IMG/VR virus record: IMGVR_UViG_3300044814_000016
Coordinates: 1 to 63,666 of that record
Length of the DNA: 63,666 nt
DNA from: a virus
Taxonomy: Duplodnaviria > Caudoviricetes
Reading direction: 5' to 3' (one strand)
The notes under the pieces are model-generated. The model ran no database searches and had not been told where the DNA came from. It was given only the letters and a program-made list of their open reading frames with translations. Shown in pieces: positions 1 to 63,666 of the stretch. Every line of letters starts with the position of its first letter. Within the stretch, counting starts at the first letter, position 1. The translations under genes and the position numbers were made by a program.

Positions 1-127
1 CGATCAGCGTGATGGCAATGTTCACGACGATCACCACGACGCTGACGACCACCCCGAGGATCACCAGGCGCGTGTTCATGCTGTCACGCTGCTCCGCGCG
101 CTCCGCCGTCACCGCCGCCGTCCCGCC
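1..127. repeat. Terminal direct repeat copy 1 (identical to 63540-63666); circular assembly overlap
   Basis: cgatcagcgtgatggc...tcccgcc is identical at both ends; 127 bp equals a common assembler k-mer; the repeat lies inside a gene. Confidence 0.95.
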
Positions 128-583
128 TGCCCCCGTGTCCAGCCGGGACGTGAGCCGCAGTTCGAGTGTCGCGACGCGTTCCGCGTTAGCGGCCACCTTG
201 TCCTCCAGGGCCTTGTGCGCCGTGCTGTACTCGGTGCGCGGCATGAAGTTGGCCGCCTGGTCGGTGAGTGCCTGGCGGAACTCGTTCACGCTCTCGAACC
301 GTTTCTCATTGGCGCGCTCCGCCGTGGCGACGGCTTTCTCCGCGCTGGTCAGCGCCGTCGCGACGGCTTTCTCCGCCGCGACGAACGCCGCGTCAAGCGC
401 TTTCGTCTGAGTGGCGTACCGCTCGTCGAGCAGCACCCGCAGCGCCCGCAGCTCCGACTCCAGCAGCTCGCGTACCGCCAGCAGCTCACGCCGCCCCTGC
501 GCGGTTGCCCGGTTGAACGCCTCCTGCGTCAGCTCGGTCGGGTCGGGAACCGGGACCCACCCGTTCTCGCGTCCCTCGCTCAT
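1..583 (-). CDS. Coiled-coil protein with C-terminal transmembrane helix (197 aa), spanning the circular junction (stop at 63529-63531); directly upstream of the endolysin
   Basis: Manual translation from ATG at 583: MSEGRENGWVPVPDPTELTQEAF...AAEKAVATALTSAEKAVATAERANEKRFESVNEFR...MNTRLVILGVVVSVVVIVVNIAITLIVHH*; absent from ORF track because it crosses the end. Confidence 0.85.
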   Translation of the reverse strand, partial: MSEGRENGWVPVPDPTELTQEAFNRATAQGRRELLAVRELLESELRALRVLLDERYATQTKALDAAFVAAEKAVATALTSAEKAVATAERANEKRFESVNEFRQALTDQAANFMPRTEYSTAHKALEDKVAANAERVATLELRLTSRLDTGAGGTAAVTAERAEQRDSMNTRLVILGVVVSVVVIVVNIAITLI

Positions 584-586
584 GAC

Positions 587-949
587 TTACCCGAGCTGTC
601 CAGCCCACAGCAGCGACAGCGCGTTGTCGAACGCGAACACCGTAGCCGAGTTCACCGTGCCGTCACCGCCCTGCCGCACCGTGCCGAAGTAGACACCCGC
701 CTGCGTGTTCAGGTAAGCGATCGTCTGGAGCGCCCACGCCGCGTCGGTCTGCGCGCCGGGGTTAGCCGGGTTGGCGGCCGTGTTGTCGTACCCGATCCGC
801 GTCAGGTAAGCGATGCCGTTGCCCTGCCCGTTGACCTGCGTGTCGAGTCGCTTGACTTTCGACATGAGGTTCCGAATCGTGACGGCGATGTCGGTCAATG
901 ACGCGTCGATGGTCTCCTTGGTGGCCTGCGAGCCCACTCCGGTTGACAT
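587..949 (-). CDS. Hypothetical protein at the end of the tail module
   Basis: 120 aa, tightly packed between neighbours, GGAG upstream. Confidence 0.7.
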   Translation of the reverse strand: MSTGVGSQATKETIDASLTDIAVTIRNLMSKVKRLDTQVNGQGNGIAYLTRIGYDNTAANPANPGAQTDAAWALQTIAYLNTQAGVYFGTVRQGGDGTVNSATVFAFDNALSLLWAGQLG

Positions 950-952
950 GTC

Positions 953-1666
953 TTACGCTCCTAGTCTCTCGAATGTTGAGGCTACTCCCGACACGAACGG
1001 GGCATTCCCGGCAGCCCACGTGGCCGTCAGGGAGAACGTGGTCGCGGCGGTGGTGTCGATAGCTATCGCGACGCTGCTCATGCCGAACCCGGTCAGGCTG
1101 CTGGTCGCGGTGATGCTAGCGGAGTTCGCGGTGAGGGTCACCTTCGTGTAGAACCGCGCTGTGCCGCTGCTGCCGGTCGTGACCACGACCATGTTGCACT
1201 CAGCTTCCCAGACAGCATTCAGGCTGGTGCCGAGCGTCGCCGCCGCCCACTGCACCAGCGCCTCGTTGAGGCCGAACCCGTTGATCTGGTACCCGAGGTT
1301 GCCGCCGACAGTCCCGTTGGTGACGACACCCCACGTCTTGAGCCGGTAGCAGGTGGCCACCTGCGCGTCATTCGCCGGGATGGGCCACGCCGCCGTCATG
1401 TTCTGAAAGCCGGTAGTGGAATTCGTGAACGTGCTGATATTGCTCTGCGTCTGCGGGAGGCGCCCCACCATCCCGCTGTGACTCACGATCGAGGGGATAC
1501 CGCTGACACTGTTCGCGAACAGGATGGAGTTAGCCGACGCCGGGGTCGCCGGGGTCGCCTCACCGACAAGCAGCACGTCACCGCCAGCACCCCCCGCAAC
1601 CAGCGAGTCGATCCGCTGGTGAGCGTTCGCGACCTTGCTGCTCAGCGTCTGGATGTTCGTCATCAC
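953..1666 (-). CDS. Minor tail / putative receptor-binding protein
   Basis: Short N-terminal coiled coil then Ser/Thr/Gly-rich beta domain; last large tail gene. Confidence 0.65.
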   Translation of the reverse strand: MMTNIQTLSSKVANAHQRIDSLVAGGAGGDVLLVGEATPATPASANSILFANSVSGIPSIVSHSGMVGRLPQTQSNISTFTNSTTGFQNMTAAWPIPANDAQVATCYRLKTWGVVTNGTVGGNLGYQINGFGLNEALVQWAAATLGTSLNAVWEAECNMVVVTTGSSGTARFYTKVTLTANSASITATSSLTGFGMSSVAIAIDTTAATTFSLTATWAAGNAPFVSGVASTFERLGA

Positions 1667-2745
1667 GCCGCCGCCTTCGGGGTAAGCGCCGTGAGCACGT
1701 TCGCGAGCGTACCGAAGTACGACTGGAACGGCGTGACCGCGAGCTGGTCAGCGTCAGCGTCATAGCTCACCGCGCCGACCGGGAACGTGACCGGCCCCGG
1801 TATCAGCTCCGCCCCGTACGGGCCGTCAGCGAAGATGAGCTGCGCGACTTCCCCGGCGTGCTCCGTACCGAGGTCAACCGGCGAGCCGCCAACCGTCATG
1901 TAGTCACCGAACGGCACGGTGAACGCCGACGCGAACGAAGCCGCCTGGTACTTGCCGAGCGCCGTCGCTGCCTTCGCGTTCGCCGCCGCACCGCTCATGA
2001 CGCCCGCCGACGACAGGTCCCAGTAGTCCTCAAGCCGGTCGTGCGCCGCGATCGACGCCGCGTTAGTCGAGAGCCCGAGCCCGTACGTCGCAGCGACGGT
2101 GCCCGCGTCAGCGGTCGCCTCGTACCGGGCGTACAGCGCGTTGATGTACCCGGCGACCGTCCGCGCGGCGGGCACCGTCGTGACGAGCAGCCGCGTCACC
2201 GTCGTGGGGATCGGGATCAGGTCCACCTGGAGCCCCGCCTGCACCCGGTGAACCCGCCACGTCTGCGAAGTCGGGGACGCGATCTGGTTGAGGAACGCGC
2301 CGACGTCGAGCGACCCGGAATCCTGCGGCTGACTCAGGTCACCCCCCGTCACCGTCCCCTTGATCCACCGCAGACCTCGAGTAATTGCCTGGTTGATCAC
2401 GTCGTCTGCGGTGCCCGTAACCCACGGTGGCGTGTAGACGGCCCGGAAGCGGGCGCCCCAGTTCCCTGCGCCGTCGCCGCTCAGCGCCCACCCGGAGCCG
2501 TTCGGTACGGGGGTGAGCAGTGACCCCTCGTACTCGATTGTGCCGCCCTTGAGGACGCAGACGCGGCGGCCGACGCCGAACGCCTCGTGCTGCTGCGTCT
2601 GGTCGTACTCAAGGTTCAGGGTCATCGCGTCGCTGCCGCCTGGCATCGTGTCGGCGTATACCAGCGAGTCAACGCCGCCGAGGTCGTTCAGGTAGTAGCG
2701 GCCGGTGCCGTCAACCCGTGTCGTGTAAACCTCCTCGCCGGCCAT
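1663..2745 (-). CDS. Minor tail protein (baseplate hub/Tal-like)
   Basis: Follows Dit-like gene; start refined to ATG 2745 by TGATG overlap. Confidence 0.7.
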   Translation of the reverse strand: MAGEEVYTTRVDGTGRYYLNDLGGVDSLVYADTMPGGSDAMTLNLEYDQTQQHEAFGVGRRVCVLKGGTIEYEGSLLTPVPNGSGWALSGDGAGNWGARFRAVYTPPWVTGTADDVINQAITRGLRWIKGTVTGGDLSQPQDSGSLDVGAFLNQIASPTSQTWRVHRVQAGLQVDLIPIPTTVTRLLVTTVPAARTVAGYINALYARYEATADAGTVAATYGLGLSTNAASIAAHDRLEDYWDLSSAGVMSGAAANAKAATALGKYQAASFASAFTVPFGDYMTVGGSPVDLGTEHAGEVAQLIFADGPYGAELIPGPVTFPVGAVSYDADADQLAVTPFQSYFGTLANVLTALTPKAAA

Positions 2746-5700
2746 CAGTACAGGCGCTCCATCCACCAGTGAGGGATGTACTCGCCGTCGATGCCAGGCT
2801 GCCCGCTGGGCGAGTAGACGGTGAACTGGTTGACACCCGGTTCAAGCATCAGCGGGCCGCCGCTGCTGTCGGTGGCTGACAGCACCGACACCGCCGCCGA
2901 GCGGTCAGCGACCGAGCCGAGGACACGGCCGATCCGCGTGGACAGGCCCGGCGCGTCAATCCAGTAGTCGGTGTAGCCGCCGCCCGGCAGGTTGATGAGG
3001 ACGAGCTGCCCGGAGCTGTCAACTAGCAGCAGGTCAAGGAAGCGGTCGCTTGTATCCCCGGAGAGAAGCGACACGGTGTAATACGTGTCGGTGTTGTCCT
3101 GCGCCATGTCCTTGACCGGGAGGGTCACCTGCCCGAGGTTCACAATCCCGTTGAGGACGTTCGCCGGGGTCACGCTCTGGTTGACGGCAGCCTGGCTGAC
3201 CGCGCCGCCTGCCTGCTCGTACTGGCGGATCGTCGCGGTGACGCTACGGGCGCCGCTGCCGTCCCAGGACTGGTTCACCGCGTAGACGGTGAACGTCCCG
3301 TTGTACCGGGCGTTGAACCCGTCGACCGTCCCGATCTGGTACTCACGCCCGTCCGGGGGGTCACCGCCGCCGCCGACTGAGATGACCGTCTGAGCCAGGT
3401 TGTTGACCGTGCTCTTACGCGACGGCATGTGCACCAGCAGCGTCGGGAAGTTCCCCTGAGTCGAGTACGTCGTCAGGACCATCTTGATGTTGCCCTGCGC
3501 GCCCTTGGCACCGAAGTAGCCCTTGTTCGTGACCGCCGCCGCGCCGCCGCCGCCGCCGGGGAAGTAACCGGGGTACCCGGAGCCGCCGCCGTGCTGCTGC
3601 CCCGGGCCGCCCGCGCCGCCGACGACGCCGAGCGACCCCGCGACGCCGCCGAGCCCGTTCACCGGAGCAGTGCCGCCGTTAGGCCCGACACCGCCGTCAC
3701 CCGCAGCCCCTGCACCGCCGCCGCCGAAGATCGACGCCTGGTTACCCGTGCCGCCTGTGCCGCCGCTGTTGTGGTGCGCGTTACCGGAGCCGCTGCCGCC
3801 TGCGCCGCCTACGCCGTTGCTGTAGTCAGTCGTGAGGCGGTTCACCCCGCCTGTCCCGCCGTGAGCTGTCACCGTCGTCGTCGTCCCGGCGAACGTGGTG
3901 GTGCCGCCGTTGCCGCCTGATGCCAGCGTGTTGTTCGGCACGCCCCCTGCGCCGATCGTGTACGCGTGCGGCCCGGAGGGGGTCAGGTCAAGGTTCAGCT
4001 CCCATGCGGTCTCAGCGCCGCCGCCGCCGCCGCCCGCGCAGCGTGTCGGCTGGCAGGTGCCGCCAGAGCCGCCGCCTCCGGTGCCGAGGACCGTCCCCTG
4101 TAGCCCCCACGACAGGTACAGGTCGTCGAGGTAGTGAATCTCGCTCGTGGCCGGGGTGGTGATGGTGACGATCATCCGGCAGAAAGCCGCGGTGGCCGGG
4201 GCGGTGACCCGCCCGGAGATGAACGTCCACACTGACGTGCTGTCGGTCACCCCGCCGATGTTGACGAGGCTGACCGCCGCGCCGCCGGAGGTGAAGAACT
4301 GCGCCCCGAGCGTGACCGTCCGGGGAGTCGCCGCTGCCCGAGCCCAGCCGCTCAGCGCGATACGGTCACCCGGCTGGCACGGCACCCCCAGCGACGTCAC
4401 CGACGATGCCGGGAACGACGCGGCCACGGCGTTGCTGCCGCCGGATGACGGCACGACCGACATCGACGACGGGAGGCTGTGCGCCTGCGCCGACGAGTTC
4501 GTCAGCACCGCGTTCGTCGCTATCCCGTCGCTGCCGATCCAGTCACCGATCGACCCGTGCTCGTCGAAGTCCGCCGAGTCCGATGACAGCCAGTTCGGGT
4601 TCGCGGCCGGGGCAATCCAGTTGTACGCGTTCCCCGGTGTCCCCGGCAGGTTGAAAGACTGCGTGCTCGACACGTACGACTTGAACCCGAGCTGGCAATG
4701 CAGCGACAACGGCGTCGGGGCAGTGCCCTCAATGCCGTACAGGACGTAGTCGCCGCCACGGTCGCTCACCGACCGCTTGGGGCCAGCGGTCGGTGTCGCG
4801 ATCAGCCCCGCCAGGTACCCGCCGGTCTTGAAGTGCAGGAACTTCCCCGCGACCTTGACCTGCTGCTCAGACCACGCCTTGACCTGGTACGACGCGACCG
4901 ACTCATAGCGGAACAGCTTGTCGCCCTGCGGGATCTTCACCGACAGCCGGTTCCAGAACGGGAACGACGGGTTGTTACTCGCATGGCACACCTGCTGGAA
5001 GCCGAACACCAGCGAGTGCCCGGAGCTGTCCGTCAGCGTCACGGAGAAGTGAGTCAGGCCCTTGTTCCACAGCCGCCAGTCACTCGACGGGACACCCATC
5101 CCGAGCCAGAAACTGAGCTTGTCCCTGTTCGTGATGTCAGTCGCGGCACCGAGCACGTGCGAGTACCACAGCGGAGACGCCTTGTCGCTGATGTCATGAT
5201 TCCACCGGGCGGAGAAACTGAATGCCGCCGTCGTCGTCGTCTGCGACCACCAGGTGGGCTGCGTCGTGGAGCTGACCGTCGAGTAGTCGTCGAGCGTCAC
5301 CTGCGTGTAGAAGTTGCCGCCGCTGCCGAACAACTGGTACGGGCCGATGACGCCCGCCGTGCTGACGGCGATCGCATCGAGGTTGTAGTTCCACGACACG
5401 CCCGCGCCTGCGTTGATGATCCCGAACTGGTAGCTGGCCGGCACGCCGTTGGTGTTGAACGTCGCGGCGCTCGTCTGAGTCTCAACCGGGGTAGCGGAGT
5501 CCATCGAGAGGAACAGCGACATCGAGACTTGCCCGATCGACCCGTCACCCGTGACGTAGCCCTCGATCCGCACCCACTGGTTCAGCGGGATCGGGTTGGT
5601 GGTGGCGATCACGTTGGTGGATGCCCCGGCGTCCATCTGGAGCAGCCGGCCCGTGGTCAGCTTCAGGTTCGCGATCGTCGCCGCGCCTGCCGTCTGCACC

Positions 5701-6548
5701 GTCATGAGCGTCGCCGTGGCACCGGGTGCGGCGTTCAGGTTCACGTACAGCCGGAACCACTGCGTGGGCGCAGACCCCGGAGCACCCCATATGAGCTTCA
5801 CCGACTGGTTAGACGCCCCGGTACTGCACAGGCAAGACAGTGTCCCGTGACTCACCGGGGCGTTGTCGAACGTCGCGGTGGCCGTCGAGCCGAGCGTCAC
5901 GGCGGTGAACGGCGTCTCGAACGGGAAGTTGAACGTAGCCGCCGTGTTCAGCGTAGTCAGCGCCGTGCCGTTGCTGCCGGTACCGAAGTCCTGCAACTGA
6001 TAGACCGGCTGCTGTGACGCGTCGAGGATCGGGGAGTCAAACGCGATGTGGCTGGTGACGTCGGAGCGGCCCCACGGGTACGCCTCGAAGCTGATCATCA
6101 GCGTCATGGTGAGCTGCTTCTCAGCTTTGTAATTGGCGTTCACCACGATCGCCTTGGAGTGCCAGCAGTCGAACACCGTCTCCCGGCTGGTGTCCGTCCC
6201 GTCCGGTGACCACACCAGCTCAAACGAGTCAACGTTGACCGCTTGCATGAGCGCTTCCCGCGCCGACGTGAGCGTCAGCCGGTCAGCCGCAGTCGGCTGC
6301 CCGCCAGGCCCGGTGCCGTACACCCGGATCGTGACCGGGATGCTCATGCTGCGGTTGCTGTAACGGTGACCTGACGGGCGCTCACCATCACCCATCATCT
6401 GAATCGTGAAGTCGATCACCGGCTGCGGCGTCCCGAAGTCGTACGCCTCACCGAGGTTGAAGATCGCCCCTGCGCACTGCGGGAGCTGCGACGGGTTGCT
6501 GCCGCCCAGCAGCTCGAACAGGCGGCACAGGAGCAGGCTGTCAGCCAT
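2745..6548 (-). CDS. Large distal tail (evolved Dit-like) protein with inserted carbohydrate-binding and glycine-rich domains
   Basis: Downstream of tape measure; Dit-like ends (YSNRSMSIPV...FEAYPWG; LMLEPGVNQFTV); internal CBM-like segment (PGDRIALSGWARA...HYLDDLYL) and Gly-rich segment. Confidence 0.7.
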   Translation of the reverse strand: MADSLLLCRLFELLGGSNPSQLPQCAGAIFNLGEAYDFGTPQPVIDFTIQMMGDGERPSGHRYSNRSMSIPVTIRVYGTGPGGQPTAADRLTLTSAREALMQAVNVDSFELVWSPDGTDTSRETVFDCWHSKAIVVNANYKAEKQLTMTLMISFEAYPWGRSDVTSHIAFDSPILDASQQPVYQLQDFGTGSNGTALTTLNTAATFNFPFETPFTAVTLGSTATATFDNAPVSHGTLSCLCSTGASNQSVKLIWGAPGSAPTQWFRLYVNLNAAPGATATLMTVQTAGAATIANLKLTTGRLLQMDAGASTNVIATTNPIPLNQWVRIEGYVTGDGSIGQVSMSLFLSMDSATPVETQTSAATFNTNGVPASYQFGIINAGAGVSWNYNLDAIAVSTAGVIGPYQLFGSGGNFYTQVTLDDYSTVSSTTQPTWWSQTTTTAAFSFSARWNHDISDKASPLWYSHVLGAATDITNRDKLSFWLGMGVPSSDWRLWNKGLTHFSVTLTDSSGHSLVFGFQQVCHASNNPSFPFWNRLSVKIPQGDKLFRYESVASYQVKAWSEQQVKVAGKFLHFKTGGYLAGLIATPTAGPKRSVSDRGGDYVLYGIEGTAPTPLSLHCQLGFKSYVSSTQSFNLPGTPGNAYNWIAPAANPNWLSSDSADFDEHGSIGDWIGSDGIATNAVLTNSSAQAHSLPSSMSVVPSSGGSNAVAASFPASSVTSLGVPCQPGDRIALSGWARAAATPRTVTLGAQFFTSGGAAVSLVNIGGVTDSTSVWTFISGRVTAPATAAFCRMIVTITTPATSEIHYLDDLYLSWGLQGTVLGTGGGGSGGTCQPTRCAGGGGGGAETAWELNLDLTPSGPHAYTIGAGGVPNNTLASGGNGGTTTFAGTTTTVTAHGGTGGVNRLTTDYSNGVGGAGGSGSGNAHHNSGGTGGTGNQASIFGGGGAGAAGDGGVGPNGGTAPVNGLGGVAGSLGVVGGAGGPGQQHGGGSGYPGYFPGGGGGAAAVTNKGYFGAKGAQGNIKMVLTTYSTQGNFPTLLVHMPSRKSTVNNLAQTVISVGGGGDPPDGREYQIGTVDGFNARYNGTFTVYAVNQSWDGSGARSVTATIRQYEQAGGAVSQAAVNQSVTPANVLNGIVNLGQVTLPVKDMAQDNTDTYYTVSLLSGDTSDRFLDLLLVDSSGQLVLINLPGGGYTDYWIDAPGLSTRIGRVLGSVADRSAAVSVLSATDSSGGPLMLEPGVNQFTVYSPSGQPGIDGEYIPHWWMERLY

Positions 6549-6841
6549 CAGCTCACCTGCGTCATGCCCGGCCAGCCGACAGCCGTCTGCACCCCGTGAA
6601 CAGCCGGGTTAGGTGCCGGGGGCACCCACGCCTGCACTGACCGCATCCCGCCGGGAGGCGTGTAGCCCTTCCCCTTGACCTGCGCTGACGCCGGGTCGAG
6701 GATACCGGTCGTCACCCCGTCAACCTGGAGGACCAGGAACTGCGGCACGATCCCGCCCGCGATCGGGTTGTACACCTGCTCCGTCTTGCTGCCGTCAGCC
6801 GACTTGTACGTCCACAGCGTGAACCCCGTCTGGTCTCTCAC
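6548..6841 (-). CDS. Hypothetical protein between tape measure and Dit
   Basis: 97 aa with start/stop overlaps on both sides. Confidence 0.65.
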   Translation of the reverse strand: MRDQTGFTLWTYKSADGSKTEQVYNPIAGGIVPQFLVLQVDGVTTGILDPASAQVKGKGYTPPGGMRSVQAWVPPAPNPAVHGVQTAVGWPGMTQVS

Positions 6842-9800
6842 CGTGCACCCGCCCTCGCCGCGTACGCTTCCTGGCCCGCTGGTGCCTTGACCGCCTTCGC
6901 GACCCCAGCCGCCGTGCGCGCCGAGCTGTTCTCGACAGCCTGCCGCAGCGCCCGGAGTTCCGCAAGGAGCGGGTCGTCGTTACGCGGCACGACGCGCTCA
7001 CCCTCACCGATTGAGTACCTGCGCCCCGACGAGCCGATGCCGAGCACGTCCTCGGGGAGCATCCCGCCGAGCCGGTAACCGCGGACCTTGCCGCCCTTGC
7101 CCATGAACGACGACGCAAGCTGGATGCCCTGCGAGTGGATGTCACTGACCCCGAACCGCTCGACGCCCTTGCCCCACTCCTGAGCCGCCTGAGCCACCGA
7201 CGTCGCCCGGAACATCTGCGCGATCACGCCCGAGTCACCCGAGCTGGTCACGAACCTGAGAATCGCGGGGAGCTGCGTCTTCATGCCACCGAGGAAGTCA
7301 GAGTTGCTGATCGTGCTGATCGGCGTCCACCCGATAAGCCCACGACCGCCGCCGCCCTGAGCGAACGGGTTCCACGTTGACTCTCCCCAGATCGACGCGG
7401 TGGCACCCGCTGCGGCGATCTTGTTGCCGCCGAAGAGGTTCTTCAGCAGGTACTCGTAAAGCTGCTTGCCGTTGGCCATCTCACCGGCTGACGAGCCGAT
7501 ACCGGGGTCACCGCCGCCGATGCTGCCGGGGGCGAGCTGGTTCGGGTTCACGGTGTGGATCTTCGCGGCGAGCGCCTTGATCACCGCCGGGGGCATCTGC
7601 GCGAGCATCTTGCCGACCCCGGAGTCGGTGCCGGGGATCTTCTTGACCAGCGGGTTCACGAGCCCGTTCAGCACGCCGGTCATGATGTCAGCGGTAGCGT
7701 TGCGCAGGTCAGCCCAGATAGCCGACGCGCCCTTGGCCGCCAGGTTGACCCCGGCCTTGATGAACCCGGCGATGCCCTCCGTCGCCCCGGACACGCCGGG
7801 GATCTGCACGATGTCAAAGATGGAGTCAGGCACCGACTGCGGCCCGGTGCCGAGCTGCTGGTCCAGTGCCGCGAACCCGGTCCCGCGCCCGGTGACGAAC
7901 CCGACGTGCCCGCCGTTGCTCTCCACGTACAGGTCACCCGGCGACATCTTGCTGTAAGACTCCTTCGGCCACGACAGGTAGTCCCCGGCGACAGGCCCGT
8001 GGACCTTGCTGTTCCACCTGACGCCGTGCGGCAGCCCGACGCCGAACATCCCGAGGATCATGTTCACGAACGACGAGCAGTCAAACCCCTGCTGCGGGTT
8101 CGCGGCCCCGCCCCACACGTAACGGTGCCCGGCGTACGTCTTCGCCTTCGCGACGACCTCACCGCCGCCGGTGAACCCCGGAACCCCCCAGGCCGCCAGG
8201 TCCGCACGGTGCGCGCGAGTCGTGTTCTTGTCAACGACCGCCTCACCGGGCTCCAGCATCGCCGGGCCGTTGCCCTTGATCCACGCCGGGACGATGTCAC
8301 CCCCGCCGAAGCCGGGGATGCGCCCGCCGCTCTTGAGGTGCCAGATCGGGAGCTTCGGCAGGTGCAGCGGTGACGCCACGTCATTCCAGAAGCGAGCGAT
8401 GCCGCCGTCGTACACCGTGTTGACGATGTACTTGACCGGCTTCAGGACGACGTTCTGGATCTGGTTCCAGATACCTGGCAGGTCGTTCACGAACGCGTTG
8501 AAGGTGTTCTTCACCGACCCGATGAACTTGTTCTTAATCCAGTCGTCAGCGACCTGCACCAGGTGGACTACCCGGCCGATCGTGTCGCTGTAGATCGTGT
8601 CCCAGATGTGGGCGATGTCGTGGCGCAGGCCGTCGAAGATATTCGCCGTCCCGTGACGGAAGTCAGTGAACGTCCGCTCGGCGTCGTGCCCGATACGGAT
8701 CGCCGTCCCGACCGTCGCCCCGTACATGTCGTTCCAGATGGTGCGGGTGTCGCGCAGCATCACGTCAGACGCGTGCGGGACGCTCTTGGTAAAGAAGTTG
8801 ACCAGCGGCGCGAGCGCGTTGGTGTAGATCGCGTGCCACGCCGCGATGATCGTCCGCGAGATCTCAGGCCAGTACTTCACCGTCGCGCCGACGAGCAGGA
8901 TGATCGCCGTGGCGATCGCGATCACCGGGTTGGCGTTGATCAGCAGCAGCGCGCCCTCAAACGCGTACATCGCGAGGACCGCGAGCTTCACCGGGCCGGG
9001 GATCTTCTGGATCAGCCCGATGATCGTCTTGATACCGAGGACGAACAACCCGCTGATGAGCTTCGCTACCGGGGCGATCGCCCTCCCGAGGTTCGTGATC
9101 CAGGGCACGCCCACCTTGATCAGCCACGTCGCGAACAGCGTCAGGTAAGGCAGCAGCTTGACGCCGATGTTAGCGATCAGGTCCTTGATCGTGCTGATGA
9201 GCTGCTTCTGGACACCAGTCCACGACCTGGTCGCGGCGGTGCCCTCCTTGCCGAACTTGCTGTTCAGGATCGACTGCGCCTGAGCGAGGTTCTGCGCGAG
9301 CGTCGCGGACTTCGGCAGCACCTCGATGTTCAGCTTGTTGTAATCGCTGATGTTCCCGGCGAGCGCACCTGTCACGAGCTTGTGCGCCTGAGCGAGGGTG
9401 AGGTGATTCGCCGCCGCGAACTTAGCGAGCCCGCCCGACGCGCTGATACGGTCGTTCAGCAGCTTGGACGCGGACTCCAGCGCCTTCGCCTGAGTAGCCC
9501 CGGACACTTGCGTGACACCGAGCGCCTTCAGCGTACGAGCCGCCGTGCCGCCGCCCATCGTCATTTTCTGGAGCACCTGCGCGTAGTCGCCGCCAGTGAC
9601 CGCCGCGACGTTCATCGCCGCCTGCTGCACCTTCAGCGCCTCCGGGAGCGGCACCCCCGCGTTGATCAGCTTGACGAGGCTGTTCTGCACGTTGTCCTGC
9701 GTCACGCCGTACTTGGCGCCAGCGTCGATCGCAGCCTGGATCAACGGCTGGCTCGCCTTCAGCGACAACCCGTGCGACTGCTCCGCGGCCTTCAGCAGCA

Positions 9801-10062
9801 GGGTTGACTTCTGGAGCTTCGCCCCCTCGTCGATCAGTGACTTGAAGCCCTCGTAGATCCCCGCGATGCCGAGCAGCGCAGCGCCCCCGGCGAACGCTGA
9901 CTTGAGCGACGATGACATGCCGCCCGCGAACTTCTTCCCGGTGTCCTCGCCCGCCTTCTTCGCGACGGTCCCGGTCGAGGCAGTCTTCAGGCCCGTCTCC
10001 GTGTCTTTCCTGACCTGAGTCGAATCGACGCGCAGCCGCACGAAAGCCTGAGCCAGCCCCAC
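6838..10062 (-). CDS. Tape measure protein with NlpC/P60 peptidase and phage tail lysozyme domains
   Basis: 1074 aa helical Ala/Leu-rich with W/F periodic repeats; YVWGG...GFDCSSFV...GDL...GHVG (NlpC/P60); AAAGATASIWGESTWNP...GRGLIGWT (tail lysozyme-like). Confidence 0.92.
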   Translation of the reverse strand: MGLAQAFVRLRVDSTQVRKDTETGLKTASTGTVAKKAGEDTGKKFAGGMSSSLKSAFAGGAALLGIAGIYEGFKSLIDEGAKLQKSTLLLKAAEQSHGLSLKASQPLIQAAIDAGAKYGVTQDNVQNSLVKLINAGVPLPEALKVQQAAMNVAAVTGGDYAQVLQKMTMGGGTAARTLKALGVTQVSGATQAKALESASKLLNDRISASGGLAKFAAANHLTLAQAHKLVTGALAGNISDYNKLNIEVLPKSATLAQNLAQAQSILNSKFGKEGTAATRSWTGVQKQLISTIKDLIANIGVKLLPYLTLFATWLIKVGVPWITNLGRAIAPVAKLISGLFVLGIKTIIGLIQKIPGPVKLAVLAMYAFEGALLLINANPVIAIATAIILLVGATVKYWPEISRTIIAAWHAIYTNALAPLVNFFTKSVPHASDVMLRDTRTIWNDMYGATVGTAIRIGHDAERTFTDFRHGTANIFDGLRHDIAHIWDTIYSDTIGRVVHLVQVADDWIKNKFIGSVKNTFNAFVNDLPGIWNQIQNVVLKPVKYIVNTVYDGGIARFWNDVASPLHLPKLPIWHLKSGGRIPGFGGGDIVPAWIKGNGPAMLEPGEAVVDKNTTRAHRADLAAWGVPGFTGGGEVVAKAKTYAGHRYVWGGAANPQQGFDCSSFVNMILGMFGVGLPHGVRWNSKVHGPVAGDYLSWPKESYSKMSPGDLYVESNGGHVGFVTGRGTGFAALDQQLGTGPQSVPDSIFDIVQIPGVSGATEGIAGFIKAGVNLAAKGASAIWADLRNATADIMTGVLNGLVNPLVKKIPGTDSGVGKMLAQMPPAVIKALAAKIHTVNPNQLAPGSIGGGDPGIGSSAGEMANGKQLYEYLLKNLFGGNKIAAAGATASIWGESTWNPFAQGGGGRGLIGWTPISTISNSDFLGGMKTQLPAILRFVTSSGDSGVIAQMFRATSVAQAAQEWGKGVERFGVSDIHSQGIQLASSFMGKGGKVRGYRLGGMLPEDVLGIGSSGRRYSIGEGERVVPRNDDPLLAELRALRQAVENSSARTAAGVAKAVKAPAGQEAYAARAGAR

Positions 10063-10511
10063 TAGATCAGATCACCTCCGACTGCCTCAACCGCCGCCAG
10101 GACTTCCATCCGGCGCCGCTCCGGGTCCGCCGCCGCCTTCACAGCGGCCTCTGCCATGTCCTCCCTGATCCGCACGCTCGGCGGCTCGTAATCAGCGGTG
10201 TCAGCGCCCGCGTGCTGGGCGAGCAGCGCCAGGAACCGCAGCTCGTCATCTCGCTCCTGCCGCTTCCGCATGAGCATCTCCGACACCGAGCAGAGCTGCG
10301 ACAGGGTTACCCCGCTGCCCGCTGGCCACGGACGCGCCGTGTCCCGGCCGGCGTCTGACGCGGGCGCGCCGTCCCCTGCGCCCTCGGCTGCTGATGGTCC
10401 TTCGGCGCCGGGATGATCGTCACCTCTCCGGTTTGGAATGAGATAACTTTCTGTATCCGCTCGTCCCTCTCCTCGGGCCCATTCGAGGAGGGCGAGGACG
10501 GCACCGTAGGG
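10062..10511 (-). CDS. Tail assembly chaperone, frameshifted C-terminal part (gpT-like)
   Basis: The frame of ORF 10062..10286 stays open upstream past 10511 and reads PYGAVLALLEWARGEGRADTESYL; it is -1 relative to 10307..10885. Confidence 0.6.
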   Translation of the reverse strand, partial: PYGAVLALLEWARGEGRADTESYLIPNRRGDDHPGAEGPSAAEGAGDGAPASDAGRDTARPWPAGSGVTLSQLCSVSEMLMRKRQERDDELRFLALLAQHAGADTADYEPPSVRIREDMAEAAVKAAADPERRRMEVLAAVEAVGGDLI

Positions 10512-10885
10512 CGGCCGGCCTCCTCCTCCGTCGCCGCCTGCACCCGGTCGTTGATCAGTTGCATGATCTCGACCTGCACCTCGTCGGTGGTCTCGTTGAT
10601 GCGGACGTGCCTCCGCAGCCGCTCGTACTCGGCCTGCCCCATCGCCATCAGCAGCGACTCACTCATGGACGCGACGACAGCGGCCATCGCCTCCGGGTTC
10701 GCCTCCTGCTCCTCCGGCGTCTCCGGTGCGTTCGACACGCGCCGCGCGAGGTCAGACACGTCAAGCATCGACAGCCGGCCCTTGCACTCGAATTCCTCGT
10801 CGTCGAGCTTGAACTTGAATCCCTTGAGGGGATTGACGTCCTCGGCTGACTTCGGGTTCTTGGGCTTCGACGTGAACTCTCGCAC
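10307..10885 (-). CDS. Tail assembly chaperone (gpG-like)
   Basis: Between major tail and tape measure; GRPT motif followed by low-complexity tail. Confidence 0.8.
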   Translation of the reverse strand: MREFTSKPKNPKSAEDVNPLKGFKFKLDDEEFECKGRLSMLDVSDLARRVSNAPETPEEQEANPEAMAAVVASMSESLLMAMGQAEYERLRRHVRINETTDEVQVEIMQLINDRVQAATEEEAGRPTVPSSPSSNGPEERDERIQKVISFQTGEVTIIPAPKDHQQPRAQGTARPRQTPAGTRRVRGQRAAG

Positions 10886-10905
10886 GGCAGGTACCTCCTG
10901 AGGGA

Positions 10906-11472
10906 TCAGGCGCGCGCCGTAGACAGGATCGCCTTGAACAGCCGCGATCCGGTCGCTGGCTTCTCAAGGTTGAATGTACAGGCGATAGTCGCGTTCGCCG
11001 CGCCCTTGGCCCTGGTGATCTTCATCGTCCCGGCCTGGATGCACTGACGGTAGATCCACCTTTCGGTGTGATCCTCGCTCTCGAAGCCGAGCATCGTGCG
11101 GACCTCAGTACCGAGGTCAGGCGGCTCGATCGACACGTAACCCGAACCGGACGCGAAGACACCGCCGTTCATCGCGATGTTCAGGTTCGTGCGGGTGAGC
11201 TGCGACAGGTTGAACGTCACCGTCGAGGTACGACCCGTCGTGGTGTTGACCACCGGGTCAAGCTCCTCGGCCACGAGCACCTGGTCGACGTTCAGCGCGT
11301 AGTCGAACTCCGACCCCGCCTCGGTGTACCCGAGCGCGAGCCACGCAGCCGAGATAGCGGTCCACCCCGGTACTCCGGGTGTGGTCAGGTCGGTCACCTC
11401 AGCGGTGCCGAGCGGCGCTGCGAACAGGTAACCCGGCCCGAGCGCGAGACCAGTAGGGGATCCACGTGCCAT
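10906..11472 (-). CDS. Major tail (tube) protein
   Basis: LGPGYLFAAPLGTAE...W.ALGYTEAGSEF...VAEELDPV pattern of actinophage tail tubes; position. Confidence 0.85.
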   Translation of the reverse strand: MARGSPTGLALGPGYLFAAPLGTAEVTDLTTPGVPGWTAISAAWLALGYTEAGSEFDYALNVDQVLVAEELDPVVNTTTGRTSTVTFNLSQLTRTNLNIAMNGGVFASGSGYVSIEPPDLGTEVRTMLGFESEDHTERWIYRQCIQAGTMKITRAKGAANATIACTFNLEKPATGSRLFKAILSTARA

Positions 11473-11475
11473 CGG

Positions 11476-11748
11476 TCACTCCTCCTTCTTGCCCGGCGCT
11501 TCGGCCGGCTCAGCGGGCGCGGAGTCGCCCTCGGTGTCGTCCGCTGCCTGTTCCGGCCACGGGTGCACGTAGTCGTGCCAGCCGAACTTCTCCACGTGCT
11601 CGACGGGCACCCGGTCCCCGGCGTTGAACGCCCGCACCGGGAACGCCTCCGCGCCCATCTCGGTGCTGACGGGCAGCGTGCGGTCAGCGACGTACCAGGC
11701 GACGGCCGGCTGCGGCTGCCTCACCTTGCGAGCTGTCATGTCACGCAC
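11476..11748 (-). CDS. Hypothetical protein
   Basis: ~90 aa in neck/tail operon; start may be ATG 11739. Confidence 0.6.
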   Translation of the reverse strand: MRDMTARKVRQPQPAVAWYVADRTLPVSTEMGAEAFPVRAFNAGDRVPVEHVEKFGWHDYVHPWPEQAADDTEGDSAPAEPAEAPGKKEE

Positions 11749-12103
11749 CTCCGGGCAGGACGAAAGCGCCGATCGTCACCGACGCGAACGGGACACAGGC
11801 GATGTTGACGTTCCCTGACGCGTCCCCGAACGGGTTCTGCGGGAACGGCCCGTAGATACGGTCGCCGGTTGTCACCTCGACGACGGGCGCGAGCACCACC
11901 GGGGAGATCGTCGTGCCGCCCTGCCCGGTTGAGGCAGGCGGCGTCACGGTCACGGCGACCGTTCCGGCGTTGGTCGACTTCACCCGCAGGAACGTGTTCG
12001 GCCCGGCCGGGAACGTATCCGGCCCGGCGGTGGCGGCGGTCATCGCCGTCGTCATGTTCGCGCCTGCGCCGCGCGTCGCGATAACTGGGACGAGAGCGGC
12101 CAT
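11741..12103 (-). CDS. Small beta-rich virion protein, paralog A
   Basis: Start refined to ATG 12103 after GGAGG; DTFPAGPNT and YGPFPQ shared with neighbour. Confidence 0.75.
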   Translation of the reverse strand: MAALVPVIATRGAGANMTTAMTAATAGPDTFPAGPNTFLRVKSTNAGTVAVTVTPPASTGQGGTTISPVVLAPVVEVTTGDRIYGPFPQNPFGDASGNVNIACVPFASVTIGAFVLPGGA

Positions 12104-12104
12104 G

Positions 12105-12476
12105 TCAGCCTCCTGGGAAGATGAACGCGGCGACGGTGATGCCAGCCCCGTTAGCCGCGCAGGCGAAGTTGACGTTGCCGTTGGCGTCGGCGAACGGGAT
12201 CTGCGGGAACGGCCCGTACAGGCGGAACCCGGTGGTGATCTCAACCACCGGGGCGAGCGCGAGCGGCCCGTCCGTGGTGCCCGCGTCGTCTTGCCCGGCG
12301 GGCGGAGTCACGGTCACGGTGACGGTACCGCCGGTCGTGTTGCGGACCCCGAGGTAGGTGTTCGGGCCAGCCGGGAACGTGTCAGCGGCGGTGCTCACCG
12401 CCCATGCGGCACCAGCCGTATCGAGCCGCCCGCCACCTCCCGTACGGCTCACGGTCGCGGGAACGAGTGCTGTCAT
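12105..12476 (-). CDS. Small beta-rich virion protein, paralog B
   Basis: 123 aa, clear similarity to 11741..12103. Confidence 0.75.
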   Translation of the reverse strand: MTALVPATVSRTGGGGRLDTAGAAWAVSTAADTFPAGPNTYLGVRNTTGGTVTVTVTPPAGQDDAGTTDGPLALAPVVEITTGFRLYGPFPQIPFADANGNVNFACAANGAGITVAAFIFPGG

Positions 12477-12483
12477 TGCTGCC

Positions 12484-12909
12484 TCACTTCAGGAGAACGA
12501 AGTCAGCCGCAGTCTGGAAGCAGTACTGCTCACCGGCATCTGCGGGCTGCGGGACGTAAGCGGGTTCGACGACGTTGTCGGTTGCCAGGACCGTGACGCC
12601 CGTCGCGCCGCACGGCTCCGGGCAGCCGCGCAGCTCGTGGAACGCCGACGCGAGATCAGCGGCAGCCTGCTCGGCGGCCTCAACCGTCCCGGCGTACACG
12701 TACGCCTGTACCCGCGCGATCGAGGGATTGCTCGCCTCAGCGACGAGGCTGCCGAGAGTCCCGGCGGTCGTGCGCGACAGCAGCGCGTACGGGCCGTCAG
12801 CCGGTGAGCGGACACCGTACCCGGCCAGGAACGCGCCGTTCTTCAGGGAGCTGAGGCTAGAGCGGGCGTTGATCCACGCCTGCACCGCGACTTCCGCTGC
12901 CACGCTCAT
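12484..12909 (-). CDS. Tail terminator-like protein
   Basis: Size, position, ARVQAYVYAGT.EAAEQAA pattern. Confidence 0.65.
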   Translation of the reverse strand: MSVAAEVAVQAWINARSSLSSLKNGAFLAGYGVRSPADGPYALLSRTTAGTLGSLVAEASNPSIARVQAYVYAGTVEAAEQAAADLASAFHELRGCPEPCGATGVTVLATDNVVEPAYVPQPADAGEQYCFQTAADFVLLK

Positions 12910-13379
12910 ACGTGAATCGTCCCCCCCATCGACTCCGCGGCTTTCTCGATAAAGTGGACCGCCTTCGTTCCGGGGTGATCAACGTGCGGGCCGAACACCT
13001 GCCCCGTCGCCCGGTTCCGCAGCGGCCACGACCCGTGTGAGTCGATGCTGTGCGGCTTCGTGCCGTCGTTCACGTACGGCCCGTAATCTGCGGTCGGCCC
13101 CACGATGACCTCACCAGGCCCGACACGGAACGCGTGGATGCTGCTGCGCAGGTACCCGGACGGGCGCAACGGGAAGTCACCGGGGTACCTGGTGCCCCCC
13201 GGTACCGTCGCACCGCCGGTCGCGTACACCGGCTGCACTCGCGACACTGGGGTGAGGGCCTTCATCGTGACGACGAGCCGCCCCGCGAAGATATCCATCG
13301 CCGCGACCGACTCGGCACCCTCCGCAGCCCACAGCTTCACCGCCGCGTTGTCCCACTCGACGCGCAGCTCCCCGGCCAT
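12906..13379 (-). CDS. HK97 gp10-like neck/tail completion protein
   Basis: SGYLRSSI...YGPYVNDGTKPH...VDHPGTKAVHFIEKA. Confidence 0.75.
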   Translation of the reverse strand: MAGELRVEWDNAAVKLWAAEGAESVAAMDIFAGRLVVTMKALTPVSRVQPVYATGGATVPGGTRYPGDFPLRPSGYLRSSIHAFRVGPGEVIVGPTADYGPYVNDGTKPHSIDSHGSWPLRNRATGQVFGPHVDHPGTKAVHFIEKAAESMGGTIHV

Positions 13380-13391
13380 GCCCTCACCTCC

Positions 13392-13907
13392 TCACTGGAA
13401 TGTCGTCGGCGGACCCGTGATCGGGAACGTCGGCAGGTAGTCAGCACCGGAACCCGGCGACTTGTCGCCCCACGGCGCGGGCGCGGGAGACGTCCAGATC
13501 GGCAGCAGGTCAACCGCCCCGCCGCCGACCTCAACGGCGAGCGCCTGCCGCAGCGTCGTTATCGAGTCCTTCGCCCGCTGGTCGAGCTGCATGTACAGGC
13601 GGATGTCCGCATCCCGGTTCGGGTACGCGATCTCGATATCCGCCGCCGCCCGCCACTCAGCCGCCGACCGTGCCGCCCACTGGATCTGCTCCGACGCCGG
13701 GGGCACCACGGGGAGTTCACCGACCTGCCCGAGCACCCACGTCACCGCGTCGTCGATCACCGACTGGGCTTGCGCGTCAGAGGGTGTCGTGTTCGCGGTG
13801 AACGTGCCGAGCTGCTTGTCACTGCCCCGCACGGTGTTGTCCCTCGTCCGGGTGGGCACATGCCGGGCTACATCCGAGAGCACAGGAGCCCAGGATTCGC
13901 CCGGCAT
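13392..13907 (-). CDS. Head-tail adaptor-like protein
   Basis: Position after capsid; GTFTANTTPSDAQAQSVIDDA pattern. Confidence 0.6.
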   Translation of the reverse strand: MPGESWAPVLSDVARHVPTRTRDNTVRGSDKQLGTFTANTTPSDAQAQSVIDDAVTWVLGQVGELPVVPPASEQIQWAARSAAEWRAAADIEIAYPNRDADIRLYMQLDQRAKDSITTLRQALAVEVGGGAVDLLPIWTSPAPAPWGDKSPGSGADYLPTFPITGPPTTFQ

Positions 13908-13909
13908 GA

Positions 13910-14224
13910 CTACGCGCCCTTCCGCTGTGAAGCCGCCTGCGTCGCTGTGTGAGTCGTCTGGGCGGTGCTGGTCGCTGGCTTCGCGTCAGGCTTCAGCGCT
14001 GAGTCCTTCGGCTTGTCCGGTACCGCCTTCGGCCGCTCTCCCATCTCCGGCTCAGGCTCAGCCTTGATCAGGCCCATCGCCAGCAGGTGCTCGATCTTCC
14101 CCGGGTCGATCTTCGCGACGTCAGGCGGGAGCTGCGCGAACTCAGGCAGGCCGATGACCTGGATGCCGTCACGGGTCTGCGTCTTGACGTTGATCAGCGG
14201 GGCGATCACCGTGTACGTCGTCAT
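13910..14224 (-). CDS. Hypothetical protein downstream of major capsid
   Basis: 104 aa with Lys/Pro/Thr-rich tail; GAGAGGA upstream. Confidence 0.65.
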   Translation of the reverse strand: MTTYTVIAPLINVKTQTRDGIQVIGLPEFAQLPPDVAKIDPGKIEHLLAMGLIKAEPEPEMGERPKAVPDKPKDSALKPDAKPATSTAQTTHTATQAASQRKGA

Positions 14225-14263
14225 GCGAAACGTCCTCTCTGAGGGGCCTGGTAGGTGTGTGGG

Positions 14264-15193
14264 TCAGGCGGACTTGATGTAGCAGGCCGACGCTGGCTCC
14301 TGCACGATCGGGACGGTCTTGCGGCGGCCCTGGAGGTCCCAGGCGTCGTTCGGCTCCAGGCGGATCGACTTGATCTGAACCGCGAGCTGGTCCATCGCGT
14401 AACCGGGGGCGTCGTCCATCTCGTCGGCCATGCCGCCGAGCTGCGTCGAGTCGAGGACGTACGGCTGCACCGTCGCGCCCGTCCACCCGTAGGGGGACAC
14501 GACGATCGTGAGCCCGGCGAGGATTTCGAGCTGCCCGGTGTACACCGGGTTGTCGGTCGTCTCACGCCGCAGCGCGTTGGTGACCGTCTGGTCGGACATC
14601 ATGTACGCGTACCTGGTGTCGTCCACGAGCAGCGTGTCCGGCTTGTAACCCAGGTTCTGCCCGTAGATCAGCGCCTTCGCGAGGAGGACATCCTGGATGA
14701 TCGTCCGTGTCGTCGCCACCGACCACGCCGAGGCGGTCGTGTAGCTCTGCGTCACGTTCGACTGGATCACGGACATCGCCGTGTTGTCGACCTGCTTGAT
14801 GATGCTGTTGACCGTCTTGCGGAGCGCACGGTCGACCGTCTGGCCGGCGTACACGTTACGAGCGACTTCCTCGTCCGTGACCCGGACCTTCTGGCCCCAC
14901 TTGCTCACCGCCGCGATACCGGCGGTGCCGGTCGGCATGTTCGCCATCGGGTACTCAGCACCCGGACCCACAGCCTCAACGGCACGGTCAGTCGTGAACG
15001 GCTCCGACAGCTCGTACAGGGCTGCGCCGCCGCTGGTGCGGAACCGCTGCGTGAGGAGCTGGTCCGCGATGAACCGCAGGTCACGGTAGTCCCTCAGCCG
15101 ACGCCGGATCTGCGTCGGGCTCTGGAGGAACCGGCTAATAGTTTCGAGGTCGCCCGACAGGGTGGGCGGTGGAGCCGGGTAAGAACCAGGCAT
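14264..15193 (-). CDS. Major capsid protein (HK97 fold)
   Basis: 309 aa; EAVGPGAEYP...KWGQKVRVTDE...GYKPDTLLV; strong GAAGGAG RBS. Confidence 0.88.
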   Translation of the reverse strand: MPGSYPAPPPTLSGDLETISRFLQSPTQIRRRLRDYRDLRFIADQLLTQRFRTSGGAALYELSEPFTTDRAVEAVGPGAEYPMANMPTGTAGIAAVSKWGQKVRVTDEEVARNVYAGQTVDRALRKTVNSIIKQVDNTAMSVIQSNVTQSYTTASAWSVATTRTIIQDVLLAKALIYGQNLGYKPDTLLVDDTRYAYMMSDQTVTNALRRETTDNPVYTGQLEILAGLTIVVSPYGWTGATVQPYVLDSTQLGGMADEMDDAPGYAMDQLAVQIKSIRLEPNDAWDLQGRRKTVPIVQEPASACYIKSA

Positions 15194-15261
15194 CTGTCAT
15201 TCACTCCTTCGTCCCTTGACGGGCTTGCGGATTCTCCCGGCAGGTGCCGGGGAGTCGCGGG

Positions 15262-15654
15262 CTACTTACCGAGCCACTGCACCTTGACGCCGGTCGCGCC
15301 GCCCTTGATGACGGTGCCGAGCATCGAGTTGACGGCGACGGTGGTCGCGGCGATGCCATCGACGTGACCGGATGCGCCGGGCAGCACGAACGTCCCGAAC
15401 GTGAGCGTCCCGCCGTTGTCGTTGATCGACTCGTGGACGATCCCCGGCATCGGCCAGATCGCGACGCGGCCGCTTACCGGCGCGTCGAACGCGGCGACGC
15501 CGAGCACGCCCGTGTCGGTGGTCGCGGAGACCGGGCCGACGAGCTGGTCAGCGACCAGCTTCACCAGCGTGCCGCCGACTACCGCTGTCGTCGCGCCGAC
15601 CGTCTTAGTGAACGGCTCCACGCCGTTCCTGTTGACCGGCTCGTAATCAGGCAT
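15262..15654 (-). CDS. Capsid cement/decoration protein (DUF2190-like), paralog A
   Basis: GVAAFDA, Gly-rich beta pattern; between scaffold and capsid. Confidence 0.7.
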   Translation of the reverse strand: MPDYEPVNRNGVEPFTKTVGATTAVVGGTLVKLVADQLVGPVSATTDTGVLGVAAFDAPVSGRVAIWPMPGIVHESINDNGGTLTFGTFVLPGASGHVDGIAATTVAVNSMLGTVIKGGATGVKVQWLGK

Positions 15655-15670
15655 TTTCTGTCCCTTCCCT

Positions 15671-16108
15671 TCAGATGACCATCCAGCGGACTTTCTGACC
15701 GTCCGCTGCCGTTGTCATGGCCACGCCGAGTACCGAGCGAGCCAGGTTGACCGCCGCGGCAGTGTGCGCCGCGTCGTACGCGGTGGGTTCCTGCCCGGCG
15801 GTGTTCGCGTCCGGGGGCACCGTTTTCACGCCGCGCCCGGCGGTGCCCGTCGAGCACACCATGTCGCCCGCCGTGATCGTCCCGTCCGCCAGCGACTCGT
15901 GCACCGGGCCGCGCGCCCAGAACGACACCCGCGTGTTGATCAGCGTGTCCTCAGCGGCGACGCCGACGACTTTCATCGACGCGAGCGTCGAGCACTTCCC
16001 GACGAGAGCGTTACCGGAGACTTCAAGCACGTCTCCGCCCGTGACCCCAGTCGAGGTCGTCGCGGTGACGATCTCGCCTATCGGGTAGACCGGGTTGTAA
16101 TCGTTCAC
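15671..16108 (-). CDS. Capsid cement/decoration protein (DUF2190-like), paralog B
   Basis: VVGVAAED...GTITAGD...LGVAMTTAADG. Confidence 0.72.
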   Translation of the reverse strand: MNDYNPVYPIGEIVTATTSTGVTGGDVLEVSGNALVGKCSTLASMKVVGVAAEDTLINTRVSFWARGPVHESLADGTITAGDMVCSTGTAGRGVKTVPPDANTAGQEPTAYDAAHTAAAVNLARSVLGVAMTTAADGQKVRWMVI

Positions 16109-16126
16109 AGTCGGGAAGCCCCCTGC

Positions 16127-17914
16127 CTAGATCTGGTTCTGACCGGGGATCGGGTACGTACCAGGCGGGAACAGGTCGCGGTACTCCTGGTCCATCTCGT
16201 CTTCCTCGGTGCCGCCGGGAGACCCGATGTCACCCACGGGAACCGTGTTCTTCTGGAGCCCCGCGAGGAGGTCACGCGTGTTATCCGGGTCCTTGTCCCA
16301 CGCCTTCTCCCAGTAGGAGCGGCGCGCGACGGTGAACTTCCCGGCGCGAATCGCGGCGTCGATGACCTCGTCGCGCTGCTTGACTTCCTGCTGCCTGCGG
16401 TAACGCTCGCCCGCATCGACGCGCTTGTTCATCGCGTCCCAGGTTTCCTTGTCGATCTGCACGACACCCGCCGGGGTGTGTCGGTTGCCAGCGCTGACCT
16501 TCGCGTCAGCGTCCTCGCGGAGCGCCGCGCTCGCCGTGAGGATCGCGTCCTCGGTCAGCTCGTCGTTCTCGCCCAGCCCCAGCGCCTTGCGGAGGTTGGC
16601 CTTCTGCTCGTCGGTGAATTCCACCTCTGAGCCTCCCTTCCCTGTTGCCGCCGCATGTGAATGGGCGTGTATCCCGTCACCCGAGTGGGTGTGCGAGTGC
16701 TCGTGGGTCTGGTCACCGCTCTGCGCGCCGTACGCGCCGTGCTGGTGCGAGTGCGACCCGGTGAACTTGCCGTGCTTCGCGCTGACCCTGCGCGGTGCCG
16801 CAGCCGCGTCGGCGTCACCCCGGTCATCCGGGTCGTCGATGCCGAGCAGTTCCATCAGCTCGTCAGCGATCGACTCGGCGGCGATCACCAGGTCAAGGGA
16901 CTGCGCGATGTCCGGGTCCAGGCTCGACGTGTCGTCAGGGATCAGGTCGGCCGCCTGGTCAAGGGTCGCGTCGAGAGCAGCGACCATCGACTTCACGTTG
17001 TCGTCCTGGTCCATGTCCGCCACCTGAGCGCGGACCTCCTTCAGCCGCGCGAGGGCACGCGGGGCCTTCGGCGGGTCAGTCGCCTTCGGCAGCTTGCGGG
17101 ACTCGTCCTTGGACGCCCAGCGGAGCTGCCCCTTGCCGCCCTTGCCCGCGTTCGCTGGCTCCTTGACGGGCTTGTCGACGTACTCGATTGACACCTCGAC
17201 GGCGTCACCGAACGTCAGGTCTGAGCCCTTGACGGTGATCGGCACGCGGTACACCTTGTTGGTGCCCTCGTCCGCCACGATGAGCTGCAACGGGTCTAGT
17301 TGCAGCTCAGTGATCCACATCGCGTACGAGACGTCGGGGGAATCGTAGTAAGCACGGCGGACGTCCTCAGTGGTGAGACCCGCCGCGAGCACCGGATCGG
17401 CCATCGGCCCTCCTTCAAGGTCGAGTTTCCAGGGGTGGCCAGGGTCCTTCGCAGCCGCCGCAGTGATCAGCGCCTCGACGTCATCGAGGCTGTTCAGCAC
17501 GCCGACACCCGGTGACGCGACACCGAGCAGCGCCAGCCCGGTGATCACGAACGGGTGCAGGTGCCCGATCTGGCACACGAAGTCGTAGGTTCCCTCGATG
17601 GAGCGGTCTGGGTACACCGTCGCCATCGTGTCCCCGAGCCACGCGGGGAGCCCCGTCAGGTCCCCGGTGATCTTGTTGCCCCCGGCGGTGAGGCTCATGT
17701 TCTTCACGAGCCCGACCGCAGGCTCACCGTCGAACCTCGGGTCAACGTGCCCGAGCTTGATCACCGGCACCGGCACCGCCGGGCATGACGTCGCGTCGAT
17801 CGCGTTCGCGAGGTCATCCGTCGTGAACGTCACCTCACCTGTGGACAAGCTCCACTGCCCGGTGGCGATGAGGTCCACGCCGGGGAGTGTCACGAGCTGC
17901 ACCGTGTCAGTCAT
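16127..17914 (-). CDS. Mu gpI-like capsid maturation protease/scaffold protein
   Basis: PVIKLGH.D...EPAVG...YPDRSIEG...ITGLALLG..PGV; C-terminal scaffold (VIDAAIRAGKFT). Confidence 0.82.
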   Translation of the reverse strand: MTDTVQLVTLPGVDLIATGQWSLSTGEVTFTTDDLANAIDATSCPAVPVPVIKLGHVDPRFDGEPAVGLVKNMSLTAGGNKITGDLTGLPAWLGDTMATVYPDRSIEGTYDFVCQIGHLHPFVITGLALLGVASPGVGVLNSLDDVEALITAAAAKDPGHPWKLDLEGGPMADPVLAAGLTTEDVRRAYYDSPDVSYAMWITELQLDPLQLIVADEGTNKVYRVPITVKGSDLTFGDAVEVSIEYVDKPVKEPANAGKGGKGQLRWASKDESRKLPKATDPPKAPRALARLKEVRAQVADMDQDDNVKSMVAALDATLDQAADLIPDDTSSLDPDIAQSLDLVIAAESIADELMELLGIDDPDDRGDADAAAAPRRVSAKHGKFTGSHSHQHGAYGAQSGDQTHEHSHTHSGDGIHAHSHAAATGKGGSEVEFTDEQKANLRKALGLGENDELTEDAILTASAALREDADAKVSAGNRHTPAGVVQIDKETWDAMNKRVDAGERYRRQQEVKQRDEVIDAAIRAGKFTVARRSYWEKAWDKDPDNTRDLLAGLQKNTVPVGDIGSPGGTEEDEMDQEYRDLFPPGTYPIPGQNQI

Positions 17915-18110
17915 CCCGCACCTGCCCGTCTGGCCGCCGCCTGAGTAGCCTGCGCTGCTCCCACAGGCACACCGACTCCTGCGCGTAGTGCCTGCCCCAG
18001 AGCTGCCACTTGAGGAGCCCCCACGCCTTGCGCACCTGACGGCGCAGCCGACGCCACTCGTACCGCAGCCATTCGCTGGTGGTGTCGTCAGCGAGGATCG
18101 GGTCCATCAC
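17907..18110 (-). CDS. Small hypothetical protein
   Basis: 67 aa overlapping both neighbours. Confidence 0.45.
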   Translation of the reverse strand: MMDPILADDTTSEWLRYEWRRLRRQVRKAWGLLKWQLWGRHYAQESVCLWEQRRLLRRRPDGQVRDD

Positions 18111-20335
18111 TCACCACCCCACACCGCGATGACCGTGCCACGGCAGCGGAGCCCGCCTTCGCAGTCAACGAAACCCCCGGACGGGTACGCGTCCTCAGCA
18201 TCCGACAGGCTCTCGAACGCCTCACCGTCGATGTCCGCGCACGGCTCGCACGTGTTGTCGTCGTTGATCTCCGTTGCCGTGTACACCGCTGTGCCCGCGC
18301 TCTCGGGGGCAGCCTCCAGCACCGCGACCCTCCCCGTGTTCTGCGCAGCGGTCAGCGCAGCCCCGAGCTGATCCTTCAGGGAGACATCCGACAGGTCAGT
18401 GAGGAAGCTGTCGATCATGTCGCCTGCCTCGTCCGCGTCCTCGTCGCCCTCGTCGTCCGCAGCCCGGACCCGGCGTGTCGCCTTGACCGTCTGCATCGCC
18501 TTAGACCCGGCCTGCTGCGACAGCCACGCCGCGTGGAGCGCGGCGCGAGCCTGCGCGACCCGGCTTAGCTTCACCGCTGGCAGCTTCACCTTGCCCGCGT
18601 CGATCACGACACCCTGACGGTCCGCCTCGGCGATCATCATGTTGACTGCGGACTGGCTCAGCGTGTCCATCGCCTGCTGGATCAGCAGCGCACCAGGGGC
18701 CGGGTCGGCCTTGAGCTGCGCGAGCTTGTCAGGGCGCCCGGACTTCACTGCGGCGATCACCTGGTCAACGAGGTCGTTCCGCTGAGTGCGTAGCACCGCC
18801 CGGTAGTCGCTCATGAGCTTGCCGAGCGCGTTCGCGTGCTGGTGCTTCATCATCAGCGGGTCGAACCCGGATGCTGCCTCGACGGCGGTCATCGGGCGGC
18901 GCAGCCCGGCGGTGGCGCGTATCGCCCGGCGGCGCGCGGCGGGTGTCTGCGTCTTCTGGGTCTTGCCGGGTGCTGGCTTCGGCGGGGCGGGCAGCGGAGC
19001 CGGTGCGGGCAGGTCCGGGTTGTCCGGGTCCTGCACAGGCCCGGCCGGGGCACCAGGCGACGGGATGCCGCGTGTCGTCGGTTCCCACTCAGTGACGCGC
19101 AGCGGGATGCGCCATGTCTTCCTGATCCACTCGTCAAGCGCCGGGTCAGGCGACATCGCCCCGGTCTGCGTGAGCCGGTACAGCGCCTCAGCGGTGATCT
19201 CGTAGTTCTCGCCCACGTCGGTGCACACCAGGCGCGGGGCAGGCTCGTCCTCGCCGTAGTTGACGTCAACGATGTTCGTCACGATGCCGGGCATCGAACC
19301 GGGGTGACCGGAGGTGGCCGTCGTCGCGATCTCGTCAGCGAACCCCTGCAAGGCGAGCAGGAACAGGTCGAGGAACGTCTCACCGAGCGCCCGGTTCCCC
19401 GTGTCGGTCGTCCCGAGTTCGATGAGCTGCGCGAGGGCCATCTTCGCCATCGACTGGTCGAGGTACTTGATGAACCCGAGCGCGTCAGGCACCGAGCCGG
19501 TCATGCCGGCCAGGGCGAACTTGAACCCGTTCGGCAGGCCCACCCCGGTCTGGTCGCCGGCCCGGAACCCGGACGCGAGGTCGTTCGCCGACTGCACCTG
19601 CGCCGTCGTCCCACCGGCTGGTGCCTCAACAGTCGGGATACCCATCCCGAAGCGGCGGATCGACGTGGCGTGCACCCGCCATGTCTCGTGCTTCAGCAGC
19701 CACGCGCCGAAGCACGGGCGCAGCAGCGAGATCCCCGCCCAGTTCGCGCCCTCCTGGTTGTTCACGTACCAGAGCAGCCGGTTCGCCGGGATCGGCTCCG
19801 CCTGCGTTGTCTGCACGATCTCCTTGATGGAGGAGTCCTGGTTCAGGCGGATCTGCGCGAGCGTCCACGGCATCCGCGCCCCGAGGTTGTCGAGGTGGAA
19901 CAGCTTGTCGCCGTCGTCGTAGCGGTAGCGGAACTCGAACGGCATGTGCCCGTAGACGAGGTGATACAGCAGCTCCCGCAGGTGCCGGTGCCAGATCACC
20001 CCGCGCCGCCGCGCCGGACCCGGCCCCTTGTCATCCATCCCGAGGATGCCGATACCCATGTCGTCCGCTACGTGCTGCACAACCTTGTCCTTGCAGCCGT
20101 CCGGGTCAAGGACCCAGTTCGCGCGCATCATCGGCCCGAAGAAAGCCGAGAGCACCGCGCGTAGCTGCGGGTCGTGCCGCATGCGCCCGTAGGTGATCAC
20201 GGACTGCGGCCAGATGAGGTCGGCGGTGGTTTCCCACCAGTCGGTGAGGAGGCCCTGGCCCCACGTCCCCCAGTAGAGGTCAGTTGAGCCGATGTCCTGC
20301 GTCGGCGGCACCGGGCGGCTAGACGGGGCCATCAA
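18107..20335 (-). CDS. Portal protein (Mu gp29/DUF935-like) fused to MuF-like head morphogenesis domain
   Basis: GISLLRPCFGAWLLK...RRFGMGIP portal motif; C-terminal DDNTCEPC...CEGGLRCRG. Confidence 0.85.
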   Translation of the reverse strand: MMAPSSRPVPPTQDIGSTDLYWGTWGQGLLTDWWETTADLIWPQSVITYGRMRHDPQLRAVLSAFFGPMMRANWVLDPDGCKDKVVQHVADDMGIGILGMDDKGPGPARRRGVIWHRHLRELLYHLVYGHMPFEFRYRYDDGDKLFHLDNLGARMPWTLAQIRLNQDSSIKEIVQTTQAEPIPANRLLWYVNNQEGANWAGISLLRPCFGAWLLKHETWRVHATSIRRFGMGIPTVEAPAGGTTAQVQSANDLASGFRAGDQTGVGLPNGFKFALAGMTGSVPDALGFIKYLDQSMAKMALAQLIELGTTDTGNRALGETFLDLFLLALQGFADEIATTATSGHPGSMPGIVTNIVDVNYGEDEPAPRLVCTDVGENYEITAEALYRLTQTGAMSPDPALDEWIRKTWRIPLRVTEWEPTTRGIPSPGAPAGPVQDPDNPDLPAPAPLPAPPKPAPGKTQKTQTPAARRRAIRATAGLRRPMTAVEAASGFDPLMMKHQHANALGKLMSDYRAVLRTQRNDLVDQVIAAVKSGRPDKLAQLKADPAPGALLIQQAMDTLSQSAVNMMIAEADRQGVVIDAGKVKLPAVKLSRVAQARAALHAAWLSQQAGSKAMQTVKATRRVRAADDEGDEDADEAGDMIDSFLTDLSDVSLKDQLGAALTAAQNTGRVAVLEAAPESAGTAVYTATEINDDNTCEPCADIDGEAFESLSDAEDAYPSGGFVDCEGGLRCRGTVIAVWGGE

Positions 20336-20625
20336 TCCCGCCTAGCGGTCGGCGGGAGAACACGTGCGCTCGTGTCACTCCGGGCATCAACGGCCCTCCC
20401 CGCCTGGAAACCGGGGCACGGCTGACGCCGTGTCCAGTCAGGCAGGTGTGACTATCCGCGAGCGTAGCACGGTAATCGTCACGCTCGGCTATACGCGGCA
20501 CCGCGCGGCCACAGCATCCCAGGCGGGTCAGACCATCGGTCAGCAGTGGTTACCAGCGCCGCAGGAACTGGGGACTTCCCCAAGTGGAGCGCTGAAATCG
20601 AACAAGCGTTCCTTCTGCGTCGCCT
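20336..20625. ncRNA. Candidate structured RNA / head-operon regulatory leader
   Basis: 290 nt without a convincing ORF; nested stems 20399-20407/20519-20527, 20417-20422/20427-20432, 20459-20465/20481-20487 plus further hairpins. Confidence 0.3.
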
Positions 20626-21447
20626 CTACGTGAACGCGTGCAGGTACGTGACCTTAACCCAGCCGCTCGTCTGACCCCCGCTCCCGCACACGTTCCCGTT
20701 GCTGGCGCTCGCGCACGAGCCGGTGTCGAACACGATCCAGAACGGGTCATTCTGATTGCCGTGATTCAGCACGTTCGCACCACTGATGAACGCGACCTCA
20801 GTGCCGTCGTACCAGACCGCGACCGCACCGCACCCCGTCCCGCAGGTGCCGAACACGTAATCCACGTAGTGCACACCGGGGGCGATCGCCGTCAGCGTGT
20901 CGGTGTTAGACGGCGACGTGATCGGCCCGGCGTTCGGGTCACAGTGATTGACGCTGTTGCAGTTGCTCACCGCAGCGGGGCCGCTAGCGCCCATGTAGTG
21001 GTACGAGACGTAGTTGTGGCCGCTGCCGCCCTCGACCGCGTCGATCTCACCATCGGTGGGCCAGTTGCTCCCGTACCCCCAGAACGCGTCCCACTGCGTC
21101 CAGTTGCTGACCTCGATCTTCGCCTCGTACACGTACCCGTCAGCGGTGGGGTACGTGTGCGGTGACTCCAGGTCGTTGCAGTCCCCCGTCGCGCCGCTCG
21201 TGCTGAGCTGGACGTACGACGTGTGATTCGAGATCTCGCCCTGGTTCGGGCTGGTGCAGTTCCCCGGCGCGTTCGACCCTGGTCCCCAGTTGTACAGGTC
21301 AGTCGGCGTCCACGCCTTCGCGAACGGGTGACCGGCGAGCGCCGCCGGGTAGGGCACCGGGTTACTCGCGTGAGCGGTACCAGGTGAGAGCGCGACGCCG
21401 CACAGCAGCAGCACGCCGCCGAGCAGGCCGGCGATTCGCTTACGCAT
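20626..21447 (-). CDS. Secreted glycoside hydrolase, GH16-like
   Basis: Sec signal peptide ending AHA-S; W.AFW...WPTDGEIDAVEG catalytic motif; AVWYDG. Confidence 0.85.
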   Translation of the reverse strand: MRKRIAGLLGGVLLLCGVALSPGTAHASNPVPYPAALAGHPFAKAWTPTDLYNWGPGSNAPGNCTSPNQGEISNHTSYVQLSTSGATGDCNDLESPHTYPTADGYVYEAKIEVSNWTQWDAFWGYGSNWPTDGEIDAVEGGSGHNYVSYHYMGASGPAAVSNCNSVNHCDPNAGPITSPSNTDTLTAIAPGVHYVDYVFGTCGTGCGAVAVWYDGTEVAFISGANVLNHGNQNDPFWIVFDTGSCASASNGNVCGSGGQTSGWVKVTYLHAFT

Positions 21448-21455
21448 GATGCCTC

Positions 21456-23015
21456 CTAGAACGGGACGTTCATGATGTCGAGGTCAGTCTTGCCGTCACC
21501 CGTCGCACTGTGATGCGCGGCGGCGACGGAGCGCTCGAACGGCGTCACCGCAGTCCGGGTGATCCCCGTTGTCCTGCCCGGCGTCCACTCGTTGACGAGT
21601 ACCCGCGCCGCGTACGAGAACGTGTCCACCTGGTCATCATGAGCGCCCTGCGGGAAGATCGCCAGCTCGTCGCACCACTCGTCGAGCCATGGTGCCTCAG
21701 CAGGGAACCAGACCCGGCCCGCGTGTATCCGCCCCGCTGCGGGGATAGCCCGTGTCACCTTGTCGGTGTCAGCGATGACCTCAGCGATCGCGTACCCGGC
21801 TGCCTGCGCGTCCTTCACGAACGTCGAGCTGTAGAACACCTTCTCCACGTACGCCTGGTCGAACCGCCAGGTCGCCGCCAGCGGGGGCAGCAGCGCGAAG
21901 TGATCATGCATCTCAACCCTGGCCCGCGCCCGGTCGAGGAGGACGAGGAACCCTTCCGGTGTCACCGCCCACACCGCGATCACCGTGAAGTCAGCCGACG
22001 TCCTGGTGGACGCGGCGACGTCCACCGTCGCGAAGCGCCAGCAGTCATCAAGCGTCACCGGGGTACCCTCGCAGTCGATCCGCTGCCTGCCGTCGTTCCA
22101 CGCGGGCATCGGCCGCCAGTACCGGAACGACGCACGGCGGAAGAAGTTCCCCTCCGGTGCAGTCGGCGTCTGCTGGTACATCCCGGCGAACACGTACGGG
22201 CTCATGGTCGCCCGCCGGTTCAGGAAGTAACCCGGCTCCCTGCCCCGCACCGACGCAAGCTCCTCACCCGGTGCGCGCCCGATCTCGTCATCAGTTTCAG
22301 CGACCGCCGGGATGCGGAGCTGCCGCCACTTCAACGGCGACGGGCGCGAGAGGATACGCCCGGCGAGGTCATCCTCATGGAAGCGCGTCATGATCAGCAC
22401 GACACGGGTACGCGACCCGAACCGCGTCAGCGCGACGGACTCCCACCAGTCCCAGGTGGACTGCCGGATCGTCGCTGACTCTGCTGCGGCACGGTCCTTA
22501 ACCGGGTCGTCGATCACGAGGAGGCGCCCGACGCTGCGGCCGGTGAGCGGGCCGCCGACACCAGTGCAGTAGACACCGCCGCCCTCCTGCGTGTCCCACC
22601 TGCCCGCCGCAGACGAGTCCCGGCGAATGTGGACACGGAACGTATCCGGCGGGGCCACCGCGGCGTCCCACTTGATCTCACGCCCCCAGCGGATCGCCAT
22701 CTCGTCCTGGTACGACACGATCGCGACCTGCGCGTCCGGTTCACGGTCAAGCACCCACTCAGGCAGCCGCCTGGCGCACAGCGTTGACTTGCCTTCCTGC
22801 GCTGGCATCGACACGATCAGCGCGTTATACGGCGAGTCGTCAGCCATCAGCTCAGTGACCGCCTGGTTGATCGCGTTTAGGGCGGGGCTGCTCTTGGTGT
22901 CAGGGTCCATCGCCCGTGCCAGGTCAAGCGGTGTCTCGTACCGGACGGGCTGTACCTCGAACAGCCGTGCGGTGCGCTCACCGAGGGGAACCGTCAGGTC
23001 AGGGGGAGACGTCAC
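21456..23015 (-). CDS. terL: Terminase large subunit
   Basis: Walker A MPAQEGKS, Walker B LLVIDDPVKD, IMTRFHEDDLAG, nuclease HDDQVDT; start uncertain (GTG 23015 or 23051). Confidence 0.95.
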   Translation of the reverse strand: MTSPPDLTVPLGERTARLFEVQPVRYETPLDLARAMDPDTKSSPALNAINQAVTELMADDSPYNALIVSMPAQEGKSTLCARRLPEWVLDREPDAQVAIVSYQDEMAIRWGREIKWDAAVAPPDTFRVHIRRDSSAAGRWDTQEGGGVYCTGVGGPLTGRSVGRLLVIDDPVKDRAAAESATIRQSTWDWWESVALTRFGSRTRVVLIMTRFHEDDLAGRILSRPSPLKWRQLRIPAVAETDDEIGRAPGEELASVRGREPGYFLNRRATMSPYVFAGMYQQTPTAPEGNFFRRASFRYWRPMPAWNDGRQRIDCEGTPVTLDDCWRFATVDVAASTRTSADFTVIAVWAVTPEGFLVLLDRARARVEMHDHFALLPPLAATWRFDQAYVEKVFYSSTFVKDAQAAGYAIAEVIADTDKVTRAIPAAGRIHAGRVWFPAEAPWLDEWCDELAIFPQGAHDDQVDTFSYAARVLVNEWTPGRTTGITRTAVTPFERSVAAAHHSATGDGKTDLDIMNVPF

Positions 23016-23652
23016 CGATCGTGTCCGTCTTGACGTGCCCGACCCGCACACCGCAATGCAGCAGCACCGGCACCTCAGCCATCGCGCAGCGCAGGCAGAA
23101 ACTCATGTCCTCACCGAACAGCTCCTGATCGATGATCATCTCCGCCCACCAGAAACCCTCGTCACCGGGCTTCGCGCCGTTGATCCGCTTGAACGCGTTC
23201 CGGTGCATGAGCAGGCAGCCGGCCCCGACCGCCGCGACCTGGAGGACACCATCGCCCTTGACCAGCTCAGGGGTGAGTGCCCCGAACCGGAACCGGCCCT
23301 GGTCATCGTGCCCGGCACCGTACGCGATCGGGTGCTCCTCACCTTTCTCACGCGAGTAGTAGACACCGCTGACAACGGGCGTGTCCTCCGGGTCAGCGGC
23401 GGCCAGCAGCGCGGGAAGCGTCCTGATGCTGAACTCAATGTCGGTGTCCACCATCCACAGCCACTCCTGGTCGCCGTCGAGGAACATCCGCGTGATCGCG
23501 TTGCGCGCCTTCGACATGACCGGCCCGGTCCCGTAGGCGAGCACCCGCGCGACCGGGTTGTCCTTCACCTCGTTCTGGTTCACGACCGACATCATGAACT
23601 CGGTGCGCACCGAACCGGGGTGCGGGAACGCGAGCATCACACTGGGTGTCAC
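22999..23652 (-). CDS. GT-A fold glycosyltransferase, paralog A
   Basis: ARN..TRMFL...WLWMVDTD (DxD), GAGCLLMHR, GEDMSFC.R, VGHVK; GTGA overlap start. Confidence 0.85.
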   Translation of the reverse strand: MTPSVMLAFPHPGSVRTEFMMSVVNQNEVKDNPVARVLAYGTGPVMSKARNAITRMFLDGDQEWLWMVDTDIEFSIRTLPALLAAADPEDTPVVSGVYYSREKGEEHPIAYGAGHDDQGRFRFGALTPELVKGDGVLQVAAVGAGCLLMHRNAFKRINGAKPGDEGFWWAEMIIDQELFGEDMSFCLRCAMAEVPVLLHCGVRVGHVKTDTIGDVSP

Positions 23653-24293
23653 GTGACCTCCCCGAGCAGAACCGGCTTGACGTGCCCGACTTGGATGCCG
23701 GTGTGGACGTGCAACCGGATGTCGCACTGCTGCGCGCGGATGCAGAACGACAGGTCTTCACCGACCGGGTGCTCGTTCCACTCCATCTCGGTGAACCAGC
23801 GCGGGCCGTGCTTCGCCGCGATGTCCTCCAGTACGCTGCGGTGAATCAGCATGCACCCGGCACCGAGGCCCGCGACCCGGCGCAGGCGCCCGCCGTCTAG
23901 GTGCTCGGTGAGGGGAATGAAGCAGCCCTTGTCATCCGGGCCGGCCTCGTACGCGGCGGGACCCTGCTCGCCCTTGCGCAGCACGCGGTAGAGCGCTGAC
24001 ACGACCGGGCAGTACAGCGGGTCGGCGACGCCGAGCAGGCGCGGCAGCGTATCCGGGCGGAACACGATGTCAGTATCGATCGTCCACAGCCACTCGCACT
24101 CAGTCTCAAGGAACCGGGTCACGAGCTGGTTACGGGCGATCGCGATGAGCGGGCCTGCTGTGCTGTCGAGCATCCGCGTGATCAGCGGTGTCGCCTGCGG
24201 GCTCATGCACGCGTTGAACACGCTCGTCATGAACTCGGTTCGCACGGTGCCGCCGTGGATGAACCCGAGGAGCACCTGCCCGTCACCGCTCAT
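23649..24293 (-). CDS. GT-A fold glycosyltransferase, paralog B
   Basis: ARNQLV..FL...WLWTIDTD, GAGCMLIHR, GEDLSFC.R, VGHVK. Confidence 0.85.
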   Translation of the reverse strand: MSGDGQVLLGFIHGGTVRTEFMTSVFNACMSPQATPLITRMLDSTAGPLIAIARNQLVTRFLETECEWLWTIDTDIVFRPDTLPRLLGVADPLYCPVVSALYRVLRKGEQGPAAYEAGPDDKGCFIPLTEHLDGGRLRRVAGLGAGCMLIHRSVLEDIAAKHGPRWFTEMEWNEHPVGEDLSFCIRAQQCDIRLHVHTGIQVGHVKPVLLGEVT

Positions 24294-24523
24294 TGTCCCG
24301 CTTCCACGTAGTCGACGGCGATGATCTCGATCGGCGGCTGGTGCGTCTCCGTTGACTCTTCTGACACCGTGAACGGCAAGCTCAGGCAGCGGTACCAGAC
24401 GTGACGCACCTCGTGCGTAACCGGGTCGACCTGAATGTCGATCGTCGCTGACCCGTGGATGGTGCCGCGCTCGGCTAGCTCACCGCCGACGAACGTGTCG
24501 CCGTAGTGATGGAAGGGGGTCAT
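24290..24523 (-). CDS. Hypothetical protein
   Basis: 77 aa, ATGA overlaps both sides. Confidence 0.6.
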   Translation of the reverse strand: MTPFHHYGDTFVGGELAERGTIHGSATIDIQVDPVTHEVRHVWYRCLSLPFTVSEESTETHQPPIEIIAVDYVEAGQ

Positions 24524-24810
24524 GTGCGTACGTCTCCGATCCTGAGCCGCCCGGCTGCGACGCGGACGTCCTCAGACCCCGCGACGACTCGCGTGTAAAC
24601 CATGTACTCGCCGGGTGCGAACTGGTTCGCGGCGGGCTTGTAGGCGACCTCGCCGTTGAGCCACGCTGCGGTCAGGTACTGGCCGACCGTGGGTTCGCCG
24701 CTGCCGTCAGGGACGATCGCCATGTACGGCGGCGTGAACACGGTGAGGTCGGTGTACGGCCCGGACATCGGCACGCACACGTACTCACTCGACGACGCGA
24801 GCAGCAGCAC
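24520..24810 (-). CDS. Small beta-sandwich protein (BppU-N/Ig-like)
   Basis: PGEYMVYTRV...GRLRI ending typical of small Ig-like virion adaptors. Confidence 0.5.
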   Translation of the reverse strand: MLLLASSSEYVCVPMSGPYTDLTVFTPPYMAIVPDGSGEPTVGQYLTAAWLNGEVAYKPAANQFAPGEYMVYTRVVAGSEDVRVAAGRLRIGDVRT

Positions 24811-24813
24811 CCG

Positions 24814-24906
24814 CTACCACCAGCCCGCGATGTGCGTCAGCGCGAGCGTGATCACGATGATGCACGCGAGGGCGATGATCCCGGCCAGATCGAGGTTCAG
24901 CTTCAC
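24814..24906 (-). CDS. 30-aa membrane peptide
   Basis: MKLNLDLAGIIALACIIVITLALTHIAGWW*, GGGAGAG upstream, fills the intergenic gap. Confidence 0.5.
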   Translation of the reverse strand: MKLNLDLAGIIALACIIVITLALTHIAGWW

Positions 24907-24954
24907 GGCGCACTCTCCCTAACTCGTAGTGCACCGCACGGCCGTCACTGCCCG

Positions 24955-26928
24955 TCAGCCGTGCGGCGGGGATGCCCCCCACCGGCCGTGCGGTGTACCA
25001 GCACCATACCGCCCGTGCGGCTGACCTGTCGTGGCCCAGCGCCCGTGCCCGCTGCTGCCCGCCCACCGGCCATGCGGTGCCCCCGCCGACCACCTGCCGT
25101 GCGGTGCACCCGCCGTCACGCCCCGCAAGGCGATGAACGTCGCAGGCGGCGGCAGCAACGCGATCGCTGACCCGAGCACCGAGATCACCGCGGCCTGAGC
25201 CTTGAACGACACCGCCGTGACCGGCGTGACGGGGACCGTAGTCACCGCAGCCGCAGCCGGGGCGACGCCGACAGCCGCGTGCGGTGCGGTCACCGCCGTG
25301 GCGATCGCTGCCGCCTGCGCGGCGATGAGCTGCCCGGCGGTGACGGTCGCACCGGGAGCCACGGCAGTGACCGAGGCGGCGAGCGCAGTGAACTGCACCT
25401 GCACCTGCGCTGGCACCGCCGCCGTGCTGATCGCGGCGGCCTGAGCGGGTGCGAACGTCGGACTGGACGTGACGACGCTCGCACCGGGGTCGGCGGCGCT
25501 GATCAGGGCTGCGCTGCTGTTGACGGTGACCGCGATGCTCGGGCTGGTCACAGCGGCGGCACCTGCCGCCGATGCAGCGTTCACCGTCACTCGCGCGAGC
25601 GCTGCCGTGGCGCTCCCCAGCACCTGCGCCGCGCTCGCGTTCACGAGCACCGTGACGAGCGGCCCGGTGACGGCGGCAAGTACGGCCGCACTTCCGGCGG
25701 GGATGATCACGCTGACCTGAGCGGGCATGCCCTGCACGGCTACGGCAGCGACACCAGCGGGTGCGTTAGTAACCGAAGCTGTTGACACGGTCGCGCCTGG
25801 TGCTGCCGCCAGGATCGAGGCTGCCGCCGCCAGGATGGTCACCTGCGTCACCGCAGGTACCGAGGCGACGCTGACGGCAGCCGGAGCGGCGGCGACGCTC
25901 GCCGCTGTGAGCAGCGCCGGTCCCGTCGAGGCGACGGCGACGGCAGCGGGTACGGCGAGAGCGCTGACAGCAGTCGTCACTGTCGCGCCGCTGACCGCTG
26001 TCAGCACCTGCGCGGGTGCGGCGGGGATGGTCACCGCTGCGCTCGTGATCACGCTGGCGCTGCTGACAGCGGCGGGCTGCGCGTTGACCGTGACCGCAAC
26101 CGACGCGTTCGCAGCGGCTACATCCGCCTCAACAGGGCCGGCAGGCGCGTTAACCGGGGTGACCGCGCTGGCCTGCGGGAGACCGTACGACTGCCCGTAA
26201 CGGCGGAACGCCATCGGGGACTGGCGACCAGGCGGGATCAACTGCTCCGAGTCGGTCGGCTCATTGCCGCCAGCAGCGGGGACAGTGGCGGTGTAGATCG
26301 TGACGTTAGCGGCGGTGAACGCTGACACGGTGCTGACGCGCTTCGTCCAGGTCAGCGCCCCGCCCGTGTTGCTGATGGTAAAGTTCGCCGCTGATGTTCC
26401 GACGTTGCCGTCCTCGCAGTAGACGGCAACGAGGACACTGCCCGCTGGTGGGGTAAACGCCGCTGTCGTCGCAGAAGCGGGGGTATTCACCGCCCCGGTG
26501 GTGCCGACCGCAGCCGGGGTAGAACCGTCGAGGACCGGGGTGCTGCCGCCTACGGACTCGATCTCGTACGCCGCAAGGCAGTTGCTGCCTACTGTTCCGC
26601 CAGCAGTCGCGCCGACCGTAACAGGTGTCCCGCTAGTCACGGTGCCGGAGTAGTGACCCTGCCAGCCTTCCCAGCCGTTAGTCCCGTCAGTATCGGTGTT
26701 ATACGCGGTGTTGTTCGCCGCGAGCGTGTACGCCGTGTTGATGGCACCATTCGCCATCCCCGCGATGATCAGCGAGTTAGTGGCGTTAGGGGTGAAGCTC
26801 AGGCTGTAGACGCCGTTGTTCTGGGCGCTGTTACCGCCTGCCTCAACGGCGGCGGTGAGGACCGCGACGTACAGGCTTGAACCGTCAGCGGTACCAACCG
26901 TGTCGGTGCAGGTGACGGTGTAAGCCAC
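24955..26928 (-). CDS. Fibre-like Ala/Val/Thr-rich repeat protein with C-terminal PHGRW repeats
   Basis: N-terminal beta domain, long uncharged repeat shaft, 5-6 copies of xPHGR(W/Y); GGAGG RBS. Confidence 0.75.
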   Translation of the reverse strand: MAYTVTCTDTVGTADGSSLYVAVLTAAVEAGGNSAQNNGVYSLSFTPNATNSLIIAGMANGAINTAYTLAANNTAYNTDTDGTNGWEGWQGHYSGTVTSGTPVTVGATAGGTVGSNCLAAYEIESVGGSTPVLDGSTPAAVGTTGAVNTPASATTAAFTPPAGSVLVAVYCEDGNVGTSAANFTISNTGGALTWTKRVSTVSAFTAANVTIYTATVPAAGGNEPTDSEQLIPPGRQSPMAFRRYGQSYGLPQASAVTPVNAPAGPVEADVAAANASVAVTVNAQPAAVSSASVITSAAVTIPAAPAQVLTAVSGATVTTAVSALAVPAAVAVASTGPALLTAASVAAAPAAVSVASVPAVTQVTILAAAASILAAAPGATVSTASVTNAPAGVAAVAVQGMPAQVSVIIPAGSAAVLAAVTGPLVTVLVNASAAQVLGSATAALARVTVNAASAAGAAAVTSPSIAVTVNSSAALISAADPGASVVTSSPTFAPAQAAAISTAAVPAQVQVQFTALAASVTAVAPGATVTAGQLIAAQAAAIATAVTAPHAAVGVAPAAAAVTTVPVTPVTAVSFKAQAAVISVLGSAIALLPPPATFIALRGVTAGAPHGRWSAGAPHGRWAGSSGHGRWATTGQPHGRYGAGTPHGRWGASPPHG

Positions 26929-26957
26929 GGCTCACCTCCCTCCAGGCGAGGGGGAGG

Positions 26958-27542
26958 CTAGCTAAGCTGCTCGACGGTGAAACGGTTGCACTGGAAGCTG
27001 CCGAACGCGGCGGACAGCGTCGCGCGCAGCCCGATCGCGGTCGGTGTCGTGTACGTGTTGAACGCCGTGACGAGCCACGGCAGGGGAGCAGACACGGTGT
27101 TCGCCGTGATCAGCGCCGGGGTCACCGTGTCCTGCATGATCAGCATCCCGTCAGCCACGAGGGTGTTACCCGTCGAGCCGAGCGCAGTGCACACGACGTC
27201 GCACTCAAGCCGCCATGCGAGCGTCGTCAGGGTCGTCGCACCGAGGACGATCGCCGCTGTCGTGCACAACGGCGTCGCGAGCGTACCGGACACGCCGATC
27301 GACGGGATCACCGTCAGGCTCGTCGTCGTGCCACCGGATGCCATGACACCGCGTGCCCTGATCCGCAGATGCATGTTCGGGTACCACTGCAACCCGTTCG
27401 GCTGGCCGGGGAGGACGAAGTCCTGCGCGGTCGGTGCCTGCGGGCTGACCGTCGCTGTCGTCGCCGTGCTCAGCGCTACACCCTGCGCCGTCTGCCACGG
27501 TGCCCCGCTGTTGAGCAGTACCGCCCATTCCTGCTTTGGCAT
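26958..27542 (-). CDS. Beta-rich putative structural protein
   Basis: 194 aa; resembles C-terminal domain of 953..1666. Confidence 0.7.
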   Translation of the reverse strand: MPKQEWAVLLNSGAPWQTAQGVALSTATTATVSPQAPTAQDFVLPGQPNGLQWYPNMHLRIRARGVMASGGTTTSLTVIPSIGVSGTLATPLCTTAAIVLGATTLTTLAWRLECDVVCTALGSTGNTLVADGMLIMQDTVTPALITANTVSAPLPWLVTAFNTYTTPTAIGLRATLSAAFGSFQCNRFTVEQLS

Positions 27543-27551
27543 GTCAGCGCC

Positions 27552-28094
27552 TCACGTGTTCGACAGCTTGAACACGCCGGACGGGTCCCACACGACCGTG
27601 AACGTCCCGGCGGTGACACCCTGCGTACCACCGAAGTAGTTGAAGCACAGACCCTGCTTCGCGACCGTCCCCGCCGTGATCGTGCTGTCATACACGAGCG
27701 CACCGAACGCCGCGGTGATCGTCACGTTGGAGCCTGAGCCGGTGTTCGCAGCGGTGAAGCTGATCACGCTCGGGGTGGACGCGCCGCCTGCGGTGGTGAT
27801 GCTGACTGCTTTCGTGCCGAGCGCGAGCCCGCCCGCTGGCCAGTTCGCGCCGAGGGTGTCGATGACCTCGTTGCCGGTCACCCAGACACCCGTGTTGTAC
27901 CCGGTTGACCCGACTGCCGCGCTCGCGTCCGGTGTCGTCGTGTTGTTGAACAGGGCCGCGTTGATCGTGTCCGCCGCGAGGCTCGCGAACCCCGTCGCAG
28001 CGGAGCCGCCTGCCCCGGCGAAACCGCGTGTCAGCGGCGACAGGAGCGCCTGCGTGAACACCCGGCTATTCGGTGAGTTCGTCGTCCAGCTCAT
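27552..28094 (-). CDS. Putative virion fibre/appendage subunit
   Basis: 180 aa Thr/Gly/Ala-rich; GALVYD...LCFNYFGG...GTFTVVWD.SG pattern resembling small phage fibre proteins. Confidence 0.65.
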   Translation of the reverse strand: MSWTTNSPNSRVFTQALLSPLTRGFAGAGGSAATGFASLAADTINAALFNNTTTPDASAAVGSTGYNTGVWVTGNEVIDTLGANWPAGGLALGTKAVSITTAGGASTPSVISFTAANTGSGSNVTITAAFGALVYDSTITAGTVAKQGLCFNYFGGTQGVTAGTFTVVWDPSGVFKLSNT

Positions 28095-28097
28095 GAC

Positions 28098-28415
28098 TCA
28101 GCTCCCTGTCCCGGTGACCGCGTAACCCGCGAACACAGCCGCGTCGTTCGACCCGTCTGCCCGCTCAGTCACCACAGCCATGTACGGCCTGCCGTTGTCG
28201 CCCTTGCGCTGCTGCTCACGCCCGAGGTAGTCACCGCGCTCAACGGCGTACACCTTGCAGTCCACGCCCACGGGCACCATCGGCGCGCTGAGCATATGCA
28301 GCGACGGGCACGTGTGCATGCGAGCGGCGTTCGGCGGCATCGGCCGCGTACGGTCCTCGGCGTGGCAGTTCGGGCAGTGCCAGTCCTGCCAAGCGTCGAG
28401 GATGAACAGGCTCAC
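28098..28415 (-). CDS. Hypothetical Zn-binding protein
   Basis: WHCPNC...HTCP. Confidence 0.6.
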   Translation of the reverse strand: MSLFILDAWQDWHCPNCHAEDRTRPMPPNAARMHTCPSLHMLSAPMVPVGVDCKVYAVERGDYLGREQQRKGDNGRPYMAVVTERADGSNDAAVFAGYAVTGTGS

Positions 28416-28735
28416 CCGGCACCACCAGAGGGCGGTGCGTGCGAGCCGATCCCGGCGGCCTGCGCGTGAGCGAACGTGCCGTTGACGCGCAGCACGTCAG
28501 CGGCACCGGGGGTGACCAGCTTCGAGGCCAGTTGGTCAGCGAGTTCCGTGAAGATCCTCGCCCAGTCACGGGCGTCAGCCTCACCCATCAGCGCGGTCAG
28601 CGTCGTCGTGTTGCTGCGGAACGTCGCGACACCGACCTTGCCCGCTGACGTGTCGAGTGACCCGGTCTCAAGGCTCACGGGGGTGGAGGCTAGCAGCGGG
28701 TTGTTCGGGTCGAGGAACGGTGCCTGCGGTGTCAA
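28412..28735 (-). CDS. Hypothetical protein, paralog of 61700..61981
   Basis: TFRSNTTTLTALM...DA..W; GGGAGA upstream of TTG. Confidence 0.65.
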   Translation of the reverse strand: MTPQAPFLDPNNPLLASTPVSLETGSLDTSAGKVGVATFRSNTTTLTALMGEADARDWARIFTELADQLASKLVTPGAADVLRVNGTFAHAQAAGIGSHAPPSGGAG

Positions 28736-28804
28736 GGTGTCTCCCGTTGGTCGGTCGGGTTGTCACCTTGAGGGTACGCCCGTCATGAGGGACGCGGTAT
28801 CAGG

Positions 28805-28876
28805 CAGCGCCAGCGGGATTCGAACCCGCCCCGTCCGGTACAGCCCGGCCGTGTCCGTCCTCTACACCATGGCGCT
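28805..28876 (-). tRNA. tRNA-like element with aberrant 6-nt anticodon loop (possibly degenerate tRNA-Tyr GTA)
   Basis: Acceptor AGCGCCA/TGGCGCT, D stem GTGT/ACAC, T arm GCGGG-TTCGAAT-CCCGC; anticodon arm CCGG-GCTGTA-CCGG; no encoded CCA. Confidence 0.7.
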
Positions 28877-28879
28877 TGA

Positions 28880-28920
28880 CCGTTCCCTCGCCCCGGTGCC
28901 TGCCAGGGGCGAGGGAACGG
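28880..28920. repeat. Perfect 15-bp-stem hairpin immediately 5' of the tRNA-like element
   Basis: ccgttccctcgcccc-N11-ggggcgagggaacgg. Confidence 0.85.
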
Positions 28921-28979
28921 CAGGGGAGACAGCAGCCCCTCGAACCGCCGGCCGTCACCCGTCTCTACACTGCCACTCG

Positions 28980-29225
28980 CTACCCGCGCCTGTCACGGGC
29001 TGCGGTGCGCTGGCGCAGGGGCGGGGCCATCATCGCGACGACGCGCTGCATCACCTGCGGCATGATCGTGATCCCCGGCGGGCCAGCCGGTGAGCGCCTG
29101 CGACCCGTGACCGTGCCCCGCGGCGAGTTCCCCATCCGGTTGCGGACGTGACCGTTCCACTCACCTCTCGGGCGCGTCAGCTTGCCCCCGTGCCACTCAC
29201 GGACCCTCGCCATGCTGCTCACCAC
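28980..29225 (-). CDS. Small basic hypothetical protein
   Basis: Arg-rich ~80 aa, GGAGG upstream. Confidence 0.45.
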   Translation of the reverse strand: MVSSMARVREWHGGKLTRPRGEWNGHVRNRMGNSPRGTVTGRRRSPAGPPGITIMPQVMQRVVAMMAPPLRQRTAARDRRG

Positions 29226-29251
29226 AGACCGCCTCCGCTCGGTTGACCTGC

Positions 29252-29288
29252 TCGATATCAGCTAAACCACCGGACTAGCTGATATCGA
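29252..29288. promoter_or_regulatory. Perfect 13-bp inverted repeat, candidate operator
   Basis: tcgatatcagcta-N11-tagctgatatcga, intergenic, relatively AT-rich. Confidence 0.5.
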
Positions 29289-29331
29289 CGCTCACGGCAT
29301 CCAGCGTGAACCACGTCATCTCACATGGGCG

Positions 29332-31028
29332 CTAGGGTACAGGGCGGTTAGCCGCCGCGTCCGCGTCGAACGTGGGGTCAGTCGAGCTAGCGTACGGCCC
29401 GGCCTGCGAGCAGTCGCAAACCTGGCACGTGTACTCGCGTACCCGGTTCGTGATGACCGGGGCACCGCACTGCCAGCAGGTCAGGTGCAGGTGCCTCACG
29501 ACCTGCTTCACCGTGGGGGACGTCCACGCTGTCGGGGCACCCTCGCAGTCACGCTCGCACCAGTCAGGCTCAGGCGGGGGCTTCCACGGTCGCGGCGGCG
29601 GGACGCGCGGTCCTGGCATCAGCCCTCACCACTCAGGATCACCTGCTCGGCGCGGCGCATCCACGCCTCAGCCATGCACCACGAGTAGGCGGCCTGCTGC
29701 GGTACCGGCGTGACCATCGCGAGGGCCACGTGCCGCATGACGTAGACCATGATCGCGTCAACCTCCCGGCTGCTCATTGCCGAACCGCTTCCTGAACAGC
29801 AGCCGGTAGACGGGGCCGACCCGGCGCCAGCCCGCGTAAGCCGGGTTGCCTGGATGCACCGACCGCCACAGCCGCCCGCAGTCGCACCGGACGATGACGC
29901 CCGGCCTGTCGGGCTCGCTCAGGTAGTCACGCGGGCAACTGTGCGGGTGGTAGATCTCAGCCATCCACACGGCGTACCTCCTTGAGTTCCTTGAGGCAGA
30001 CGGTGCTGCGCTCGCCTGCTAGGAACGGGGCGATAGCGAGCCACTTGACTACCAGGTCGCAGTCCAAGGCGGTATGCCCGACGACTTCCGCCGGGTACGG
30101 AACTCCGTGGTGGCTTATGAGGTGGACTCGTTCACCCACCTGGTAGTCAGCCGCGTTCACGGGGTACCTCCACGATGTCACCCATCACGAACAGGGGCGG
30201 CAGTTGCGTGATGTGCAGGTACAGGCCGTCGTCATGCGGGGCGATCATCAGGCTCTCCGGGTGGTCAGCCAGGTCAGCGGCGGTCAGGTGCACGTCACCG
30301 CCGCAGCGGCGCACCAGCGCCGTGATGATGCGGATCGCGCCGCTGCGCTCCCGGCCCAGAGCCGCTATCTCCGTCATGTCAATCATTCCGGTTCACGTCC
30401 CTTGCGATCTGTCCCGTACCTGGTGTTCAGGTACGCGTCCCACGACGCGCGGTACGCCTGGACCGAGGCCCACGCGACGTGGAACGCCACGCGGCCGGGT
30501 TTCATCTGGCCGAGGGCCGTCTTGCGGTTCCTCGACTGGGCGATGACCTTGCGGGCCGCTTTCGCCGCCGCGCGCATCGCCTGCTCCTCCGGGCTGTCAG
30601 TCATTCAGTTCACGTCCCTTGCGATGATCTCGTCGGTTGTCCACACACGACAACGGCACTCCCACCAGCACATCGCGAAGCTGTAGCGGACACGCCAGAG
30701 GCAACGAGGGCAGAACATCATCCCGCCCCCAGCAGCCAGGTCAGCGCGTACAGCAGCACCGCACCCGCAGCGCAGCCGAGCAGGAACGCGTCACCCCGGT
30801 TCACCCGCCGCCGCCGTTGAATACCTGCTCACGCGGGTGTGAGCACAGCGGGTCGAGGCAGCAGTACCAGCCCGGTGCGGGCAGCGGCATACCGGGCCAT
30901 GCACCCCACATCATCGGCCCGACACGCGCAGCGCACGCTACCCCGTCACAGCAGGCCAGCATGCCGGTCATGACCGCGTGCAGCCGTTCCGGCGGCTGCT
31001 CGTGATTGCACCAGGCGCAGCGCGTCAT
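29332..31028 (-). other. String of small hypothetical genes, several Cys-rich (29332..29619, 29619..29777, 29758..29964, 29957..30181, 30147..30386, 30383..30604, 30605..30721, 30801..31028)
   Basis: Overlapping start/stop packing on minus strand; CxxC motifs. Confidence 0.6.
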
Positions 31029-31957
31029 CCCGCGTCCAGCTCCCTCAGGCGCTGCGGTACCACCACCGGGATACGCGGGTCATCAGCAGGGATGCCGAAG
31101 TCACCGAGAAGCGCCATGATGAACCGCTGAAGGTTCTGCGCCTGCTGCACCTGCAAGTCAACGAGGCGTTCCGCGACGTTCGCCCGCAGTGCGGCTTCGC
31201 AGTTCGACTGGAGCACCGCCTCACGAGACTGGCGGATCTGCTGCCACATGCTCGTGCGGGCACCGTAGGTTGTCTTCCGCCCGGTCACGTCGTCGTCAGT
31301 CTCCGTGAGCCTGCCCCACACCAGCTCGTCCCGCTCCAGGGACGCGCACGTCACGTCGAGTCGAGCGACTTCACCGGCGAGGACGCGGACGCGCCACAGC
31401 AGCGCCTGAGCGGGGCCGATGTCGAGCGGTTCACCCGCGATCGGGTTGTTGCGCTGCTCGACGGCAACGAGGTGCTTGAGCTTCCCGCCGCGCCCCTGGT
31501 GCATGCGGCAGGTGGCGGTGCCCTCCATGACCGGGCCGTGACAGCGGGAGCCGTCGCGGTTGAAGCACTTGCCGTGCCACTGGTTGTGACCTGCGCAGTA
31601 CCAGGTGCCGGGCAATCGTATAGGTTCTGTTGGTCGTATACGACCCTGATCGCTGCTCCCTGCCCGGTTGAGGCGGAATGTCTTGTCGAACGCGGCAATC
31701 GTCAGGGCTGCCTGTTTCGCGATCTCAAGGGCGGGGTTCGCTACCGGGCGTCCCTCACGGTCGATGAGGATGTCGGTTTGGCTGAGGAGCTCGGCTGCTC
31801 GCTGCTGTGCCTGCACTGCTGAGACGTAGGCGGTGAGGCTGTTGGGGTCTACTCGGGCTCGTGTGCCTGCGGCGAGTAGCTGGGTGAGGGTGTCACGCCA
31901 GATGCGCTTGCCGGCGTCGTTGAGGTAGTCGGGTGGTGTGAGGTCCCGGTCAGTCAT
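31025..31957 (-). CDS. terS: Terminase small subunit (P27-like N-terminus, Cys/His middle domain, helical C-terminus)
   Basis: PPDYLNDAGKRIW...LTAYV...PVANPALEI (P27-like); C...GSRC...CRMHQG (HGGxSTG-like). Confidence 0.75.
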   Translation of the reverse strand: MTDRDLTPPDYLNDAGKRIWRDTLTQLLAAGTRARVDPNSLTAYVSAVQAQQRAAELLSQTDILIDREGRPVANPALEIAKQAALTIAAFDKTFRLNRAGSSDQGRIRPTEPIRLPGTWYCAGHNQWHGKCFNRDGSRCHGPVMEGTATCRMHQGRGGKLKHLVAVEQRNNPIAGEPLDIGPAQALLWRVRVLAGEVARLDVTCASLERDELVWGRLTETDDDVTGRKTTYGARTSMWQQIRQSREAVLQSNCEAALRANVAERLVDLQVQQAQNLQRFIMALLGDFGIPADDPRIPVVVPQRLRELDAG

Positions 31958-32047
31958 GGTGTCCCCTGTCGAGCATGAACGCGAATATGCAGCAGAGACC
32001 GATGATGCTGCCGATCGCGAACGCTGCGATGAGGATCAGGGCGAGGG

Positions 32048-33898
32048 TCATATCGGGTATTCCCATCTGATGGTGACGTGAGTGCCGCACCAGCCGCACC
32101 AGCCGTCTCCGGCGTAGAACTCGTCACGGTGCGCCTGGCAGACGTTGCCCGTGGGTGCGTACCTGCAGAGAGGGCAGTCGAATGCCATGCGCCAGGCGGC
32201 GAGGCGGCCGCAGTTCGGGTCACCGGGGAGGCGGACCTGGCACGCGGCGTCGCCGTCGAGGAGTTCGTCGATGACGTCGAGGTCTGTGCTGGTGCTCATG
32301 TGTTCCCGTCCCAGGGTTGCCAGCCGGTGCTTGCCAGGTACGTTTCCTGTTTCAGCAGGGTGTCACCGCCTGAGTCGCGGATCTCTTCCGGGTCGCTGCC
32401 CTCGCACCAGACTTTGCCGTTGCGCATCGCGCGGTACGTGATGCTGAACATTCGGCGTGACGGCGGAGGGACGAGGGTCAGGATCTCGTCGGCCATGGCC
32501 AGCAGGTGATCTCGCTCCTTGATGTCATGATCAGTGAGCGTTGACGGGTCGTCAGCCATCCAGTTGCTGTGACTCGCCCGGTCGTCCTGGCGGGTGTACC
32601 CCTGCTGGTAGCACCACATGAGCCAGGCAAGCTGCTCGCGTGGTGTGATGCTGTGTGTCATTGTCATTGATCAGTCTCCTCGTGCGTTGCGGGTCTTGAC
32701 GCGTAGCAGGATGTGTACCTGCTCCCACGGTGCTGCTTCGGGTACCGGCTCAGTGCCGGGCAGGCTGGTCAAGTGGTAGGTGATCTTCTCCGCCGGGAGC
32801 GTGACCGGGAGTACATGTTTCTCGATCAGCTCCTCCAGTAGCTGATGCTGCATCTGCTTGCGCGTGTGATCGCGGTACCTCGGCAGCGCCCACTCTTCAC
32901 GCCACGCCACGTGCATTGTGGCGTGCACGTTGTCCGCGTGGGTAAGTGCCGCTGTAGCGAGCGCCGAAGCCGCGCCGGGCGGCAGCTCGATACCGAGGCG
33001 CGCTGCCGCCTCGGCTACAGCCTGCGTCGTCGTCTCCGGGTTCACGTGAACCACACGATCCCCTCGGCGTTGGGCTGGTCACCGCCGTGCGTCGTCTGAA
33101 TCGGGCCGACGACGATGTACACGCCGTTGCGGTACTCGACCTGCGGCTGCTCACCGACGCCGCGCTTGAAGTAGACCTTCAGCTCGAAAGCCCACGCCTC
33201 AGCGGCTTCCTGCTCCCGGCCGGGGCCAGCGGTGAAGAACGCACCAGCCAGCACCATTCGCGGCTCAGTCTGGCACGAGTGGGTCTTCGGTCCCCGGCCG
33301 TCCCACCGGGTAGTGGTCGGCTTGTCGTACAGCTCGGTGAGGCGGGCGATGCGAGCAGGGTTCCGGGCGTAGTCGAGTGACCAGCCCAGCTCCGCTTCCA
33401 TCTCGTTGGGTGTCAGCGCCGCGTGGTCAAGCAGGTCATCGAAACGAGGGTCTTCCATCAGTCTTCCTCCCACGGTTGAAGGCAGCACGGCAGCATGGTG
33501 TCGTTGTCGGGTATGTACTCGTGCGGGTACGGCCCGTTCGGGCAGTCGTCCGCGTGCGCCCGGCACATCACGAGCGGCTCGGGCCAGTTCGGGTCATCAC
33601 GGTGCGCGTACGCGTCGGCCTTGAATCGCCGCAGGTCACCTGCGACGTCGTGCCACGGGTCAGCCCACGGGGTGACCGGCTGCCCGTCAGGCCAGAACTT
33701 CACCGCCGGGCGTTGCAGGTACACCGGAGGCGGGTCGTCGATCTCGCTGAGCACGTCAGCGCTGACGAGGATCATGTCCGACCCCTGGATGACCGGGGAC
33801 TCCTGCACGTCCGTGACGTGCTCCGGGATCAGCAGGGACTTGACCCAGCCCCAGTTTTTCTTCCCCGGCGCGACGAACATCACCCAGTCGTCAGTCAT
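32048..33898 (-). other. String of small hypothetical genes (32048..32299, 32296..32667, 32671..33054, 33042..33458, 33458..33898)
   Basis: Consecutive overlapping ORFs with protein-like composition. Confidence 0.6.
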
Positions 33899-34160
33899 GG
33901 CACTCACGCGCCTCGTACACGAACGCTGAGACTGAGCCGACGACGGTGAACTCCTCGATGACGTCACCCTCCGGTGAGATGTGCCACCATGCCTGGCAGC
34001 GGGGGCACCAGCCGCAGGCTGATCCCTTCGGGTGCGGCTTCGGCGTGAGCGCGAGCGCGTGCGACGGGCAGAAACCCTCACCGATCGCGGCGAGCGCCTG
34101 TTCGTACCAGCCCTCCGGTATCGGCTCACCGTGCCCGATGTCCACGTGATGCTGAGTCAT
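33891..34160 (-). CDS. Zn-finger protein, paralog A
   Basis: IGEGFCPSH...GWCPRCQAWW. Confidence 0.65.
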   Translation of the reverse strand: MTQHHVDIGHGEPIPEGWYEQALAAIGEGFCPSHALALTPKPHPKGSACGWCPRCQAWWHISPEGDVIEEFTVVGSVSAFVYEARECHD

Positions 34161-34399
34161 GTCGCCGCCCCGTACAGGAGCGAGTCGACGTCACCGACCG
34201 GGAGCGTCTTGCAGACGTACGGGCCGTCGCACATGTGCTCGAAGCACCGCTCGCGGTCGATCCACCACCACGCTTCGCAGTAGGTGCACCAGCCGGGGCG
34301 GTCACGGAAGCTACCGAGGGGTTCCATGTGCTCAGGGCAGAAGCCCTCGCCGACTGACGCGATCGCCCTCGGGAACCAGGTGTCGTCATCCCAGAGCAT
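34157..34399 (-). CDS. Zn-finger protein, paralog B
   Basis: VGEGFCPEH...GWCTYCEAWW. Confidence 0.65.
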   Translation of the reverse strand: MLWDDDTWFPRAIASVGEGFCPEHMEPLGSFRDRPGWCTYCEAWWWIDRERCFEHMCDGPYVCKTLPVGDVDSLLYGAAT

Positions 34400-34401
34400 G
34401 G

Positions 34402-34929
34402 TCACGTCCAGACGATGCCGGTGCCGCACGGGCCACCGGGCCGGTCGATGATCTCCGTTGTGCGGTAGCGGGCGCGGATGTCCTGCCACGCGACCGGGAC
34501 CTGTATCTCCGGGTGACCGGGGTAGCCCTGCGTGTCGTGCACGACGATGATCCCGCCCGGTTCGGTGAGCGCCCCGTACATGCCGAAGTCACTCGCGGCG
34601 GTCACCAGGTCATGGCCGCCGTCGATGACCACGACCTGCGGCTGATGATCGCCCAGTGCCTCGACGACGGTCGCGTACGTCTCCATGTCCATGCTGTTCC
34701 CGGTGACCAGCGCGACGGGGAGCCCCAGGCTCTGGCTTGTCTCCTTCGCGTGCTCGTGCTCCTCGACGTCGACCGAGATGACGCGCCGCATCGACGGGAA
34801 CTGAGCGAGCGCCCAGATCAGCCCGCCCTGGTTCGTGCCGATCTCAAGCACCGTCTCAGGCCGGATCGAGGCGAGCAGCGAGAGCAGCACGGTGAGTTCG
34901 TACTCACTATGCAGCGCCCGGTGACGCAT
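34402..34929 (-). CDS. Class I SAM-dependent methyltransferase (Methyltransf_24/CmcI-like)
   Basis: VLEIGTNQGG, ISVD, GNS, IDGGH, PGGIIVVHD. Confidence 0.85.
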   Translation of the reverse strand: MRHRALHSEYELTVLLSLLASIRPETVLEIGTNQGGLIWALAQFPSMRRVISVDVEEHEHAKETSQSLGLPVALVTGNSMDMETYATVVEALGDHQPQVVVIDGGHDLVTAASDFGMYGALTEPGGIIVVHDTQGYPGHPEIQVPVAWQDIRARYRTTEIIDRPGGPCGTGIVWT

Positions 34930-34943
34930 GATGGCAGCGCGCG

Positions 34944-37708
34944 CTACCGGCCGCCACTGGGATCCAGGTCCACGAGTATCCATGCTTGTCCTTTCGCGTC
35001 GGGGCATACGCTGCCGCCGTGCTGGTAGTAAAGCTCGGTTCCGTGATCGAAGCCGTGCATCATGATCAGGGTCTCGCACATCGCCAGTTCCAGCGTCGCG
35101 CGAGCCATCACCTCAGTGATCGTCTCCCACGAGAGGCCCACTTCCTCGTCAGCGACGTGCGCCATGCTGACCATCGCCGGGCACCTCATGGATTCCTTGA
35201 CTTGTACAGGTGCGGCCATTCTTTGTCCCTCTCCGCGTCGTTCAGTGTGATACCGCAGTTGCATTGGATCAGCCGGTGGCCGGGCGGGGCATGCCCGTCT
35301 AGCGGGGCCAGGGTCATCGTGTCCGGGTCGTAGTCCTCCTCGGGGATCACGCGGGTTAGCCTCGGGTCGCTCCCGTCACAGGTTCGGCTCACGCCTCCTC
35401 AGCTCGGTCATGGGCCTCCGCCTGGCCCACCTGTGATGGGCCTGACGGCGCTCGAAGTGCCTCGGCATCGTGCTGCTGATGATGCGCTGGAACGCGCCAG
35501 CCCGCGCCTGGAAGCCGTAAGCGGGCGGCTCGCAGAACGTGCACATCCAGAGCCACGGGTGCCGCCCCCACTTCCCCTCCGCGTACCGGGAGCTGCCGCT
35601 GTAGTCGATGTGCGTGTTCTGCCAGATGTAGAACTTGCGCACCTTCGGGCGCTCGTGGTTCGTGCACGGCGGGTTGCGCCAGCTTCGCTGCGTCACGCTG
35701 GCATCTCCCTCAGCAGCAGCACAGCCGCCTCACCTGCGCTGATCGGCTCCCCGTCGAGCGTGAACGTGTCCCGGTGCCGCACGACTCTCGCGATGCCGTT
35801 ATCGACGACGATGTACTCCCGTACGACGGTGAGGCGGCCCTGGAGCAGCTCAACATGGAAGACGTATGGTTTCAGCTCAGACATGGTTCTGTCCCGTCAG
35901 CGTTGCTGTGTGAGCCGTCTGGGTGGACATCTGAGGGGACGCGGTGATCGCTCGCGGCTCGAAGATGCCCCAGCGCCCGCAGCCCCGGCACTGCCGCTCG
36001 TCACGAGTCCGCCACCTGCGCTTCATGTACTCGGCGAACTCGCTGTAGCTCAGGTGCTCGCGCAGCTCGTCCGAGTACCTGCACTCGGGTTCGCACTCAC
36101 CGGGGAACTCGGGCCGTATCGGGCCTCCGCCCGGCTTCAGCCGGAACGGGTAGACCGCCGGCCAGATCATGACGCTCATGTGCCTCTCCCTCTCTCTCGT
36201 GCTCACAGGTCGTAGAGAACCGCCCCGCCGTCATCCGGCGGCAGGTACTCCTGCATCGGCGGTGGCACCGTCCCGATCTGGTTGAACAGGCGAACCGCGG
36301 CGATCCGCTTGTCCCAGACACGCTCTATGAACTCGTCAGTGACCCACGCGGCGACCCGGCGCTCCATGAGGTGCCCCCAGGTGTCGGTGACCCTGAACAC
36401 CAGCTCCCACTGGTGCTCAGTCACGTTGTGCTCCCACGTGCCGCTCACAGCGTCACCCCGTACAGGTCACGGATGCGTTCCATCACGTACCGGCGCAGCA
36501 GCCAGCACTCCGGGCGGTGCGCCCGCTTCGGGTTCACCGAGGGCATCGGGAGACGGATCAGGCTGTTAGGCATCGTCGCTCCACATCTGCATCAGCTCAC
36601 CGAGGGTGTTCGGCTCAGGCCGGTCCCGCTGGTAGATCTTCCACGTCACCCGGCCAGACCTGCCCGTGACGAATGCCCCGGCGGCACCGCGCGTGTAGTG
36701 AAGCACGTGCTCGCACGGATGCAGGGTCACGTTCATCCCGATGACGATCGTCTCGTCATAGAACGGGTCCGGGCACGGGTTGGCGATCGCCGTGCAGGTG
36801 CAGTCGGGCGAGTCCGGGTCTTCGTCGTCGTACCGGCACGCCGGGTTGCGGCTTGAGATCACCGACATCGGGTTGCTCTTGATCGTCTCAGACTGCCCGT
36901 CGCAGCCGGTCACCACACCGCCGCACTGCGGGCACGGGTCGTACCACGTCTCGCGGATCACCGGTGCGCCCTCCGGTACCTGTCCCCGTCCGGGCACGTA
37001 GCGAAGTGCGACGTCCCGCGCTTCTCATTCGGCAGCAGCGCGTCACCCTGCCTGAGGTAGCGGTAGCGGAGCGTCCCTCCCTCGTCGCGCCAGATCGCGA
37101 GCTTGCCGTCCGGGTCGGGTTCGTGGTTGATCGGGTTGCGGTGAACTTCGCTGCCGTTCCTCGGCACGGTCATCGCCCAGTCGATCTCCTGATGACAGCT
37201 ATTGCATTCCTGTGCCATCGCTGGTCTCCCATCTCTCTCTCTTGCGTGATCAGGTGCGCCGCGAGCCCGAGCGTCACCCCGGCGGCCAGCCAGCGGTGCG
37301 CGCGGCACAGCGCCGTGATCGTCGGTACCCTGCCGCCCGCCACCAGGGCAGCCGCCTCGTAGGCGAGCACGGCAGCGGCGGCGTAGTTCACCGTGGCTCG
37401 CACACGTTCGACGTGACGGCGAACCCGTCCGGGGACGTCGCTATCCCCGTCCCGTGCAGGTCATCCATCACCCACCGCCCGTCGAGCACTGACGTCGCGA
37501 TCATGTGACAGCGGCGGGTACGGCAGCGCCACAGCACCGCCGTTGTGATGCTCGCGCCGTTGAACAGCGACGCCGGGCGTACCTGCGACTGCACCGGCAC
37601 GTAACGGTGCTTGTGCAACAGCACCGGCAGGATGATCAGCATGAGCAGCGCGCCGAGCGCGACACCGAGCCCGGTGTACCCCCACGTCGCCCAGTTCACC
37701 GCTCCCAT
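34944..37708 (-). other. String of small hypothetical genes (e.g. 34944..35219, 35376..35696, 35693..35884, 35877..36206, 36203..36448, 36566..36997, 36958..37218, 37388..37708)
   Basis: Overlapping minus-strand ORFs, several Cys-rich or with a TM helix. Confidence 0.55.
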
Positions 37709-38265
37709 GCGTCCCGCCCTCCCCGGAACTGAATGAGGGCGTCACTCAGCATCTGCGCCCAGTAGCGGCGGATCCGGTCCGGTGCGTCTGACGGCTCCGG
37801 GGTTACGCCGCGCTCGACGATCGCGCGGATCAGGTGCGGGGCGATCATGTACATCTCCTCGTCCGTCGCGGCGGCCTGCGTGGCGAGGTTCACCGGGGTC
37901 AGGATCGGGAGCTTCCCGTATTTCGGGTGACTCGGCGTGCAGTAGTCCATCATCGTGTCAACGGTCTGCCAGCCGCCGTCCGGGTTGATCGCTACGCAGC
38001 ACACCTCATGGGTGACGTCCGGGTGACTCTTCCGCGCCGGTCGCATCCCCGGAATGTCAGCGAGCCGCAGTATCGACAGGCTGTACTGCGACCACAGCGG
38101 GTGGAACCTCGGCGCGGTGACCAGCCAGTGAGATACCGTCGCCGCGAACTGCGGGACGCGCAGCATCGGCAGCTCGTCCGCCTTGCCGTACGGTCCCTCG
38201 ATGTGCAGCAGCTCACGAGGCGCGCGATGCTGCGGGCGAGGCGGGAACCCCGGTGGTGTCGTCAT
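37696..38265 (-). CDS. Hypothetical protein
   Basis: 189 aa, ATGA-coupled to upstream glycosyltransferase, AAAGAAGGGA RBS. Confidence 0.7.
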   Translation of the reverse strand: MTTPPGFPPRPQHRAPRELLHIEGPYGKADELPMLRVPQFAATVSHWLVTAPRFHPLWSQYSLSILRLADIPGMRPARKSHPDVTHEVCCVAINPDGGWQTVDTMMDYCTPSHPKYGKLPILTPVNLATQAAATDEEMYMIAPHLIRAIVERGVTPEPSDAPDRIRRYWAQMLSDALIQFRGGRDAWER

Positions 38266-39224
38266 GATCCCTTCTTTCCCCGGCGCGCGTGCTCCGGGTC
38301 GATCTCGTTAACGAGCTGCGTGGCACCGGACGGGTTGAGGCGCTGCCGGAAACGCGGGTTCGGCACCGCCTTGACCCGGTACGGGTTCCTGACCGGCGGC
38401 TTCCACTCCGGGTCCTTCAGCAGGTTCATGCCGTCGAACTCACTGAAATCAGCCTCATGATGCCAGCGCCCGTAGCGCCGCACGAGCTTCACGATGTCCG
38501 GGTGCATCGCGACCGCGAGCTGTGACTTCTCCAGCGTCCCGTCTGACCCGTAGAACTCTTCCATGTTGCCGCCCGGCATCGTCTGCGTGCCGCGCTTCTC
38601 CTGGTAGAACGCGCAGAACTTCACCGTGCACCAGCCGGCCCGCAGCATCATGATCGACAAGTCCAGGTCCTCGTTGTACCGGCCGCGCCAGCGCAGCATC
38701 GTGTCGTTGCGGATCAGATTGCAGGAGAAGATCCGCCTGTTCAGCGTGAACGGGTCACGGCGCGGGTCACGCGACGGCAGGAAGAACCTGTACTCCGGCC
38801 CCGCCATCCCCACGTTGACGTACCGGAGGCAGAAGTCTTCCATCGCAGCGAGCACCATGCCGTCGCCCACCCGCCTCCGGGCGTTCCTGTGCAGTCGCCC
38901 GAAGCAGTTGATGTTGTCATCCATCACCCAGTGCCACGCGTGCCCCTCGCTCCTGCTGTGATCCCATGCGAAGTTCCGCGCCGGGCCAGGCCCGAGTGAC
39001 TTCTCCCGGCCCACGTCGTCGCCCGTCTCGTACGCGTCCTGGTACGACGGCGGCAGCACCAGCAGCCGGTCAGCCGGGTACATCGCCCGGTACGCGCGAT
39101 ACTGCTGCTCCTCGACGATCAGCCGCGACGGGACACCCATCTGCTCCAGCACGCGCGGCGTCACCGCGATGTCAGCCCGCGACTTCGACGGGATGTACAC
39201 CGGCCACCGCGGGCTACTCGCCAT
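38262..39224 (-). CDS. TAGT/GREB1-like glycosyltransferase (putative DNA-base glycosyltransferase)
   Basis: PVYIPSKSRA, GPGPARNFAWDHS...WHWVMDDNI, RIFSCNLI, WRGRYNEDLDLS, TQTMPGGN, YGRWHH. Confidence 0.8.
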   Translation of the reverse strand: MASSPRWPVYIPSKSRADIAVTPRVLEQMGVPSRLIVEEQQYRAYRAMYPADRLLVLPPSYQDAYETGDDVGREKSLGPGPARNFAWDHSRSEGHAWHWVMDDNINCFGRLHRNARRRVGDGMVLAAMEDFCLRYVNVGMAGPEYRFFLPSRDPRRDPFTLNRRIFSCNLIRNDTMLRWRGRYNEDLDLSIMMLRAGWCTVKFCAFYQEKRGTQTMPGGNMEEFYGSDGTLEKSQLAVAMHPDIVKLVRRYGRWHHEADFSEFDGMNLLKDPEWKPPVRNPYRVKAVPNPRFRQRLNPSGATQLVNEIDPEHARRGKKGS

Positions 39225-39885
39225 CGTCCTGCACTTCCATCACCGAGTAGTCAGGCCCGTTGTCATCCGGCACGTGCGGCCACCACAGGTACTTCCGCGC
39301 CGGGCGCTCCGCCCCGATCAGCGCGAAGAACCGCTCCGCGTCCTCCTCAGCAGGGAAGTGCATCGTCACCGAGTACGCCGCCCGCGCCCCCGGCTGGTCA
39401 AAATCAGGCATCCCCTCCCACTCGTCCACCGGGTCAGTCGCCTTGACCTCAAGCGCGTGATGATGACGCAGCAGCGCCGCAAGCGCATCCTCCGGGTACC
39501 CCGTCCCCGCCAGACCTCGAGGATTTTTCTTCGCCGTCTGGAGCAGGTCGATCAGCTTGCCCTCGTCCATGGTGGCGAGGTGCGTGGTGCGGTTGTCGAT
39601 CGCGAGGATGCGCTCGGCTTCGTCGTCGTCGATGTCGAGCTTGAACGCGGGCAGCGTCGCCGCGCCCTTCGCCTTGGCGGCGCGGTAGCGGTGGTTACCC
39701 GCGACGATCCGCCCCGTTGACGCCTGCACGAGTACCGCCCCGTAGAAGCCGTGCTGGTCCAGGGACTCAGCGATCGCGCCGACGTCCCCCAGGTTCGGGT
39801 TCGACGGGTGCTCGTGCAGTGAGTCGATCGGCGTCTCCGCGTCGAACTCCTGCGGCGCCATCCAGAACGGGATCGGGTCAGACAC
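39214..39885 (-). CDS. ParB/Srx N-terminal domain protein
   Basis: LHEHPSNPN.GDV.AIAESL..HGFY...IVAGNHRYRAA...ILAIDNR. Confidence 0.85.
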   Translation of the reverse strand: MSDPIPFWMAPQEFDAETPIDSLHEHPSNPNLGDVGAIAESLDQHGFYGAVLVQASTGRIVAGNHRYRAAKAKGAATLPAFKLDIDDDEAERILAIDNRTTHLATMDEGKLIDLLQTAKKNPRGLAGTGYPEDALAALLRHHHALEVKATDPVDEWEGMPDFDQPGARAAYSVTMHFPAEEDAERFFALIGAERPARKYLWWPHVPDDNGPDYSVMEVQDDGE

Positions 39886-40115
39886 CGTTGAGCCTCCTCA
39901 CGGCGGGGTTGCCGTACCGCTCAAGCGCCGCTACCTCCGCGTCGAGGTCCGGGGTGGCACTCTCGCGGTACACCAGGATCGCGGCGACCATCTGCTCCTT
40001 GGTCCACGCCCCGGCGTCCCGCAGCGCGTACGGGTGCTGCTTGTTCACGAGCGCAGCGAGCTGGCTGCGCGTCTGCCGCATGAGCAGCATCGCCGCGCTC
40101 GGCGGCGGGTCAGTC

Positions 40116-40439
40116 TCACGCCTGGTCACTGATCGGCTCCCTTCCCAGGATGTGCCCGCCCGGCCCGCGCCTGTTCGCCAACCAGACGTCGATCCGGTCC
40201 TCCCGCCACACGGGAGACCGAACCACCACGGCACGCCCGTCCGCCCGGTGCACTGTGCGGGTGACGTGCTTGCGTGCCGCTGGCATGTCGCTCAGCGTCG
40301 CCTTGCCCAGTTTCCGGGCGCGCTTCCCCGCCGACTGGCAGGACTTGATCGTTGACAGCTCGACACCTGCGCGTGCGGCCACCTGTTCCATGAACAGCAG
40401 CCGCACGCCACCCTCAAGCAGTTCTTCCACCTGCATCAC
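40116..40439 (-). CDS. AlpA/excisionase-like DNA-binding protein
   Basis: EQVAARAGVELSTI HTH; SPVWREDRIDVWLANR.GPG. Confidence 0.6.
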   Translation of the reverse strand: MMQVEELLEGGVRLLFMEQVAARAGVELSTIKSCQSAGKRARKLGKATLSDMPAARKHVTRTVHRADGRAVVVRSPVWREDRIDVWLANRRGPGGHILGREPISDQA

Positions 40440-40451
40440 TTCCCAACTGAG

Positions 40452-40523
40452 TGATGGCCCCCGCTCCGGTGGGGGCGCAACGACCTACGGGGGTTCGGTC
40501 ATCACCCGGAGCGGGGGCCATCA
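40452..40523. terminator. 18-bp-stem inverted repeat downstream of the DUF932-like gene
   Basis: tgatggcccccgctccgg-N36-ccggagcgggggccatca. Confidence 0.55.
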
Positions 40524-40528
40524 GCTTG

Positions 40529-41752
40529 TCAGGCGAGGCGGGCAGCTACGGTCAGCGCCCGCTGCGCCTTGTCTTCGAGGTCGTACGTCACGTCGGCGTT
40601 GTCGGCGTGCTGCGCGGTCCACGTCACGGCTTGCATGATGCCGCCTGCGGTCGTCTGGCCGCCCTTGGTGAACGCGTTCAGGATGTCGTTTTCCATCTCC
40701 TTCGGGAACCCGGCGTCTGCGACGACGGCCTTGATCGTGTCAGCGGGGTGAGTGACCTCGACGCCCGCCAGCTTCTCCATCTCGCTGATCTTGTCGCGCA
40801 GGTACTCGACGTCGAGGAACGTGGTCACGGCGTCGCGGACCTTCGCGGTGACGAGCGCGAGTTCCTTCGCCACGGTGTCGTCGCTGTACTTGACTACGCC
40901 CTCTTCCCGCTTGCTGGTGAGGTGCACGGCGCGGAACGCGTCCTTGGTGAACGTCTGACCGTTCGCGCAGATCAGGAACTTGATGCGCGGGATGGCGGAG
41001 GTGGCACCGGAGCCGACCTCGCTGTTGCGGAACACGATGCCCGCGCTGATCGACGGGTCCTTGTCAGCCGTCTTGCCGGTCTTCGGGTTCCGGTAGCCCT
41101 TCAGCAGCTCGGGCGCGAGCGCCTTGATGCCGGGGGCGTTGATCGCCACGTACATGTGACGGTCGGTCAGGTCGCAGCGCTCGATCTTGATGCGCTTCTC
41201 CGGGGGCAGCTTCGGGTCGATCCCGAGACCTGCCTCCTGAAGCCCGGCGAACGCGGCGACGATCGTGTCGAGGTTGTCGACCGGCTTGAACGAATCACTC
41301 AGCAGCGCGCGGGCGATGCCGGTACCGTCCTCGTCGCCCCTGAACAGGCGCAGGAAGAACTTCCGGTCATCCGGTGCGACGCGCTCGTACATGTCGGCGT
41401 CGTCCGGGTTGTACCCGTGAAGCAGCGCGTTGAGGTTCGTGTCGTACAGGTCGAGGCGGTTCTGGTGCAGGTAGCGCAGGTACTGGCCGGTGATCGGCAG
41501 CCGGTCGGTGAGCCCGCCGTCGAACACCTCGGTCGGGACGTACTGCCCGCCGATGCTCGTGACGCCCTCGTCGGTGATCGCCGGGGCGGCGCTGTCCGGG
41601 ATGACCAGCGTCCCGTTGACGAACTCCATCTGAGACGCCGGAATCACGACGTCGAGGCGGCGGACGCGCTGAGTTTCGAGAATCTGGCGCAGCGTCGCGA
41701 AGTCGGCGCGGGTGGCGGTGGTGACCAGGTGATCGGTCATGGTGTGCTCCAC
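40529..41752 (-). CDS. DUF932-like protein
   Basis: ARALLSDSFKPVDN...GIVFRNSEVGSGA....PR...LICANG. Confidence 0.7.
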   Translation of the reverse strand: MEHTMTDHLVTTATRADFATLRQILETQRVRRLDVVIPASQMEFVNGTLVIPDSAAPAITDEGVTSIGGQYVPTEVFDGGLTDRLPITGQYLRYLHQNRLDLYDTNLNALLHGYNPDDADMYERVAPDDRKFFLRLFRGDEDGTGIARALLSDSFKPVDNLDTIVAAFAGLQEAGLGIDPKLPPEKRIKIERCDLTDRHMYVAINAPGIKALAPELLKGYRNPKTGKTADKDPSISAGIVFRNSEVGSGATSAIPRIKFLICANGQTFTKDAFRAVHLTSKREEGVVKYSDDTVAKELALVTAKVRDAVTTFLDVEYLRDKISEMEKLAGVEVTHPADTIKAVVADAGFPKEMENDILNAFTKGGQTTAGGIMQAVTWTAQHADNADVTYDLEDKAQRALTVAARLA

Positions 41753-41782
41753 TCTCTCGGTGGCAGGAACTGCCTGGCGTCA

Positions 41783-41810
41783 GTCTACTCGCTACCCGTA
41801 GTAGATCAAG
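41783..41810 (-). promoter_or_regulatory. Promoter of the recurring motif family, upstream of the DUF932-like gene
   Basis: TTGATC-tactacgggtagcgag-TAGACT on minus strand; nearly identical to the site near 55218. Confidence 0.65.
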
Positions 41811-42132
41811 CGTCGCCGTCTTCGTTCGGCTCACCGGGAGCGAACTCCTCACCCGGCTCGTACGGCAGGATCATCGCGCCCGTCCGGGCCGACAGCGCCT
41901 GGAACAGCACCTCCGCGACGATGCCGCGCTGGTCCTCGGGCACGATCTCCGCGTGCCTGACCCGGAGGGTCATCGTGGTCTGGTCCTTGTCGAGGTTGAG
42001 CTTGTTCTCGAACCCGGACATGAGCGCGACGACGAGGAACGTCTTGCGCTGACCTTCGCCGAGCAGCTTCTCAGCGTCGATCAGGCCGTTTTTCTCGTCG
42101 TCGGGTAGCGCCCCGGCGAGCTTGATGATCAT
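41806..42132 (-). CDS. Hypothetical protein
   Basis: MIIKLAGALPDDEKNGL; ATGA overlap with rusA-like gene. Confidence 0.65.
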   Translation of the reverse strand: MIIKLAGALPDDEKNGLIDAEKLLGEGQRKTFLVVALMSGFENKLNLDKDQTTMTLRVRHAEIVPEDQRGIVAEVLFQALSARTGAMILPYEPGEEFAPGEPNEDGDA

Positions 42133-42626
42133 GCGAATACCCCCAGTTCGGCGATACTGATCCATGCTCCTGGCACCCGTTGTGCGTGCTGATGACCGCC
42201 AGGGTACACCGCTGCGCTGAAACATTCGACGACTTGGCAGTCATCCTTCCAGACGCCCGCGTCGGTGATCGCGTCCTCGGTGGCCCTGACCAGGTGACTC
42301 AGGTCCCCGGTGGCGCGAGTCGCCGGGCGGGCCGGCGCAGTCGGCTTGAGCCTGCGCCGGTTCTTCCCGGTGCCGTAGTGCGACGTGGGGCGGGCGAACG
42401 TGAACACGACGTACAGCAGCACCGGCCCTTCCATCGGCTCCCACTTCTCCGCCTGCTCCCCCGTGGCGTCACCGATCGCCAGCTCGGCTGACTCGACGAC
42501 CGCGCCCCGGTACGACTTCACGCCCGCCGCGCTCGACTCGATCATGTACGGCTTGCCGCTCTTGCTGACACGGGGCCGCTTGCTCCCCTGCGGTGCGGGG
42601 CGGGCGTGAACGGTGAACTCCAGCAC
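42129..42626 (-). CDS. rusA: RusA-family Holliday junction resolvase
   Basis: PAPQGSK...F.RP.SHY...GDLSHLVRATEDAIT..GVWKDDCQVV. Confidence 0.88.
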   Translation of the reverse strand: MLEFTVHARPAPQGSKRPRVSKSGKPYMIESSAAGVKSYRGAVVESAELAIGDATGEQAEKWEPMEGPVLLYVVFTFARPTSHYGTGKNRRRLKPTAPARPATRATGDLSHLVRATEDAITDAGVWKDDCQVVECFSAAVYPGGHQHAQRVPGAWISIAELGVFA

Positions 42627-42630
42627 GGGG

Positions 42631-42879
42631 TCACCCCTTGGCGGGCTCGGTGAACTCCGTGCCGCCGCCGGTCCTCTCGGCTGCGTCCCAGTGGCGGCGC
42701 AGCGCCTCCAGGGCACCGAAGTTGCCGTTCGCCTTGACGTCGGCCAGGTACGCCGCGAACGCCGTCAGCGCCACGGTGTCAGGGCCGCCCGCGTCGATCG
42801 CGGTGTTCAGGGCGGTCTCGGTGGTGCCCGCCCACGTGCCCAGGCTGAACATGTCCTTGTTCGTGTGCCGTGTACCCAT
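42631..42879 (-). CDS. Hypothetical protein
   Basis: 82 aa from ATG 42879, GAGGGAGAG upstream. Confidence 0.55.
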   Translation of the reverse strand: MGTRHTNKDMFSLGTWAGTTETALNTAIDAGGPDTVALTAFAAYLADVKANGNFGALEALRRHWDAAERTGGGTEFTEPAKG

Positions 42880-42914
42880 GACTCTCCCTCTACTGGTTGT
42901 GCGTCGAATGTACC

Positions 42915-44204
42915 TTACCCGCCGTCGCCCTCCGGCAACAGCGGTACCGTCCACTCAGGACGGTGGTCATAGTTGGCCACCCAAGGCCACGTCGTGCCCA
43001 GCGGGCGACTCCGGGTGATCCAGTTTGGCCAGCGGCGCTCCTCGTCACGCTGACCCTTGAACCAGGTCCAGTCCAGGGCACCGTGATCACCGTCGTGCTT
43101 TTTGATGGCGTAGTTCAGCGACACGCCGAACTCGCACCACTTCGCCCACAGGTTCGTGCCCTCCGGCCGCATCTCGCGCTTGCCGCCACCAGCACCGTAC
43201 GGGGCGTGCTCCTCCAGCCACAGCGCGACCCCGTAGTCCTCTCGCATCCGGTCCCAGAACGCAGCGAGCAGCGCGTACGACTCCAGGTCCGCCTTGACGC
43301 CCCAGATCATCTTGTAAATCGGGCCGGCCACCACGAGCTGAGCCCGCGTCCGCTTAATGAGCTGCGCCATGCCGTACGCGTCACGCGGCGAGGTGAGATT
43401 CATCCCGCCCGGCTTGTGCAGCAGCGTCAGGTTCTTGCTGTCCCACCCGCCGTACGCCTGCGCCAGGCCCCGGAACGTTCGGAACCGGCGCTGGACGATG
43501 TGCTCCGGGTTTTCCCCGTCCACGACCAGCACCCGCAGCGGCTCCATCGGCTCGAAGGAGAACGGGTGCGCCCCGGCTGACGCAGCGAATCCCACCTGGA
43601 GCCCGAGAATCGACTTGCCGCTCCCCTCCGGTCCCACGACCATCGCCCGCTCCTGCGGGTACAGCAGATTCGGGATCAGCGGCTCCGATGTGGGCTTCTC
43701 CGCATCGCAGACCTCGTCTGCGGTCAGCCCTTGCATGTCGAAGTCGATAGCCGTCGTCAGCGCCCGGTCAAGCAGCGTGTGACCCCGGCCGATCATCGTC
43801 GCCTCGTCCACGTCGCCCTGCCGCGCCTCGCTGATCATCCGGCTGCCGACACTGATCAGCGCCCGTCGCGTGGCACAGCGACGCACGATCTTCGCGTACA
43901 CCACCGCCCAGTCAGGGATCACCTGGAGGCCGGCCAGGTCAGCGATGTAGATCCCGTCGCCGCCGATCGCCCGCAGGTCCCCGTTCTCCGTCATCCACGC
44001 GACGATCGTCACCGGGTCGATCGGCTCACCAGCCGCCATCATCAGCACGAGCGTACGGAAGATCACCTGATGACCAGGGCGAAAGAAACTTCCCTCGTCA
44101 ACGATCTCCGCTGCCTGCTCGACGGCTGACGGGTGCAACATCATCGCCGCCAGGGTGCGGCGCTCGGCCTCGATGTCGTGGATCGGCAGCTCGTCGTCAG
44201 TCAT
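42915..44204 (-). CDS. Replicative helicase: DnaB N-terminal domain plus RecA-like (AAA_25-type) ATPase
   Basis: PIHDIEAER...FFRPGHQVIF...IDPVT; Walker A GPEGSGKS; VLVVDGEN. Confidence 0.85.
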   Translation of the reverse strand: MTDDELPIHDIEAERRTLAAMMLHPSAVEQAAEIVDEGSFFRPGHQVIFRTLVLMMAAGEPIDPVTIVAWMTENGDLRAIGGDGIYIADLAGLQVIPDWAVVYAKIVRRCATRRALISVGSRMISEARQGDVDEATMIGRGHTLLDRALTTAIDFDMQGLTADEVCDAEKPTSEPLIPNLLYPQERAMVVGPEGSGKSILGLQVGFAASAGAHPFSFEPMEPLRVLVVDGENPEHIVQRRFRTFRGLAQAYGGWDSKNLTLLHKPGGMNLTSPRDAYGMAQLIKRTRAQLVVAGPIYKMIWGVKADLESYALLAAFWDRMREDYGVALWLEEHAPYGAGGGKREMRPEGTNLWAKWCEFGVSLNYAIKKHDGDHGALDWTWFKGQRDEERRWPNWITRSRPLGTTWPWVANYDHRPEWTVPLLPEGDGG

Positions 44205-44976
44205 CGCTACCGAACCCGCTCTCTGGCGTGGCGTAGCCCGGCCGGTCCCACGGCGGTACGCCAGCCTGATCGTCATCGCCGTCGTACTCGTCATCCCAGC
44301 CGCCGTCATTGAGCCACGTCGCCGGGTGCTTGGTGAACTTCGACCGTCCGGGTTGAAGCTGGTGCTCGGCGTACACCGCAGCAGCCGAGATGATCACCGT
44401 CACCTCGGCCGCGTCCTTGCCCTTGACTGCCTTCGCCCATGCCCTGATTGCTCGCTGCTTGGCGACTCGGCGGGGGTAGACCGCCCAGAAGTCATCGAAG
44501 CGATCCGATACTGAGCTTGACTCAGCGTTGACCATGTTCATGGGTTGGGTTGGGTTGGGTTGGGTGCTATTGGGGTCAGATGGGGTACCCCATGTTGACC
44601 CCATGTTGACCCCATTAGAATCAGCATCGAACAGTGTCGGTCCCCATCGTTTGTCGGCCCCGCGTTTCCCCGCCTTGGACATCGCCTCACGAGCGTCGAG
44701 CTGCTGCCACTTGCGGTAGTTGCGGAACTGCCAGCCGTCGTCCTCGGCCGGCTCCCACAGTCGCACCTGAACAAGCAGGTCCGCGAGTGCCGCCGTCCGG
44801 TCGCCTGCGAACGTCTCGGCAACTTCGGCGGGGATGATGCCCTGCTTGCCGTGTGCGTGGGTCCATGACAGGCAGAACGTCCACAGCCCGGCGGCGGCGA
44901 GCCCGTCCGGGTGCCGCAGCAGTCGCATCGCCTTCAGGTGACCGTAGAGCTGGTCATCTACTCGCGCCCAAGACAT
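44197..44976 (-). CDS. Replication initiator protein
   Basis: MSWARVDD...AAGLW; C-terminal FDDFWAVYPRRVAK...KHPATWLN...WDDE; internal iterons. Confidence 0.85.
   Translation of the reverse strand: MSWARVDDQLYGHLKAMRLLRHPDGLAAAGLWTFCLSWTHAHGKQGIIPAEVAETFAGDRTAALADLLVQVRLWEPAEDDGWQFRNYRKWQQLDAREAMSKAGKRGADKRWGPTLFDADSNGVNMGSTWGTPSDPNSTQPNPTQPMNMVNAESSSVSDRFDDFWAVYPRRVAKQRAIRAWAKAVKGKDAAEVTVIISAAAVYAEHQLQPGRSKFTKHPATWLNDGGWDDEYDGDDDQAGVPPWDRPGYATPESGFGSDD
44528..44647. repeat. Iteron cluster / probable replication origin inside the initiator gene
   Basis: (TGGGT)x5 at 44541-44565, then TGGGGT copies facing tandem ACCCCATGTTG repeats. Confidence 0.7.
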
Positions 44977-45096
44977 CAGCGTCGCCTCGGATGCGGACTG
45001 TCGTTCCCGGCTGCTATCGTGTGCACGAGAACTCCTTCCGTTGGGTAGCTCCTCGGGTTGAGTGGCTAAGCGTCTCCTTGGCCGGCGATCGCTTAC

Positions 45097-45127
45097 CGGG
45101 CCGGGTTTCCTTCGGGAGCCCGGCCCG
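45097..45127. promoter_or_regulatory. GC-rich hairpin (TTCG loop) in the divergent control region
   Basis: cgggccgggtttcc-ttcg-ggagcccggcccg. Confidence 0.5.
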
Positions 45128-45383
45128 ACTCATGTCGTTTTGTGCAGCTCACCCTACTCGCGCCTGTTGCACCTGTGTAGAGGACGCGCCACCTCGCCCC
45201 GGCGGCGGCAGGAGCGCCTGAGACGGCCTTGGACCACTCGCGTAGACAATCACTCGCGACGATCCCACGGGGCCGCCAGCGGCGATAACCGCTAGTCCGG
45301 CAGTTTAGATCTGCTGCGGCGATGCGGGTTTGTCTCGGTTGTCCCGGTTTGCGTTCCGGGTGGTAAATAAAAGGTGAGAAAGG

Positions 45384-45425
45384 CGTACATGGCCTCTTTA
45401 CATCGCACCCGTTGTGAGTGACACT
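45384..45425 (+). promoter_or_regulatory. Early promoter, motif copy
   Basis: CGTACAT-ggcctc-TTTACA-tcgcacccgttgtgag-TGACACT. Confidence 0.7.
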
Positions 45426-45462
45426 GGTAGTGAGAGAGCAGATCACGACCAGAGGGAGCGTC

Positions 45463-45612
45463 ATGAACGCCACGCAGACCAGCCTAGACATCCAGAACCG
45501 CCTCACCTGGGCGCGCCTCAACGCAGAAGCGTACGACAGCATGATGACCGCCCCCGTCGTGTACACGACCCCCGAGTGGGACGCGTACCGCTACGCAGAA
45601 GCGCACATGTGA
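45463..45612 (+). CDS. Small early protein (49 aa)
   Basis: Between promoter motif and intrinsic terminator; GAGGGAG RBS. Confidence 0.65.
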   Translation: MNATQTSLDIQNRLTWARLNAEAYDSMMTAPVVYTTPEWDAYRYAEAHM

Positions 45613-45629
45613 AGTCGTCGCAGACCACG

Positions 45630-45661
45630 CCCCCCGGCTCAGCGCCGGGGGGTATCTTTTT
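45630..45661 (+). terminator. Intrinsic terminator
   Basis: ccccccggc-tcagc-gccgggggg-tatcttttt. Confidence 0.85.
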
Positions 45662-45701
45662 GTACAGCACGTGTTTACATCTCACGGGTAGTGGGTATGA
45701 T
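45662..45701 (+). promoter_or_regulatory. Early promoter, motif copy
   Basis: GTACAG-cacgtg-TTTACA-tctcacgggtagtggg-TATGAT. Confidence 0.75.
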
Positions 45702-45961
45702 GTGAGTGAGAGCTACAGAGAGAGATGATCACCCGTGAACACGACCGCACGCGAACCCAGCCGCATCGTCAACATCCTGCTCACGCCCGTCGCCGCCGTC
45801 ATCAGCCTCGTCGAGCTGACCCTGCCGAAGTCCGAAAGGGGCGGGCAGCTATGACCGCCGCTCACGTTCAGCCCGAAGCGCCGGTAGAAGTCTGCTGGCT
45901 GCTCGACGTCCGCCGCTACGGGCATCGAGACGGCGAACGAGCTTCACGCCGAGGACGCGTC

Positions 45962-46375
45962 ATGAGCACCTCGGCGACCGCTCGCACCTGGACCGCGACA
46001 ATCGCGTACGGCGACCAGATCACGTTCCCCTGCTGGACAAGCCGCGAGACCGTCACCGCTGACCTCAGCGAGAACGACCTACAGCGCGACCAGGCGTACG
46101 TTGCACAGCTAGAAGCGACCCAGTACCTCCTGGCCGGTGCCGCCACGAGCGCGTACGTGCAGCTTCACAAGACGACCAAGAGCGGCACCCGGAACGACCG
46201 GGGATTCGCCATGGACCTGTGGGACGCGGAGATATTCGCGCTGCGGCACGCGACCCGCCGCAGCACGCAGATCACCCCGCGCCCGGTTATGCCGCACCCG
46301 GACGAGCGCGTGCTATTCGGCAGCACCACAACGAACCGCGAACTGCGGGACGCGCTTAGGAAGGACAAGTCATGA
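45962..46375 (+). CDS. Hypothetical protein
   Basis: Protein-like part of ORF 45725..46375 from ATG 45962. Confidence 0.6.
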   Translation: MSTSATARTWTATIAYGDQITFPCWTSRETVTADLSENDLQRDQAYVAQLEATQYLLAGAATSAYVQLHKTTKSGTRNDRGFAMDLWDAEIFALRHATRRSTQITPRPVMPHPDERVLFGSTTTNRELRDALRKDKS

Positions 46376-46514
46376 GCGCGCAGCGGCAGGTTCAGGTGCA
46401 GCGCCAGCGCTCGCGCCCGAGCGACGCGAAGCCAGTCCGCCAGTCGTATTACGACCCGCAGGTCCGCGCCGCGAAGCTCGCGGCAGCGCGCAAGAGCACC
46501 GAGCGTAAGGGACA

Positions 46515-46748
46515 ATGATCGTGATGACTATGACGCCTCACGAGCCGACCGCAGCCGAGCGCGCGGGCACCGCCGCGACGCTGACAGCTCTCGACACCTG
46601 CGACCGCTGCGGCGCTCAGGCTTTCGTGCGCTTGACGCTCGACGGCCACACGATCGATTTCTGCGCGCATCACTTCGCTGAGCACGACCTCGCCCTGCAC
46701 GTTAAGGGCTGGGTCATCACGGCTGACGACCGTCAGAGTCTGTCGTGA
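46515..46748 (+). CDS. Small Zn-finger protein of actinobacterial type
   Basis: LTALDTCDRCGAQAFVR...FCAHH. Confidence 0.7.
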   Translation: MIVMTMTPHEPTAAERAGTAATLTALDTCDRCGAQAFVRLTLDGHTIDFCAHHFAEHDLALHVKGWVITADDRQSLS

Positions 46749-46919
46749 TCATCGCCGCCGGGTGCGTGCTCGCGTTCATCGCGATCAGCGGCCTGCTGAT
46801 CAGGCACGGCCGGCGCGGGCGTCGCGGGCTGATCTGGATGATGCGAATGCACGACGACGACGAATCGTTACCCGGCCGTGACCTGCTCCCGGTCGGGAGA
46901 GGCTTGTTCGATTAACGCG

Positions 46920-46953
46920 CTGGCGCTGGGCGAATCCCCAGCGCCAGTTTCTT
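46920..46953 (+). terminator. Intrinsic terminator
   Basis: ctggcgctggg-cgaatc-cccagcgccag-tttctt. Confidence 0.8.
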
Positions 46954-47053
46954 GTGTGACCAGTGCTGACCGATGGTTGCTCCCGCTGGTGTCGCCCTGG
47001 GAGCCGCGTGCCGCTGTTGCACGGTGCGTGACGACGGGTGACACTGAGGTAGC

Positions 47054-47095
47054 CGTACATTACCTGTTTACTTCGCACCCGTTGTGGGTAAGAAT
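47054..47095 (+). promoter_or_regulatory. Early promoter, motif copy
   Basis: CGTACAT-tacctg-TTTACT-tcgcacccgttgtggg-TAAGAAT. Confidence 0.75.
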
Positions 47096-47179
47096 GAGTA
47101 CAGCACCAACAAGTGAATCGCCAGCGTCGCTGTCATCGTCAAGTGCCAGCGACGTGACGCCACAGGGAGAGAGCACGAG

Positions 47180-47455
47180 ATGACCACCACGACCAGCGCG
47201 AGAGAACGCAAGACGACCGAGGAAATGGTCGCCGGGATCCGCCGTCAGATCCGCGCGCTCGAAGTTCGCGGACTCGACGAGGACCCCTGGGTCGCCCGCG
47301 ACATGACCGACCTCGCCGACGAGCTGAATGCAGCAGCCGGGCGCACCGTCGCCCGCCTCCGGGCAGCCGGGTACACGTGGGCTGACATCGGTCAGTCGTT
47401 CGGGCTCACCTACCAGGCAGCGTGGAAGCGCTGGCACAGCGAGGTGACCTCATGA
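47180..47455 (+). CDS. HTH DNA-binding protein, paralog A
   Basis: LRAAGYTWADIGQSFGLTYQAAWKRW. Confidence 0.8.
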   Translation: MTTTTSARERKTTEEMVAGIRRQIRALEVRGLDEDPWVARDMTDLADELNAAAGRTVARLRAAGYTWADIGQSFGLTYQAAWKRWHSEVTS

Positions 47456-47730
47456 GCACCACGAGCAGCGACCTCCGGGCAGGCAAGCTGATCCGGGACA
47501 TCCGCAGCAGCACCCGCGCCCTCGAAGCCCTTGCGGCATCCGAGGACCCGTGGGTTGCTGCTGAGATGGTCAAGCTCGCGCACGAGCTGGAAGCCGCCGC
47601 CGACCGCACCGTCGCAAGGCTGCGCGCAGCGAAGTACACGTGGGCTGACATCGGGTACGCGTTCGGGACGACCCGGCAGGGAGCGTTCAACAGGTGGGCC
47701 AAGAGCCCGCTCGACGGCAGCACGTCATGA
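47452..47730 (+). CDS. HTH DNA-binding protein, paralog B
   Basis: LRAAKYTWADIGYAFGTTRQGAFNRW; ATGA overlap. Confidence 0.8.
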   Translation: MSTTSSDLRAGKLIRDIRSSTRALEALAASEDPWVAAEMVKLAHELEAAADRTVARLRAAKYTWADIGYAFGTTRQGAFNRWAKSPLDGSTS

Positions 47731-47984
47731 GGGCCGGGGGCGAGCACCGTGGCAGCGCAGCGTCGCGCCGCGTCCGCAAGCAGTGGATGCTGAGCACGTA
47801 CGGCGACGGGCGCACCTGCCCGTGCGCTCACTGCTCAGCGTCGCTTACGTTCGCGACCGTCGAAGCGGACCGCATCGTCCCCGGAGCGTCGTACAGGCGC
47901 GACAACGTGCAGCCCTCCTGCCGGAGCTGCAACCTCGCCCGATCAAACAACACGAAGTGGAGCTACACGTCATGCGAGTCGTAA
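47727..47984 (+). CDS. Small HNH endonuclease-like protein
   Basis: CAHC...EADRIVPG.SY.RDNVQPSCRSCN. Confidence 0.75.
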   Translation: MRAGGEHRGSAASRRVRKQWMLSTYGDGRTCPCAHCSASLTFATVEADRIVPGASYRRDNVQPSCRSCNLARSNNTKWSYTSCES

Positions 47985-48960
47985 CAGTCAACACGAAGCA
48001 GGGAATCGTCGTCATCAGCAGCGAGAGCGTCACCGTCCCGCGCAAGATGCTGGGCAGCCTCAGCGCGTTCGGGCTGGGCAGGGAGATCCCGTTCAGCGAG
48101 ATCCACTCCGTCTCAGTCGGCGGGAACAACAAGCAGTACATGACCGGGAACCGGGCGGCGGGTGCTCTCCTCACCGGAGGCGTCGCGCTGCTCGCGCCGA
48201 CGAAGATCCGCGGTGAGCTGGTCATCGGCCTCAAGGACGGCGAGGTGCTGTCGTACCAGCTCAAGCGCGGTGACGCGAAGCGCCCGCAGACGATCGCGAT
48301 GGCGTTCGACGCTCGCGGCGTGACGGTGGTGTGACGACATGATGACCAAGCGGATGCTGATCAGGCACCTACAGGAAGACGGCGGCGACCTCGACGCGGA
48401 GGTTCAGATCTACGTCTGCGAAGACGGGATCCAGGGATGGTCCGAAGTCAAGTCGGTCGGCCGGCTCGGCGGGAGAGCCGATGACGAGATGGTTCCGACC
48501 GTCATCGAGATGGGCGACTGCATCGCAACGAGCGACGCGACCGACGAGGAACAGGCGATGGACGAGGCGAACACCGTCCCGTGGCACAGCGTCCCGGCCG
48601 GGTTCAACCCCGTGACGGGCCTGAGGCTCTAGTCATGGCGATCCGGTACATGAACGAGTCGGCGTACAGCGCGACGATCGAGGAGATCTGGGGGCCGGTC
48701 GGGTGGGACACCGTTAAGGCGTACGCGCGGCGGCACGACATCAGTTGGTGGGACGCCGACATCATCCTGAACGGGACACCGACGACATGAGCACGACCGA
48801 GGAAAAGGCCGCGTACTGGCACGCAGCCGTCTCCGTGATCAGGGACGTTGAAGACGAGATGGAAGAGACGCTGGACACGCTGATGATGGCCCGCACCAGC
48901 CCGCTACTCGCCGCCAAGATCGAACGGTGGCGGGACCTGCTGATCAGCGTGTGCCCGTAA
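47972..48960 (+). other. Small hypothetical genes (47972..48334, 48339..48632, 48635..48790, 48788..48960)
   Basis: Consecutive plus-strand ORFs followed by a hairpin at ~48971-48999. Confidence 0.6.
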
Positions 48961-49132
48961 GACGAGAGCGGCGGGGGCCGCCGACCAAAGCGACCCCCGC
49001 CAGAGAGAGTGAGATCACGACGGTCATCGCGAACACACAGAGCACGAGCATAGCGCATGAGCAGCAGTAACAGCCGCACCCTCACTCACCACTAGTGGGG
49101 TAGAGTTCAGAGCAGAGAGAGAGCCGAGGATC

Positions 49133-49459
49133 ATGACCAGTCCGCAGAGCACGTTCCCGATCGAGGCCGCACCCGAGCCCCGTATCCCCGCCCGGCACGC
49201 GCGGCGCCGTCGCGTCTGGCCGGTGCGCGTCGCGATGGGCGTGGCGCTCATTGTCACCCTGTTCATCGGTGTCGCCATCGGGGCGGGCAGCCCCGCACCG
49301 GCACCCGCAGCGGTGACGCACAGCGCCCCGGCCGCGATCGCGCCGAAGCCCGCAGCCCCGGTGGAGCCTGCGGCAGTGCCGCCCGTACCAGGTGCCAGCT
49401 CAGCTACGCAGCACGCGATCGCTGAGCTGTGCCGCACCGTGTCTGTCGGCAACGGCTGA
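49133..49459 (+). CDS. Membrane protein with Pro/Ala-rich C-terminus
   Basis: Arg cluster then TM helix VAMGVALIVTLFIGVAIGAG. Confidence 0.65.
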   Translation: MTSPQSTFPIEAAPEPRIPARHARRRRVWPVRVAMGVALIVTLFIGVAIGAGSPAPAPAAVTHSAPAAIAPKPAAPVEPAAVPPVPGASSATQHAIAELCRTVSVGNG

Positions 49460-49507
49460 TAATACAGACCTGGGCCGGGCACCTCGCCCGGCCCGAGAGG
49501 AGAGATC

Positions 49508-50386
49508 ATGACAAGCAGGACATGGGAAGACGACGCACGGGAGTTCGGTGTGCACGTGCGGCAAGGCGGCTGGCGGCTAGGGCTGCTAGTCGCGCGGCGC
49601 GTCGAGCCCGGCACCGGGCAGGGAGAGAACGTCGGGGCAAAATACCCGAAGTCACAAACCGGACAAACCGACAAGGTGTCCGCCTCGACGTTCGCCAAGG
49701 CAGCGGGCACAGACCAGCATCGCGTGATGCGCTACTACCGCGCCTGGCACGCGGCGGCGATCGCCGGTCTCGTGCCGCACCCCGGAGACCTCCAGCCCAG
49801 CGAAGACCCGCCGCTCGACGTCGAGCGACTGCCCGACTGGAGCGAGTTCTACCCGCCCGGCGACGATCACTTTCTGCGGAAGTCCCCGGAGGAGCGGGCG
49901 CGCCTGGAGGCGATCGCCGTCGAGCACGGCACCACCGCCGCGCAGATCACGCGAGTGTCTTCCGCGCCCAAGGCGATCGCCGCAGCGCTTGCGGCGAACC
50001 CGGAGCTAGCAGACACGGTGCTCGACGACCCAGCCGTTCAGCAGCACGTCACGCGAGCGCAGATCCGTCACGGTCAGGAGCGCATCGCGGAGGGCCACGA
50101 ACGCGCCAGGCGAGCGAACGACGACCCGGCCATCGCCGGGATCAACGGCTCGCTGAGTGCCATGGGAGCCAGGCTCGCCCTCAGCAGGGCGTGCATCGAC
50201 TTCGCCGAAGCCGTCGCGGCTAACCTGCCGGGGGCAGGGGAGCTGAAGGGAACCGAGCTGATCATGTTCCCGCGCACCCTGGACAGGGCCGCTAACGCGC
50301 TCACTGCTCTACGGGAGTGGATCGAGTCAGGCACCAGCCCGGATGACGAGCTGGCGCAGATACTCAAGGACGGGGACAACTCATGA
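49508..50386 (+). CDS. Hypothetical protein, possible DNA-binding
   Basis: 292 aa; KVSASTFAKAAGTD..RVMRYYRAW HTH-like; GAGGAGAG RBS. Confidence 0.7.
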   Translation: MTSRTWEDDAREFGVHVRQGGWRLGLLVARRVEPGTGQGENVGAKYPKSQTGQTDKVSASTFAKAAGTDQHRVMRYYRAWHAAAIAGLVPHPGDLQPSEDPPLDVERLPDWSEFYPPGDDHFLRKSPEERARLEAIAVEHGTTAAQITRVSSAPKAIAAALAANPELADTVLDDPAVQQHVTRAQIRHGQERIAEGHERARRANDDPAIAGINGSLSAMGARLALSRACIDFAEAVAANLPGAGELKGTELIMFPRTLDRAANALTALREWIESGTSPDDELAQILKDGDNS

Positions 50387-50835
50387 GCCGCGCCGCCGAC
50401 TGCATCCACCTGATCGACGCCCAGTGGTGCGCCGACTGCAACCCGGCAGCCGGCCCGGAGTCACCCCTGGAGGGGTGGATCAACGACGTGTTCGCGGTGA
50501 TCCCGACTGACGGGGAGCAGCCGAAGTCGCGCGACGTCATCGCCCTCGAATCGGGTCACACCCTGCACGAGACGGACACGGCGGTAGCGGCGATCCGTGA
50601 GCGTCACCCCGATCTGCCGCTCGTGAGCGACCGCAACGGGCTGCGGTTCACCCTGGATCACCTCGACCTGGTGAAGTACCAGCACGCGCGGGCGTCGCAG
50701 GCGCTCACGCTCATGCGGCGCATGTTCCGTGGGGCGCTCGTGCCGTACATGCTGCACACAGCAGACCCGTCAGAGGTCCGGCGGGCGCAGCGGCAGATGG
50801 AGCGGCTGCTAGAGGACATGGAGGAGTTCGTCTGA
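50383..50835 (+). CDS. Hypothetical protein
   Basis: CIH....WCADC N-terminus; ATGA-coupled. Confidence 0.7.
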   Translation: MSRAADCIHLIDAQWCADCNPAAGPESPLEGWINDVFAVIPTDGEQPKSRDVIALESGHTLHETDTAVAAIRERHPDLPLVSDRNGLRFTLDHLDLVKYQHARASQALTLMRRMFRGALVPYMLHTADPSEVRRAQRQMERLLEDMEEFV

Positions 50836-50857
50836 CAGAGGCGGCCGCTAGGTTGTG

Positions 50858-50886
50858 AGGGGCCGGGGCGACCCGGCCCCTTCTCT
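50858..50886 (+). terminator. Terminator hairpin with GNRA loop
   Basis: aggggccggg-gcga-cccggcccct-tctct. Confidence 0.7.
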
Positions 50887-50948
50887 GTACCCGTAGTGGG
50901 TGAGAGTGTAGAGTGATCCAACTCAACGACGAGTAGGAGAGTGAGGCA

Positions 50949-51980
50949 ATGACCGCACGACTGATCATGAGCCAACCGGAAATCGACCGTGACCGCGCCC
51001 GCTGGTTCGTCGAGCGGCGCAAGGGAATCGGCGCGAGTGAGATCGCCGCCGTCCTCGGTCTCGCCCCCGAGTCGTACGGCAGCGCGTTCGCGTTGTTCAC
51101 CGCTAAGCAGAGCGGCTTCGACTGGGACGAGGACAACGACAGCAAGCTGTGGGGACGGTTCGTCGAGCCGTACGTCTCTGACGTCTTCGCACGGAACTAC
51201 CCGTCGCTGTCGCTGCTCGGCGGCGGCCTGTACCAGAGCGTCGAGCGCCCGTGGCAGCTCGCGACGTTCGACCGTCTCGCGTTCGACGTGGACGAGTGGG
51301 GCATCCGCAGCGATGAGCTGACCGAGGTCGAGGAACGGTACGCGCTGTCACGCGCGGTGCCGGTGCAGATCAAGTCCAGCGCCACCGAGGAGGGCTGGGG
51401 CGAGCCGGGGACGGGTCAGATTCCCGTCCACTACCGGGCGCAGTGCCTACAGGAGATGGACGTGGCCGACGCTCACGCCGTGTGGGTGCCGGTCCTGTTC
51501 CCGCCTCACAAGGTGGTCACGTACGTGATCCTGCGGACGCAGGACGTCGAGGAAGACATTCAACTGCTGCGCGAGGCGGGAGAGGAGTTCATCATGCGTC
51601 TGATGAACGACGACCCGCCGCCGATCGACTGGACGTCGGCAACTGCGGCCGCACTTCGCACACTGCACCCGGTCAAGCCGAGCACCACGGCGGAGATCCC
51701 GAAGTTCCTCGCGAAGCGCTACCGCCGCGCGCAGCTCGCCAAGAGCGTGTCGAAGCAGCGGCTCAAGCAGGTGGAGAACGAGATCCGCGGCCGGATAGGC
51801 GGCGCTGACCGTGCGGTCGTGAAAGTCGCCGGCCGGGACATGACGGTCCTTACCCGGCGGGTGTCGCACCCGGAGCGAGTGGACATCGGCCTGCTGCGGC
51901 AGCAGCGCCCGGAGATCGCGAAGGAGTTCACCAAGACGGGCACCGTCGATGCCCTCTATCCGGGGAAGTACGCGAAGTGA
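50949..51980 (+). CDS. YqaJ-like viral recombinase exonuclease
   Basis: W...RRKGIGASEIAAVLG; PWQLATFDR; VQIKS; IPVHYRAQC.QEM.V. Confidence 0.92.
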   Translation: MTARLIMSQPEIDRDRARWFVERRKGIGASEIAAVLGLAPESYGSAFALFTAKQSGFDWDEDNDSKLWGRFVEPYVSDVFARNYPSLSLLGGGLYQSVERPWQLATFDRLAFDVDEWGIRSDELTEVEERYALSRAVPVQIKSSATEEGWGEPGTGQIPVHYRAQCLQEMDVADAHAVWVPVLFPPHKVVTYVILRTQDVEEDIQLLREAGEEFIMRLMNDDPPPIDWTSATAAALRTLHPVKPSTTAEIPKFLAKRYRRAQLAKSVSKQRLKQVENEIRGRIGGADRAVVKVAGRDMTVLTRRVSHPERVDIGLLRQQRPEIAKEFTKTGTVDALYPGKYAK

Positions 51981-52467
51981 CGCGAACCATCTGGGAGCGG
52001 ACGACGCCGTACGGGCTGCTGAAAGCCGCGTGGCCTGAGCCGCAGGACATCTACGCGGCTAACGGGGTGGAGCCGGTGGCGCGGGTACTGATGCAAGATC
52101 CCCGGCCGCGCATCACCCTCGACGGCGTGGAGATCACCCGCAAGCGCGCCGATCAGATCATCAGGGCGATGGTGCCCAAGGCAGAGGAGAAGCCGTGAGG
52201 AAGGTATTCCGCTACCAGGTACCCATCGACAGCACGGTTCACATCATCCCGCTGTCAGGCCCCGTGGTCGCGGTAGGCGAAGGTGGGAACCCGGAGAGGT
52301 GGCTGGAGTTCTGGGCTGAGCACTTCGACGGCGTTAAGGCGATGCCGCGCGCATTCCAGATCTACGGCACCGGGCAGCCCGTCCACGATGATGCCGGGTA
52401 CGTCGGCACCACTCCCCGTGACCCGACCGGCGGCATATGGCACCTGTACGAAAGGGGCGTGAACTGA
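51977..52467 (+). other. Two small hypothetical genes (51977..52198, 52195..52467)
   Basis: GTGA overlaps. Confidence 0.6.
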
Positions 52468-52706
52468 TGTGGGCGAGTGACGCCGAGTTCAAGATTCAGG
52501 CGGAACTCACCAAGGCGTACGGCAAGCACGGGCGGGAGCAGTGGGGACGCCATGAGTTCTACGCGATCCTCAAAGAGGAAGTCGATGAGCTGTGGGACGC
52601 GATCAAGGGCGACGAGCCGCTAGCTCGCGTTCACGCTGAGGCGATCCAGGTCGCCGCCGTGGTCCGCAGGTACCTGGAAACCGGCGACAGATACGGATGG
52701 AAGTGA
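52467..52706 (+). CDS. MazG-like all-alpha nucleotide pyrophosphohydrolase-like protein
   Basis: HEFYAILKEEVDELWDAIK...EAIQVAAV. Confidence 0.55.
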   Translation: MWASDAEFKIQAELTKAYGKHGREQWGRHEFYAILKEEVDELWDAIKGDEPLARVHAEAIQVAAVVRRYLETGDRYGWK

Positions 52707-52710
52707 CGTC

Positions 52711-53865
52711 ATGACAGCAGAGACGATCAAGGGAGCGGTCGCGGAACGCAAGAGCACGCCTGCGCCCGCCCCGGCCCCCGATGCGGCGCTCGCGCTGCGC
52801 GGCGGCGAAACCTGGTGGTCACCACGGCAGCTCGCCGCTCTCAAGGGGATGGGCATCAAGCACGCATCCCCGGAGGAGCTGCTGGTGTTCCTGCACTACT
52901 GCCAGAAGACTGCCCTTGACCCGTTCAGCAAGCAAATCTACCTGCTGGAGCGCCGGTCGAAGAACCAGCAGACCGGCGAGTGGGAGTACCAGCAGACGAT
53001 CGTGATCGGCATCGACGGCTACCGTGTCGTCGCGCAGCGCGCGGCGAAGCGCGAGGGCGTGCACCTGTCATACGAGGACACGGTGTGGTTCGACGAGAAC
53101 ATGGCCCACTATGAGATCTGGCTGGCGAGCACGCCCCCCGCCGGGGCCAAGGTCACCGTCATGAAGCACATGGATGACGGGACGAAACTCCCGTACCCCG
53201 GAGTCGCCCGGTTCACGAGCTACGCCGCGTACGCGAGGGGTCACCAGGGTGACGCGGCTTACCTCCAGTCGCAGTGGGCCGTGATGGAAGACCACATGAT
53301 CGAGAAATGCGCGGAGGCGTTCGGGCTGCGCAGGGCGTTCCCGAACGACCTCGGCGGCACGTACTCAGAAGAGGAAGTGATGCAGCAGCAGGAGCCGTTG
53401 GGGAACCCGCCGAAGATGGAACCCTATGCTCGCGACGCGGAGAGCGACGATGAGGGCGTCATCCCCGGCGGGGTAGACACAGACACGGGTGAGCGCACCG
53501 ACCCGGCAGCGTCCGATTCTCGGCCGTCTGGCGGTACGCCTGAACCCGAGCACGACAAGCCGAAGCTCAAGCCTGCCGGGGTGCGGGAACGGCAGCGGGT
53601 CAACGCCCGGTTGCACGCGACGTTCAGTGAGCACGGCATGGGCACGCAAGCGGACGCCGACGCCCGGCGCGGCGTCATATGCATGCTGCTGAACCTCCCC
53701 GCTCCGGTGCCCGCCGCGCAGCTCGACGACAAGCAGCTCAGCGCGGCGCTCACGGCGCTAGAGGGCGTGGTCAAGGCCGAGCAGGACAACCCGCAGACCG
53801 AGGGCGGGACCAACGTCGCGGCGGTGCTCCGCGAACTCGCCGCAGCGGGGATGGCGAAGTCATGA
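52711..53865 (+). CDS. bet: Single-strand annealing protein (Bet/RecT family)
   Basis: FLHYCQKTALDPFSKQIY...IGIDGYR..A...MIEKCAEA.GLRRAFP..LGG.Y.EEE. Confidence 0.9.
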   Translation: MTAETIKGAVAERKSTPAPAPAPDAALALRGGETWWSPRQLAALKGMGIKHASPEELLVFLHYCQKTALDPFSKQIYLLERRSKNQQTGEWEYQQTIVIGIDGYRVVAQRAAKREGVHLSYEDTVWFDENMAHYEIWLASTPPAGAKVTVMKHMDDGTKLPYPGVARFTSYAAYARGHQGDAAYLQSQWAVMEDHMIEKCAEAFGLRRAFPNDLGGTYSEEEVMQQQEPLGNPPKMEPYARDAESDDEGVIPGGVDTDTGERTDPAASDSRPSGGTPEPEHDKPKLKPAGVRERQRVNARLHATFSEHGMGTQADADARRGVICMLLNLPAPVPAAQLDDKQLSAALTALEGVVKAEQDNPQTEGGTNVAAVLRELAAAGMAKS

Positions 53866-54131
53866 GCGCGACCTGCAACATCCGGCAGGTGCAGATCGAC
53901 GCCGGTTACGACTTCGCGGTCCTCTGCGGCAACCACGCCGTCGTGATCTTCCGCGTCGAGTGCCCGAACGGCCACACCCACGACTCGGCGGTATGCGAGT
54001 ACCACCGGGCGATCATCATGGCGAACCGCGCGGGCAACGAGAACTACTGCGGCGCGTGCGCCCAGGACGGCAACGACCACGTGGTAGTGACATGGCGGGA
54101 GATTGACCATGAGCAGCAACATCGCGCATGA
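53862..54131 (+). CDS. Cys-rich hypothetical protein
   Basis: ATGA overlap; CPNGH, CEYH, CGAC. Confidence 0.55.
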   Translation: MSATCNIRQVQIDAGYDFAVLCGNHAVVIFRVECPNGHTHDSAVCEYHRAIIMANRAGNENYCGACAQDGNDHVVVTWREIDHEQQHRA

Positions 54132-54447
54132 CGTCCTCGTACGTGACGACGGGCGCTGTTTCAAGTGCGGCCGCATCGTCATGAACGGCCCTCACTCGTG
54201 TCATCACCGCAAGCTCAGGTCAGCGCTCGGCAGCGACACACCCGAGAACAGGATCACGCTTTGCGGATCGGGGACGACCGGGTGCCACGGCGAGGTGCAC
54301 AACAGCCCGCGAGCGTCACGCGCTGACGGGTACATCGTGTCGCGGTACAGGGAGCCGGAAGACATCCCGGTGAAGCACTGGGAACGCGGCTTCGTGTTCC
54401 TCACCGAAGACGGCGACATGCGCGACGAGGAGAGAGATGACGACTGA
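54109..54447 (+). CDS. HNH endonuclease
   Basis: RDDGRCFKCG...HHRKLRS...N.ITLCGSGTTGCHGEVH. Confidence 0.85.
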   Translation: MSSNIAHDVLVRDDGRCFKCGRIVMNGPHSCHHRKLRSALGSDTPENRITLCGSGTTGCHGEVHNSPRASRADGYIVSRYREPEDIPVKHWERGFVFLTEDGDMRDEERDDD

Positions 54448-56828
54448 GGGCAACTACATCGTGATCCGGCAGGCACCGAACCTGCCCGATGAGGACATGC
54501 CCGAGGGCCTGGACGGCGTCTGGTTCGACCTCAGCGGCTGGCCGGTGCCGGGACCGTTCGTGACGTCACTGAACCCGGTCGGCACCATCGAGGAGTACGA
54601 CTGCCACGCGACGTTCGCTGTCTACCCGACCGGGGAATTCGAGTTCAGCAGCACCGGCAGGTGCGCTGAGGTCTGGGAGATGCGACCGCTGTGAACATCA
54701 CCGTCCAGCACACGAGAAAGATCACCGCGACACTGGGCGACGGTGACTACCACCCGCAGATCAGCGTCGGCCGCAAGCGAGTCAAGGTGTACCTCGTCGA
54801 GCTTGAGGTCAGCGAGGACAAGCACGACTTCAACCGCATCTACTCGGTGCTCGCCTACGGGCGGGCAGGCGGCGGCACGCGAATCTCGTCGATCGCTATC
54901 CCTCCCCTTCTCCACGGGATCATCGAGAACATGATGGCGGCACGGTGACGTGACCAGCGACGGCGACGACGTAGAGGACTGGGACGTTGACCCGGAGGCG
55001 ATGATCGGGATGGTCCGCCTCCACGTCCGCACGTGGGTGAACAACGGCTCGCTCAGCGACGCCGACACCGCGTCGCTCGTCAAGTACGTTGACCTGCTCG
55101 ACGAATGGATGTCATCGGGCAGGGAGCCGCCGCTGTCATGGCAGTGCCCCGACGACTGGGGTGACTACGCGCCGCCGCGCCCGATCGAGGACGTGGAGCT
55201 GCCCCCGTACAACCCACTCGACTAACTACCCGTAGCGAGTAGACTGAGAGTGCACGGCGAACAGAGAGAGAGTGATCATCATGACCATGACCGCGACCGA
55301 AGAGACCCCGCATACCTGCCCGCAGGGCCCGCTCTGCGCATACTGGCACTCGACTCACTACAGCGTCGAGGACCCCGGCGGCTGCGTGCACGACTCCTGC
55401 ATGGGGATCGTCCACGACTTTCAGTGCCGCGCCTGCCAGGACGAGGTGAACGACGCCGACGCCAATGATCTCGCGTACTGCGTCAAGCACGGCTACGTCG
55501 CGGTCAGCGACAGCGGCTCAACCAGCGGCTTCGCCGGGGGCACCGTCAACTGGGCCCAACTCGCCTGCGGGTGCTTCGACATGGACGAGACCGGAGACAT
55601 GGAGGCAGCGCGATGACCGCTGTCAACCCGGTGCCGCAGCCGACGCGCAGCGCACCACCCGTACCGCCCGAGTGGGGAGCGGCGCTCGCTGCTGAGCTAG
55701 CAGCTCTCGACGGGCACATGGACGAGCACCAGTGGGAGTACGGCCATTCGCTCGCGGAGCATCTGGTGAGCATCCACGGGTGGACCGTGCTCACCGAGGA
55801 GTGGGACGACGCGCTGCTGCTGCGCGCGATGCACCGCGTCGGCCACGAGACGGAGCGCGAGTGCCTTACCAACGGGCTCCGCGAGGTCGAGGCAGACGCC
55901 AGGGCAGCGGCGGCCCGGTGGCCGTTCACTACTGAGTGGCTGACTCCGGGCGAGATGAACCCGGACTGGGAAGGTGATCGCCAGTGACCGGGCGGCACGC
56001 CGCAGCGCAGGAGATCGACACCGCCCGAGGGCGACTCGACGCCACGCTGCGGATGATCGCGCAGGTCGTTCAGCATCACATCATCACCGGCCCCGAGCAG
56101 CCGCTCATGCCGACCGTCCCGGTCGATATCCGGCTGATCGAATCGCAGCCGGTGACGCCGCTCGTGACGCAGATCCGCGTTCACGTCTCCGGGGAGCACC
56201 GGCCGCGGTACTTCACCGTGGAAGTCAGGGAGGGAATCTGATGTATCTGAGCATCACGCTACTGGTCATCGGAGCGATCGTCACGGCGAACACGTTCATG
56301 GTGATCGCGAGCACCGGCAAGGAACGCGAGCCGTACACGCCCGCTCAGGTCGCGGGCATCACGGCGCTCAACGCGGCGATCGTCGTCTTCGTCGTGCTCG
56401 CCGCAATGCGACTGGGGATCTGAGATGCACTTCAACTTCAACGCTACGGGCTGGTTCGCCGCTATCGTCATGGTCGCGCTGCTGTGGGCGCTGGTGAGCG
56501 CCGCGCTGATCCTGTCGGGAACACTCGTCTGGAGCATCGCGTGATCGTCGCGATCGGCCCGAAGTGGCCCGGACTGATCATCATGAGCTGGATGCTCAGC
56601 GTGTTCTGCCCCGGCTGGAACATCGACGACGACGACGTCCGCGAGGCAGTCTACGGGTACGCCAGCACCCTCGTGCTGCCGAAGAACCAGCGACGCGAGT
56701 ACGAGGGCATCTGGGACACGTACTACGCAGCACGCGGTTACCCGTCGAGCAAGCCGCCGATGACGAGCCTGCCGCCAACGGCAGCGGAGACGAGATGGAT
56801 GACCACCGAACCATCAGGAGGGTACTGA
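54437..56828 (+). other. String of small hypothetical genes (54437..54694, 54691..54948, 54950..55225, 55272..55616, 55613..55987, 55984..56241, 56241..56423, 56541..56828)
   Basis: Overlapping plus-strand ORFs; small TM proteins near 56241-56543. Confidence 0.6.
55218..55245 (+). promoter_or_regulatory. Promoter, motif copy
   Basis: TCGACT-aactacccgtagcgag-TAGACT. Confidence 0.65.
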
Positions 56829-56829
56829 C

Positions 56830-57204
56830 ATGCGCAACTACCAGCTAGGCCGGCAAGTCGTCACCAAGGCAGAACACGACCCGGAGCACTTCAGCATGAG
56901 TACGTGGGCGAGCCCGGCATACGGCGCGTGCGGCATGACCGCGTGCCTCGGCGGCTGGGCGATGATCCTCGCCGGTTACAGCTACGTAATCGACTGCAAC
57001 GACGAGATCCTGTTCTACCGCCCGGACGGGTCGCTGGTCCACGGCGGATACGCCGACGAGGTTGAGGAGCTTCTCGGCTTCACCCCGGCCGAGCGCAAGG
57101 ACCTCGGCTCCTTCGGCGGGGAGGTGTGGTTCGACACCAAGCACGGGCTGGAGCGGTTCCGTGCCATGGTCGAGGCGAGCGAGCGCGAGACCGCGCTGTC
57201 ATGA
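56830..57204 (+). CDS. Hypothetical protein, CxTxxCLGGWA-type paralog A
   Basis: PEHFSMSTW...CGMTACLGGWA. Confidence 0.7.
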   Translation: MRNYQLGRQVVTKAEHDPEHFSMSTWASPAYGACGMTACLGGWAMILAGYSYVIDCNDEILFYRPDGSLVHGGYADEVEELLGFTPAERKDLGSFGGEVWFDTKHGLERFRAMVEASERETALS

Positions 57205-57852
57205 GCACGATGACCGAGGGCGACTGGCGCGGGGAAGTCACCACAGACGGCGACGAGCGCTGGCACACCAACACGCTGCGGTTCCCCACCAGGGACGCGG
57301 CACTGGAGTACGTCAGCCGCCTCGCCCGCAGGTGGATACTCGTCACCCGCTGGCGTGCCGTCGACGGGAGCATGCCGTTCGACCAGGCGTACGAGCCGGG
57401 GTCGCAGGACGGCGAGTGGTGACCGCCGCCGAGCAGGCTCCGGGCATAAGTTCGTCGCTGCGCGAGCGCGTCGGCCGCATCCTCGTTCACGTCCCCGGCT
57501 GGGTCGAGGCGAAGATCTGGGGTTACATCGCTGAGGCGTACGACGAGGGACTGACCCGGCCTAGCGGGTACGACCCTGACCCGGATCACCCCGGCTTCAG
57601 GCGCGACGGGTACGCGACCAGGGAGGACTAGTGAACGAGCACATCCTTCGTACTCTCGCGCACATCCACCTCCTAGAGGTGCGCGCGTTCCGCAAGGTGA
57701 CGCACAGCGGCGCGCAGCGCGCAGTCACCGAACTCAGCGAAGCGCTCCGCAGCATCGAACCGGAGAACATCAGGCGCTACTGCCTCACGTGGGCGGAAGA
57801 GAGATTCACCAGTGAACTCAGCAATGGAGAGGGCCAGCATGAGGTTCCGTAA
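57201..57852 (+). other. Small hypothetical genes (57201..57422, 57419..57631, 57631..57852)
   Basis: Start/stop overlaps. Confidence 0.55.
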
Positions 57853-58189
57853 GCCGGGCACACCGGTCACACCCGAGCAGATGATCATCCGCGAGCTGGT
57901 CTGGGCGCAGATCACCGACAAGCCGGAATCGCTCGACATGGGCGACTGGGAGCGCCCGTCCGAGGGACTGCTGGACTCGGACAAGTGCGAGACGACGCGC
58001 TGCCTCGGCGGGTGGGCGCAGTGGTTCTACCGGGGCTACGTCGACCTCGCGACAACCGAGGAGGACGCGGTTGAGGCGATGGGCCTGAGCTGGGAGGAGT
58101 ATTACCCGCCCTCACTCGGGGTGCGGCTGTTCTACTGTCACGAGGGTGAGGCCGTGGAGCAGATGCGCAGGCTGGCGCGCGCCGGGTGA
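57839..58189 (+). CDS. Hypothetical protein, CxTxxCLGGWA-type paralog B
   Basis: PESLDMGDW...CETTRCLGGWA. Confidence 0.7.
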   Translation: MRFRKPGTPVTPEQMIIRELVWAQITDKPESLDMGDWERPSEGLLDSDKCETTRCLGGWAQWFYRGYVDLATTEEDAVEAMGLSWEEYYPPSLGVRLFYCHEGEAVEQMRRLARAG

Positions 58190-58500
58190 GGGACCTGATG
58201 GCGACGCCGAATCGCGTCAAGATGCTCGCGAAGCGGATGGGCTTCGACGTGGCCCCCGCGTCCGGGCTGCTCGGCACCGAGACAAGCGGCTGGTACGTCA
58301 TCCGCGCCAGCAAGACGGCAGCCCCGGTCGAGGTGTACTTCCGTCGTGCGAGCGGCGAGTCGGCGTGGCTCTGGAGCTGGGCGTGCCACCGTGTCCACTG
58401 GAGTGACCCGATCGCGAAGAACAACGGCGGCCAGCCTGAGCTGGCCACGTTCACCGCGTGGCGCGCGTACATGTCGCTGCTCGCCACGGTCATCGCGTAG
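58186..58500 (+). CDS. Hypothetical protein, last gene of the early arm
   Basis: 104 aa, GTGA overlap, ends at terminator. Confidence 0.6.
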   Translation: MRDLMATPNRVKMLAKRMGFDVAPASGLLGTETSGWYVIRASKTAAPVEVYFRRASGESAWLWSWACHRVHWSDPIAKNNGGQPELATFTAWRAYMSLLATVIA

Positions 58501-58545
58501 AAAAGCTGCGGCCCCCGTCTCGCACCTGCCCGAGACGGGGGCCGC
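58501..58545. terminator. Terminator between convergent arms
   Basis: gcggcccccgtctcg-N8-cgagacgggggccgc; AAAA to the left gives a minus-strand U tail. Confidence 0.8.
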
Positions 58546-58557
58546 GCCATGTGGTGA

Positions 58558-60498
58558 TCAGGCGTGCTGGACGACTACCGCTGCTGCCCCCCACCAGTCG
58601 TTGGTGAGCTGCCACGATGACGTTTGCGCTGAGCCGGTTGCGGGTGCGATGCCTCCTGCGGTGTTGCCCGCCCCGGTGTTGTTGTCTTGAAGTTCGCCGA
58701 ACTTCTGGACGAGTGGTGACACCACTGCGCCGATCTGGGACCCGTTGGCTACGAATTCGCCCATCAGGTCACTGGAGCTGGACGCGGTGTTACTCACTGA
58801 GCTGAGTGCGCTTGAGCCCCAGTTGATCGCGTGCGCGCCGAACGGGGTTACCTGGTTGACTCCGGTGAATGACTCGCTGCCGCCGGTCATCTCCTGTACG
58901 GTCCCGGTGCATCCGGTGACGGTCGCGGTGATCGTGTTGGTTCCGGTGGGCGGGTTGACCAAGCCCCAGACGGTGAGTGCGCCGGCACGCTGGTTGTCGT
59001 CGTGCACGGCGGTGATCTCCGACATGGACGTTGTGCCGTCCTTGACTACCGGGGCGCACCCCGCGTCGTTGTTATCTCCCACCGTAAAATCTACGACGAT
59101 CGCACGGTTAGACCCGGAGACGACTTGCGTCCAGGTGAGCGCAGACGAGCCTGCGTGCTTCGCACCGCCCGCTGAGTCGTATGCGACCACTGACCCGGTG
59201 GAGCTGGTGGTGAACTGCTGGTCTGCGCCAAGAGTCGTACCGCCGCTGTTCGTCGCCTCCAGGCGGAAGTGATACGTCGTACTAGCGGTGAGCCCGGTGA
59301 GCCCGGCGCTCTCGTTCACGGCTGTGGTGCCCGACCCCGCGTCACCCGCAGTCGTCGAGCTGCCGTAGCTGGTGGTGGTGCCGTAGTCGAACTTGTAAGA
59401 GGCGTCTGCCCCGTTCGGGTTGACGCTGCCGTTGAGCGTCGCCGCAGAGGTGGTTACCCCGGTCGCTGCGCTCGTTGTCACGGCCGGCGCTGACTGCGTG
59501 CCGCCCGTCGAGCCGCTAGGCAGCCCGGTTGCGTGGAAGCTGCCCCACACCGGGGCTGGCTGCGAGTAGTCCGTCTGGTACGAGCCGAACGCGAACTTGC
59601 CCGTGTTCATGTACGTGTTCAGCGTCGAGAGGTCCGACGCCTGGTCGTACATGACCGCGTTGCCCTGCGCCGCGTCCCCGGAGGCGGTAGCCCACTGGCC
59701 GACTGCGTAGTCAGCCCAGAACGCGACCTCACCGGACGCGTGGTGCTCGACGTAGCCGCCGTCCACTTCCGCGTTGCCGTTGGCCGCGAGGTTCGGGTAG
59801 CCGCCGCCGCTGCTGGCGATCGTTCCCTTTTCCCACGTCCCGTTCACCATGGTCATGAGCCCGTGCTCAACAGCTACGTCATGGAGCGTCTGCGCGAGCC
59901 CTGCCGCGCCGTCGTACCATGCCTGCTGGTTCGCAGAGCCGAACGATGACCAGTTGATGCCGGGGTACCAGCTCTTGGAGCCGAGGTCGTCGGCGAAGAT
60001 CCCGCCGATGTGCGGGTTAGCCGCGACCATCGCCTCAAGGACACACCGGAACTTCGTCTGCTCCAGGCCGCCGCCGCCGTCCGCCGTGGTGCGGAAGTCC
60101 GCGAGGTTGTACCCGGTGCCGCTGTTGAATGACCCCCACTGCGGGATCGCCGCCCCGCACGACGACGACTGCCACAGCATGTCACCGTACGTGCCCGAGT
60201 TCGGCTGGATGACCATCGGGTCGATGTACGCGAGTACCGTCGCCCCGGCCGTCTCCGCGTTCTGCATGTTGGCTGACGGGAGCTGGCTCTGCCCGGCGAT
60301 GATCAGCGCGCCCTGGTGCTGATAGGGGATGGCATTCGAGCCGTTACCCGAAGGCGGCTGGTAGTCGGTGATCGCCGGTTGACCCGGCTGGAGGGTGATG
60401 GTGCTCGCGTGCGCTGCCGTGCCGCCTGCTGCGGCGGCCCCGCATGACGCGGCGAGGACCACGGCGGCTGCCGCAGCGCATTTCTTCAGGCGTCTCAT
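58558..60498 (-). CDS. Secreted multidomain protein: putative TIM-barrel glycoside hydrolase, FN3 domain and C-terminal beta domain
   Basis: Signal peptide ending AHA-S; VLAYID...GGIFADD...MVNG...VDGGYVE; FN3 (ATLNGSVNPNG...LTGLTASTTYHFRL); AGGAGG RBS and TACGAT -10. Confidence 0.7.
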   Translation of the reverse strand: MRRLKKCAAAAAVVLAASCGAAAAGGTAAHASTITLQPGQPAITDYQPPSGNGSNAIPYQHQGALIIAGQSQLPSANMQNAETAGATVLAYIDPMVIQPNSGTYGDMLWQSSSCGAAIPQWGSFNSGTGYNLADFRTTADGGGGLEQTKFRCVLEAMVAANPHIGGIFADDLGSKSWYPGINWSSFGSANQQAWYDGAAGLAQTLHDVAVEHGLMTMVNGTWEKGTIASSGGGYPNLAANGNAEVDGGYVEHHASGEVAFWADYAVGQWATASGDAAQGNAVMYDQASDLSTLNTYMNTGKFAFGSYQTDYSQPAPVWGSFHATGLPSGSTGGTQSAPAVTTSAATGVTTSAATLNGSVNPNGADASYKFDYGTTTSYGSSTTAGDAGSGTTAVNESAGLTGLTASTTYHFRLEATNSGGTTLGADQQFTTSSTGSVVAYDSAGGAKHAGSSALTWTQVVSGSNRAIVVDFTVGDNNDAGCAPVVKDGTTSMSEITAVHDDNQRAGALTVWGLVNPPTGTNTITATVTGCTGTVQEMTGGSESFTGVNQVTPFGAHAINWGSSALSSVSNTASSSSDLMGEFVANGSQIGAVVSPLVQKFGELQDNNTGAGNTAGGIAPATGSAQTSSWQLTNDWWGAAAVVVQHA

Positions 60499-60736
60499 GC
60501 TGCCTCCTAGTCTTCGGTCTGCCGATCGTACGCCTGTCGCCGCCGCACCCTCGCAGCGTCCTCCTCTCACTAGTGGGGCGTGGACGCGCGGAGAGCAACG
60601 CTAACGGGATTAAGGGAGCTGCTGAGTGTCATCAGTCGCGATCGCGCCACCGGGGATTCTGGGGCCGAAACAGCTAGCCCGCTGGTTTAGACGAAACGGA
60701 GCCTGAGCCAGCAGCCAGCGGTGGGACACTGATCGT

Positions 60737-61276
60737 ATGGACACCAACATCACAGCGCCCCAGCACCTCCCTGCGGACTTCCAGCTAGTACGCACGGGCG
60801 GTGCAGGCGGCAAGGTCATCAGGCTCCTGCAGTGGGCCAACGGCGACGGCTTCGCAGATTACGAGCACGTCCGCCTCTACCTCGGCCCCGGCCTCCACTC
60901 AGGCGCAGGGTGGGGATCGTTCTTCGAGGAGCAGCCCGGCGGCGCGGTCATCGCAGACCACCAGCTCGACGGCGACGGCCTGTTCTGGTCAACCGGGCGC
61001 ATCACCCTCACTCACGAGCAGCGCGTCAAGATCTGCGCCGCCGCCCGCAAGTACGCGGCAGCGAAAACCGGGTACTCAGACCTCGACTACGCCGCCCTAG
61101 CCGCGAAACGGCTGAACATCCCGGCCCCCGGCCTCGACGCCTACATCAGGGCAACGGGCCACATGATCTGCTCTCAGGCGATCTGCCGCTGCTACTGGGA
61201 CGGCGACGCGCCCCTGTACGACGACTGGACCGGCGACGAAACCCCCGCCGACCTGTACAACAGGATCACGCGGTGA
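60737..61276 (+). CDS. Permuted papain-like (YiiX/YaeF-type NlpC/P60) enzyme
   Basis: His before Cys: YEHVRLYLG...GYS.LDY...MICSQ....Y...TPADL. Confidence 0.75.
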   Translation: MDTNITAPQHLPADFQLVRTGGAGGKVIRLLQWANGDGFADYEHVRLYLGPGLHSGAGWGSFFEEQPGGAVIADHQLDGDGLFWSTGRITLTHEQRVKICAAARKYAAAKTGYSDLDYAALAAKRLNIPAPGLDAYIRATGHMICSQAICRCYWDGDAPLYDDWTGDETPADLYNRITR

Positions 61277-61725
61277 CGATCATCCCGGCGCACCTGCAAC
61301 AGGCGACCAACCGCTACATCATCAACTACCCGGCGCACGGGCCGCGCGAGTCTGACCCTTACTACGCCGACTTCCACGCCTACAAGGCGCTCAGGCGCAA
61401 GGCCGGCACGTACACGTGTGACTTTGCCGTTGAGCACCGGCAGGGCGACACCAGCGAATGCGACCTGGTCAGCCCGCTGGAGTGCCATCACCGGCATATT
61501 GAGTTCGCCATGATGAACGGCGTTGACCTCACGCTGCTTGAACCCGACTACCCCGGCGTGAGCGCCATGGGCATCGGCAAGTGGGTTGAGAGCGCCGCGA
61601 ACCTCATGCTGCTGTGCGTCGTCCATCACCGCACCGACAACGGCGTCCACAAGGTGAGCTACGCCGACTACGGCAGCAGCTTCTACATCCGCCGCCTGTT
61701 CAGAGCCGCTGCGCGTCCCGCGTGA
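61273..61725 (+). CDS. HNH-like His/Cys protein
   Basis: YPAHGPR...LECHHRHIE...NLMLLCVVHHR...GVH; GTGA-coupled start. Confidence 0.65.
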   Translation: MTIIPAHLQQATNRYIINYPAHGPRESDPYYADFHAYKALRRKAGTYTCDFAVEHRQGDTSECDLVSPLECHHRHIEFAMMNGVDLTLLEPDYPGVSAMGIGKWVESAANLMLLCVVHHRTDNGVHKVSYADYGSSFYIRRLFRAAARPA

Positions 61726-61981
61726 GCTGGCGGCCCCACGCGTCCGCCTCAAGCTTGTCGAGGAACACCGTCAGGGTGGTCGACGCCGTGCGGATCGTCG
61801 CCGTGAGTTTCTGCTCGCCTGTCTCGGTCGTGGTGATGCCCGTCGTGAGGACGCTCGTCACCGGGGCGAGCAGGTGATTGGACATGTCCGCCGGGGCGTA
61901 GTCCCTGACCGGCGGGATGATCACCCCGTCAGGCAAACGGTGATCCGGCGGGTCACCGTGGAACGGTGGCTTGGCCCTCAC
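61700..61981 (-). CDS. Hypothetical protein, paralog of 28412..28735
   Basis: ATIRTASTTLTVFLD..EA..W. Confidence 0.65.
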   Translation of the reverse strand: MRAKPPFHGDPPDHRLPDGVIIPPVRDYAPADMSNHLLAPVTSVLTTGITTTETGEQKLTATIRTASTTLTVFLDKLEADAWGRQLTRDAQRL

Positions 61982-61985
61982 CGGG

Positions 61986-62351
61986 TCAGATACCGCCCTC
62001 GTGCGTTGTGATCACCGGAGGCTCCGGTGCCGTCTCCGTCGCCGTGGCCGCCGGGGGGAAGGGGCCGGGCGTGAGTGTCACCTGCGCCCTGACCGGGATG
62101 ACAAGCGGCCCGACGTAAGTCGGCTGCTTCGCGACGCCGAGCAGCCACCCGAACGCGGGCCACCGGCTCTCCAGGTACCGCGCCCCGGCATAGTAGACCG
62201 CGATGAACGCACCCGACAGGACCGGCGTCAGCGCAACCTCAGCGCTCGTGCTCACCGGCAGGCCCTTCGCGACCGCCCAGCCCGCGACCAGCCCGATCAG
62301 CGCCGGGGTGTACGTGCGGATCAGGGACACGATGTTGTTACTCAGGTTCAT
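61986..62351 (-). CDS. Holin
   Basis: SLIRTYTP..IG...YY...RYLE.RWP.FGWLLG....PTY, two TM helices, directly after lysin. Confidence 0.8.
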   Translation of the reverse strand: MNLSNNIVSLIRTYTPALIGLVAGWAVAKGLPVSTSAEVALTPVLSGAFIAVYYAGARYLESRWPAFGWLLGVAKQPTYVGPLVIPVRAQVTLTPGPFPPAATATETAPEPPVITTHEGGI

Positions 62352-62359
62352 GACCTCTC

Positions 62360-63484
62360 CTACGCCGTGGTGAACTCAGTCCACCCTGACCAGGTACCGG
62401 ACGACACCCGGAACCGGAACTTCGAGGCGGGCGCGACCGCCAGCGGAAGAGACGTCGCGCTCACCGTCTCCGTGACACTGAGCACCCAGCCGAACTTCGG
62501 CTTGTAATACTCAAGCTGCACCTCGTACGACGTGACGCCCTTCACAGCCGCCCAGGAGAGCGTCACCCTCGCGGCGGTCGACACGCTGACGCCCTTGAGC
62601 CCGGTCGGGGCAGGCGGCGGCACCGCCGGGGGCTTCGGCGGCGGCGTGATGATGACCGGCCCGGCGAGCTTGGTGAACGTCGCCTGGGTGCAGACGCCGG
62701 CCGCGACGCCGCGCTCACCGAAGAACGCCTGCGCGAGCGCGACCGCCCCGGCGGTGACCGGCCCGTAGTTTCCGTCCTTCGTGACCTGCGTCACCGGGAT
62801 ACCGAGCGCCGCAGCCCACTTGACCAGGTTCCCCTGGAGCTGCCACACGAGCCCGTTCGGCGCCGGGTCGATCATGCCCTGCTTGAGCGGGAACGTGAGC
62901 GCGGTCGCGTGACGCGGCCACTGCCCGAAGTCCGCGGCCATGCTCTCGTCCCAGTCGGCTGACTGCCCGGCGACGGTGACGCCGTTCTGCACCTGGCGTA
63001 GCTGCGCACGGGCGTCCCACTGCCCGCCTGACCAGGCGTACGTCTGCCATCCGTACGTGATCTTCCCGGCGTTGAACGCGCGGCTCAGCGGGTAGAAGCC
63101 GGCGTACAGCCCGACGCGCGCCTTGCCGATGACGCTGGCTGCCCCGTCGAGGTACGCGTTGATCGCCGCTTGCTGCGCCGCGCTCGCGTCGAAGTCCGCC
63201 GCGAAGTGGATCGGGTCACCCGTCATGCCGAGCGCCTTGACCTGCGCGTCGGCTGCCTGCGCGTCCGCGACCCCGGCCGCGAACCCGCTCAGCGCCCGGT
63301 TCGCGCTCGACTCCCACACCACCACGACCGCGAGACCCGCAGCGACCGCCGCGTTCTTCTCGGCTACCGTCAGGTTCTTGCTCGGGTCCGGGGACAGGTA
63401 CCGGGCGATGAACCCGACACCGAGTGACTTCAGGGTGCTCATGTTCGGCTTCGGGTTGGACCAGGCGTAATCGATCCCGCGCAT
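62360..63484 (-). CDS. Endolysin: DUF1906 (GH25-like) muramidase, peptidoglycan-binding and FN3-like domains
   Basis: GIDYAW...FIARYLS...KNLT..E...VVVWE...IHFAADFD...WQTYAWSGG; DGNYGPVT..AV...Q. Confidence 0.9.
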   Translation of the reverse strand: MRGIDYAWSNPKPNMSTLKSLGVGFIARYLSPDPSKNLTVAEKNAAVAAGLAVVVVWESSANRALSGFAAGVADAQAADAQVKALGMTGDPIHFAADFDASAAQQAAINAYLDGAASVIGKARVGLYAGFYPLSRAFNAGKITYGWQTYAWSGGQWDARAQLRQVQNGVTVAGQSADWDESMAADFGQWPRHATALTFPLKQGMIDPAPNGLVWQLQGNLVKWAAALGIPVTQVTKDGNYGPVTAGAVALAQAFFGERGVAAGVCTQATFTKLAGPVIITPPPKPPAVPPPAPTGLKGVSVSTAARVTLSWAAVKGVTSYEVQLEYYKPKFGWVLSVTETVSATSLPLAVAPASKFRFRVSSGTWSGWTEFTTA

Positions 63485-63539
63485 GCATGACTCCTTTTGG
63501 TTGACCGCCCCCAGTGTGCCACACCCGCCTAGTGATGCA

Positions 63540-63666
63540 CGATCAGCGTGATGGCAATGTTCACGACGATCACCACGACGCTGACGACCACCCCGAGGAT
63601 CACCAGGCGCGTGTTCATGCTGTCACGCTGCTCCGCGCGCTCCGCCGTCACCGCCGCCGTCCCGCC
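63540..63666. repeat. Terminal direct repeat copy 2 (identical to 1-127)
   Basis: Exact match to window start. Confidence 0.95.

What the first reader, a model, noticed from the sequence alone, without database searches (positions are those of the whole stretch)
38262..39885. ParB-like plus TAGT/GREB1-like glycosyltransferase pair with no visible base-hydroxylating partner
Seen: overlapping ParB-N and GT genes; the ParB protein has an extra C-terminal segment (EWEGMPDFDQP...F...EDAERFFALIG). Known: TAGT/GREB1/base-J glucosyltransferases add sugars to hydroxymethylpyrimidines and usually sit with TET/JBP dioxygenases. I see no TET/JBP, hydroxymethylase, thymidylate synthase or DNA methylase in the genome. 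Inference: a minimal DNA-modification or anti-restriction system with a different acceptor, possibly activated by the ParB/Srx domain or by the coupled 189-aa gene.
Basis: partly seen in the sequence, partly recalled or inferred. Interest (0 to 1): 0.72.

Follow-up and report, generated by a model that had tools for sequence, protein, structure and literature searches.

The report
Phage ParB-tethered DNA-type sugar transferase pair
A soil actinobacterial phage carries a widespread two-gene cassette, a ParB-like protein whose tail appears to grip a sugar-transferring enzyme of the kind phages use on DNA, yet it lacks every known enzyme that prepares a DNA base to receive a sugar, so what gets the sugar is an open, testable question.

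Summary
On the minus strand, 39214-39885 encodes a ParB-N protein and 38262-39224 a TAGT (PF20691) GT-A glycosyltransferase. The window is a complete 63.7-kb phage record. I found no TET/JBP, other 2OG oxygenase, ThyA-family enzyme or DNA methyltransferase in it.

The pair is a mobile two-gene cassette:
- A ParB gene lies just upstream of the GT in 72 of 80 IMG/VR loci. Seven of the other 8 are cut at a contig edge.
- Across 8 complete or near-complete phages (31-67% GC), GT and ParB are the only families shared by all.
- TET/JBP was found in 0 of 25 related records and ThyA in 0 of 26.

The "extra C-terminal segment" is a conserved ~75-aa tail (3156 cluster representatives). In other phages it is fused to the GT. 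It is predicted to dock on the GT: score 0.83, best control 0.01. The same ParB-N type is fused to DNA methyltransferases in actinophages.

Best reading: a ParB-tethered, post-replicative DNA glycosyltransferase with an unknown acceptor. The 189-aa gene is an orphan and not part of the cassette.

This scan had already noted ParB-TAGT pairs on other DNA: 59 findings in at least 57 genomes.

The parts
39214..39885 (-). ParB-like partner protein, 223 aa: ParB-N nucleotide-binding domain, a short helical linker and a C-terminal GT-docking tail
   Evidence: PF02195 at 1.9e-6. phrog_723 at 1.8e-33. PDB Noc/Spo0J/ParB at 2.7e-5. A homologue lies directly upstream of the GT, on the same strand, in 72 of 80 loci.
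39451..39837 (-). ParB-N (ParB/Srx-type) domain, about residues 17-145. Box II reads G-N-H-R where canonical ParB has G-E-R-R.
   Evidence: A local profile of the clade's N-domains matches residues 17-145 at 3.4e-38. Clade-conserved residues are N29, S41, G46, G63, D97 and N98; position 31 is R in 57 of 62 sequences but N in the window. It is 44.8% identical to the N-terminus of Gordonia phage Wizard gp78, a ParB-N plus N6_N4 DNA methylase fusion.
39217..39453 (-). C-terminal tail, residues 145-223, with the motif E-W-x-G-M-P-x-F and later W-x-P: the predicted GT-docking element
   Evidence: Alignment A1 has W12, M15, P16 and F42 invariant. There are 3156 cluster representatives at E <= 1e-3. 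The tail is fused to the GT N-terminus in Aeh1, PTm1, Kuja and Vibrio 1.124.O, at profile E 4e-13 to 2e-5. P0188 is a ParB-N/tail/GT fusion. Alone it is mostly coil, pLDDT 72.6. The complex score is 0.83 against a best control of 0.01.
38262..39224 (-). TAGT-family GT-A glycosyltransferase, 320 aa, with invariant W-H-W-V-M-D-D-N-I (97-105) and R-W-R-G-R-x-N-E-D (178-186)
   Evidence: PF20691 at 1.7e-38. 4671 relatives at E <= 1e-3, the best non-self ones 54-68% identical. 68 invariant columns across 35 sequences. AF2 model pLDDT 87.2 and pTM 0.84, with GT-A neighbours in Foldseek.
37696..38265 (-). Translationally coupled 189-aa orphan gene. It is next to the cassette but not part of the conserved pair.
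   Evidence: ATGA overlap with a purine-rich stretch upstream. GC3 is 0.86. No Pfam, PHROG or NCBIfam family. Absent from 0 of 80 loci. One partial 28-residue hit in IMG/VR. Only itself among 5.8 billion proteins. The Atlas model has pLDDT 0.35.
34402..35079 (-). RMNT_CmcI-like class I SAM methyltransferase: a possible but unproven sugar-tailoring accessory 3.2 kb downstream in the same transcription direction
   Evidence: PF04989 at 1.8e-12 and Methyltransf_24 at 6e-9. NCBIfam rhamnosyl O-methyltransferase only at 0.0013, far under its cut-off. No relative in the 80 loci. No significant similarity to the methyltransferase part of P0184.

Best explanation
The two genes form a self-contained, horizontally mobile phage cassette. 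The 223-aa protein is an adaptor. Its C-terminal ~75-residue tail wraps onto the glycosyltransferase (inferred from fusions and a predicted complex). Its N-terminal ParB-type nucleotide-binding domain brings the enzyme onto double-stranded DNA, probably as a nucleotide-gated dimer or clamp. That step is inferred by analogy with the ParB-dependent phage thymine dioxygenases and from fusions of the same ParB-N type to DNA methyltransferases. The TAGT-family GT-A enzyme then moves a sugar from a host NDP-sugar onto phage DNA after replication and before packaging (inferred, not shown). No enzyme that makes 5-hydroxymethyl-pyrimidines travels with the cassette. The acceptor is therefore not a phage-made hydroxymethyl base of the known pathways. 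It is something available in any host, most simply a position on ordinary DNA. The 189-aa downstream gene is not part of the system.
For: 1. CONSERVED PAIR. ParB is found directly upstream of the GT, on the same strand, in 72 of 80 IMG/VR loci. The median gap between the two alignments is 41 nt. Seven of the 8 misses have the GT within 196 nt of the contig edge, and the eighth (L080) has a ParB by clustering. The loci span 28-72% GC.

2. SELF-CONTAINED. In an all-against-all BLASTP of 8 complete or near-complete phage genomes (31-67% GC), only GT and ParB are shared by all 8. The next families are shared by at most 4. Tet_JBP was found in 0 of 25 records, 9 of them at least 90% complete. ThyA, 2OG-FeII_Oxy_3 and 2OG-FeII_Oxy_2 were each found in 0 of 26, 10 of them at least 90% complete.

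3. PHYSICAL COUPLING.
- The tail profile hits the N-terminal extension of the GT in Aeh1 (4e-13), Kuja (1.3e-7 and 2.1e-5), PTm1 (3.6e-7) and Vibrio 1.124.O (3.4e-6). It also hits an ORF just upstream of the GT in henriette (4.8e-11).
- Pairwise BLASTP gives 6e-5 and 5e-5.
- Among the best 150 tail-bearing representatives, 115 are ParB-N/tail, 2 are tail-tail-GT and 1 is ParB-N/tail/GT.
- Predicted complex of GT with tail: score 0.83 in three runs (0.83, 0.83, 0.84), best of 3 controls 0.01. The mark was reached by 58 of 80 solved complexes and 2 of 110 mismatched pairs. The runs agree in at least 81% of contacts and the partner's pLDDT is at least 74.
- Invariant tail residues E11, W12, M15 and P16 touch a GT surface around the invariant residues M128, E129 and F131.
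- No sequence relative of the GT is in the PDB, so the pass is not likely to come from a remembered structure.

4. DNA AS TARGET.
- This ParB-N type is 44.8% identical to the N-terminus of actinophage N6_N4 DNA methyltransferases such as Wizard gp78, and Pam4_70 has the same arrangement. phrog_498 'DNA methyltransferase' matches at 8.2e-22.
- GT relatives in isolates sit among clamp-loader and DNA polymerase genes (henriette), beside helicases, a Dam methylase and a dUTPase (Vibrio 1.124.O), or between the cos site and the terminase (Lactobacillus phage c5).
- Published work shows a phage ParB homologue without a DNA-binding domain activating its cognate DNA dioxygenase on dsDNA. GTs (31%), ParBs (27%) and terminases (19%) are the commonest neighbours of those dioxygenases (PMC13229309, sections read).

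5. NOT A PARTITION SYSTEM. No ParA-type ATPase was found.
Against: - Nothing here shows that any DNA is modified, and no reads that could show it exist for this phage.
- No chemistry is known for putting a sugar on an unmodified DNA base with a GT-A enzyme.
- A TAGT-like domain in human GREB1 glycosylates a protein (PMC7968844, passage seen).
- ParB-N is dispensable in some phages. None of 5 isolates with a tail-GT fusion has a ParB_N domain. Four of those 5 encode a ThyA-family enzyme. In them the same GT could act on hydroxymethyl bases, which would argue that the acceptor class is the usual one.
- The window's ParB_N score is barely over Pfam's cut-off. The window lacks the clade's conserved R31, and box II lacks the catalytic Glu of canonical ParB.
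- The TET search rang in no control genome at E <= 0.01, and I ran no positive control on a phage known to carry TET.
Confidence: 0.5

Rival explanations
1. The GT glycosylates something other than DNA: a protein (the ParB partner itself or a universally conserved host protein) or a nucleotide or other small molecule. The ParB-like protein then acts as a regulator or substrate adaptor rather than a DNA loader.
For: GREB1, which has a TAGT-like domain, O-GlcNAcylates a protein (PMC7968844). No base-preparing enzyme is present. The ParB protein has no recognisable DNA-binding domain; ParB_N is its only Pfam hit. The GT survey's authors doubt a DNA role for such orphan GTs. ParB/Srx domains bind nucleotides.
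Against: No other phage protein family is shared by the 8 genomes, so a phage protein target other than ParB is unlikely. A host protein target would have to be conserved across hosts of 28-72% GC. This ParB-N type is fused to bona fide DNA methyltransferases. The gene neighbourhoods are DNA replication, modification and packaging.
Confidence: 0.25
2. It is an ordinary hydroxymethyl-pyrimidine glycosyltransferase. The 5hmU or 5hmC is supplied by an enzyme that was missed: a very divergent dioxygenase or hydroxymethylase among the unannotated genes, a different one in each phage, or a host activity.
For: The GT is a clear TAGT member. It is 43-48% identical to GTs of large phages that encode ThyA-family enzymes: Aeh1, PTm1, Kuja and henriette. 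PMC13229309 reports thousands of contigs retrieved by its 5mYOX profiles that carry no TET/JBP Pfam annotation. The window has unannotated proteins of 150-657 aa.
Against: TET, two other 2OG families and ThyA were each found in 0 of 25-26 records, including 9-10 nearly complete genomes. No third family is shared by the 8 genomes even at BLASTP E <= 1e-5, although the GT stays 50-60% identical. Each phage would need its own unrelated, undetectable partner. Five of the records are proviruses, which is hard to reconcile with wholesale pre-replicative base replacement.
Confidence: 0.15
3. The ParB-like protein is a nuclease or packaging helper, the GT works independently (for example on cell-envelope or virion glycans), and their adjacency reflects only a shared late operon.
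For: Such proteins are often annotated 'ParB-like nuclease domain protein'. The pair usually lies just before the packaging genes, as in c5.
Against: Fusions of the tail, and of the whole ParB protein, to the GT. The predicted docking. The pair moving together between unrelated phages. The GT matched only TAGT in Pfam and was modelled as one compact GT-A domain; I ran no signal-peptide or membrane-segment predictor.
Confidence: 0.05

Closest known systems
ParB-dependent phage thymine dioxygenases (5mYOX176 with ParB176; O'Toole et al., PNAS 2026, PMC13229309; abstract and sections 5, 9, 12, 13 read)
   Same: [quoted passage not shown] It is encoded beside GTs and terminases, and its C-terminal part is required.
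   Different: There is no dioxygenase here or in 25 related records. The partner enzyme is the GT itself. The C-terminal part is a conserved docking tail that other phages fuse to the GT. Whether it matches the 'CTD' of ParB176 could not be checked, because those sequences are in supplements I could not open. Box II lacks the Glu.
TAGT / JGT-like GT-A DNA glycosyltransferases of phage 5mYOX or ThyS clusters (Burke et al. 2021, PMC8256090, passages seen; bioRxiv 10.1101/2023.12.21.572611, section 9 read)
   Same: Same Pfam family, PF20691 at 133 bits. GT-A fold. A phage late or DNA-metabolism context.
   Different: Those enzymes act on 5hmC or 5hmU made by a methyltransferase plus TET, or by a ThyS-like enzyme. 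No such source exists here. This clade is unusually conserved: 54-68% identity among the best 119 non-self relatives, from metagenomes of many sources, with loci spanning 28-72% GC.
Aeh1ORF087c-type glucosyltransferase of T4-like Aeromonas phages. A table in PMC8056088 (seen) lists it, after Iyer et al. 2013, as 'presumably modifies DNA, unknown base'. The 2013 paper itself is not held.
   Same: 46.8% identical over 82% of the window GT, with the same invariant motifs. It carries the same tail.
   Different: The tail is fused to the N-terminus of the GT, and no ParB-N domain exists anywhere in that genome. That genome encodes a ThyA-family enzyme.
ParB-N fused to N6/N4 DNA methyltransferases of actinophages (for example Gordonia phage Wizard gp78)
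   Same: The same ParB-N subtype, 44.8% identity over residues 19-133, attached to an enzyme that modifies DNA after replication.
   Different: The link there is covalent and the enzyme is a methyltransferase. Here the link is a separate docking tail and the enzyme is a glycosyltransferase.
T4 alpha-glucosyltransferase working with the gp45 sliding clamp (recalled from the literature, not from any call)
   Same: The idea of a DNA glycosyltransferase held on DNA by a ring-shaped clamp.
   Different: T4 uses a GT-B enzyme, a PCNA-type clamp and pre-made hydroxymethylcytosine.

Membership tests
TAGT, TET-associated glycosyltransferase (Pfam PF20691) | Sequence matches the family profile above the curated cut-off | tested here: met
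   133.1 bits against 27.5, covering profile positions 2-204 of 205. The genome search gave 134.3 bits.
TAGT, TET-associated glycosyltransferase (Pfam PF20691) | GT-A fold with an acidic metal and NDP-sugar motif | tested here: met
   AF2 model pLDDT 87.2. Foldseek finds GT-A enzymes (LH3 GT domain, SpsA, GpgS, TarP) at E from 2.6e-5. D102-D103 and E185-D186 are invariant in 35 sequences. That these are the metal-binding residues is my inference.
TAGT, TET-associated glycosyltransferase (Pfam PF20691) | Genomic association with a TET/JBP dioxygenase or another source of 5-hydroxymethyl-pyrimidine | tested here: not met
   PF12851, PF13640, PF13532 and PF00303 found nothing in the window genome or in 25-26 related records.
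TAGT, TET-associated glycosyltransferase (Pfam PF20691) | Transfers a sugar to hydroxymethyl-pyrimidine in DNA | not testable with these tools
   Needs biochemistry or nucleoside mass spectrometry.
ParB/Srx N-terminal domain (PF02195) | Profile match and similarity to solved ParB, Noc or Spo0J N-domains | tested here: met
   28.2 bits against 26.3, which is marginal. phrog_723 at 1.8e-33. PDB 7ng0 Noc at 2.7e-5.
Canonical chromosome- or plasmid-segregation ParB (ParABS) | G-E-R-R box II with the catalytic Glu | tested here: not met
   The window reads G-N-H-R. The clade reads G-(H/N)-x-(R/T), with no Glu in 62 sequences.
Canonical chromosome- or plasmid-segregation ParB (ParABS) | Central helix-turn-helix DNA-binding domain and a parS site | tested here: inconclusive
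   No HTH family in Pfam or NCBIfam, and only about 35 residues lie between the N-domain and the tail. No full-length structure was predicted. No parS-like repeat stood out in 36500-41000.
Canonical chromosome- or plasmid-segregation ParB (ParABS) | A partner ParA ATPase | tested here: not met
   PF13614 and PF01656 found nothing in the genome at E <= 0.1, while all 14 control genomes rang.
ParB-dependent 5mYOX DNA hypermodification system (PMC13229309) | A 5mYOX (TET/JBP) dioxygenase encoded with the ParB | tested here: not met
   Limitation: only the Pfam profile was available, not the authors' phage-specific profiles.
ParB-dependent 5mYOX DNA hypermodification system (PMC13229309) | A ParB homologue with the nucleotide-binding domain and a required C-terminal part but no DNA-binding domain, needed for enzyme action on dsDNA | tested here: inconclusive
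   The architecture fits. The need for ParB and any action on dsDNA cannot be tested here.
T-even hydroxymethylcytosine glucosylation | dCMP hydroxymethylase (ThyA family) plus a GT-B glucosyltransferase | tested here: not met
   No PF00303 match. The GT has a GT-A fold.

The most novel reading that the evidence does not exclude
The ParB-tail/TAGT cassette puts a sugar directly on an ordinary, unmodified position of double-stranded DNA (a canonical base or the backbone) with no hydroxymethyl handle. The ParB-like protein acts as a nucleotide-gated clamp that holds the transferase on the duplex. That would be a new chemistry of DNA modification, carried by thousands of phages from many bacterial phyla.
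Probability: 0.3. Interest if true: 0.9.

Novelty: new variant of a known kind. Interest (0 to 1): 0.6.

Why it matters
Sugars on phage DNA defeat restriction and CRISPR systems and have given useful enzymes. Every known case needs a hydroxymethyl-pyrimidine made first.

This cassette is very common: 4671 GT relatives, 3156 cluster representatives of the tail and more than 599 IMG/VR stretches. It is highly conserved and moves between unrelated phages as just two genes.

If it modifies DNA, it does so on an acceptor present in any cell, which would be a new modification chemistry and a new use of the ParB fold. If it does not, a large share of the 'DNA-type' glycosyltransferases in viromes are misread.

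Either answer is reachable with two genes expressed in a laboratory strain. The docking tail gives precise mutants to test.

Tried and rejected
- Nucleotide search of the phage collection with 37000-41000 found no match.
- The 553-560-aa GT relatives were suspected to be ParB-GT fusions. They are tandem TAGT-TAGT proteins.
- The 189-aa gene as a hidden dioxygenase or partner:
  - no family
  - the Atlas model is too poor to use and gave no usable hit
  - one partial hit in IMG/VR
  - no relatives
  - absent from 80 loci
- The CmcI-like methyltransferase as a conserved third component: no relative in the 80 loci and no significant likeness to the methyltransferase of the ParB-tail-methyltransferase fusion P0184.
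- The tail as an independent globular domain: alone it is modelled mostly as coil with one helix, so I ran no fold search on it.
- Sequencing runs: three soil-metagenome runs hold the stretch, all kept as contigs, and no RNA holder is listed. They cannot show modification or expression, so I did not lay reads.
- Papers: Iyer et al. 2013 is not held under its DOI or PMC id. The first paper search was too broad to be useful.
- Searches for the pair in print were. They returned only the NEB papers cited here, which do not describe a ParB-GT cassette without a dioxygenase.
- Look-ups of this scan's notes by sequence, by place and by a longer word list found nothing.
- A parS-like repeat near the pair: none stood out.
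Full report
WHAT IS THERE

The window is a complete virus record of 63,666 bp with direct terminal repeats, 67% G+C. Its portal is about 36% identical to portals of Arthrobacter phages; the other matching records are mostly Gordonia and Mycobacterium phages. Near-identical DNA occurs in soil metagenome assemblies. I read it as an actinobacterial phage.

The finding's coordinates span exactly two minus-strand genes.
- 39214-39885 encodes a 223-aa protein with a ParB N-terminal domain:
  - PF02195 at 1.9e-6, just over the cut-off
  - phrog_723 at 1.8e-33
  - Noc/Spo0J/ParB N-domains in the PDB at 2.7e-5
- 38262-39224 encodes a 320-aa protein. Its only Pfam match is TAGT, PF20691, at 1.7e-38.

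The genes belong to a chain of overlapping reading frames. An upstream 118-aa ORF overlaps ParB by 8 nt, ParB overlaps the GT by 11 nt, and the GT stop overlaps the ATG of a 189-aa ORF as ATGA.

Along the minus strand the pair lies between the replication genes and the packaging genes.
- Replication side: a replication initiator at 44197-44976, DnaB at 42915-44309 and RusA at 42129-42716.
- Packaging side: a small-terminase-like gene at 31025-31957, the large terminase at 21456-23051 and the portal at 18107-20335.

IS A BASE-PREPARING ENZYME HIDDEN IN THE GENOME?

Six-frame profile searches of the whole record found none of these families:
- Tet_JBP at E <= 1
- 2OG-FeII_Oxy_3 or 2OG-FeII_Oxy_2
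- the thymidylate synthase/hydroxymethylase family
- N6_N4, C5 or D12 DNA methylases

Pfam, PHROG and NCBIfam scans covered 38 of the larger window proteins. They gave no oxygenase or hydroxymethylase. The only methyltransferase is a CmcI/rhamnosyl-O-methyltransferase-like class I enzyme at 34402-35079.

Several proteins remain without any family, so this genome alone cannot exclude a very divergent enzyme. The comparative data below address that gap.

THE PAIR IS A MOBILE TWO-GENE CASSETTE

The GT has 4671 relatives at E <= 1e-3. The best 119 non-self ones are 54-68% identical and all carry PF20691.

I ran tblastn with 31 window proteins against those 80 loci.
- The GT was found in 80 and ParB in 72.
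- The 189-aa protein was found in 0, and no other protein in more than 1.
- All 72 ParB genes are upstream of the GT on the same strand. The median gap between the two alignments is 41 nt, and four loci have 350-1058 nt between them.
- Seven of the eight loci without a hit have the GT within 196 nt of the contig edge. The eighth has a ParB by clustering.
- The loci span 28-72% G+C.

For whole-record tests I took the 25 loci on the longest contigs, out of the 80.
- Tet_JBP was found in 0 of 25, 9 of them at least 90% complete.
- With the window added, ThyA family and two further 2OG-oxygenase families were each found in 0 of 26.

I then fetched 7 of those 9 nearly complete records; G002 and G006 were left out. 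I clustered all ORFs of at least 60 aa from these and from the window. GT and ParB are the only families present in all eight genomes (31-67% G+C, 30-64 kb). The next families are shared by at most four, evidently related, phages.

So whatever the pair needs beyond itself does not travel with it. Five of the 25 records are proviruses.

THE "EXTRA C-TERMINAL SEGMENT" IS THE LINK BETWEEN THE TWO PROTEINS

In a 45-sequence alignment W156, M159, P160 and F186 are invariant, and E155, F177, W201 and P203 nearly so. For that alignment I used 44 of the 54 distinct tails I had.

A profile of that alignment was searched against 1.84 billion cluster representatives. It finds 3156 proteins at E <= 1e-3 and 2157 at E <= 1e-10. 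The best 150 have these architectures by local profiles:

| Architecture | Count |
|---|---|
| ParB-N / tail | 115 |
| tail only (some are fragments) | 27 |
| tail / tail | 4 |
| tail / tail / GT | 2 |
| ParB-N / tail / GT (P0188, 494 aa) | 1 |
| split hit | 1 |

One ParB-N/tail protein, P0184, continues into a class I SAM methyltransferase.

In cultured phages the GT relatives carry this tail at their own N-terminus:
- Aeromonas phage Aeh1, profile E 4e-13
- Tenacibaculum phage PTm1, 3.6e-7
- both tandem GTs of Vibrio phage Kuja, 1.3e-7 and 2.1e-5
- Vibrio phage 1.124.O, 3.4e-6
- phage henriette, as an ORF just upstream of the GT, 4.8e-11

None of these five genomes has a ParB_N domain anywhere.

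Folded alone, the tail is mostly coil with one helix (pLDDT 72.6). This is what one expects of a segment that folds on a partner.

A complex prediction of GT with tail supports binding.
- The score was 0.83 in all three runs (0.83, 0.83, 0.84). The best of three controls scored 0.01.
- The runs agree in at least 81% of contacts, and the partner's pLDDT is at least 74.
- In the tool's calibration the mark was reached by 58 of 80 solved complexes and 2 of 110 mismatched pairs. Those counts hold only roughly, because I supplied my own alignments.
- Invariant tail residues E11, W12, M15 and P16 touch a GT surface around the invariant residues M128, E129 and F131.
- The GT has no sequence relative in the PDB at E <= 1, so a remembered complex is an unlikely cause.

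This is a model's confidence, not a measurement. The fusions are the independent evidence.

WHAT THE ParB-N DOMAIN SUGGESTS

The clade conserves most positions that bind the nucleotide in canonical ParB: N29, R31, S41, G46, R66 and N98 by my alignment to Noc and Spo0J. Box II, however, reads G-(H/N)-x-(R/T) with no Glu. The window protein also has N in place of R31. I infer a nucleotide-binding switch with little or no hydrolysis; this is untested.

There is no ParA in the genome, and no helix-turn-helix family was detected.

The nearest relatives of this N-domain among isolates are the N-termini of DNA methyltransferases:
- Gordonia phage Wizard gp78 is 44.8% identical over residues 19-133, and its residues 187-386 match N6_N4_Mtase.
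- Pseudanabaena phage Pam4 gp70 combines the domain with N6_N4_Mtase and a PLP enzyme.

So this type of ParB-N is a module that phages attach to enzymes whose substrate is DNA.

COMPARISON WITH WHAT IS PUBLISHED

O'Toole et al. (PMC13229309; abstract and sections 5, 9, 12 and 13 read) show the following.
- A phage ParB homologue that has the nucleotide-binding and C-terminal domains, but no DNA-binding domain, is needed by its cognate thymine dioxygenase on dsDNA.
- GTs, ParBs and terminases are the commonest neighbours of such dioxygenases.

Burke et al. [quoted passage not shown]

The GT survey (bioRxiv 10.1101/2023.12.21.572611, section 9 read) reports that about 65% of some 25,000 GT contigs have no 5mYOX or ThyS nearby. 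It treats those contigs as less obviously DNA-related.

A review table (PMC8056088, passages seen) lists the Aeh1 GT as 'presumably modifies DNA, unknown base'.

My searches found no paper that describes the ParB-GT pair as a dioxygenase-free cassette or that identifies the docking tail. Supplements were closed, and Iyer et al. 2013 is not held. Either may bear on this.

This scan itself has noted ParB-TAGT pairs 59 times in at least 57 genomes, all with the same missing base-preparing enzyme except one TET-bearing case.

MOST LIKELY MECHANISM, AND ITS WEAK POINTS

Shown here:
- a conserved, mobile two-gene unit
- a tail that other phages fuse to the GT
- no known source of hydroxymethyl bases

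Inferred:
- the tail docks ParB on the GT
- ParB-N loads the enzyme on dsDNA as a nucleotide-gated dimer
- the GT glycosylates phage DNA late in infection from a host NDP-sugar

The acceptor is unknown. Because nothing else co-travels and the hosts range widely, it should be universal, and ordinary DNA is the simplest candidate.

Points against this reading:
- There is no direct evidence of DNA modification.
- A TAGT-like domain, in GREB1, glycosylates a protein.
- Among isolates with the tail-GT fusion, 4 of 5 encode a ThyA-family enzyme, against 0 of 26 records with the separate ParB. This could mean the GT's natural acceptor is a hydroxymethyl base after all.

The GT model is a confident GT-A fold (pLDDT 87.2). 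Its nearest solved structures are only remote: TM 0.32-0.46 and 7-15% identity. Structure therefore does not name the acceptor.

VERDICT

It is a new variant of a known kind, the ParB-assisted phage DNA-modifying enzymes and TAGT glycosyltransferases. It carries a widely distributed and easily testable open question.

Noticed in passing
window 34402-35079 (-): A class I SAM methyltransferase of the RMNT_CmcI / rhamnosyl O-methyltransferase type (PF04989 at 1.8e-12) lies 3.2 kb downstream of the GT. It could methylate a sugar. It is not conserved with the pair.
   Followed up: partly
window 40452-40523: A perfect 18-nt inverted repeat with a 36-nt spacer sits between the 407-aa phrog_1362 gene and the run of overlapping genes that leads into ParB-GT. 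It may be a terminator or a regulatory hairpin.
   Followed up: no
window 37696-38265 (-): The 189-aa gene is translationally coupled to the GT (ATGA) and has coding-like GC3, but it has no relative in 5.8 billion proteins or in IMG/VR beyond one 28-residue partial hit.
   Followed up: yes
P0006, P0010, P0021; loci L003, L018, L075: Tandem TAGT-TAGT fusion proteins of 553-577 aa follow a ParB gene, which suggests two successive sugar transfers. Vibrio phage Kuja has two adjacent tail-GT genes.
   Followed up: partly
P0184 (470 aa): ParB-N plus tail fused to a class I SAM methyltransferase (Methyltransf_12/23/11). The ParB-tail module therefore also occurs joined to a methyltransferase.
   Followed up: partly
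L108:2923-5412 (Pseudanabaena phage Pam4 gp70): An 829-aa protein combines a ParB-N domain, an N6_N4 DNA methylase and a PLP-dependent enzyme domain. This is an unusual fusion that hints at amino-acid chemistry on DNA.
   Followed up: no
L087:3091-4292 (Vibrio phage henriette 12B8): The tail ORF and the GT lie in a stretch with no annotated feature, between the clamp-loader and dUTPase/DNA polymerase genes. The gene is missing from the record's annotation.
   Followed up: partly
G010 23487-24162 (-): In one provirus the ParB partner is split into two ORFs of 103 and 106 aa, which may be a frameshift or decay, while the GT is intact.
   Followed up: no
window 18107-20335 (-): The 742-aa portal (Portal_Mu) extends over what Arthrobacter phages annotate as two genes, a portal and a MuF-like minor capsid protein, so it may be a fusion.
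   Followed up: no
window 24955-26928 (-): A 657-aa ORF with no Pfam, PHROG or NCBIfam family and an unusually high second-position G+C of 0.65. It is unclear whether it is one real gene.
   Followed up: no
Tenacibaculum phage PTm1, record positions 199569-201143: The ThyA-family match is split into two pieces within one 527-aa open frame, which suggests an inserted element such as an intein.
   Followed up: no
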